Below, piece after piece: positions 1 to 32,000 of a stretch of DNA of 32,000 nucleotides; position 1 is the first letter of the stretch; each line of letters starts with the position of its first letter. The stretch spans positions 660,001-692,000 of the forward strand of contig NZ_AP028907.1 of NCBI RefSeq assembly GCF_036323395.1, read 5' to 3'. The stretch is from Pyrodictium abyssi. GTDB lineage: Archaea; Thermoproteota; Thermoprotei_A; Sulfolobales; Pyrodictiaceae. A program made the translations under genes and the position numbers. The notes beneath the pieces were generated by a model. That model searched no databases and was not told the DNA's origin. It saw only the letters and a program-made list of their open reading frames with translations.

Positions 1-509
1 TCCATGGTTATCTTCTCCGCAGCCGCCACCACGTCGTCGACGCTCCTCTTGGTCTCCTTGCCGTCGGTGAAGAGGAATATGGTGCCGTACTTCTCCGGCG
101 GCAGCGTCAGCTGGTTCACGTAGCGCTCCACCACGGAGGCGGCCGCCTCAAGCGCGTCGGCCATAGCGGTCATGCCGTAGGGCCGGTTCCTCTCGAGGCT
201 CTGGCGGAACACCTCCAGGGCAACGTTCCGGGGGGACACGGGGAAGTAGACGCGGCCATCCTGCTCGACTATCTCCACGTCGTCGCTGTACCAGACGAAG
301 CCAACCTGGAACGCGGGAGCCATCCTGCTGCGGCCGAGCCTCCGGAGAAGCATCTCCACGAGGTCTGCGAGGTGGAACCACTTCCCCCGGTAGTCGTAGG
401 TCTTGGGCTCCATCATGCTAAGGGAGCGGTCTAGGATGAAGACGACCAGGACTGTGTAGCTGAGCGGGCGCCTACGCAGCAGCTGCAGCGCGAAAGACCG
501 TGACACCAT
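1..509 (-). CDS. von Willebrand factor A (vWA) domain protein, C-terminus cut off by window edge
   Basis: Hand translation of the minus strand from ATG at 509-507 gives MVSRSFALQLLRRRPLSYTVLVVFILDRSLSMMEPK...RPYGMTAMADALEAA...TIFLFTDGKETK. The DxSxS, T and D spacing is that of a MIDAS motif. GGAGG lies 6 nt upstream of the ATG. The ORF is absent from the track because it has no stop within the window. Confidence 0.8.
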   Translation of the reverse strand, partial: MVSRSFALQLLRRRPLSYTVLVVFILDRSLSMMEPKTYDYRGKWFHLADLVEMLLRRLGRSRMAPAFQVGFVWYSDDVEIVEQDGRVYFPVSPRNVALEVFRQSLERNRPYGMTAMADALEAAASVVERYVNQLTLPPEKYGTIFLFTDGKETKRSVDDVVAAAEKITM

Positions 510-569
510 GACCAGCCTCCACGAGTTCTACGGGTGGGTGCTCCCGGGGCCGCGCGGGCAGCGCGAGGG

Positions 570-1376
570 CTAGGAGGCTTCCTCCCCGAGGCCTGTAGCC
601 TCGCCCTCTCCCCCCGCACGCTGTAGCAGTGTTACCACAGATATACTACCCGCTATATTAGCTACTACAAGACCCTTATCACTCGATACTACCAGCCGCG
701 CAACGTCGCCGCCGCCCACCGCGTCTAGGGCCTCGACTAGCCGGGCAAAGGCGTCGGAGAGGGCCCGGGCGAACACGACAGCCTCCTCCTCCTTGAGGCC
801 CTCAGAGTCCAGCACACTGCCCTTGGAGAGGTCTATCGCTACGCTGCGTAGCCTACCGGTTAGCCGCGCCCCGCCGCCCTGAGCCAGGTTCACGAGCTCG
901 AGGAGCTCGACGAAGTAGTCCCCTAGCTTGCCCCCGGGGACACGGGGCTGGAGGGTGGCGGGGAACACGCTCACCAGGGAGACTATGATACGGTTTATGA
1001 TGCGTGAGAGGGCTTCGCCCCCGTACTCCTCTATGAGCTTGCCCTCCGCCTCCGCCTCCAGGTAGAGGCGGCAGCCGCTCCCACGCGTGACCCCAGTAGC
1101 CCGGACCACGCCGTGCATGTCGCCGCGGAGGATGAACTCCACCCTGTCTATCCCGGCGCTCGTCTCCACCTCTACGCGCAGGCTGTCGTACTGAGAGGAC
1201 GCGAAGGTGAGCACTATTATCCCGCGGCGCTCGCCTTTGCCGGTGAGCCGCGCAGCCCCGGCCACGAAGGACGCTGGGTCGCGGGCGGCGAGCAGCCGTA
1301 TCACCCTATCGCAGGGAGCCGCTACGTCGAGGACAGCACTCCTCTTTACAGTGGCCAAGGCCTTGGAGCCCAACAA
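570..1376 (-). CDS. hypothetical two-domain protein: N-terminal SRPBCC/CoxG-like region, C-terminal Roadblock/LC7 (MglB-like) domain
   Basis: ORF track, 268 aa. TTG start with a TATA-like ATATTAATCCTATACA about 25-35 nt upstream on the minus strand. The C-terminal stretch EEAVVFARALSDAFARLVEALDAVGGGDVARLVVSSDKGLVVANIAGSISVVTLL fits the Roadblock/LC7 pattern. The N-terminal ...CRLYLEAEAEGKLIEEYGGEALSRIINRII resembles the end of CoxG/SRPBCC folds (weak, by eye). It sits 60 nt upstream of the vWA gene on the same strand. Confidence 0.6.
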   Translation of the reverse strand: MLGSKALATVKRSAVLDVAAPCDRVIRLLAARDPASFVAGAARLTGKGERRGIIVLTFASSQYDSLRVEVETSAGIDRVEFILRGDMHGVVRATGVTRGSGCRLYLEAEAEGKLIEEYGGEALSRIINRIIVSLVSVFPATLQPRVPGGKLGDYFVELLELVNLAQGGGARLTGRLRSVAIDLSKGSVLDSEGLKEEEAVVFARALSDAFARLVEALDAVGGGDVARLVVSSDKGLVVANIAGSISVVTLLQRAGGEGEATGLGEEAS

Positions 1377-1537
1377 ACCAATTCCCCATGTATAGGATTA
1401 ATATGTCTTGCCACAGGCCCCTGGCGCAGCCGCCCTCCCGGGAGAGCAGAGGAGGACGCGCCAAAGCCTGGATGGAGAGGCGCCACGCAGGGGAGAAAAC
1501 GGGGATACGCCACCATCTAGGCCGGGGTGCTAGCGCG

Positions 1538-3457
1538 CTACTTCTTCTTGCGCCTTACGCCTCCCTGGCGTGACAGCAGCATCAGCCCGCCCACCGCTAT
1601 CAACGCTATCACGAGCGCGGCCATAGCCGGGCGGCTGCCGAGCCGAGGCCCCTCCGCCGTGCCGGCCGCTGGCTGTGTAGCCGTAGCCGGTGCCCCCGCC
1701 GAAGCCGCAGTACGAGTGCCCGCCGCGCTAGCCGGTGCCGTCGCGTTACACTCGCCGGCGACTGTAACGGTTCTAGTTTTCTCAAGGGTCTCCGTCACAG
1801 TCACCTCCCTGGTGACAGTCACGGTCTTGACTAGCACCGGCGTCACTACCTTCTGCTCGGGCTTGAAGAACTTGGCTATTACGACGCCGGCGGCGACAAG
1901 GTTGTCTACGCGTATCTCCGATGTCGTCCTTCCCTCCTGGCCGCCGTAGTATATCGAGATGTAGGGGACTGCTCGTAGCCGGACTAGCGTACGGTCCTGG
2001 TCGCCCAGTAGCTCGAGGCACCCCTTCTCCGAGAGCCCCAGAGTAGCGCGGCCGCGTATACTCACGTTGGACTTTAGGGCGCCGTAGGCTATACCGTGGC
2101 AGGTTATCTCCAGGGGCTCGTCAAGCACTATCGTCGCTATGGTGGTGTTGCTGTCAACGTCCTTCAGGTCTATCACGTTCACCTCTAGCACGACGTTGCA
2201 GGGCACCTTGGTGTACTCTAGGGTCGCCTCGAAGGCTATGTCGTAGCGCCCTATGTTCAGCGACATTATGGACGGCACATCTATAGTGGTGCGGAACGAG
2301 GCTATAGGCTTACCGTCCATGCTTATCTCTACACGGGTGTAGATGGAGCCTATACCGGAGACCGCCTTAGCCAGCTGCGTGTATATGAGGTCAGCAGCGC
2401 TGAAGGCCATTACGAAGCCCTTCTCCGTGCCTATCACCAGCTGGGAGCCGTCCGGGCTAACAGCCATGTCCGTGATCGAGGCCAGCGTCACCCTGGTTAT
2501 GCCGAATAGCGCGAGGCTGCCACGGCTGTACTGGAAGAGGTACAGGTTACCGTTAGTGTCTGCTGCTATGAGGTAGCTTCCAACCACCGCTATAGAGGTG
2601 ACCATGGTGTCGAGGTTGTAGAACGAGAGAACCGTGCCGTCGCGGACGGATATCAGATAGAGCTTGGTCACGCCCTGCCCACGGTCAACAACCGCTGCCG
2701 CCGCTACCTCGCGGCCGAGCGCGAGATCCACCAGCTCGTCGCCTAGGTCCACCGTGGTCCAGACCGGCTTACCCGCGATAATCGATACCATTGCTACGTG
2801 GCCGTCGCGTGTCCCCACGAGTACACGCTCTGTGTCAGGAACCTGTATTATCTCGACGACCCCCTCGTAGGGCTTGCCGTCGCTCCCCGCTAGGGTTATC
2901 TTGTCCACTTGGCGGAGCTCCATAGCGCCGGTTACTCCCTTCATCCACTCGTAGACGTAGAGCCGCGCCTCACGAGACTCGCCCGCCACTAGGAACCGGG
3001 AGGTCGCCCATCCCGTGCTCACGAGGTCGCCCTGCAGGCTACTAGTACGCGTCACCTCCTTGCCGGACGTGGTGTCGAGCACGTAGACGTAGTGCCATAT
3101 CTGCCCAGCGACTACAGCCACGAGCCGGTCGTCCGGCGAGAACGCTGCATCGTAGACAGGCTCGCCTATAGCTAGCCCCCACTTCTTGCCCCCATCCGGG
3201 TCCACCAGCATGGCGCCGCCAACCGTACCTATTAGCAGGTACTTACCGGACTCGCTCCACACAAGCCTGGTAACACCGTAGTCCAGGGCGAGATTCCATA
3301 GCGGCTTTAGCTCGCCGACAACAAGCTCGCCCTCCTGCCCCGCCGCCTTACCGTCCTCGGCCAGCACTGTGGACGACAATACTGGCAGCAAAACCACCGC
3401 CAATAGTACGATAGCAGCTACTACAGAGGAACTAGCCAGCCTAGAAACCAGCGTCAT
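1538..3457 (-). CDS. membrane-anchored extracellular beta-propeller (PQQ/WD40-like repeat) surface protein
   Basis: ORF track, 639 aa. ATG start preceded by GGAGGGAGTGATAGAGG. N-terminal hydrophobic signal or anchor (SSVVAAIVLLAVVLLPVLSSTVLA). Repeated beta-strand/DG units (for example LLIGTVGGAMLVDPDG, VLVGTRDGHVAMV, LIAADTNGNLYLF, LVIGTEKGFVMAF). Thr/Val stalk (TVTVTREVTVTETLEKTRTVTV), Ala/Thr-rich linker, C-terminal TM helix and RRKKK tail. Confidence 0.75.
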   Translation of the reverse strand: MTLVSRLASSSVVAAIVLLAVVLLPVLSSTVLAEDGKAAGQEGELVVGELKPLWNLALDYGVTRLVWSESGKYLLIGTVGGAMLVDPDGGKKWGLAIGEPVYDAAFSPDDRLVAVVAGQIWHYVYVLDTTSGKEVTRTSSLQGDLVSTGWATSRFLVAGESREARLYVYEWMKGVTGAMELRQVDKITLAGSDGKPYEGVVEIIQVPDTERVLVGTRDGHVAMVSIIAGKPVWTTVDLGDELVDLALGREVAAAAVVDRGQGVTKLYLISVRDGTVLSFYNLDTMVTSIAVVGSYLIAADTNGNLYLFQYSRGSLALFGITRVTLASITDMAVSPDGSQLVIGTEKGFVMAFSAADLIYTQLAKAVSGIGSIYTRVEISMDGKPIASFRTTIDVPSIMSLNIGRYDIAFEATLEYTKVPCNVVLEVNVIDLKDVDSNTTIATIVLDEPLEITCHGIAYGALKSNVSIRGRATLGLSEKGCLELLGDQDRTLVRLRAVPYISIYYGGQEGRTTSEIRVDNLVAAGVVIAKFFKPEQKVVTPVLVKTVTVTREVTVTETLEKTRTVTVAGECNATAPASAAGTRTAASAGAPATATQPAAGTAEGPRLGSRPAMAALVIALIAVGGLMLLSRQGGVRRKKK

Positions 3458-3727
3458 CCTCTATCACTCCCTCCGGTAAAAACCACACGCAGGGTCAGAC
3501 AGACTAAAAGCCTAGCCTATTCAATACCAGAGCACTGTAAAATACACCAGTGATACCCAGATAGCACCTAGACTCGGGAGCAATAGCCTAGAATAGCCGC
3601 AATCCAGTGAGCCAGAGCAAGCCCCCGAGAGGGAACCCCGTAGAGCCGCACAGCAACGAATCCTATGGAGGCCTGTAGCTAGGGCTCGGACAGTTATCTA
3701 AGGGGCAAAGAGTGCTAGTGCAAGATG

Positions 3728-3741
3728 TTTAAATTTAAAAA
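3728..3741 (-). terminator. candidate oligo-T archaeal terminator within the perfect palindrome TTTAAATTTAAA
   Basis: The minus strand reads CTTTTTAAATTTAAAC about 50 nt downstream of the stop at 3791. TTTAAATTTAAA (3728-3739) is its own reverse complement. Archaeal termination commonly uses T-runs. Confidence 0.3.
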
Positions 3742-3790
3742 GAGGTGCCCGGGGCTTAGGGGCCGCCGCCCCAGCGAGGGGCTACGCCCG

Positions 3791-4303
3791 CTAGGAGACG
3801 CTGAGTATCTTGAAGTGTAGTATTAGTGGCACGTTGTCGAACAGTAGGCCCTCCGGTAGCTCGAATCTTACTTCTGCGCTGAGGTTGTACCAGTCGTTGA
3901 CCCACTCGTCGTTGTCTATTACTATTATCTTCTTAGGGTCGTCTAGTGTTAGCACTGCCTTTATCTCCTTGTTAGTGCCCTTCTTGTAGAGTATCAGTGT
4001 TAGGTACTTGAAGTACTGGCGTAGCTGTGGGACGTTGTCTATCCATACGGCAAGCTTGGTCACGTTAACCTGTGTATACCGCTTTATTGCTACTACATTA
4101 GTCTGTGTATCCATGCCCTGTGCGCCAGCCGCGGCGTTTATGTCTATTACCTTAGTGGGGTTGAGTATGTCTACGGGCTCGCTTACTGCCTGGGCCTCGC
4201 CGGTGGCGTAGAAGCTGTTCATTTGGCTCTGAGTGGTGGCGAAGCCCGCTAGGAGGGCGAGGGCGGCAGCCCCTGCGACCAGGGCAGCCATTGCGAGGAC
4301 CAT
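3791..4303 (-). CDS. small secreted/anchored protein, paralog of 6806..7417; possible TasA/camelysin-like (SipW-type signal) jelly-roll subunit
   Basis: The ORF track gives 3791..4399. I prefer the internal ATG at 4303 (MVLAMAALVAGAAALALLAGFATTQSQMNSFYATGE...), which puts the signal peptide at the N-terminus. CTATATAC lies about 47 nt upstream of that ATG. A TTATAAAC box sits too close to the 4399 ATG for that codon to be transcribed. The shared block with 6806..7417 is described in findings. Confidence 0.7.
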   Translation of the reverse strand: MVLAMAALVAGAAALALLAGFATTQSQMNSFYATGEAQAVSEPVDILNPTKVIDINAAAGAQGMDTQTNVVAIKRYTQVNVTKLAVWIDNVPQLRQYFKYLTLILYKKGTNKEIKAVLTLDDPKKIIVIDNDEWVNDWYNLSAEVRFELPEGLLFDNVPLILHFKILSVS

Positions 4304-4530
4304 TTCGCGGCCATATATCACGGTATACACCCTCCCGGCTCTGCATGTATATAGCGCTAGATGGCTTAAGTAATAATAGCAGTTTCTACCACGTACCATG
4401 ATTGGAAATGTTTATAACTAGCTGTACGCGGGGGTGAAGATAGTATAGTGTGCTTCAGTGTTATCTCCTAGGGGTGAATGCGCTAAAAGAAGGCATGTAG
4501 TTCTGTTTTCTCTCCGTCTTACGGTTCAGC

Positions 4531-5115
4531 CTATGCGATTTCCCCGGTGTCGTATACGGTGAGTAGTGCCTCCTTATGGGATAGTAGTGTTCCGAGGATG
4601 TTCTCGGCCTGGCTGGAGCTTAGGGGCTTACCGAGCTGCGCTGCTGCCACTATTCTGCCGCTGCGTACTGCGAGGAAGTAGTCGCTATCAGGCAGCGTTA
4701 CCCTGAGGAGCACGGAGCGGGCGCGGAGCTTGCCGTAGTCGAAGCCCGTGGGGTGGCCGCGATAGATCACTGGGGCCTGGATCACGTTGTTCATCACGTA
4801 GCTGATGTCTGCTAGCTGTTCTGAGAGCCTCTTGTTCCAGGAGCCATGGTCTATCCAGAGCCTCGGGGCCGGGCTCGCCGGTGCCCTGGACTCCTCTCTC
4901 CGGGGCCCAGCCGGTCCTCTGCGTAGGAGCTTCAGCATGTTGTCCCCTGTGCGGGCTACGGTTAGGCCGCGGGCGCGGGCCCAGGCCTCTATGAGGGGCT
5001 CGGCCTCAGGGTCTACCGCTACTAGTAGCTCGCTTAGCTTCTCGATGCTGTCCTCTATCTCGCGGTAGGGTATGAAGCCCCGGTACCCGCGTAGGTCGAG
5101 CTGCGGGCCCGCCAT
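4531..5115 (-). CDS. hypothetical cytoplasmic protein with a C-terminal DUF4388-like module
   Basis: ORF track, 194 aa. The ATG at 5115 is 1 nt from the stop (5117) of the upstream gene, suggesting translational coupling. The C-terminal segment is SDYFLAVRSGRIVAAAQLGKPLSSSQAENILGTLLSHKEALLTVYD. Confidence 0.65.
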   Translation of the reverse strand: MAGPQLDLRGYRGFIPYREIEDSIEKLSELLVAVDPEAEPLIEAWARARGLTVARTGDNMLKLLRRGPAGPRREESRAPASPAPRLWIDHGSWNKRLSEQLADISYVMNNVIQAPVIYRGHPTGFDYGKLRARSVLLRVTLPDSDYFLAVRSGRIVAAAQLGKPLSSSQAENILGTLLSHKEALLTVYDTGEIA

Positions 5116-5116
5116 G

Positions 5117-6631
5117 CTAGCTCACCTCTCTTGCCAGCTGTGCTGCCTCCTCGAGCACGGTCTTGACCTGGTCCCGGCCCTCTACTACGGGGCCGTAGCG
5201 GGGCGCGATTCTCTCGATGTCGAGGCTGCGCACCTCCTCGACCCACCTGGCTATCGCTGTGTGCCTAAGCGTGCTCGAGAGGTATGCACGGAGGGCGTCG
5301 CGGAGCAGCCTCCTGTCCGCGTACCAGACCCCGGGCGGGGTGAGGAACCCGAGGACAGGGCCGGTGAAGAGTGTCTTCGACACCGGGTCGTAGACCGTGA
5401 GCATGCCGCCGCAGCTGCCGGCGGGTATGATGCGTAGCTCGCTGCGGCCTAGCCTGGCGCGGCTACCGCTGAGCGGCACCGTCGCCACCCTGTCGGGCTG
5501 CTCGAGGAGGGCTGCTAGCTGGGCCCAGCTGTAGGGCGGTGCTAGCACCTCCGCGGGGGACTCGGAGGCGAGCCTGGAGAGGAGGGGCTGCGTCACAGCG
5601 CTCGCGTCGCCCACGACGACGATGCGTATCTGCTCCATGTCTCCTACTAGGCCGCGTATCATCTGGCCCCAGTCCGGCGGCCCCGTGGGGTCTATGACGG
5701 CATACTCGTAGCCGCTGCCTACTATGTAGGTGTTGAGCGCCAGGCCGCCATACTCTGGGCGGCCGCCGGGCCACAGCCTGTAGACGGCGTGGCCGCCGTC
5801 CTCGTAGACCGGCTGGGGCGCGTTCACCCTGGCGCCGCGTGGGGCGCCATCGAGGGCCCAGGCTAGTACGCGTACGCGGTGGCTCGGCGGCCTCTGGGCT
5901 ACCCGTAGAGCCTCCTCGCCCTTCGCGCGCCGGCCGTCCATCTCGGCGTAGACGCCGGTTATCCTGCGGCCACGTATGACGAGGCGGGCGAGGTAGTGGT
6001 ATTCGCGCAGCATACCGTGTATCTCGACGACGTACTCGCCGGGCCCGAGGGCTGCTACCACCCGGTAGGCCGCCTCAGTGAGCACGTCCCTCACGGGGGT
6101 GAAGCTGTCGTAGAAGACGAGGGGCGCGTCGTGAACCCCCTCGGCAGCTAGCTCGTTGTCCGAGCCCGTTATACCGGCCTCGGGCCGGGCCCCCTCCACC
6201 ACCTCGGCTATAGCGTCCCTTATCCCCTTGACGAGCATGCCCGTGGCTGGTGAGAGCTTGCCGCCCCCGCCGCCGCTCACTATGACGTGGACTCCTTCGC
6301 CCACGTTTACGACGCTTATCACCAAGACGAGGGAGTCTATGCCGCGGCCGAGGAGGAGTACCAGGGCGTTCTCGAGGCGGTAGAGCCTCATGTCCAGCCT
6401 CATTACCCTTGCTCCAAGCTTGAACAGACCTAGGCGGCGGGGTACACGGAGCACAACGTAGCCGTCGCCTACCTCTTCTACGCCCTCGACCCTGGAGAGT
6501 ATGCGGTTAAAGTCCCGTAGAAGCGAGTGCACGCTCTCAGCGTCCAGTGGTATGACAAGCGGCTCTACCTGGCTACCGCCGCCTAGTAGTCTCGCTAGCG
6601 CTTCACCTCTGCTCGACAAGGGCATCAACAC
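5117..6631 (-). CDS. hypothetical multidomain protein: SRPBCC-like N-terminus, DUF4388-like middle module, C-terminal flavodiiron/MBL-like domain lacking metal ligands
   Basis: ORF track, 504 aa. GTG at 6631; an ATG at 6625 with GGAG 7 nt upstream is the likelier start. The middle module is YHYLARLVIRGRRITGVYAEMDGRRAKGEEALRV. The C-terminal half follows the MBL/FDP strand order (LNTYIVGSGYEYAVIDPTG...IRIVVVGDASAV...RIIPAGSCGGMLTVYDPVSKTLFTGPVLGF...IERIAPRYGPVV), but the HxHxDH-type and later His positions are substituted. Confidence 0.65.
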   Translation of the reverse strand: MLMPLSSRGEALARLLGGGSQVEPLVIPLDAESVHSLLRDFNRILSRVEGVEEVGDGYVVLRVPRRLGLFKLGARVMRLDMRLYRLENALVLLLGRGIDSLVLVISVVNVGEGVHVIVSGGGGGKLSPATGMLVKGIRDAIAEVVEGARPEAGITGSDNELAAEGVHDAPLVFYDSFTPVRDVLTEAAYRVVAALGPGEYVVEIHGMLREYHYLARLVIRGRRITGVYAEMDGRRAKGEEALRVAQRPPSHRVRVLAWALDGAPRGARVNAPQPVYEDGGHAVYRLWPGGRPEYGGLALNTYIVGSGYEYAVIDPTGPPDWGQMIRGLVGDMEQIRIVVVGDASAVTQPLLSRLASESPAEVLAPPYSWAQLAALLEQPDRVATVPLSGSRARLGRSELRIIPAGSCGGMLTVYDPVSKTLFTGPVLGFLTPPGVWYADRRLLRDALRAYLSSTLRHTAIARWVEEVRSLDIERIAPRYGPVVEGRDQVKTVLEEAAQLAREVS

Positions 6632-6805
6632 TCCATAGCCGTTGTCTAGCCTATGATACCGCTCTAACCACGAGCCTCGCTTATAGACCCTCCCAGTATC
6701 ACCCTTATAAGCCGCTATACCAGGTAGCGCATAGACCAGCTAGTGTTACCGTAGCTGTACGCCACACTGCACGCTAGCAGCCAGGCCAGCCAGAGGCGCT
6801 GGGCC

Positions 6806-7417
6806 CTAGGGGGCTCTCATGGCTTCCTGCTGCTCCACGGATGACTCGAACAGGCTGGACGCGTTCACAGCAACCACGATCGGTATCATGCCGTCCGGCG
6901 GCCTCATGTGGATCTTGCCTAGCCTATACTCCACTTCTATATCTATGTGGCTTAGACTACCCGGCTCGCACGAGATATCTATCCTAACGCGAGGATGCAG
7001 CAGGTCAAGGAGCCCCAGCTGCTCTCCCCCAGCATCCCGTAGGACCAGCTTCAGGCTGTCGACCTGCTGGCGTAGCCTCTCAGCGTTAACCAGCCACACG
7101 TCGATGACTAGCCTGCTCTTGTTCCCCCGCGTACAGGCTACCGTCAACCACTCGCGTATGCTCCCAGCGCCCTCGGGCCCGCGGGTAGGTACGTGTATGC
7201 CAGGCTTAGCAGCTATAACCAGCCCGGAACCGCTATACTTATTATTGTAGACCGTGGTCGATATGACGAAGTCTATTTCTGCTCCACTCGCAGCTGAGCC
7301 CCCAGCGAGGGCGAGGGCAGCAGCCGAGGCAACCAGCACCACCAGGGCTAGGGCCGCGGTGACCCACCGCGGCCCCTCTTCACCCCCCTCCACGGGCCAT
7401 ATGTGGTTCTTAGCCAC
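6806..7417 (-). CDS. small secreted/anchored protein, paralog of 3791..4303
   Basis: The ORF track gives 6806..7480 (TTG). The GTG at 7417 is preceded by AAGGAGGACGAGAAGAC (strong SD-like) and leaves 17 aa before the TM/signal segment WVTAALALVVLVASAAALALAGG. The alternative TTG at 7480 lies about 40 nt downstream of GTTATAAAC, so the start is uncertain. Confidence 0.65.
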   Translation of the reverse strand: MAKNHIWPVEGGEEGPRWVTAALALVVLVASAAALALAGGSAASGAEIDFVISTTVYNNKYSGSGLVIAAKPGIHVPTRGPEGAGSIREWLTVACTRGNKSRLVIDVWLVNAERLRQQVDSLKLVLRDAGGEQLGLLDLLHPRVRIDISCEPGSLSHIDIEVEYRLGKIHMRPPDGMIPIVVAVNASSLFESSVEQQEAMRAP

Positions 7418-7606
7418 GTCTTCTCGTCCTCCTTGAGGGCGGGCCCTTCTAGTCCCACTCGCCGCCCAGCTATTTATCAAAGCTGGCTAGTAGGCTGTCC
7501 CTGCAAGGCTGCGCACCGTTTATAACCATGCCTTGTATATATCAGTGTTGCTTCTAGACTGTCGTGCCCTGTCTTATAGCGGTGCTGGGTCAGAGAAGGC
7601 TAAACT

Positions 7607-7616
7607 GTTTTAAAGG
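7607..7616 (+). promoter_or_regulatory. TATA-like box (GTTTTAAAGG) for the 7652 gene
   Basis: AT-rich box about 40 nt upstream of the TTG start at 7652, within a 171-bp divergent intergenic region. The spacing matches the boxes at 10918 and 4350. Confidence 0.35.
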
Positions 7617-7651
7617 CTGATGCTTAGCGTTATCTGCCTCGCGGGGCTAGC

Positions 7652-8461
7652 TTGGCCGCTCTCGCGGAGAAACGTACCCAGTTCGGGACCCCCGAGGAGA
7701 TACTGACGGGGCTGATAGCGCTAGCGTCCTCGACTGATGGCATAGACATAGTGGTGGCAGCGCACGAGGGCTTCACCTACGCTGTTAACGCTAGGAACCC
7801 CGAGTACGAGATACTGGCTGACGAGCTCGCCGCGCTTGCTTCTGCTTATCTCCAGGCTATACGCCAGCGTATCCCGGGCGGCGAGGTATATGCGCGGGTT
7901 GTGATGGGCGAGTACGAGGGCAAGGCCATCCTCGTGGCCGATGTCGGCGAGGGGTTCACGTTCCTGGCTATGGGCGAGTACGCTGGGGTCAAGGCTATAT
8001 TCGATCCCGTCCTCAGGGTGATCGAGGGTAAGCCGTTCAAGTGCCCTGCATGCGGAGTCGTGCTAGACATATACGCGGGCCGCTGCCCGGGCTGCGGCCG
8101 CCTAGTGCCTATAACCCAGCCCACGTGCCCCTTCTGCGGCTACACCGTGTCTTCAAGGCCGTGCCCTAACTGCGGCAAGATGCTCAGCCTCTCCGTGTCC
8201 CGTGTAGAGCTCGCCAGGCCCGGCGGAGAGGCTGAGGAGGAGCAGGTGGAGGGCGCCGAGGAGGTGGCTGTGGTGAGGGTGGAGCCGCCGCCGCGGGTAC
8301 GGGCTGCGAGGAGGCTGCTAAAGGTGGTTATCGGCTCTGCCGTGGCGGGGATATACTTCGTGTCCACCTACATACTGGGCGTGAGCCCCGCAACCGCCAT
8401 AGTGGCTGGGCTAGTGCCTCTCGCTACCGTGTTCGCGCTGCTGCTCAGCGAGCCCGGGTAG
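7652..8461 (+). CDS. Roadblock/LC7-like domain, double zinc-ribbon and C-terminal 2-TM anchor protein
   Basis: ORF track, 269 aa, TTG start. The N-terminal roughly 120 aa fit the Roadblock pattern (GIDIVVAAHEGFTYAVNARNPEYEILADELAALASAYLQ...GKAILVADVGEGFTFLAMG). Four CxxC pairs follow (CPAC-x9-CPGC, then CPFC-x8-CPNC). An acidic linker leads to the hydrophobic C-terminus LLKVVIGSAVAGIYFVSTYILGVSPATAIVAGLVPLATVFALLL. Confidence 0.7.
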   Translation: MAALAEKRTQFGTPEEILTGLIALASSTDGIDIVVAAHEGFTYAVNARNPEYEILADELAALASAYLQAIRQRIPGGEVYARVVMGEYEGKAILVADVGEGFTFLAMGEYAGVKAIFDPVLRVIEGKPFKCPACGVVLDIYAGRCPGCGRLVPITQPTCPFCGYTVSSRPCPNCGKMLSLSVSRVELARPGGEAEEEQVEGAEEVAVVRVEPPPRVRAARRLLKVVIGSAVAGIYFVSTYILGVSPATAIVAGLVPLATVFALLLSEPG

Positions 8462-8462
8462 C

Positions 8463-8738
8463 ATGAGGGGCATGAGGGGAGGGCTAGAGGGCGTGCCAGA
8501 GGGCAACGGGCTACAGCACTTGATAGACCAGCTGGCCCGGAGGCTGGTTGAGCACGGTATAGCGGCCGGCCGGGAGCACGCTGAGCGGATAATAGCCGTG
8601 CTTGGCGCTGCGCGGCTGCTAGAGGTGGTGGAGGCTCTCGACCAGTCTAGGAGGCTAGTAGAGCTCTACCAGAGGGAGGGTGTCCCGGTGCGGCTACCGA
8701 GGCCCCAGGATGCCGCCGGGGACCGGGATAGGGGCTGA
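8463..8738 (+). CDS. small helical hypothetical protein (possible antitoxin-position gene upstream of the PIN gene)
   Basis: ORF track, 91 aa. It starts 1 nt after the upstream stop and ends 6 nt before the PIN gene. I recognise no AbrB or RHH motif. Confidence 0.45.
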   Translation: MRGMRGGLEGVPEGNGLQHLIDQLARRLVEHGIAAGREHAERIIAVLGAARLLEVVEALDQSRRLVELYQREGVPVRLPRPQDAAGDRDRG

Positions 8739-8744
8739 GGGGCC

Positions 8745-9182
8745 GTGATAGGGTGCACCTACCTCGACACTACTTTCCTGCTGGCACTGGCGTACGAGCG
8801 TAGCCCCTTCTACGAGCGGGCCTCAGAGCTGCTAGAGCAGCTGCGGGGCCGCGGAGACCGGCTTGCCGTATCCCATCTTGTACGCGCGGAGCTCGTGGCT
8901 CTGCTGGCCTCGCGTATCCCAAGCCTCGGCCTCGACGAGGTGTACGCGCTAGCGGAGTACACGCTGTCGCGTGCCGGCGTAGACGTGGCCGATGTGGACT
9001 ACAATGCCGTCGTTAGGGAGGCGCAGCTCTACGCAGGGCTCCTCCGCATGAGGCTTGCGAGTGTACTCCACCTGCTTGCTGCTCTGGCCCTCGGCTGCAC
9101 AGCTATAGCCACCTTCGACGACACCATAGTGTACCGCGCTGATAGTGTGAGGAATACCCTCGGGATAGAGGTTGTACACTAG
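8745..9182 (+). CDS. PIN-domain protein (VapC-like), with the third conserved acidic residue apparently replaced by Ser
   Basis: ORF track, 145 aa, GTG start. The PIN landmarks are YLDTTFLL (Asp 1), VRAELVA (Glu) and IATFDD (Asp 4). Where the usual D-A-L-H-L-A block sits, the sequence reads A-S-V-L-H-L-L-A-A. Confidence 0.7.
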   Translation: MIGCTYLDTTFLLALAYERSPFYERASELLEQLRGRGDRLAVSHLVRAELVALLASRIPSLGLDEVYALAEYTLSRAGVDVADVDYNAVVREAQLYAGLLRMRLASVLHLLAALALGCTAIATFDDTIVYRADSVRNTLGIEVVH

Positions 9183-9282
9183 CCCCCTTATCGATTCCAC
9201 TTTTAAGTCCACGAGGGGGTACTCTCCCCGGGGGCTTATACCCGGCCAGTAGCCTGTACAACACCCCCGGGGTACAAGCATA

Positions 9283-10209
9283 ATGTTCATAACAAGGGGC
9301 CGGACGGTAGGCTTTATACAGCTTGGGCCTAAGACGCTGGGAGAAGCCGTCATAGAGGCTCTCGCGGAGCCTGGCCGTAGGCTGGTCTACTACGCCCCCG
9401 ACGGCTCACAGTTCTACCTTGAAGCCTCCGCCGTTACGGCCGCGTGTGTAGCGGTTACCCCGCAGGAGGTGGTACGCGGTGAGGAGTGCCTAGAGCTCCT
9501 GGCCAGGCGCTCTGGGGACCAGCAGGGCGTCATAGAGGTGGTCGAGCTAAGCGAACAGCAGATAGCTCTCGACGTGAGCAGTAGACCCGACTCCGTGATA
9601 CCGGGAGGGCTTGAGAAGGTACGCAGCGTCTTCGCCAAGCACCGCCAGGAGGAGGCAAGAACGGAGACAGCGCAGAGAACGGCTCCCAGCGGCGAGGCCA
9701 GGGTACCGGAGACTGCCGGGCCAGCAACGGGGGAGGAGACAGAGACCACACCCGTAGCCGAGCCGGCCCCCGGGCCCTCGGGGCCGCCGGCCGGGGCGGC
9801 GGCGGGGGCTGGAACCGAGGCTGTTGAGCTATCCCCTGCGGGGGCTGGCGAGGCCTGGAGGGATATCCTCCGTGTAAGAGGCCTAAGACTATCCGGCACC
9901 TTCAACGTGCTGGCTGTGGCGGCCCTAGCTGTTATGGGCAGGGAGGTTGACGTGAGGACAGGGTCTAAGTCCTGCATAGATGTGCTTGACGACGTGCTTT
10001 CTCTGCGCCGGCGGCTCACGATGAGGTGCCGTGGCGAGGGCGGCGAGGTCTACATCTACGTCGACCCCGGGGCGGGGAGGATAGAGGCCTACTACATGGA
10101 GGCTGGCAGGGCCTTCCTGGGGGCTGAGGCGCTGCGGCGGGCTAGTAGGCTGCGGGCCACCGAGGTGAAGGTCTACATAGACGCGGGCCAGGGGTCCCAG
10201 GGGGGCTAG
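9283..10209 (+). CDS. hypothetical protein with two DUF4388-like modules separated by a Pro/Ala/Gly/Glu-rich disordered linker
   Basis: ORF track, 308 aa, ATG start. N-terminal module: GSQFYLEASAVTAACVAVTPQEVVRGEECLELLARRS...GVIEVVEL. C-terminal module: GGEVYIYVDPGAGRIEAYYMEAGRAFLGAEALRRASRLRATEVKVYI. The low-complexity linker is roughly aa 120-190. Confidence 0.65.
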   Translation: MFITRGRTVGFIQLGPKTLGEAVIEALAEPGRRLVYYAPDGSQFYLEASAVTAACVAVTPQEVVRGEECLELLARRSGDQQGVIEVVELSEQQIALDVSSRPDSVIPGGLEKVRSVFAKHRQEEARTETAQRTAPSGEARVPETAGPATGEETETTPVAEPAPGPSGPPAGAAAGAGTEAVELSPAGAGEAWRDILRVRGLRLSGTFNVLAVAALAVMGREVDVRTGSKSCIDVLDDVLSLRRRLTMRCRGEGGEVYIYVDPGAGRIEAYYMEAGRAFLGAEALRRASRLRATEVKVYIDAGQGSQGG

Positions 10210-10814
10210 GGTAGCTGGAACTCTATCCTCTCGTAGCCTCCGGTGCGGCCGCCGCGCCTACCGTATATCACTAGCGTGTTGTCCCCCACTATCTCCCAGT
10301 CCTCGGTCCCGGTGCCCATGTCTACTGCTAGTATCTTGGAGCCTGGCGGGAACACCCAGTAGGCCTCGTAGCTGTACTCTATCTCCTCGGGCTCGTAGCG
10401 GTTCTCGTAGACGTTGCGGCCGCTCCGGATCGGGGCGCGGAACCTTAGGGCGAAGACTATGTAGACGCGGCTGCGGCTGCCCCGGAACCCTATGTCCACC
10501 ATAGCTACCTTGGGGCGGACGCGCTCCCCGTTGACAACGACCTGCTCCTGGTCTACGAGCTCCTGCATGCCGTAGTAGAGCCGGAGGGTCTCCTCCTCGT
10601 AGAGCCTGGGGTCGCGGAGCACCGCGTCGTAGTAGCCTAGGGGGTCTATGTAGTCGAACGCCAGGTAGTAGGCTATGTAGCCGTAGCCTACGTAGAAGAA
10701 CCCCTGGCCGTGGACCGGCTGTACAGCATCGCTGGCCTCCCTGAGGAACTCGCTGCTAGCGCCCGGGCCTCGGCGTGGGCCCCGCTGGCCGCGCCGTTGA
10801 CGGGGACCTGGCAC
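10206..10814 (-). CDS. hypothetical protein (Arg/Gly-rich N-terminus, aromatic-rich core)
   Basis: ORF track, 202 aa. No family recognised. It is convergent with 9283..10209 and shares a 4-bp CTAG stop overlap with it. Confidence 0.5.
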   Translation of the reverse strand: MPGPRQRRGQRGPRRGPGASSEFLREASDAVQPVHGQGFFYVGYGYIAYYLAFDYIDPLGYYDAVLRDPRLYEEETLRLYYGMQELVDQEQVVVNGERVRPKVAMVDIGFRGSRSRVYIVFALRFRAPIRSGRNVYENRYEPEEIEYSYEAYWVFPPGSKILAVDMGTGTEDWEIVGDNTLVIYGRRGGRTGGYERIEFQLP

Positions 10815-10917
10815 CTCTAAGCCCCTGGTTCCCGCCGTTCCCGGCGCCTATTCTGTCCATTGGCCTCTATGGGCTGCTGTGTTCTGGAACCTGAATCTGG
10901 TTCTTCCTGGATAAGGG

Positions 10918-10925
10918 TTTAAATA
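10918..10925 (+). promoter_or_regulatory. TATA box (TTTAAATA) for the HicB-like gene
   Basis: AAGGGTTTAAATAGC is centred about 43 nt upstream of the ATG at 10964. Confidence 0.4.
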
Positions 10926-10963
10926 GCGGGAGAGGGTTCACGGGGGTTAATGGTGGACACGTA

Positions 10964-11212
10964 ATGGCCGGTAGGACCGTGAAGGTGGGTGTCATAGTCT
11001 ACCGTGAGGTGGACGAGGACGGCAATACCTGGTACGTCGCGGTAGAGCCCATGAGCGGGGCTCAGGCGCAGGGAGAGAGCCTGGAGGAGGCTATAGAGAG
11101 GGTCAAGGAGGAGATAGCGAGGATAAGTGAGGCCTGGTGCGAGGCCGAGGTAAAGGAGGCCGTAGACGCTAGGCTCCTCACAGTAGAGCTGCCAGGCGGG
11201 GACGAGGCCTAG
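10964..11212 (+). CDS. HicB-like (UPF0150) antitoxin-family protein
   Basis: ORF track, 82 aa. VGVIVYREVDEDGNTWYVAVEPMSGAQAQGESLEEAIERVKEEIA matches the HicB N-terminal pattern (strand, strand, G-x-x-xQGxTxEEAxxxxxEAI). No HicA-sized ORF is adjacent. Confidence 0.6.
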   Translation: MAGRTVKVGVIVYREVDEDGNTWYVAVEPMSGAQAQGESLEEAIERVKEEIARISEAWCEAEVKEAVDARLLTVELPGGDEA

Positions 11213-11296
11213 ACCCCTCTCCCCGTCGGGGGCCGAGCCCCGCCTGGCAGCTCTATTTTCCCCGGGGAGGCGCCCCGGGAGCATTATGGCTGGTGT

Positions 11297-12952
11297 ATGG
11301 TGGCGAGCCGAGCCAGGAGCGCCAGTATAAGCGGCGTGCTGCGGCGCATAGACGGCCGCGGCTACAAGGCCTACCGCATGCTCCTCGGCGCGTCTGAGCG
11401 CGTTGGCAGGCTCCGCCTGAGCGTCGTCAGGGTGCAGGGCGACCCCTTCGCGCCGCCCAGCGTTGTCAAGGCTACTGCGCGTCTAGAGCTGCCGGGCTGG
11501 GCTCTCCGGCACCCCGTTGCCGTCGCGGACTACATCTATCGCCGCCTCTACCGTGCACTCCAGAGGCATTCTGCTAGGCTCGGCGAGGGCCGTAGCGGGT
11601 TCCTCGGCGTCCCCCGGCCCGGCCCCGTTATGCTGCGGCGTAGCGGCGTAGAGCTGGACAAGTCTGGGCTTCTCGTTGTCCGTGTCTGGGCTGGCCTTCC
11701 TAGCCGGCGGCGCCGTGTCCTCGGAGACGCTGCCGAGGAGCTTCTCCTCGAGAGGCTGCCGCGGGCCGTGGAGGACGCTATCCGTGTGGACGAGTCCTCG
11801 CTCCGCCGCCACGTGGATGCCTGGCGGCTGCAGGAGGAGGTCCGTAGCCGTCTACCGGGCCTAGGCCTCGTATCCTTCATTGGCGACGGCAGTATACTGC
11901 CCCGGCGCTGCGGGGGCTGCGATGACCCGCTACCGGGCGCTGTGCCCTTCGAGTCTCCTCCTAGCCTCCGCGTAGAGGTCGAGACGAGCCTCGGCATCGT
12001 CACCGGCATGGGCATACGCCGCGGCGTCACCGTGATAGCGGGTACGGCTTTCCACGGCAAGACGACGCTCCTCGAGGCGATACAGTACGGCGTCTACAAC
12101 CACGTCCCAGGCGACGGCAGAGAGCGCGTCGTCACCATACGCGAGGCCGTCAAGGTGCACGCTGAGGACGGCAGGAGCATCGCGTGCGTAGACGTATCGA
12201 CGTTCGTACACAGTCTGCCCGGCGGCCGTGATACACGCTGCTTCACCACAAGGGATGCAAGCGGCGCCACTAGTATGGCTGCTGCGATACAGGAGGCTGT
12301 TGAGGCCGGCGCGAAGCTGATACTCATCGACGAGGACACGTCTGCCACTAACCTCCTCTTCTACGACGAGCGGGCTGCACCGCTGCTGCGTAGGAAGACT
12401 GTCACCACTATAGCCGAGCAGGCAGCATCAATGGCCTCGAAGGGCGTGTCCCTGGTCATAGTCTCAAGCGGCTCTATGCCCCTGATAGCCTCCGCTGACA
12501 CCGTCATAGTGATGGAGGACTACATTCCCCGCGACGCCACGGACGAGGCTAGGCGCCTCGCTAGCCGTACAAGCTATGCCGGGTACAGCTTGCCTGCCGA
12601 CCGTGTACTAGTAGACGTTCCCAGGCTAGCTAAGCCTAGGCTGCGTGGCTCCTGGCTTGTCGCTAAGGGGCTTGAGGAGCCGCTCAACCTCGAGTCGAAC
12701 GAGCAGCTCGTAGAGGAGGGCCAGCTCCGCCTGCTGGTTGCTCTTGCATCCCGTCTCGAGTCCGTGAAGGGCATGCTTATGCGGGATATAGTGCGCCGTA
12801 TAGACCAAGACGCGGGGGAGGGATTCCAGAGGCTCACTGGCGGCGAGCCTGGTCCAGGCTATGCCGAGGTCAGGGGTATCGACGTTGTCTACATGGTTAA
12901 TAGGATTCCAGGTATACGGGTACACCAGGCACAGAAGCATGTCAACGAATAG
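11297..12952 (+). CDS. predicted ATPase of the ABC class (ABC_ATPase family, COG3044-type)
   Basis: ORF track, 551 aa. The family-typical N-terminus is LRRIDGRGYKAYRML...VQGDPFAPPS. Walker A-like: GTAFHGKTTLLEAI. Walker B-like: KLILIDEDTSATNLL. Confidence 0.8.
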   Translation: MVASRARSASISGVLRRIDGRGYKAYRMLLGASERVGRLRLSVVRVQGDPFAPPSVVKATARLELPGWALRHPVAVADYIYRRLYRALQRHSARLGEGRSGFLGVPRPGPVMLRRSGVELDKSGLLVVRVWAGLPSRRRRVLGDAAEELLLERLPRAVEDAIRVDESSLRRHVDAWRLQEEVRSRLPGLGLVSFIGDGSILPRRCGGCDDPLPGAVPFESPPSLRVEVETSLGIVTGMGIRRGVTVIAGTAFHGKTTLLEAIQYGVYNHVPGDGRERVVTIREAVKVHAEDGRSIACVDVSTFVHSLPGGRDTRCFTTRDASGATSMAAAIQEAVEAGAKLILIDEDTSATNLLFYDERAAPLLRRKTVTTIAEQAASMASKGVSLVIVSSGSMPLIASADTVIVMEDYIPRDATDEARRLASRTSYAGYSLPADRVLVDVPRLAKPRLRGSWLVAKGLEEPLNLESNEQLVEEGQLRLLVALASRLESVKGMLMRDIVRRIDQDAGEGFQRLTGGEPGPGYAEVRGIDVVYMVNRIPGIRVHQAQKHVNE

Positions 12953-13193
12953 TTGCTAAGGCAACACTTAAATACTGGTGTTCTCCCGTTGCCGTGCGGT
13001 AAAATGGAGTGGCTGCTGCGGCAGGGGCTCGACCAGTCCCGGGGAGAGGGGGTTAGTTGATCCGGGCTCCCACCCACCCTCCTCCTCTATCATCTGCCAT
13101 GCTATATTCTTAGTGGTCTTGGAGTGGGCCCGTAACCCGTAAATAACGCGGGAAATGACTATACATGGGCAATGCCCAGCGCTATTCATTGTC

Positions 13194-14357
13194 CTACTTC
13201 CGGGGGTCGCCCGGCCTAGCAGCCACTATTCCGTAATGTGGCTTGTGCTCGTAGACGAAGGCTATCCTTAGCCAGTGTTTCTCCCCGCTGCGCTCTACGT
13301 CCACCTCGGCCAGGCCGTAGGCCATGAGCGGGGCTAGCGCCTCCATGGTCTCGCCGAGGCCTGCTTCGGCGCCGTTCAGCCAGGCTGCGCCGCCCTCCGG
13401 CTCTATGACTGCCTCAACCCATACCGTGCCGGGCGGCAGGCACGGAGGCTCCCCAGGGCAGCTGGCCTGGGGTAGACAGTGGCTACGCCTGGCCGCCCGG
13501 GAGGCGATGGCGTCTAGGATCTCTCCTAGCCCGCTCGGGGAGGCCTTGACCCGCTCCATCGCTGTCTTGACCAGGTCGTTCACCGGGTCGGGCTTCCGGT
13601 AGAAGGTTTCTAGCTCGCTTAGCTGTAGCAGCCTGGCACCCGCGTATACGAGGCAGCGGTACCGCGCAAGGGGCGAGCCGGGGCGAGCCCTGCGTAGGAG
13701 CCGCCGGGGGTCGTCCCCTGCCCCGGGGAGCCGGGCATACTCCTCTAGGCCTAGCCCGGCTAGCTCCGCCCTCTCGGCGCTGCCAGCCGCTGTCTCCAGG
13801 AGCGCCTCAGTCACGGAGACGGAGGAGCTGTAGAGTAGTATCGCCTCGCGGCTGTAGGGTGGTAGCCCCTTCGCCACCGCTGCCAGTAGCTGCTGGAGCG
13901 CCTGGGGCGCCCACATGGGGTCGCTGGTGTCCACCTCTAGGGGCTCTGGCGGCTCGTAGCCGAGGCTCTCGAGGAGCCCCTGGGCCGCCTCCCTCACGGC
14001 CTCTATCTGTGCCAGGGGCCGCGTAGGCGAGGAGGCTATACGCACCCCCCAGCCGGCCACGCCGAGGGGGAGCCCGTCGCGCAGCCTCGCAGCCAGCCTC
14101 TCCGGCTGCTGGACGTGGATGCCCACTACGTCGCGGTAGAACCGGGCTAGGCTCCGCGGGGGGTACCTCTGGCCCCGGAGCGGCCTGGGCTGGAACCCGC
14201 CGAGCAGCATCTCCACCACGTGGCCTAGGCCTGCTAGCTCTGCCAGCTCACGGCCCTCGAGTGTAGCTGCTAGCCGCCGCCGAGCCTCCAGGAGGCCCGC
14301 CGCAGCGCGGTAGACCTCCCCGGCGTAGCCCCTCATGAACTCCACTAGTCCCGCCAA
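13194..14357 (-). CDS. hypothetical protein
   Basis: ORF track, 387 aa. TTG start; the alternative ATG at 14336 gives MRGYAGEVY. The composition is coding-like (Leu/Ala/Glu-rich, not Arg/Pro-biased like the spurious frames). No family recognised. Confidence 0.5.
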   Translation of the reverse strand: MAGLVEFMRGYAGEVYRAAAGLLEARRRLAATLEGRELAELAGLGHVVEMLLGGFQPRPLRGQRYPPRSLARFYRDVVGIHVQQPERLAARLRDGLPLGVAGWGVRIASSPTRPLAQIEAVREAAQGLLESLGYEPPEPLEVDTSDPMWAPQALQQLLAAVAKGLPPYSREAILLYSSSVSVTEALLETAAGSAERAELAGLGLEEYARLPGAGDDPRRLLRRARPGSPLARYRCLVYAGARLLQLSELETFYRKPDPVNDLVKTAMERVKASPSGLGEILDAIASRAARRSHCLPQASCPGEPPCLPPGTVWVEAVIEPEGGAAWLNGAEAGLGETMEALAPLMAYGLAEVDVERSGEKHWLRIAFVYEHKPHYGIVAARPGDPRK

Positions 14358-14397
14358 CCAGGTCTGCCCCTAGGGCCCCAGGGCTCGGGCCGGGGTA

Positions 14398-15126
14398 ATG
14401 CTGGTTACCGCTGCACCCTCGGCCACACAGCCCCGGAGGCCGGGGCTCTTGCGCGTAGCCGTCCTCGTGGACAACAGGGCTCTCGAGGGCTTCGAGAGCG
14501 CGTGGGGCCTAAGCCTGCTCGTCGAGACGCGGAGCGCGCGCATTCTCTTCGACGCTGGGCCCGACCCCGAGCTACTGTGCCGTAACGCCGAGAGGCTCGG
14601 AGCAAGCCTCGAAGTCGACACGGCCGTGGTGAGCCACCCGCACCGCGACCACTACGGTGGGCTCCCGTGCCTAGCCCGCTGGGCGCCCGGCACGGTGGTC
14701 TACCTGCCTCCCTCGCCTAGCAGCCTCGTCTCCTGGGTAAGGCGCCTAGGGCTCGCCCCGGTGGTGCAGTCCCGGGGCATGGGCATAGCCCCCGGAGCCG
14801 CGCTATCCCCCGCGCTGGAGGGCGGCGGCCTGATGGAGCACGCGCTAGCCGTCGAGGAGGACGGGCGCGTAGCCGTGCTCCTGGGCTGCAGCCACCCGGG
14901 GCCAGGCAGGCTCGCCGCCGCTGCGCTATCGGCTCTGGGGCGCGGGCGCGCAGACCTGGCTATCGGCGGGCTCCACGAGGCCCCGCCAGGGGAGGTCGAG
15001 AAGCTGCTCAGCCTAGTCGAGCGGGTCGCGCCTATACACTGCAGCGGCAGAGCCGCAGAATACGTGGCCACTAGGAGCCCGGGCCGCTACCTAGAAGCAG
15101 CCTCCGGCATAGTGATAGAGCTGTAG
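14398..15126 (+). CDS. MBL-fold metallo-hydrolase (COG1237-type)
   Basis: ORF track, 242 aa. LRVAVLVDNRALEGFESAWGLSLLVETRSARILFDAGP... is followed by the HxHxDH motif in VVSHPHRDHYGGL. The true start may be the TTG at 14449, just before LRVAVLVDN. Confidence 0.8.
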   Translation: MLVTAAPSATQPRRPGLLRVAVLVDNRALEGFESAWGLSLLVETRSARILFDAGPDPELLCRNAERLGASLEVDTAVVSHPHRDHYGGLPCLARWAPGTVVYLPPSPSSLVSWVRRLGLAPVVQSRGMGIAPGAALSPALEGGGLMEHALAVEEDGRVAVLLGCSHPGPGRLAAAALSALGRGRADLAIGGLHEAPPGEVEKLLSLVERVAPIHCSGRAAEYVATRSPGRYLEAASGIVIEL

Positions 15127-15435
15127 AAGCCAGCTATGCGTGGAGCGCTCAGCCACACTAGGGCTCCCCACAGACCAGGCTGCCGCGCCCAGCGTAGTCG
15201 GCATTGCTACCCGTCATCACGGCCCAGCGGAGGGCCGCGGAGAGGCCCCGCCTCGGGGGCGGCAGGCCCGCGCATCAGCCGCCCAGCGTAGCCGGGCGGC
15301 ATCCGCGCTCTGCCCCGAGCACGGCGCGTTGATCCCGGAGCCTCACGGGCGGGGCCCGGGGGCCCCGGGACTGTACATAGGGCTATGTGGAGGGTCTATA
15401 TCCGCCTGGCCCCGGGGTGCTAGGAGTATACACCC

Positions 15436-15505
15436 GGGGCTGTGACGAGGTGCTTTTCACCCGAACCGCGGAGGGGCGTGTGGAGCGCTTGCCGCTCTGA
15501 GCCCC
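15436..15505 (+). ncRNA. candidate C/D-box sRNA (weak)
   Basis: Terminal stem GGGGC (15436-40) pairs with GCCCC (15501-05). C-box-like GUGACGA at 15442-48. A 12-nt spacer leads to D'-like CCGA at 15461-64. Poor C'-like GUGUGGA at 15478-84. A second 12-nt spacer leads to D box CUGA at 15497-500. Both 12-nt spacers match archaeal C/D architecture, but the boxes are imperfect. Confidence 0.25.
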
Positions 15506-15521
15506 TCCACGCAGCGGCCCC

Positions 15522-15605
15522 GCGGGGGTGATGACCCCGCCCTTGGCGCTAGCCCCTGCCCCGGGGGCCGTGGCGTGGGAGGAGCCGGCTCCTAGCCTGA
15601 CCCGC
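15522..15605 (+). ncRNA. candidate C/D-box sRNA (weak, long)
   Basis: Perfect C box GUGAUGA at 15528-34 and D box CUGA at 15597-600. A 5-bp terminal stem pairs GCGGG (15522-26) with CCCGC (15601-05). The internal C'-like GGGAGGA (15577-83) keeps both GA dinucleotides. No good D' box is present, and 84 nt is long for the class. Confidence 0.2.
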
Positions 15606-15613
15606 CCAGAGCC

Positions 15614-16480
15614 CTAGGGCTCTATGGCCTGCGCCGCCTCCTCGTCGAGCTGGCGGGCTACGCTGCGGCGTATCCACGGCGGCTCCGCTGGTACCAGGCT
15701 GTCGACCTTCTCCGCTAGGGAGGGGTCTAGCCTTATAGCGCCCGCTACGAGCAGCCGGGCGAACGCCTTAGTAGCCATGTAGGCTATGTAGAGGCGGCTG
15801 GCGCCCCTGTTCACGGCCTGGGCTAGCTCGCGTAGGATGCGGTAGACCATTCTCACCTGGTCGCGGCTGCGGAGGTGAAGGTAGACCGAGGACCGGCTCC
15901 TGCCGGATATGCTGTAGAGCCGCTCCATTATCCTGGCTGGCACGGCTATGTAGACGCGGCTGCCCGAGCTAAGTGCGGCTGGCAGCGCGTTCCAGGCCGC
16001 GCGGTGGATTAGGGCTAGTAGGCTGCCCTGCAGCGCCTCGCTGTGCACCGGCGACCCGAGCTGCATCACCTGCAGCCCGGCGCCGCGGCGGTAGGTGTAG
16101 AGGACCGTCACCTCGCCCGCCCCGACGGCTCCGCCTGCCTTCCGGAGCCACTCGGCTACTAGGCCGGCCTCCTCGGGGCGGAGCGGCTTCCTGCTGTGGA
16201 AGAGGGCCATCTCGCGGACGAGGAAGAGTATCGGGAGGGCTATGATGCCGACAACCACCCCGGTTATGAGGGCGACGCTCGGGGGAGCGCCCTTCGCGGC
16301 CACAATGCCCATGACTGCTAGCGCTACGGCCACTGCGCCTATGTCCGGCCTGGGTGGCAGCATCTCCCTAGAAGCTGGCTGTTTTCCAGGCTCCACGTAC
16401 CCGAGGCACCTCCCGCGGAGGCAGCTACCCGCCACGGCGCCCGCGGGCCCAGGTGGCGTGTGTCGGGGAGGGCTGGGCAC
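15614..16480 (-). CDS. hypothetical membrane protein (2 TM plus cytoplasmic domain)
   Basis: ORF track, 288 aa, GTG start. The internal ATG at 16363 (MLPPRPDIGAVAVALAVMGIVAA...) may be the real start. The two hydrophobic helices are AVAVALAVMGIVAA and LITGVVVGIIALPILFLV. Confidence 0.5.
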   Translation of the reverse strand: MPSPPRHTPPGPAGAVAGSCLRGRCLGYVEPGKQPASREMLPPRPDIGAVAVALAVMGIVAAKGAPPSVALITGVVVGIIALPILFLVREMALFHSRKPLRPEEAGLVAEWLRKAGGAVGAGEVTVLYTYRRGAGLQVMQLGSPVHSEALQGSLLALIHRAAWNALPAALSSGSRVYIAVPARIMERLYSISGRSRSSVYLHLRSRDQVRMVYRILRELAQAVNRGASRLYIAYMATKAFARLLVAGAIRLDPSLAEKVDSLVPAEPPWIRRSVARQLDEEAAQAIEP

Positions 16481-16615
16481 CCCCGGGGCGCCAGAGCTAA
16501 GGGGGTACTGCTGGACACCAATAAGTGTTTACATTAAAAACAGGATTAGTTATCCCCCGTAGCTCGCGTAGCCTACCCGTAGCCCGGCGGAGAAGGAGCC
16601 GCTGGGCGGGGCTGT

Positions 16616-17500
16616 CTAGCTCTTCCTCGGCTCCGCTAGCCTGGTGCAGCTCTTGTGGACGTAGGCGTCGCCCACTTTGACGAACTCGCTCGGGTCGCCG
16701 GGCGGCTGCTCGTAGAGGGTGCAGTCAGGTATACCCGCCTCCTTGAAGGCCGCGTGGCGGCTGCGGCAGCTCTCGCAGCGGCCGCAGTGGTGCCTGCCGG
16801 ATAGGTAGCAGCTCCAGGTCTCGTATATCAGGTCGCCTATCAGCTCGCGTGTCCTCTTGAGGTTCTCGTGCTTGGTTAGTCCCTGGCGGCTCGGGCTCCA
16901 TATCTCTAGCCGGCGCTCGCCGCGGAAGTGGCAGACGCGGAACGCCGCCTGGAGCACCTCGATGCACTCGGGGCTGCAGTCCGGGTAGAGGGGCTCCCAG
17001 GTGTCCTGCCTGGGGGCTATATCGCTATAGTGCGCGCCGTAGACCACGTAGATGTTCTCGCCAGGGTAGAGCCCCATGAGGCTGTAGGCGTAGGCGCTAG
17101 CTATGCTCAGCATAACCACGTTCCTTATCGGGACGACGACTGTCGGCTGGTACTCCTTCTCCACCGCCACCTTCTCGTCGGTGAGCTGGCTGCCGACCCA
17201 CAGCCTGGCCATGAAGCTCATGTCGACTACCTTGTGCTCGACTATCCTGCCCCAGCCTTCCCGGCTCTCCGCTAGCCTGTTAGCCTCCTCGATGAGGCGC
17301 TTAGCTACCTCTAGCTCTTTGCTGCCCTTCTGCCCGTAGTTGAAGCTGAGCGCGTGGACGGTGCAGCCCCTGGCCAGCCACTGCACCATGTAGCCGAAGC
17401 TGTCGGGGCCACCGCTGACAACCGCGACCACACGGCAGGGCTTACGCACGGCCGGCTCTACGCCACGCTTCTCCAAAGCCGGTGCACCACCGAGCCCCAT
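16616..17500 (-). CDS. queC: 7-cyano-7-deazaguanine synthase QueC (archaeosine/preQ0 pathway)
   Basis: The ORF track gives 16616..17557. I use the ATG at 17500 to avoid overlapping the upstream gene. PP-loop: [12 protein letters not shown]-terminal Zn-binding Cys cluster: [20 protein letters not shown]. The start remains uncertain. Confidence 0.8.
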
Positions 17501-17534
17501 AGTAGTCCATGATTGTCCATCCCCTTGCAAGGCT

Positions 17535-18272
17535 TTATACTGGTTGCCCGGCTCCACGGCTCTGCGCTGCCTCTAGACACGCCTCCAGCCCGCCGTCGAG
17601 CACCACGAGGCGTCGGCGTACCACCTCTACGCCCGGAGGCTCGACACGCCTCACCGAGGGGACGTAGGCGACGCAGCTGCCGACTAGCCTCCAGCTGGGC
17701 TCCCTTAGGGGGTCGCGGCCGCTGCGGCGTAGAGCCTCAATCATCTCGGCTAGGCTGGGCGTAGCGTGGGCTGGGCCTAGGCCGGCGGCGTGGTAGAGGC
17801 TTGAGATGTAATTGTTGAGGCCCACGCGGGCACGGTGGAGCAGATACCGGGCCGCGTCGCCGCCTGAGTAGAGCTTGACCACTCGGGAGTCGAGGAAGAG
17901 CAGCCGGCCGAGGACGCGGGAGACGTAGCCCGAGACTAGGCCAGCCGAGACGCTGGCCAGCTTCTCGACTCTGCCGCCGTAGGGCGGCGCCCCGGCGTAG
18001 ACCAGGTTCACCTCGTCGCTGACCACTAGGGTGCAGCAGCCGCCGAGGACGCGGAGCAGCTCAGCAGCTGCCCGAGCCAGGGCCCGGTGGACCCTCTCGT
18101 CCCGGGGCCACTTGAAGCCCTGGAGCCTGCGGCCCCACCCCACGCCGTCGAGGCGGAGCGCGAAGGGTGGCTCGACGCGCTCGCCCTGGAAGATCTCGCG
18201 TGCCTTGTACTCCGCCTCGAGCCGTGCCGGGTTGACCCCTAGGAGCCGCTGTAGGAGACGAGGGTCCAACAC
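17535..18272 (-). CDS. tRNA(His) guanylyltransferase Thg1 family protein (archaeal Thg1-like protein)
   Basis: ORF track, 245 aa. Thg1 landmarks are [35 protein letters not shown] and LFLDSRVV. Confidence 0.7.
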
Positions 18273-18365
18273 ACTGCACCCATTGAGAGAAACCCCGAGG
18301 GCCCTCTGAGGGCCCCGTGCCGGAGCATGGGGCGCGGGGAAACCCGGCGTCGGGGTATCCGGGGG

Positions 18366-19592
18366 CTAGCGGCGGGCCTTCTCGGCCAGGAGCTTCTCTA
18401 CCTCCTCTCTTATCCTGCCTACGCCCTCGCGTATCCTCTCCACGCTTATCGCGTAGCTTAGCCTGATGAAGCCCTCGCCAGCCTTCTCGGGGAACACTGT
18501 GCCGGGTAGCGTGACTACTCCGCGGCTGTATAGCAGGTGGTCCACGAACTCCTCGGTAGACATGCCCGTCTCCTCGAGGACGCGGGCGACCCGGGGGAAG
18601 ACGTAGAAGGCGCCGCGTGGTACTGCTACCTCGAAGCCGGGGACACGGCGCAGCTCCTCGACCACCACGTCGCGGCGGCGGCGGCGGAACTCCTCCACCA
18701 TCTTCTTGACGGGCTCCCAGGGGCCGCGGAGCGCTGCTACTCCGGCGCGCTGGCTTATGCTCGGCGGGCAGCTGTAGACGTTCACGGCGAGCTTCTTTAT
18801 CCTGTCTATCACCGGCCGGGCTGCGACTAGGTAGCCGAGCCTCCAGCCCGTCATCGAGAAGGTCTTGGAGTGGCCGTTCACGTAGAGTACGTGGTCCTTC
18901 CACCCGCTGAAGGAGAGGATGCTGCGAAAGCCGCCCTCGTAGACGAAGTTGTCGTATATCTCGTCCGCGAGCACTACGAGGCCGTGCCTACGGGCTATCT
19001 CTAGCACGGCCTCTACCTGCTCTGGGCCGAACAAGGCGCCTGTCGGGTTATGCGGGTTAGTGAGGATTATCATCTTGGTGTGCTCTGTCACGGCCTTCTC
19101 TATGGCCTCGACGTCTAGCTCGAAGCCGTGGTCCTGGCCTCTCCACTTGAGGGGGACGAATACGGGCCTAGCGCCCATGGCGCGCGCTGTCTCGGGGTAG
19201 GCTGGGTAGCTCGGCTCCAGCACTATCACCTCGTCGCCTGGGCCCAGGTAGGCGGCTACAGCCAGGAATATGGCGGTCTTAGCGCCGGTCGTGGCTAGGA
19301 CCTCGTCTGGCTTCACGTCGGCCTGGTACCTTGTGTTGAGGTACTCTGCTATCGCCTCGCGTAGCTCGGGTATGCCCGCGGTCTCCGTGTAGCCGGTGAA
19401 CCTGTCGTCGAGGGCTCGCTTCCCCTCCTCTATGATATGGTCAAAGGTCGGGATATCGGGCTGGCCTACGCCGAAGCTTATCACGTCCACGCCGCGGCGG
19501 GCGAGCTCACGGGCCTTTGCTATGTAGAGGAAGCCCGCCTCGCCGCGGAGGCCCGCGATAACCGGCCGGATGAGCTTCTCTACAGCCGACAC
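18366..19592 (-). CDS. pyridoxal-phosphate-dependent aminotransferase, class I/II (aspartate aminotransferase-like)
   Basis: ORF track, 408 aa, GTG start. Contains the NPHNPTG motif and the PLP-lysine block SKTFSMTGWRLGY. Confidence 0.9.
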   Translation of the reverse strand: MSAVEKLIRPVIAGLRGEAGFLYIAKARELARRGVDVISFGVGQPDIPTFDHIIEEGKRALDDRFTGYTETAGIPELREAIAEYLNTRYQADVKPDEVLATTGAKTAIFLAVAAYLGPGDEVIVLEPSYPAYPETARAMGARPVFVPLKWRGQDHGFELDVEAIEKAVTEHTKMIILTNPHNPTGALFGPEQVEAVLEIARRHGLVVLADEIYDNFVYEGGFRSILSFSGWKDHVLYVNGHSKTFSMTGWRLGYLVAARPVIDRIKKLAVNVYSCPPSISQRAGVAALRGPWEPVKKMVEEFRRRRRDVVVEELRRVPGFEVAVPRGAFYVFPRVARVLEETGMSTEEFVDHLLYSRGVVTLPGTVFPEKAGEGFIRLSYAISVERIREGVGRIREEVEKLLAEKARR

Positions 19593-19704
19593 GCCCTACA
19601 GCACCCCACGCATGTAGAGGGTACCGCTATGGAGGGGGTTGTAAGGCTCACGTAGCCCCTAGGGGCGGGGTCGCCGAAAGGGCGTCCGTCCCCACCCGGG
19701 GGAG

Positions 19705-19749
19705 GGTCGGCTGTTAAGGCCCAGCTCATCCCCCACCCGTCAGCCGACC
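19705..19749. repeat. 9-bp perfect inverted repeat GGTCGGCTG / CAGCCGACC with a 27-nt loop
   Basis: Read directly at 19705-13 and 19741-49. The flanking direct repeat CCCCACCCG occurs at 19690-98 and 19731-39. Both lie in the 354-bp non-coding gap between the aminotransferase and the NrfD-like gene. Confidence 0.6.
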
Positions 19750-19946
19750 GGCTCCGGCGCCTAAGTAGGCTACTGGCGTCAAGCCTGGGGCGATGATGCA
19801 TATGGAGCGATGTGTATAGTGTGTTCTGCGACGTAGACGCCTGGGTGTAGAACAGGAGGAGAGCCAACAAGAGGGACACATTGACAACAACCAGTTTAGC
19901 GTTGCGGTAAAAATCGGTGGAGTGAGCCTGCTTATGGCGCTTGAGG

Positions 19947-21176
19947 CTACCTTAGCACTAGTATTCTGCGTGGCTTCTCGCCCGGCTCGACCGCCAGTAT
20001 CCTTAGGCCTATGACGTAGAGTAGTAGCCAGAGGCCGAAGCCGCCGACCACAGCCGCTGCCTCGACGGGGCTTGCCAGCAGCTCGTATAGCGCCTCAGCC
20101 CGGTACTCGTGGCCCACTGCCTGGACTGCTAGCGCCTCGTAGCTCGGCATAGCCTCGAGCCTCGCCATCTGGCCGGCTACGACCAGCGAGTGTAGCAGCA
20201 GGAAGGCGCCCACAATGCCCGCGACGGAGCTGGCCACCATTGCCGGCCTGCTCGCCTTGGCTCCGGCGTAGAGGCCCAGGGCTACCGGGGCGGCCACTGC
20301 TAGCAGTACGCCGAGCCAGAATACTCCTGCCAGCTCGCCGCTGACCAGCATGTCCCTGGCAACCGCTGCTAGGCTCCAGCCCTTCTGCTGCACTAGGCTC
20401 CACATTACCAGGAAGCCTACAGCAGCAGCCATGCCGGCCAGCTCCTTGGAGACGCCGCGGACACAGCACTCGCGCCACCGCTCTAGGGGCAGCGCGGTGA
20501 GCCTCGTTGCTACCTCGCCTAGGCCTATCGCCGTCCAGGCCGCGCCGAGCATGAACGCTAGCGCTATGTTGAGCACGCCTAGCGGCGCTGAGAACCACGC
20601 TGGCACTGCTAGGTTCTGGCCGAAGGCTAGCGCCAGGTTGTACTCGAGCGTTAGGCTCGCTAGCAGCCCGCCGAGCAACAGGGCGCGGCCGAGCGGCTTC
20701 GCCAGCGCCTCCTCGCCCCTCATGATGGTGTACAGCAGCGTCGCTACCACGAAACCGGCGTACGCTATGTAGAGTATACCGTTCCACGCTATCCTCGCTG
20801 AGGGGTTGAACCCCAGGTATATCCACATGCTGTGCCCGATGTGTGTTAGGTCGGCGAACACTAGCAGTATACCGGGCACCAGCAGCGCTAGCGCGAGCCA
20901 TAGCGTCTTCCTAGCTAGTGGCAGCGCTTCCTCCTCACAGTAGATGCCCAGCCTTATCGCGAGCGCGTCGAACACACCGCCGCTCGATATCGCGAAGAAC
21001 ACGTAGCCGGTTACCATCAGGCCCCAGGGCACTAGCGCGTGTAGCGGCGACGCCTCGCTCAGCGTCTGGTAGCCGTAGACGCCGTAGATGAAGAGTAGCG
21101 TCAGCAGAGCGCCGACGCCCAGGAGAGCGTAGCCCGTCACGCCCAGGCCTTTCTCTCCAGCCTTCCCGCCGGCCAT
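19947..21176 (-). CDS. NrfD/PsrC-like integral membrane subunit of molybdopterin oxidoreductase
   Basis: ORF track, 409 aa, polytopic with about 10 hydrophobic helices. It is the last gene of a three-gene operon, following the 4Fe-4S and catalytic subunits. Confidence 0.8.
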   Translation of the reverse strand: MAGGKAGEKGLGVTGYALLGVGALLTLLFIYGVYGYQTLSEASPLHALVPWGLMVTGYVFFAISSGGVFDALAIRLGIYCEEEALPLARKTLWLALALLVPGILLVFADLTHIGHSMWIYLGFNPSARIAWNGILYIAYAGFVVATLLYTIMRGEEALAKPLGRALLLGGLLASLTLEYNLALAFGQNLAVPAWFSAPLGVLNIALAFMLGAAWTAIGLGEVATRLTALPLERWRECCVRGVSKELAGMAAAVGFLVMWSLVQQKGWSLAAVARDMLVSGELAGVFWLGVLLAVAAPVALGLYAGAKASRPAMVASSVAGIVGAFLLLHSLVVAGQMARLEAMPSYEALAVQAVGHEYRAEALYELLASPVEAAAVVGGFGLWLLLYVIGLRILAVEPGEKPRRILVLR

Positions 21177-21203
21177 GGGTATTCACCCCACCTCCATGAG
21201 CGT

Positions 21204-21878
21204 CTACTTGCCTGTACGGGGCTTGGCTGGGACACGCTGCGGTGGTATGAAGAACAGCTTGGGCCGTGTACCCAGTTCAGGGGCTAGCGTGACCGCCATA
21301 CCGCTCCGTACCGCCTTGGCCACCTCGCTCTCCGGGTCGTCTAGGTCGCCGAACATCCTCGCACCGAAGGCGCAGGCCTCGACGCAGGCGGGTGTCCAGT
21401 TGCTGGATGTGGCGCTGCCACGGTGTATACAGAACGTGCACTTGTCGGGGTAGCCTGGTAGTAGCGCCTCCTTATGGGGCGCTGGGCCCGCTATCCTGCC
21501 GCGGTACATGGTCCTAGCGCCGTAGGGGCAGGCTATGACGCATGCGCGGCACCCGATGCACCTGTTGTGGTCCAGCATCACCACACCGTTCTCGGTGATG
21601 TAGGTGGCTCCGGTCGGGCACGCAGCCGCGCATGGCGCGTTCTCGCAGTGCAGGCACTGTATGAAGTACGTGGTGCCGCTGAACGGGTAGCCCTCTGCCG
21701 GCATCGCTGCTGGCTTTGTGCGGGCGTAGTAGGTGCTGTTGCCCTCTGGCAGCTCTACCCCGTCACCGGTCTGCCTCATCACGTTCTCTCGGAGGCACGC
21801 TATGGTGCACGCCATGCACGTCACACAGCGGTTAAGGTCTATTACCATTCCCATCCTGGCCATAGGCACCGCCTCCAC
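21204..21878 (-). CDS. 4Fe-4S ferredoxin-type electron-transfer subunit (PsrB/DmsB-like)
   Basis: ORF track, 224 aa. Cys clusters: CVTCMACTIAC, CLHCENAPCAAACP, CIGCRACVIACP and CTFC...C..AC. Confidence 0.9.
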   Translation of the reverse strand: MEAVPMARMGMVIDLNRCVTCMACTIACLRENVMRQTGDGVELPEGNSTYYARTKPAAMPAEGYPFSGTTYFIQCLHCENAPCAAACPTGATYITENGVVMLDHNRCIGCRACVIACPYGARTMYRGRIAGPAPHKEALLPGYPDKCTFCIHRGSATSSNWTPACVEACAFGARMFGDLDDPESEVAKAVRSGMAVTLAPELGTRPKLFFIPPQRVPAKPRTGK

Positions 21879-21885
21879 CTATACC

Positions 21886-24429
21886 TTAGAGCTTCTCAAC
21901 CTTGACTACAAAATCGTGCTGAGCAGCCCTGTAGCCCTCTTCCGGTACAACGCTCTCCAGCGGGTCGCCCAGGAAGTTGTTGTTCACGCCATATCCGCCG
22001 CCGTTGCTGAACAGCTTCACCGTTACCTCGCCGTTAGCCGTCTCTATCACAGCCTTCTCGGGGACCACAGCCTTGTCTATCGCTGTTGCGTGCGGCGCTG
22101 CTAGTATGGCTGGGTGCACCTTGTCTGACACCTTGACCCTCGCTATTATCTCGCCGTTGGGGCCCTTCAGCCTAACCATGTCGCCGTCCCTTAGCCCTAG
22201 CTTCTTGGCCCTCGACGGGTGCATCAGCACTCCGTAGATGTGCTTCCACTCAAGCACGTCCTTCGTCAGCCTCGAGAACCTCATGAACGTGTTTATGGAC
22301 GTCAGCGAGTCCTGGTACTCTACCACTACGAACTCGTTGTCGGCGAGCCCGCCCTTCCTCATCCAGAGGGGAGGCACCCAGCAGGGTAGCGGGTTGAGCG
22401 GCGACTCCTTGCCCAGGTAGTCGCGGTAGCTCTCAAGCATAGCAACGTTTACCAGCTCCAGCTCGCCAGTGACAGTAGCCAGCGGCTTACCGCCCCACGG
22501 ATGGTACTTGGGGCTCGTCCAGAGCAGCTTGTAGCCCTTCTCGCGGAGCTCGTTGTAGTCTATGCCCGCCTCCTCCGCCTGCTTCCTCTTGACCTCGACC
22601 GGGTCGACGCTGGCCCCCTGGTCTAGCTTGCCCAGCCTCTTCGCGAGCTCTACTAGTATCCACCATGTCGGCCTAGCATCCACGCCCTCGGGCGGGTCTA
22701 CTGCCTTCTGAGCGTCAACCACTATGCTCACGTAGCTCTTCTTAGCATAGCCCAGCGTGATCGACTCAGCCTCGAAGAAGAACGGCACCGGGAGCACCAG
22801 ATCGGCGTACATTACTGTCTCGTTGAACGTGGTGTCCAGGACGACTATGAACTCTACACGGTTCTCGTCCTTGAGCGCTTCTGCTAGCCGGCGGCCGCTG
22901 AGCGTGTGGGCCACAAGGTTCTCCAAGTGTATGAACAGTACGCCTATCGGGTAGGGCTTACCCTCTATTATGGACTTTACCAGGAGCTGGGACCAGCACT
23001 TAGACACCACGTTTTCTACGCCGTGCTTAGCCCAGTACTTGTATATCGCCTCGCCCTGGGTCTCCGTAGTCTCTATACCGAGTATGTCTATCGGCGACTT
23101 GAAATGGGGCTTCCCCGCGGGGAAGGCCAGGCCGCCCTTAGCGCCCACGCTCCCGAGCAGCACGTTGACGAGCATCTTAGCCCTGCTAAACATGCCCTCA
23201 TTGTAGTAGCGCGTAGCCTTGTAGTTGTGATCGATGAAGGTCCTCGGCGCTGCCCGGGCCATCTCACGGGCTAGCCAGCGTATCTCGCCGGCGGGCACGC
23301 CGGTTATCTTCTCGGCCCACTCCGGCGTGTACTCCCTCACAGCATCCCTCAGGACGAGCAGCACGGTCTTGACAGGGCGGCCCTGGTACTCGCCCTCGTA
23401 CTCCAGCGCGGGCTTCCGAGCCTCAGTCTTCAGCTTGAAGCGCTGGTCGTACTCGTCGTAGACCAGGTATGTCTTCTTTTTCTCCATGTACGGGTTGTCC
23501 TCGAGCCTCACCGGCTCGAGGGTGTCAGCGTAGAGAAGCATAGGCGCGTTCGTCCAGTTGACCAGGTAGTCAGCATTGTACAGGCGCTCGTTGAGGATCA
23601 CGTTGAGCAGCGCCAGGGCTATAGCTAGGTCTGTGCCTGGGGGTATGATGTAGTACTTGTCTGCCAGCTCAGTCAGCCTACTCTCGCGCACATCGAACAC
23701 AACAAGCTTCATCTTGTTGGCGCGGCCCTCGGTGAAGATCTTGGACCACGCCGAGGCCACTATGCCGCCCGCCGGGTTCCGGCCCATCAGCACCACTAGG
23801 TCGGCGTTAGCGTAGTCGGGCTGGAAGGCCGAGGGCCCCTTGGGGGAGCCGAATATGAACTTGTGGCCTATGTCCATCCCGGTGTGGCACGTGTCGCAGT
23901 GCTGCGTCGTGTTCGGGGTGCCCACCACCTTCTTGAAGAACTCCCGTACCAGGCCGCCTTCGAAGCCCTGGTGGCTCACAGCCACGATGCGCCAGGGCTC
24001 ATCCATGTACTTCCTGATCCTCTCGGCTAGTATGTTGAGCGCCTCCTCCCAGCTTATCTCCCTGAACTTGCCCTCGCCCCTCGCGCCGACGCGGAGGAGG
24101 GGCCTGCGTATACGCTCGGGCAGGAACCGTAGCTCCGGGATAGTCTGCGGGCGGCCACAGACCGCAAAGAACTGGTCATACTCGGGGTCACGGTTGTAGA
24201 CTACCTTGGCTATTACCTCCTTCCCGCCCACCTCCGCCACGTGTATCTCCAGCGGGCACTTCTGGCCACAGATTATGCACGCCGTCTTAGCCACCCTCGT
24301 CGCTGCCGGGGCTGCGCCGCTCTCCGCCCCAGCCACCAGGGTCCTGGGCCTAGGCAGTGCTAGCGGGAGCGCTGCAGCCGCTGCTGTAGCCGCCGTGAGC
24401 TTGAGCATCTCACGCCGCGTAATACCCAA
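21886..24429 (-). CDS. Tat-exported molybdopterin (bis-MGD) oxidoreductase catalytic subunit, polysulfide/thiosulfate/tetrathionate-reductase-like
   Basis: ORF track, 847 aa. Twin-arginine signal: MGITRREMLKLTAATAAAAALPL. N-terminal FeS motif: CIICGQKCP...CGR. Candidate Mo-ligand region: TTQHCDTCHTG. The substrate cannot be assigned from sequence alone. Confidence 0.85.
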   Translation of the reverse strand: MGITRREMLKLTAATAAAAALPLALPRPRTLVAGAESGAAPAATRVAKTACIICGQKCPLEIHVAEVGGKEVIAKVVYNRDPEYDQFFAVCGRPQTIPELRFLPERIRRPLLRVGARGEGKFREISWEEALNILAERIRKYMDEPWRIVAVSHQGFEGGLVREFFKKVVGTPNTTQHCDTCHTGMDIGHKFIFGSPKGPSAFQPDYANADLVVLMGRNPAGGIVASAWSKIFTEGRANKMKLVVFDVRESRLTELADKYYIIPPGTDLAIALALLNVILNERLYNADYLVNWTNAPMLLYADTLEPVRLEDNPYMEKKKTYLVYDEYDQRFKLKTEARKPALEYEGEYQGRPVKTVLLVLRDAVREYTPEWAEKITGVPAGEIRWLAREMARAAPRTFIDHNYKATRYYNEGMFSRAKMLVNVLLGSVGAKGGLAFPAGKPHFKSPIDILGIETTETQGEAIYKYWAKHGVENVVSKCWSQLLVKSIIEGKPYPIGVLFIHLENLVAHTLSGRRLAEALKDENRVEFIVVLDTTFNETVMYADLVLPVPFFFEAESITLGYAKKSYVSIVVDAQKAVDPPEGVDARPTWWILVELAKRLGKLDQGASVDPVEVKRKQAEEAGIDYNELREKGYKLLWTSPKYHPWGGKPLATVTGELELVNVAMLESYRDYLGKESPLNPLPCWVPPLWMRKGGLADNEFVVVEYQDSLTSINTFMRFSRLTKDVLEWKHIYGVLMHPSRAKKLGLRDGDMVRLKGPNGEIIARVKVSDKVHPAILAAPHATAIDKAVVPEKAVIETANGEVTVKLFSNGGGYGVNNNFLGDPLESVVPEEGYRAAQHDFVVKVEKL

Positions 24430-24482
24430 CTAGCTTCACCCTTGGAGCCTTCTAGGCAGCCAAGCTCGTCGGTAATGATAGA

Positions 24483-24492
24483 TTAATATAAA
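24483..24492 (-). promoter_or_regulatory. TATA-like box (minus strand TTTATATTAA) for the molybdoenzyme operon
   Basis: AT-rich box about 55-60 nt upstream of the ATG at 24429, within a 300-bp AT-rich divergent intergenic region. Confidence 0.35.
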
Positions 24493-24500
24493 GTTAGTTC

Positions 24501-24528
24501 CTTTACTTTAAATACATTCGAAGTAAAG
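24501..24528. promoter_or_regulatory. 8-bp perfect inverted repeat CTTTACTT-N12-AAGTAAAG, candidate operator
   Basis: Read directly at 24501-08 and 24521-28. It lies immediately upstream (operon sense) of the TATA-like box. Confidence 0.35.
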
Positions 24529-24729
24529 ATACTTTATATAACGAACCTCAAGTGAGGTAAAATCTATAACACAGTAGTATCCAGTCAAACATATCTATAA
24601 AATAACAGTAACAGTTTCGATTATTTAAGCAACATAACACGCATAACAATGCAGCCAGAACACGCGCCAGGGGGACACGACACGCTATAGCCCCAGAACA
24701 GCAAAACACCATCCCCCGGGGGCGCAGCC

Positions 24730-25161
24730 GTGGAGAGGAACGAGAAGCTCGCAAAGCTGCTAGAGAAGGCCCTCAAGCCAATAGTAGACGTACTAGGCAT
24801 CAGCGTCGAGGACGTAGAGAGCCTCGAGATAGACCCCTACGGGCCACGAATAGTACTCGAAGCCCGGCCAGTCAGGCATAGCATCCGCAGCCTATTCCTA
24901 GACGCAAGCCCCGACGGCGTCGAGACAGTAGCAACCCTAGAAGCGCCCAAGGGGCTCAGCAAGAACCGCCTCGAAGAAGCACTAGCAGAGCTCATAGAGG
25001 AGTCCCCAGAGACACAGAGCGTAGAAGAGTACGACGTATCCTACGACCCAGAGGAGGGCGAGGTAACAGTAACCCTGCACGCCCGGCTCCTCGCAGAGCT
25101 ACCAGGCGTGGAGGAGCTGCACAAGCTCCTACAGAGAGCTCTAGAGAGGCTCCAGGACTAA
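24730..25161 (+). CDS. hypothetical acidic protein
   Basis: ORF track, 143 aa, GTG start. Glu/Leu-rich coding-like composition. No family recognised. Confidence 0.5.
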   Translation: MERNEKLAKLLEKALKPIVDVLGISVEDVESLEIDPYGPRIVLEARPVRHSIRSLFLDASPDGVETVATLEAPKGLSKNRLEEALAELIEESPETQSVEEYDVSYDPEEGEVTVTLHARLLAELPGVEELHKLLQRALERLQD

Positions 25162-25224
25162 ACCCTAAAATAGCCCCCACCCAAGGCGATACATTCCCGT
25201 AATGGAGCCCTCCAGCCGGAGGGT

Positions 25225-25451
<227 letters not shown>

Positions 25452-25984
25452 AACCTTATACGGCGCTCTCCCTTTCTAGTCCCGACCGCGATAACGCTCA
25501 CTATGATGCAGTTACGTGACGACATACCTCCGGTTAATACCACATAAGACTCTCAAGGATTTATCGTCGAATATAAAGCTGACACATACCATTTAGAATT
25601 GCATGACCTATTGCGTACATTTCCTAGGCTTAGCTTATTGTGCTGTGTCACCAGGACAAGGTCCCAGTCACTCTATATGAGAGAAATTCAATTATTCTCA
25701 GCAAGTAAAAAAGCTGGGCTTTGATTACAGTACTGGACATCGCTTGTTACGAGCTAGAGTTTACTCTGTCTGGTTCTCCTGCCCCTTCTTCCTTCCGCTC
25801 TTCTTGGTACCCTTTCTCGCCATTTAGGCCCACCTAGCTCTGCTTTTGCGTGTTGAGAGGAGCACTCTACACACATATATTCCAGCGTAAACTGCCAGGC
25901 TACTACGACCTATGAGACGCTCTGCATGATGCTTAGCGCTACACAGCACTACAAGCCATGAAACCGTTTGTCCAAAAGTAGTCA

Positions 25985-26902
25985 TTGATATCAATACAAT
26001 TTAACTTAGTTAGTATTTTATACATAACTAGGCTGATCTGGGTTAATAAATACGTTAATAAATTACGAAACTCTATAGAGAACCGCGTGATAGAGCCTCT
26101 ATGTACAGCTGATGCTGTATGCTTGACGCCAAGTTCTGCTCCGGAGAGTGATATAACATTGGTAGGAATAGGAAATATAGGAGAACAACCTCCCGAAGAC
26201 GAGTTCAAGAATCCAAAACTAACCCTCTTCAATCTTATAAATGCTCTGAAATTTTTCTATTCATTCAAGAGTCTTGAAAAGAAGCTAGGGGTGCCATCTC
26301 AAGTCTTATGGAGGTATACAACGCTGCGTGCTACTCCGGAGAAGGATACAGCTCAAAAAATTCTAGCCAAAATAAAGGAGCTCAAACTAGTTGAGGAGGC
26401 TATTCAGAGGACAGCAGCCGAAAAAGAAGATCTCTGGGCCGTATTCAGTAATCCCGGAGTCCTACAGCTCACCGCTCTCAAGACTCTTGATGAGTTTAAA
26501 AAGACAATAGATGTAGTTCTATCGGCTCCCGACGTTTACTCTGCGGCATTAGCAGCGATGATAGCAGCATACATGAGAGCTCGTTTGTGTCTTCCATCTC
26601 ACACACCCTTTGCAAAAAACGTAATAATAGAGAGCTACATTAATAGTTTTGGTAGTATTGATGCTATAGGACTACCACGTAAATGTATTCCGAAAAAATC
26701 TAAAATATTAATTGCTGCCTCGATACTCAAATATGACACCCTGTCGCCGCTCCTATCTCTGGTGCAGAGAATTGGAGCAGAAGTCAAAGGTGTGGTAGCA
26801 TTAGCGTCTCTCGAAGATGGAGAGCTTCTCAAGAACAAATTACCTCAAGGAATAAAAGTGCTAACAATAATAAAGTTAGATGAGATGAACAAGTACAAAT
26901 AG
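25985..26902 (+). CDS. HTH plus phosphoribosyltransferase-like (degenerate PRPP motif) protein, island cargo
   Basis: ORF track, 305 aa with low-GC codon usage. There is no ATG before aa about 220, so the start is TTG or GTG and uncertain (25985 TTG; GTG at 26087). HTH-like: FYSFKSLEKKLGVPSQVLWRYTTLRATPEKDTAQKIL. PRT-fold pattern: DVVLSAPDVYSAALAAMIAAYMRARL...KILIAASILKYDTLSPLLSLVQRIGAEVKGVVAL, with AAS where the acidic DD of the PRPP loop normally sits. Confidence 0.5.
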   Translation: MISIQFNLVSILYITRLIWVNKYVNKLRNSIENRVIEPLCTADAVCLTPSSAPESDITLVGIGNIGEQPPEDEFKNPKLTLFNLINALKFFYSFKSLEKKLGVPSQVLWRYTTLRATPEKDTAQKILAKIKELKLVEEAIQRTAAEKEDLWAVFSNPGVLQLTALKTLDEFKKTIDVVLSAPDVYSAALAAMIAAYMRARLCLPSHTPFAKNVIIESYINSFGSIDAIGLPRKCIPKKSKILIAASILKYDTLSPLLSLVQRIGAEVKGVVALASLEDGELLKNKLPQGIKVLTIIKLDEMNKYK

Positions 26903-27021
26903 AACTATGCCAACTATGAATTCTGTTGATTCTATATCTTTCCTAGCTAGGCTGCTCGATAACTCTATGGAGAGGCTGCACTACAATTTAGCTAGAAAGC
27001 AGCCACCACAGTACTAGGGTT

Positions 27022-27330
27022 TCACTTGGTGTGTTTCGCTTGGTGTAATCCTGTCCTGGTCATCTCTACTATCTTAAAGAGCCTTGTTAAGGACATCATG
27101 CTGGCTATTCGCATGAGCTCCCTCTTGTACTCCTTGTTGAGCTTTCTGCGGAGGGGGCGTGGGACGCGGTGGCGGTAGAGTGCTAGGCGGAAGGCTATCC
27201 TGCTGCGTAGGAGGCGTAGCCGGAGCCATAGGTAGAGGGCTAGGAGGCTGGCTATGGCTGTGGCTGCGAGGCGGGCGGCCTGGAGCGCTAGGAGCGTGTA
27301 CGCTGCTAGTCTCCGCAGCCTTTCGGGCAT
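27022..27330 (-). CDS. small membrane protein (hypothetical)
   Basis: ORF track, 102 aa. Its ATG overlaps the upstream stop (TAATG at 27328-32). TM segment: AAYTLLALQAARLAATAIASLLALYLWL. The C-terminal roughly 40 codons have lower GC, at the island boundary. Confidence 0.5.
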   Translation of the reverse strand: MPERLRRLAAYTLLALQAARLAATAIASLLALYLWLRLRLLRSRIAFRLALYRHRVPRPLRRKLNKEYKRELMRIASMMSLTRLFKIVEMTRTGLHQAKHTK

Positions 27331-27761
27331 TACTGGTTCTCCTCGATGCAGGCTTGGAGGGTGTAGAGGGGCCGGGCCTTGGTGCCAAGGTTTGCTATGA
27401 GGCCCTTCTCCTCTAGGAGGCGCAGCTTCTGCCGGACTGTCGTGCGGGAGGCGCTTCCCCTTAGGCGGCGGAGGCGCCTTGTGATCTCTGAGACTGTGAG
27501 GGGCTCGCAGCCCGAGAGTATCTCTAGGACGTCGCGGGCTATCGGGTCGTCTACGCCGCGGGCGAGGGCTACGACGCGCCTAGCGGCCTCAAGTGCCTCT
27601 ATGGCTGGCATGGCTAGGGCTATTGCTAGTCTGCTGGCGAGCATCACGGTGTCGGGGCTTGCCGCGGCTAGTGCTTCCTCTAGCCGTTCGAGCCGCTGGA
27701 GTGCCTCCCGTAGGAGCTTCTCGAGCCTCTCTAGCCGCTCCTCTAGCCTGTCTCCTTGCAA
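27330..27761 (-). CDS. coiled-coil plus C-terminal winged-helix DNA-binding protein (MarR/ArsR-like wHTH)
   Basis: ORF track, 143 aa. N-terminal heptad-like LEERLERLEKLLREALQRLERLEEAL. C-terminal ARDVLEILSGCEPLTVSEITRRLRRLRGSASRTTVRQKLRLLEEKGLI. Confidence 0.6.
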   Translation of the reverse strand: MQGDRLEERLERLEKLLREALQRLERLEEALAAASPDTVMLASRLAIALAMPAIEALEAARRVVALARGVDDPIARDVLEILSGCEPLTVSEITRRLRRLRGSASRTTVRQKLRLLEEKGLIANLGTKARPLYTLQACIEENQ

Positions 27762-27838
27762 CGCTGATTCTACCCACTGGGCTGCTGCGCTGGACCACCC
27801 CCGGCAGGGCTGGCGGCTGGTGGTGGCGCGTGCCGTGT

Positions 27839-28375
27839 CTACTGCTTCTCCTGCTCCTCTCGCTGTTTGCCGCTGATCCGGCCCCGTAGGCTCTCTAGCT
27901 GTTCTAGTAGCCGCTTCTTCTCCTCCTCGGAGACGGGTAGCTCCTGGAGCATCTCCCTTATCTCTTCTAGCTGCTCGGCGACGCCCTCTAGCCCGCTTCT
28001 GGCCGCCGCCACGCTGCCCCGCGGCGCGAGCGTGGAGACCACTACGCGGGGCTTGCGGGCTAGGCTGCTGAGCGCCTCTATCAGCTTGGAGGGGCTGGGC
28101 ACGGCTTCGAGCCTTCTGCGGAAGTACTCCTCTGTGAGCCTCATGGCCTCTTCTGGCGGGAGGCCGCTCTCCACTAGCCTCTTGTAGAAGCTGCCCACGT
28201 CCTCGCCAAGCTTAGCCCCGTCGACGCTGCTCAGCACCATCTCCATGAGCTCCTTCACGAAGCCCTTTATGCGGCCCATGAAGTCCGCTATCGCGTCGAA
28301 TACCTGGCGTAGCTCCTCTACGTCGCCGTCTGCCCGGAATCCTAGATGGGTGTGTTCCTCGGGCAATCCAGGCAC
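27839..28375 (-). CDS. hypothetical helical/coiled-coil protein
   Basis: ORF track, 178 aa, Glu/Leu/Arg-rich. No family recognised. Same strand as, and close to, its neighbours. Confidence 0.5.
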   Translation of the reverse strand: MPGLPEEHTHLGFRADGDVEELRQVFDAIADFMGRIKGFVKELMEMVLSSVDGAKLGEDVGSFYKRLVESGLPPEEAMRLTEEYFRRRLEAVPSPSKLIEALSSLARKPRVVVSTLAPRGSVAAARSGLEGVAEQLEEIREMLQELPVSEEEKKRLLEQLESLRGRISGKQREEQEKQ

Positions 28376-28414
28376 CCAGTCTGTATACCTGGGGCTGGAC
28401 AGGCTATTGTCTGT

Positions 28415-29314
28415 TCAGGATGGGCTCTGGCCAGTCTCCCGGCCAGATACTAGCTCCTGGTAGATGCGGCGCACTATCGCTGCGTGGTTCTCCTCGTCGC
28501 GGGCTATCGACTCGAGGACCAGCTCGTAGACCTCGAACTTCTCGCCCATGATGCTCCTAAGCGCGGGTATGAGCATCCTCGTGTACTCTTCCTCGCCCAC
28601 GTGGTCCTCCAGGGAGGCGAGGAAGCCGAGAACCCGGAGGAGCTCCCTCTCGTCTGGGCAGCCCTTGGCCAGCTTCTTCTCGAGCACACGGAGCTGCTCT
28701 ACGAGGCCGCCGGGCTCGGCGGGGCACGCCTCCTCGTCCACGCCTACGCCTAGCTCGCTGGCTATGTGTGCGAAGACGTCTGCGTGTATGTAGCTCTCTC
28801 CGGCTATGTACGAGAAGGCTACGCCATATGCGTCTCTACGGCACCTTGACAGGTCCTCGTATACCCGTGCTACAAGCCTCTCTACAAGCACTGCGCAGGA
28901 GAGCGCCTCTGCCAGCACCTTCCCGTCGCTAGGCGGCTGCTGGGCTTCAGGCCCTGGCCTCTGCAGCAGACTGGGCAGGCCGAGGAGCCGGGCTATGTCA
29001 GTGTCCCTGCCCTGCTCTAGCATCTCTATAACCGCGTTTATGCCGGGGTTGCGTCTAGCCAGGAAGGCGAGGGGCCTAGCTATGACGCGTTCTGCTACCC
29101 AGCGGCCGCGTTTACCGCCGTAGAGCTCGAGCACCAGCTGGTATGCCTTGGAGGGGGAGGAGAGGAGAAGCGTGGCGAAGTCTACCCCGTAGTGCTTCCT
29201 CGCCTTTAAGTTGAGTATCGTGGAGATGCCTGGTGCCTGGCGGCGTATCTCGCGCCGTAGCCGCTCTATGAGGTCGTAGACGCTCGGCCCGCTGTCGGCC
29301 CTCTCGTAGCCCAT
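28415..29314 (-). CDS. hypothetical protein with a C-terminal ferritin-like four-helix-bundle region
   Basis: ORF track, 299 aa. The C-terminal half has helix-length segments carrying E/H pairs (VYEDLS, GESYIHADVFAHIA, LEDHVGEEEY, ARDEENHAAIV). Only the last is a clean ExxH, so the ligand set is incomplete. Confidence 0.5.
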   Translation of the reverse strand: MGYERADSGPSVYDLIERLRREIRRQAPGISTILNLKARKHYGVDFATLLLSSPSKAYQLVLELYGGKRGRWVAERVIARPLAFLARRNPGINAVIEMLEQGRDTDIARLLGLPSLLQRPGPEAQQPPSDGKVLAEALSCAVLVERLVARVYEDLSRCRRDAYGVAFSYIAGESYIHADVFAHIASELGVGVDEEACPAEPGGLVEQLRVLEKKLAKGCPDERELLRVLGFLASLEDHVGEEEYTRMLIPALRSIMGEKFEVYELVLESIARDEENHAAIVRRIYQELVSGRETGQSPS

Positions 29315-29338
29315 CTCTGGTCTCCACGCTGCAGTGCC

Positions 29339-29384
29339 CTACTCTGCCCGGAAGAAGCCTGGTAGTTGTACCGCAGCAGAGTAG
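29339..29384. repeat. 9-bp perfect inverted repeat CTACTCTGC-N28-GCAGAGTAG in a divergent intergenic region
   Basis: Read directly at 29339-47 and 29376-84, between the 29314 start (minus strand) and the aroE start (plus strand). Confidence 0.5.
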
Positions 29385-29423
29385 CTGCTAATACCCTTAC
29401 GGCCGCCACGCCGGGGTATAAGG

Positions 29424-30293
29424 GTGGGCTTGAGCGTGTCCATGCATGGCTGTAGCCCGGCGACGAGGCTCTACGGGCTCATAGGGAGCCCGGTCTCCCA
29501 CAGCCTGAGCCCCGCGATACACTGCACGGTGTTCCGTCAGGCCGGGGTGGATGCCGTCTACCTGGCCTGGGACACGCCGCCTGAGAGGCTACGGGAGCGC
29601 GTAGAGGCTCTACGCAGCCTCTCGGGCGGCTTCAACGTTACAATACCCCTCAAGGAGGCTATACTCGGGCTCCTCGACGGCCTAGGCGAGGCCGCCAGGG
29701 AGATAGGCGCCGTAAACACCGTCATGGTCGAGGACGGGAGCCTCACGGGCTACAACACCGACTACCTCGGCGTGGCCGAGTGCCTACGCGGCCACAGGCC
29801 CCGGGTAGCACTAGTCGTGGGCGCGGGTGGCGCAGCACGCGCCGCCATCTACGCGCTACGGGAGCTCGGCGCCGTGGAAGTGTACATCGCCAACCGTAGC
29901 CCCGGCCGCGCCCAGAGGCTGGCAGAGTGGGCCCGGGGCATCGGCCTCGACGCCCACCCAGCCCCCCTGGGCGACGCGGAAGAGCTGGCGTCGAGAGCCG
30001 ACACGGTTGTCAACGCGACGCCGCTGGGCAGCAAAGCCTGCTGCCCAGACGAGGCCCCTCCGGTGCTAGGAGGGCTGCACGAGGGCCAGGTCGTCTTCGA
30101 CATGGTGTACAAGCCTCTAGAGACGCTGCTCCTCCGGAGAGCCCGCGAGGCAGGAGCCAGGACCGTGGATGGGCTGTGTATGCTCGTGTGGCAGGCCCTA
30201 TACACGGACGAGATATGGCTCGGGATAGAGCCGACCCCGGAGCTCTACAACGCCGCCCGCGAGGCCGCCCTCCAGGCCATGAGGGAGGCCTAG
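29424..30293 (+). CDS. aroE: shikimate 5-dehydrogenase
   Basis: ORF track, 289 aa. Landmarks: LYGLIGSPVSHSLSPAIH, FNVTIPLKEAI, IGAVNTV, GYNTDYLG and VVGAGGAARAAIYAL. The start may be an internal Met (MHGCSPA). Confidence 0.9.
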   Translation: MGLSVSMHGCSPATRLYGLIGSPVSHSLSPAIHCTVFRQAGVDAVYLAWDTPPERLRERVEALRSLSGGFNVTIPLKEAILGLLDGLGEAAREIGAVNTVMVEDGSLTGYNTDYLGVAECLRGHRPRVALVVGAGGAARAAIYALRELGAVEVYIANRSPGRAQRLAEWARGIGLDAHPAPLGDAEELASRADTVVNATPLGSKACCPDEAPPVLGGLHEGQVVFDMVYKPLETLLLRRAREAGARTVDGLCMLVWQALYTDEIWLGIEPTPELYNAAREAALQAMREA

Positions 30294-30685
30294 ACGGGCA
30301 TGAACCACACCCTCTCCACGCCCCGTATCCGCCTCACCGTGGACATCAGGGGCTTCAGCTCGAGGGCGGAGGCCTCCACGACTGCTATGTTTATGCAACG
30401 TTTGTCGTCGAGCAGCTGGTGGTAGAGCGCTCTCACCAGCGGCTGGTGGCTATGGAAGGCCTCTATGACTTTGCGGTCCGCTGTCGAGCCCTCGTCGTGG
30501 CGCGTGACCGTCACTATTATCCAGGTTCTCCTCTCCCGGCCCTCTCCGGCCGCCTCTAGCTGCTCTATCATCCTCCTCAGCGCCTCCCGCACGAACTCCG
30601 AGCGCCCCACGAAGCCCAGCTTCTCCATGTAGACGTCTATCTTCTCGAGTAGGCTCTCAGGTATAGAGACGCTGACTATCGGCAT
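30290..30685 (-). CDS. NikR-family (ribbon-helix-helix plus ACT-like metal-binding domain) transcriptional regulator
   Basis: ORF track, 131 aa. RHH N-terminus: IVSVSIPESLLEKIDVYMEKLGFVGRSEFVREALRRMI. The C-terminal domain has a His pair (EAFHSHQ). It overlaps the aroE stop by 4 bp (CTAG). Confidence 0.7.
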   Translation of the reverse strand: MPIVSVSIPESLLEKIDVYMEKLGFVGRSEFVREALRRMIEQLEAAGEGRERRTWIIVTVTRHDEGSTADRKVIEAFHSHQPLVRALYHQLLDDKRCINIAVVEASALELKPLMSTVRRIRGVERVWFMPV

Positions 30686-30745
30686 CTCTTGGCCCCCGGG
30701 CCTCCTGGCCCATATAATAGGGGGCCACGTAGCTCCTTAATATCT

Positions 30746-30795
30746 CTGATATAGTTAGCATAGATGACTCTTAACAATAACCGTTATTATATCAG
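30746..30795. promoter_or_regulatory. nested palindromes: CTGATATA-N34-TATATCAG enclosing AATAAC-C-GTTATT; candidate operator between the NikR-like gene and the ATPase
   Basis: Read directly. Outer arms at 30746-53 and 30788-95; inner 13-bp palindrome at 30776-88. The region is AT-rich and lies between two divergent genes. Confidence 0.4.
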
Positions 30796-30807
30796 CGCTG
30801 GCTGTAC

Positions 30808-32000
30808 GTGGCGAATGGTGCCGCGTGGTGGCCGATACACACCGCGAGGCCGTGGCTAGCACTGCTCGCCGCTAGCGCCGTGGCCCTGGCCCTAGAGCTT
30901 CTGGGCCGGAGCGCTGCCCGCTCGTAGCGCTACTGGCTGCTGCGCTGCTGGCGAGGTTTGCTGCAAAGCTCCGGGAGGGGAGGATAACTGTCGACCTCCT
31001 CATGGGGTTCTCGCTGCTAGTACTCTACATGGAGGGCTTGCTCCTCGAGGCTGCGCTCGTGGCTGGGCTCAACGCTGTAGCCGAGATAGCCGAGGGCCTG
31101 GTAGAGGGGTCCGCGAGGCGCCGGCTAGCAGGGCTAAGGGAGCTGCTCCCGCGTAGCACGCTTGTCCGCCGCGGCGACGCTGTGGTAGAGGTGCCCGTAG
31201 ACGATGTGGGGCCTGGCGACATAGTGGTGGTGCCTCATGGCGGCACTGTGCCCGTCGACTCTACGCTTATGAGCAGATACGCTGTGTTCGACACCTCCAT
31301 GGTGACGGGCGAGCACACTCCGAGGCGGCTCGAGCAGGGATCGCTTGTCGAGAGCGGCTACGTGAACATCACCGGCGCCGCCATAGAGCTTCGGGCTGCT
31401 AGGCCGGCGGGGGGAGAGCCTGCTACAGCTGCTAGTACGCGAGGCCGAGGAGGCACTTGCCCGGAAGACCAGCGCGGAGAGGCTCATAGAGCGCATAACC
31501 CCCGCCTACATGGTGCTGCTCTTCGCCGTCTACGCCGCAGTCTCGCTAGCCCTCGGGCCCAGCCGGGGCCTCGTAGCAATACTAGCTGGGTGCCCGAGCA
31601 CCTACATAATAGCGTCTAGCTACACCTACATGTTGTCGCTGAGCCTGCTGGCCCGGCGCGGCGTAGTGGCCCGGGGCGCCTTCTCGAGGACATGAGCGCC
31701 CCGGGTATGGGCTGTGGTGCTGGACAAGACGGGTACGCTCACACCAGGCTTGCTCAGGGTAGCCAAGGTGGTTCCGGGGAGGCGGTTCAGCAGAGAGCTG
31801 GTGGACCTGGTAGCCGCTGCTGCCCGTATGAGCCTGCACCCCGCGTCGCGGGCTCTCGCAGAGCTGTCCCGGAGCCCGCTACCCGTCGACTATGCCCGCG
31901 AGGAGCCGGGAAGGGGCATCGTTGTCAGGGTTGCGGGCCGCTACGTGGTACTGGGCTCCTGTGGCTTCGTGGAGGAGTATACGGGCGAGAAGCTGCCGCC
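30808..32000 (+). pseudogene. P1B-type heavy-metal P-type ATPase, disrupted by two frameshifts and one in-frame TGA (continues past the window)
   Basis: The pieces match P1B architecture in order:
- 30808-30927: first TM segment WLALLAASAVALALELLG.
- 30876-31619, a different frame: GRITVDLLMGF...GDIVVVPHGGTVPVDS...MVTGEHTP, which is the actuator TGE.
- The frame changes at the G6 run 31409-14 into GESLLQLLVREAEEALARKTSAERLIERITPAYMVLLF...AGCPSTYIIASS (a CPx-type motif, here CPS).
- An in-frame TGA at 31693-95 is followed by VVLDKTGTLT (31717-46) and MSLHPASRAL. Confidence 0.6.

What the first reader, a model, noticed from the sequence alone, without database searches (positions are those of the whole stretch)
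1..7480. Seven co-directional genes of largely unknown function: vWA, SRPBCC-Roadblock, surface beta-propeller, two secreted paralogs, two cytoplasmic module proteins
All seven genes lie on the minus strand. Some junctions are very tight: 5115/5117 are 1 nt apart and 509/570 are 60 nt apart. The cluster mixes three extracellular or membrane-anchored proteins with three cytoplasmic proteins. The extracellular set is the 639-aa propeller with stalk and TM anchor, plus two small signal-peptide proteins. The cytoplasmic proteins are built from regulatory-type modules (Roadblock/LC7, SRPBCC-like, DUF4388-like, ligand-less MBL), and there is also a vWA/MIDAS protein. In bacteria, Roadblock (MglB) and DUF4388/PATAN modules usually partner small Ras-like GTPases, and vWA proteins usually partner MoxR AAA+ ATPases. 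Neither kind of NTPase is visible here. I do not recognise this combination as a described system. My speculative reading is a locus for a cell-surface structure or matrix, or a trans-envelope signalling module. The small secreted proteins could be polymerising subunits: the N-terminus NSFYATGE after the signal peptide loosely recalls the TasA/camelysin N-x-F-x-AG-T signature, a fold also used by archaeal bundling pili and Pyrodictium cannulae.
Basis: partly seen in the sequence, partly recalled or inferred. Interest (0 to 1): 0.75.

Follow-up and report, generated by a model that had tools for sequence, protein, structure and literature searches.

The report
Cannula genes interleaved with kinase–vWA module
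This stretch of the Pyrodictium abyssi chromosome mixes two genes of the cannula (extracellular protein tube) subunit family and a surface-anchored beta-propeller with a family-specific cytoplasmic kinase–vWA signalling module, and the propeller-bearing version of that module occurs only in the lineages that carry cannula genes.

Summary
The seven minus-strand genes are real. The window is Pyrodictium abyssi, PABY_07080 to PABY_07140.

They are not one unknown system but a composite of three things.
1. Two cannula-subunit genes. The protein at 3791-4321 matches CanX at E 1e-44 and CanA at 3e-24. A profile of the family of the protein at 6806-7417 matches CanX at 6e-6. Both are already listed as cannula-like in Sleutel et al. 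2025.
2. A secreted beta-propeller with a C-terminal membrane anchor.
3. Four genes of a cytoplasmic module found only in Pyrodictiaceae and close relatives. These are an ODP-like protein with no conserved metal-binding His, its 194-aa partner, a 268-aa protein with a weak Roadblock match, and a vWA protein with an intact MIDAS motif.

The "missing NTPase" is a eukaryotic-type protein kinase. It lies just beyond coordinate 1 (PABY_07070; model pLDDT 93, all 50 top fold matches are kinases).

In the three genomes without cannula genes (P. delaneyi, Hyperthermus butylicus, Pyrofollis japonicus), a PP2C phosphatase sits where the propeller sits here, and no Can genes are nearby. The propeller/Can arrangement occurs only in the three cannula-gene carriers.

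Most likely this is a Ser/Thr phospho-switch of the TerY-P/ArnB kind. Its cannula-clade variant may regulate or anchor cannulae, but that link is inferred, not shown.

The parts
1..509 (-). 5' part (169 of 263 codons) of the vWA/MIDAS protein PABY_07080 (BES81141.1). The next gene downstream, outside the window, is the kinase PABY_07070.
   Evidence: Pfam VWA_2 1e-7. The DRSLSM...GMTA...TDG MIDAS motif is invariant in 9 orthologues. The first 169 residues of P0041 equal the window translation.
570..1376 (-). 268-aa cytoplasmic protein (RB268). It always sits directly upstream of the vWA gene and may have an SRPBCC-like N-terminal half and a Roadblock-like C-terminal half.
   Evidence: It is adjacent to vWA in every locus. 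Robl_LC7 hits are only sub-threshold (0.0024; 2 of 10 members; a distant member at 0.0013), and Polyketide_cyc2 scores 0.061 in one member. The family has only 8 representatives among 1.84 billion proteins, two of them long repetitive proteins that look spurious.
1538..3457 (-). 639-aa surface protein: signal peptide, beta-propeller, beta-rich domain, Thr/Val-rich stalk, C-terminal TM anchor and basic tail.
   Evidence: Pfam propeller hits and hydropathy. Orthologues occur only in type A loci: P. occultum, L006 and the Hyperthermus sp. MAG. It occupies the slot that holds an opposite-strand PP2C gene in type B loci.
3791..4321 (-). Cannula subunit paralogue Can202 (WP_338251989.1 by gene order). 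The ORF runs to 4399; the probable start is GTG 4321 or ATG 4303.
   Evidence: PDB sequence search: CanX 9h8b 1.4e-44, CanA 7uii 2.6e-24, with the donor-strand motif TTQSxxNSFYATG conserved. Listed as CanA-like at E 9e-58 in Sleutel et al., Suppl. Fig. 3. A T-run follows the stop codon.
4410..4418 (-). TATA-like element GTTATAAAC upstream of Can202.
   Evidence: It occurs only twice in 32 kb, both times upstream of a Can-like gene; 0.02 occurrences are expected by chance. The core TATAAAC is kept in close relatives.
4531..5115 (-). 194-aa cytoplasmic protein (PABY_07120), apparently translationally coupled to the ODP-like gene. It has a TusA-like 'LDxRG' N-terminal region and a possible DUF4388-like C-terminal region.
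   Evidence: Exact match to BES81145.1. The gap is 1 nt here and a 4-nt overlap in P. occultum. It follows the ODP gene in every locus long enough to show the position. DUF4388 hits 3 of 15 members and TusA 2 of 15, all weak.
5117..6631 (-). 504-aa cytoplasmic three-domain protein: a helix-grip (SRPBCC-like) domain, an alpha/beta domain, and an ODP-type MBL domain without metal ligands.
   Evidence: Pfam ODP 3e-11. The model has mean pLDDT 75.6, with the pattern beta-alpha-alpha-beta6-alpha over residues 25-147. Foldseek top hits are chemotaxis sensor ODP at 1e-13, TM 0.73. No invariant His remains in the MBL domain. Only 9 homologues were found among 5.8 billion clusters.
6806..7417 (-). Divergent cannula-family protein Can224 (WP_338251995.1 by gene order). 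The ORF runs to 7480; the probable start is GTG 7417.
   Evidence: The family profile hits CanX at 6.1e-6 over its full length and the DUF1102 protein 9bab at 0.0018. Listed at E 5.7e-7 in Sleutel et al., Suppl. Fig. 3. Orthologues sit at the same slot in P. occultum and the Hyperthermus sp. MAG. It lacks the NSFYATG donor motif.
7518..7526 (-). TATA-like element GTTATAAAC upstream of Can224.
7652..8461 (+). Divergently transcribed module member Zn269 (PABY_07150): a cytoplasmic N-domain, four CxxC pairs (two zinc ribbons) and a C-terminal TM region.
   Evidence: Pfam DZR 1e-6. Eight Cys are invariant. TM segments are shown. In type B loci it lies co-directionally downstream of the kinase.
9283..10209 (+). 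Module member RB308 (PABY_07180), named 'Roadblock/LAMTOR2 domain-containing' by UniProt.
   Evidence: Exact match and name. It follows Zn269 in type B loci. No Pfam or PDB sequence support was obtained here.

Best explanation
The locus is a composite.

Layer 1 is a cytoplasmic Ser/Thr phospho-signalling module specific to Pyrodictiaceae and close relatives. Its invariant core is RB268 -> vWA(MIDAS) -> eukaryotic-type protein kinase, with a PP2C phosphatase in most lineages. In Pyrodictiaceae proper it also includes the coupled pair ODP-like protein + 194-aa protein, the membrane-tethered zinc-ribbon protein Zn269, and RB308.

Layer 2 exists only in the lineages that carry cannula genes. It comprises a divergent cannula-family protein (Can224) placed upstream of the ODP gene, a surface-anchored beta-propeller in the slot that elsewhere holds PP2C, and, in P. 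abyssi only, an extra canonical cannula subunit gene (Can202) with a promoter-like element of its own.

Proposed mechanism:
- The kinase, with PP2C or another phosphatase, sets the phosphorylation state of the vWA protein and/or its partners.
- The vWA MIDAS site then makes or breaks a complex, as in the TerY-P triad and the Sulfolobus ArnA/ArnB switch.
- The SRPBCC/ODP-like protein supplies a ligand input, and Zn269 ties the complex to the membrane.
- In the cannula clade the module is rewired towards the cell surface: regulation or anchoring of cannula production through the propeller and Can224.

Shown: the identity of the parts, the two arrangements, and their distribution. Inferred: the phospho-switch logic (about 0.6) and the coupling to cannulae (about 0.35).
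For: Identity of the parts:
- Organism and gene identities.
- Can202 matches CanX at 1e-44 and CanA at 3e-24.
- The Can224 family profile matches CanX at 6e-6.
- Both are listed as cannula-like in the literature.

Kinase:
- PABY_07070 is adjacent to the vWA gene.
- The G-loop, Lys, HxDxxxxN and a DFG-position Asp are invariant in 22 sequences.
- NCBIfam Bud32 3.9e-6.
- AF2 model pLDDT 93.2, pTM 0.91.
- Foldseek gives 1480 PDB hits at E<=1e-3, and the top 50 are all protein kinases.

PP2C: Pfam PP2C_2 hits 8 of 8 orthologues, best 1.8e-6, and precomputed hits exist in H. butylicus, P. delaneyi and L024.

Synteny:
- Type A is Zn269(-) | Can224-like, ODP, p194, propeller, RB268, vWA, kinase. It occurs in P. 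abyssi, P. occultum, L006 (truncated within the propeller gene) and the Hyperthermus sp. DSY37 MAG.
- Type B is ODP, p194, PP2C(-), RB268, vWA, kinase, Zn269, RB308. It occurs in P. delaneyi, H. butylicus, Pyrofollis japonicus and nine MAG or metagenome contigs, some of them short and showing only part of the order.
- The minimal core is PP2C | membrane protein, RB, vWA, kinase, seen in a distant lineage.

Link to cannula genes:
- Sleutel et al. found cannula-like genes in P. abyssi, P. occultum and the DSY37 MAG, and in none of the complete genomes of other Pyrodictiaceae, P. delaneyi included. That makes 3 of 3 type A genomes carriers and 3 of 3 type B genomes non-carriers.
- Type A module genes form a clade with 200/200 bootstrap support.
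- Flanking genes are equally similar to P. abyssi in P. occultum and in P. delaneyi: ABC ATPase 80/81%, p202 86/85%, p387 61/63%.
- Module genes are not: 51-88% against 35-72%.

Promoters: each Can-like gene has its own TATA-like element, about 90-100 nt upstream of its probable start.
Against: - No experiment links any of these proteins to phosphorylation or to cannulae.
- The PP2C is missing from the type A locus. Whether P. abyssi has one elsewhere could not be checked.
- The type A / cannula-gene correlation may be a single evolutionary event. Because the module and the can cluster are physically adjacent, one island swap or deletion would give the same pattern without any functional coupling.
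- The module is present and well conserved in lineages without cannulae, so its ancestral role is not cannula-specific.
- The Roadblock, DUF4388 and SRPBCC assignments are weak.
- PADLOC TerY-P models do not hit the vWA or PP2C proteins.
- No FHA domain, the phospho-reader of the Arn switch, was found.
Confidence: 0.55

Rival explanations
1. Pure juxtaposition. The kinase-vWA module is a general housekeeping signalling unit unrelated to cannulae. The can genes and the propeller are passengers of an expanding gene family that happened to insert here, and the type A / cannula correlation reflects only physical linkage on one genomic island.
For: The module is present and conserved in cannula-less genomes. 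Can202 is a recent insertion specific to the P. abyssi lineage. P. abyssi has 15 can-like genes, 11 of them in two clusters. Type A is a single clade.
Against: The propeller sits inside the module, exactly in the PP2C slot. A Can224-like gene holds the same slot in three lineages whose ODP proteins are only 43% identical. Module proteins diverged much more between type A and type B than the flanking genes did, which suggests a functional shift or transfer of the cassette as a unit.
Confidence: 0.33
2. One reading: all seven genes form one dedicated operon-like system that builds a surface structure or matrix.
For: The genes are co-directional with some tight junctions. Two members are genuine filament-subunit homologues.
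Against: The set of seven is not conserved anywhere outside P. abyssi and its close relatives. The four cytoplasmic genes occur without the three extracellular ones in at least 12 loci. The gaps are 131-333 bp, with separate TATA-like elements and a T-run after Can202. Cannulae polymerise in vitro without accessory proteins (PMC12518558).
Confidence: 0.07
3. An anti-virus defence cassette of the TerY-P type (vWA + PP2C + kinase).
For: The three-enzyme composition is the same, and TerY-P-like modules act as stand-alone defence systems in bacteria (PMC11090510). The kinase weakly hits the defence-associated kinases MkoA and MAD6.
Against: PADLOC gives no hit for the vWA or PP2C proteins. The module sits at one conserved chromosomal position, apparently inherited vertically across the family, with 63-88% vWA identity, unlike patchy defence islands. 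No nuclease or other effector is nearby.
Confidence: 0.04
4. A Roadblock/DUF4388-small GTPase (MglA/MglB-like) or vWA-MoxR system whose NTPase lies elsewhere.
For: Weak Roadblock and DUF4388 hits, and UniProt names RB308 a Roadblock/LAMTOR2 protein.
Against: No Ras/Arf/MglA-type or AAA+ MoxR family is listed among the called genes in the flanks read (up to 10 kb on either side) of the six annotated loci. A kinase is the invariant neighbour instead.
Confidence: 0.02

Closest known systems
Cannula subunits CanA / CanX of Pyrodictium abyssi (PDB 7uii, 9h8b; Sleutel et al., Nat Commun 2025, PMC12518558)
   Same: Can202 shares the full-length sequence, the Sec-type signal segment and the N-terminal donor-strand motif TTQSxxNSFYATG. 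Can224 aligns over its full length to CanX at the profile level. Both are already in that paper's list of 15 cannula-like genes, and the window holds the tail of one of its two 'extensive gene clusters'.
   Different: Neither is the major subunit seen ex vivo, which is CanX (WP_338251948.1). Can224 lacks the donor-strand motif, has two conserved Cys, and is the only Can-like gene kept at a fixed slot beside the module. The paper does not mention the intervening genes, and it states that the neighbourhoods lack chaperones and dedicated signal peptidases.
TerY-P triad (vWA protein TerY + PP2C phosphatase + Ser/Thr kinase fused to a zinc ribbon; Anantharaman et al. 2012, as summarised in PMC11090510)
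   Same: A vWA protein with an intact MIDAS motif, a PP2C and a eukaryotic-type kinase are encoded together, with a zinc-ribbon component in the same cluster.
   Different: The zinc ribbons are on a separate membrane protein, not fused to the kinase. There are extra conserved partners (RB268, ODP-like + p194, RB308). The type A form lacks PP2C at the locus. PADLOC TerY-P models do not match. The module has a stable chromosomal position rather than an association with defence or tellurite genes.
ArnA/ArnB motility-repression switch of Sulfolobus acidocaldarius (PMC6509490)
   Same: It is a crenarchaeal vWA/MIDAS protein working with a zinc-finger protein and eukaryotic-type kinases and a phosphatase to control a surface appendage. 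It is an analogy for how a kinase-vWA pair could gate cannula production.
   Different: No FHA domain was detected here. ArnB was not recovered by the vWA profile search of PDB sequences. The partners are different, and no archaellum genes are nearby.
ODP, the oxygen-binding di-iron chemotaxis sensor of Thermotoga / Treponema (PDB 6qrq, 6r9n)
   Same: It is the best structural and Pfam match for the C-terminal domain of the 504-aa protein.
   Different: The metal-binding His residues are not conserved. The domain is fused to two N-terminal domains, and no chemotaxis genes are nearby.

Membership tests
Cannula subunit family (CanA/CanX) | Significant sequence similarity to CanX/CanA over the whole mature protein | tested here: met
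   Can202: 1.4e-44 to CanX and 2.6e-24 to CanA. Can224: E 0.64 alone, but its family profile gives 6.1e-6 over the full length.
Cannula subunit family (CanA/CanX) | N-terminal Sec signal segment followed by the donor strand TTQSPLNSFYATG | tested here: inconclusive
   Both proteins have one N-terminal hydrophobic segment. Can202 keeps the donor motif (TTQSQMNSFYATG). Can224 does not; it has GAEIDFVISTTVY instead.
Cannula subunit family (CanA/CanX) | Jelly-roll fold and Ca2+-dependent donor-strand polymerisation into tubes | not testable with these tools
   No structure was predicted here for either protein, because orthologue alignments were not admissible for prediction. AF2 models exist in Sleutel et al., Suppl. 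Fig. 5. Polymerisation needs experiment.
TerY-P triad | vWA protein with MIDAS, encoded next to a Ser/Thr kinase | tested here: met
   MIDAS residues are invariant. The kinase is the adjacent gene in all loci and in P. abyssi. The kinase fold is confirmed.
TerY-P triad | PP2C phosphatase in the same cluster | tested here: inconclusive
   Present in all type B loci that cover the slot and in the distant L024. Absent from the window and from all type A loci.
TerY-P triad | Kinase fused at its C-terminus to a zinc ribbon or OB fold, and a match to curated TerY-P models | tested here: not met
   The kinase is 347 aa with an all-helical C-terminal part and a single invariant Cys, so it has no zinc ribbon. 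The zinc ribbons are on the separate protein Zn269. PADLOC gives no TerY-P hit.
ArnA/ArnB module | FHA-domain phospho-reader paired with the vWA protein | tested here: not met
   No FHA hit in any window protein or in the precomputed Pfam lists of six loci.
Roadblock (MglB-like) + small GTPase | Roadblock/LC7 domain | tested here: inconclusive
   Only sub-threshold hits: Robl_LC7 at 0.0024 and 0.0013, and PDB 3kye at 0.35.
Roadblock (MglB-like) + small GTPase | Ras-like GTPase partner encoded nearby | tested here: not met
   None in the 32-kb window, and none in the flanks read (up to 10 kb on either side) in six annotated loci.
vWA + MoxR AAA+ | MoxR-type AAA+ ATPase adjacent to the vWA gene | tested here: not met
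   The genes flanking vWA are RB268 and the kinase in every locus that covers them.
ODP (oxygen-binding di-iron protein) | ODP-type MBL fold | tested here: met
   Pfam PF19583 3.3e-11, above its cut-off. Foldseek 1e-13, TM 0.73.
ODP (oxygen-binding di-iron protein) | Conserved di-iron ligands (His/Glu/Asp motif) | tested here: not met
   No invariant His or Glu at the motif position. The sequence is GDASAVT in P. abyssi and SAEAD or SAEPD in type B orthologues.

The most novel reading that the evidence does not exclude
The type A cassette is the missing cell-side apparatus of cannulae. It comprises Can224-like, ODP-like + p194, the anchored propeller, RB268-vWA-kinase and Zn269. In this reading the membrane-anchored beta-propeller is the platform where tubes are nucleated or anchored at the cell surface. 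The divergent Can224 acts as an initiator or adaptor subunit that accepts or donates a strand to CanX-type subunits. The kinase-vWA switch times cannula production with growth or division. The cassette and the can genes were gained, lost or transferred together as one island.
Probability: 0.22. Interest if true: 0.8.

Novelty: new variant of a known kind. Interest (0 to 1): 0.58.

Why it matters
Cannulae are among the most unusual archaeal surface structures. The 2025 structures showed that the subunits self-assemble with calcium, and the authors reported that the gene neighbourhoods lack chaperones or dedicated signal peptidases. How the cell starts, anchors and times tube growth is therefore open.

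This analysis gives a short, testable candidate list: a surface-anchored propeller, a divergent Can-like protein at a fixed position, and a kinase-vWA switch. All occur in a form found only in the cannula-gene carriers.

Independently, it defines a lineage-restricted archaeal Ser/Thr signalling module with new partner proteins. One of them, RB268, has only 8 cluster representatives among 1.84 billion proteins. PP2C is rarely discussed in Crenarchaeota (my own knowledge, not checked here).

Tried and rejected
- Direct retrieval of the P. abyssi contig beyond coordinate 1 failed because the gene is not on record. This was solved through cluster membership and locus tags.
- Profile-profile comparison (hhalign) among the RB268, p194, Zn269, RB308 and ODP504 families, run to prove shared Roadblock or DUF4388 domains, gave nothing significant (best E 0.05-0.09).
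- Profile searches of PDB sequences with the RB268, p194, Zn269 and RB308 families gave only a weak Roadblock hit (0.35) and generic zinc ribbons. The vWA profile did not recover ArnB.
- PADLOC and NCBIfam gave no family for any module protein except weak kinase hits.
- RB268, p194 and Can224 could not be modelled with alignments, because their orthologues came from loci that are not admissible for prediction. Their fold assignments stay tentative.
- The Foldseek result for the 504-aa model was dominated by the MBL domain, so the two N-terminal domains were judged from secondary structure only.
- Rfam found no RNA gene in the intergenic gaps.
- The exact GTTATAAAC motif is not kept outside P. 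abyssi; only the TATAAAC core is kept, in close relatives.
- A literature search for a prior description of the Roadblock/vWA/PP2C/zinc-ribbon module found none.

Full report
**Observation.** The window is from the Pyrodictium abyssi chromosome. Four ORFs match P. abyssi proteins exactly: PABY_07120, PABY_07150, PABY_07180 and PABY_07230. The seven minus-strand ORFs exist at the stated coordinates with the stated spacings.
- Hydropathy confirms three exported or anchored proteins and cytoplasmic partners.
- Pfam confirms vWA, a beta-propeller and an ODP-type metallo-beta-lactamase domain.
- Pfam gives only sub-threshold hints for Roadblock and DUF4388.

**The two small secreted proteins.**
- The protein at 3791-4399 matches the solved cannula subunits CanX (9h8b, E 1.4e-44) and CanA (7uii, 2.6e-24). 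The match includes the N-terminal donor-strand motif.
- The protein at 6806-7480 is not similar to it by BLASTP and barely hits CanX on its own (E 0.64).
- A profile of five orthologues of that second protein hits CanX over its full length at 6.1e-6, and a DUF1102 structure at 0.0018.
- Both are already in the list of 15 'CanA-like' proteins of P. abyssi AV2 in Sleutel et al. 2025, as WP_338251989.1 and WP_338251995.1. They are genes 691 and 694 of NZ_AP028907.1. The gene numbering places them in the window, because gene 692 (WP_338251991.1) is the 194-aa protein.
- CanX is gene 671, so the window starts at the tail of one of that paper's two 'extensive gene clusters'.
- The paper says nothing about the genes in between. 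It states that the neighbourhoods lack chaperones or dedicated signal peptidases.

**The cytoplasmic genes belong to a different, older unit.** The 504-aa protein has only nine homologues in a 5.8-billion-cluster database. I fetched their contigs, ran a genome scan, and read the contexts of the vWA orthologues. I compared all of them with the window proteins by tblastn. Two arrangements emerge.
- Type B is ODP-like, p194, a 277-aa gene on the opposite strand, RB268, vWA, a 347-aa gene, Zn269, RB308. It has no Can-like gene and no propeller.
- Type B occurs in P. delaneyi Su06, Hyperthermus butylicus, Pyrofollis japonicus and nine MAG or metagenome contigs. Some of those contigs are short and show only part of this order.
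- Type A is Zn269 (divergent) | Can224-like, ODP-like, p194, propeller, RB268, vWA, the 347-aa gene.
- Type A occurs in P. abyssi and close metagenomic relatives, P. occultum PL-19, L006 (truncated within the propeller gene) and the Hyperthermus sp. MAG (QNYQ01; its 347-aa kinase gene is DSY37_03650).
- A more distant lineage (L024) keeps only PP2C | a polytopic membrane protein, RB, vWA and the 347-aa gene. That set is the minimal core.
- Can202 is absent from its slot in P. occultum and in the MAG, so it is a recent insertion.
- In P. occultum two further Can-like genes lie downstream of the 347-aa gene: one immediately after it and one about 3 kb further.

**The missing enzyme partners.**
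- The 347-aa protein is a eukaryotic-type protein kinase.
  - The glycine loop, the Lys, HxDxxxxN and a DFG-position Asp are invariant in 22 sequences.
  - Every PDB sequence match is a kinase, although all are weak (Bud32/TP53RK 0.014). NCBIfam Bud32 scores 3.9e-6.
  - The AlphaFold model has pLDDT 93.2 and pTM 0.91.
  - Foldseek returns 1480 PDB matches at E<=1e-3, and the top 50 are all protein kinases.
- In P. abyssi the kinase is PABY_07070 (BES81140.1), the gene next to the vWA gene PABY_07080. The first 169 residues of PABY_07080 are the window's truncated ORF.
It is a kinase, not a GTPase or MoxR.
- The 277-aa type B gene is a PP2C-type phosphatase. Pfam PP2C_2 hits 8 of 8 orthologues, best 1.8e-6. 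SpoIIE is the only PDB match, and it aligns on the DG...DDAT motifs.
- The vWA protein has an intact MIDAS motif and is the best conserved member, at 63-88% identity.
- Zn269 carries eight invariant Cys (two zinc ribbons) and a C-terminal membrane segment.

**The 504-aa protein.** The model (mean pLDDT 75.6) shows three domains:
- a helix-grip pattern over residues 25-147, consistent with SRPBCC (JGI names one homologue CoxG);
- an alpha/beta domain over residues 156-260;
- an MBL domain whose best structural matches are the chemotaxis sensor ODP (E 1e-13, TM 0.73).

The alignment has no invariant His in the MBL domain, so the domain is a non-catalytic sensor or scaffold. The 194-aa gene follows it at 1 nt (a 4-nt overlap in P. 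occultum) in every locus that reaches that position. A complex of the two proteins is therefore likely.

**What stays weak.**
- Roadblock in RB268, DUF4388 and TusA-like in p194, and Roadblock in Zn269 and RB308 rest on sub-threshold or third-party calls. Profile-profile and PDB profile searches did not confirm them.
- The RB268 family has eight representatives among 1.84 billion clustered proteins, two of them long repetitive proteins that look spurious.

**Link to cannulae.**
- According to Sleutel et al., cannula-like genes occur in P. abyssi, in P. occultum (five) and in the DSY37 Hyperthermus MAG (four).
- They found none in P. delaneyi or in the other complete Pyrodictiaceae genomes.
- Those three carriers are exactly the three type A organisms. 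P. delaneyi, H. butylicus and Pyrofollis japonicus are all type B.
- In a neighbour-joining tree of four concatenated module proteins (1023 ungapped columns), type A is a clade in 200 of 200 bootstraps.
- The genes flanking the module are equally similar to P. abyssi in P. occultum and in P. delaneyi: ABC ATPase 80.3 vs 80.8%, p202 86 vs 85%, p387 61 vs 63%.
- The module proteins are far closer in P. occultum: ODP 70 vs 41%, p194 63 vs 39%, RB268 73 vs 49%, vWA 88 vs 72%, kinase 80 vs 61%, Zn269 59 vs 44%, RB308 51 vs 35%.
- So the module changed as a cassette together with the gain of the propeller, Can224 and the can genes. This could have happened by an island swap, by transfer, or by accelerated divergence.
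- The result is suggestive of functional coupling. It is also what physical linkage on one island would produce, and it may amount to a single evolutionary event.

**Transcription signals.**
- GTTATAAAC occurs twice in 32 kb (0.02 expected), once upstream of each Can-like gene.
- Each copy is followed 75-85 nt later by a GGAGG and a GTG start.
- The TATAAAC core is kept in close relatives.
- A T-run follows Can202.
- Each Can gene therefore seems to have its own promoter, which argues against one seven-gene operon.

**Comparison with known systems.**
- The closest analogues for the cytoplasmic part are the TerY-P triad (vWA + PP2C + kinase with a zinc ribbon; PMC11090510) and the Sulfolobus ArnA/ArnB switch that gates archaellum expression (PMC6509490).
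- Membership in either fails on defining features: the zinc ribbon is not fused to the kinase, no PADLOC model matches, and there is no FHA domain.
- I therefore file it as a new variant of the kinase / phosphatase / vWA switch, not as a member of either.
- The Can genes are known family members.
- A defence role is unlikely, given the fixed chromosomal position and high conservation.

**Verdict.**
- The new content is the definition of the lineage-restricted kinase-vWA module and its cannula-clade variant with a surface propeller and a fixed-position divergent Can protein.

Noticed in passing
window 8463-9182 (+): A 91-aa protein plus a 145-aa PIN-domain protein, a VapBC-like toxin-antitoxin pair, sits between Zn269 and RB308. 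It is present only in P. abyssi, its close relatives, P. occultum and L006, not in type B loci, where Zn269 and RB308 are adjacent.
   Followed up: partly
window 10206-10814 (-): A 202-aa protein with no Pfam, NCBIfam or PADLOC match is 81-86% identical across Pyrodictiaceae. In most loci that reach that far it lies next to RB308 on the opposite strand, in both arrangements. It is more conserved than most module genes and could be a further module member.
   Followed up: partly
window 25000-27000: GC content drops to 0.40-0.51, against about 0.63 elsewhere, right after a tRNA-Ala gene (25225-25301). The region holds a 305-aa ORF (25985-26902) with no Pfam or PHROG match. It may be an integrated foreign element.
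   Followed up: partly
window 19947-24429 (-): An operon for a TAT-exported molybdopterin oxidoreductase (847 aa), a 4Fe-4S protein and an NrfD-type membrane subunit, resembling polysulfide or thiosulfate reductase.
   Followed up: no
L013 11449-12636 and L015 20220-21437: In two MAG lineages the RB308 orthologue carries a long extra C-terminal region that looks helical (396-406 aa read, running to the locus end). A stretch of about 3.6 kb is also inserted between the PP2C gene and RB268.
   Followed up: no
L021 12013-13173 (P. occultum): A 386-aa Can-like protein has CanX-like N- and C-terminal parts split by an insertion of about 200 aa. It lies immediately downstream of the kinase gene. P. 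abyssi has a comparable two-segment Can-like gene (WP_338251974.1) a few genes beyond the window start.
   Followed up: partly
window 3458-3790 and 4322-4530 (-): Both Can-like genes seem to have 5' leaders of about 70 nt with GGAGG about 10 nt before a GTG start. Leaders of this kind are unusual for a crenarchaeon, where mRNAs are mostly leaderless (my own knowledge).
   Followed up: partly
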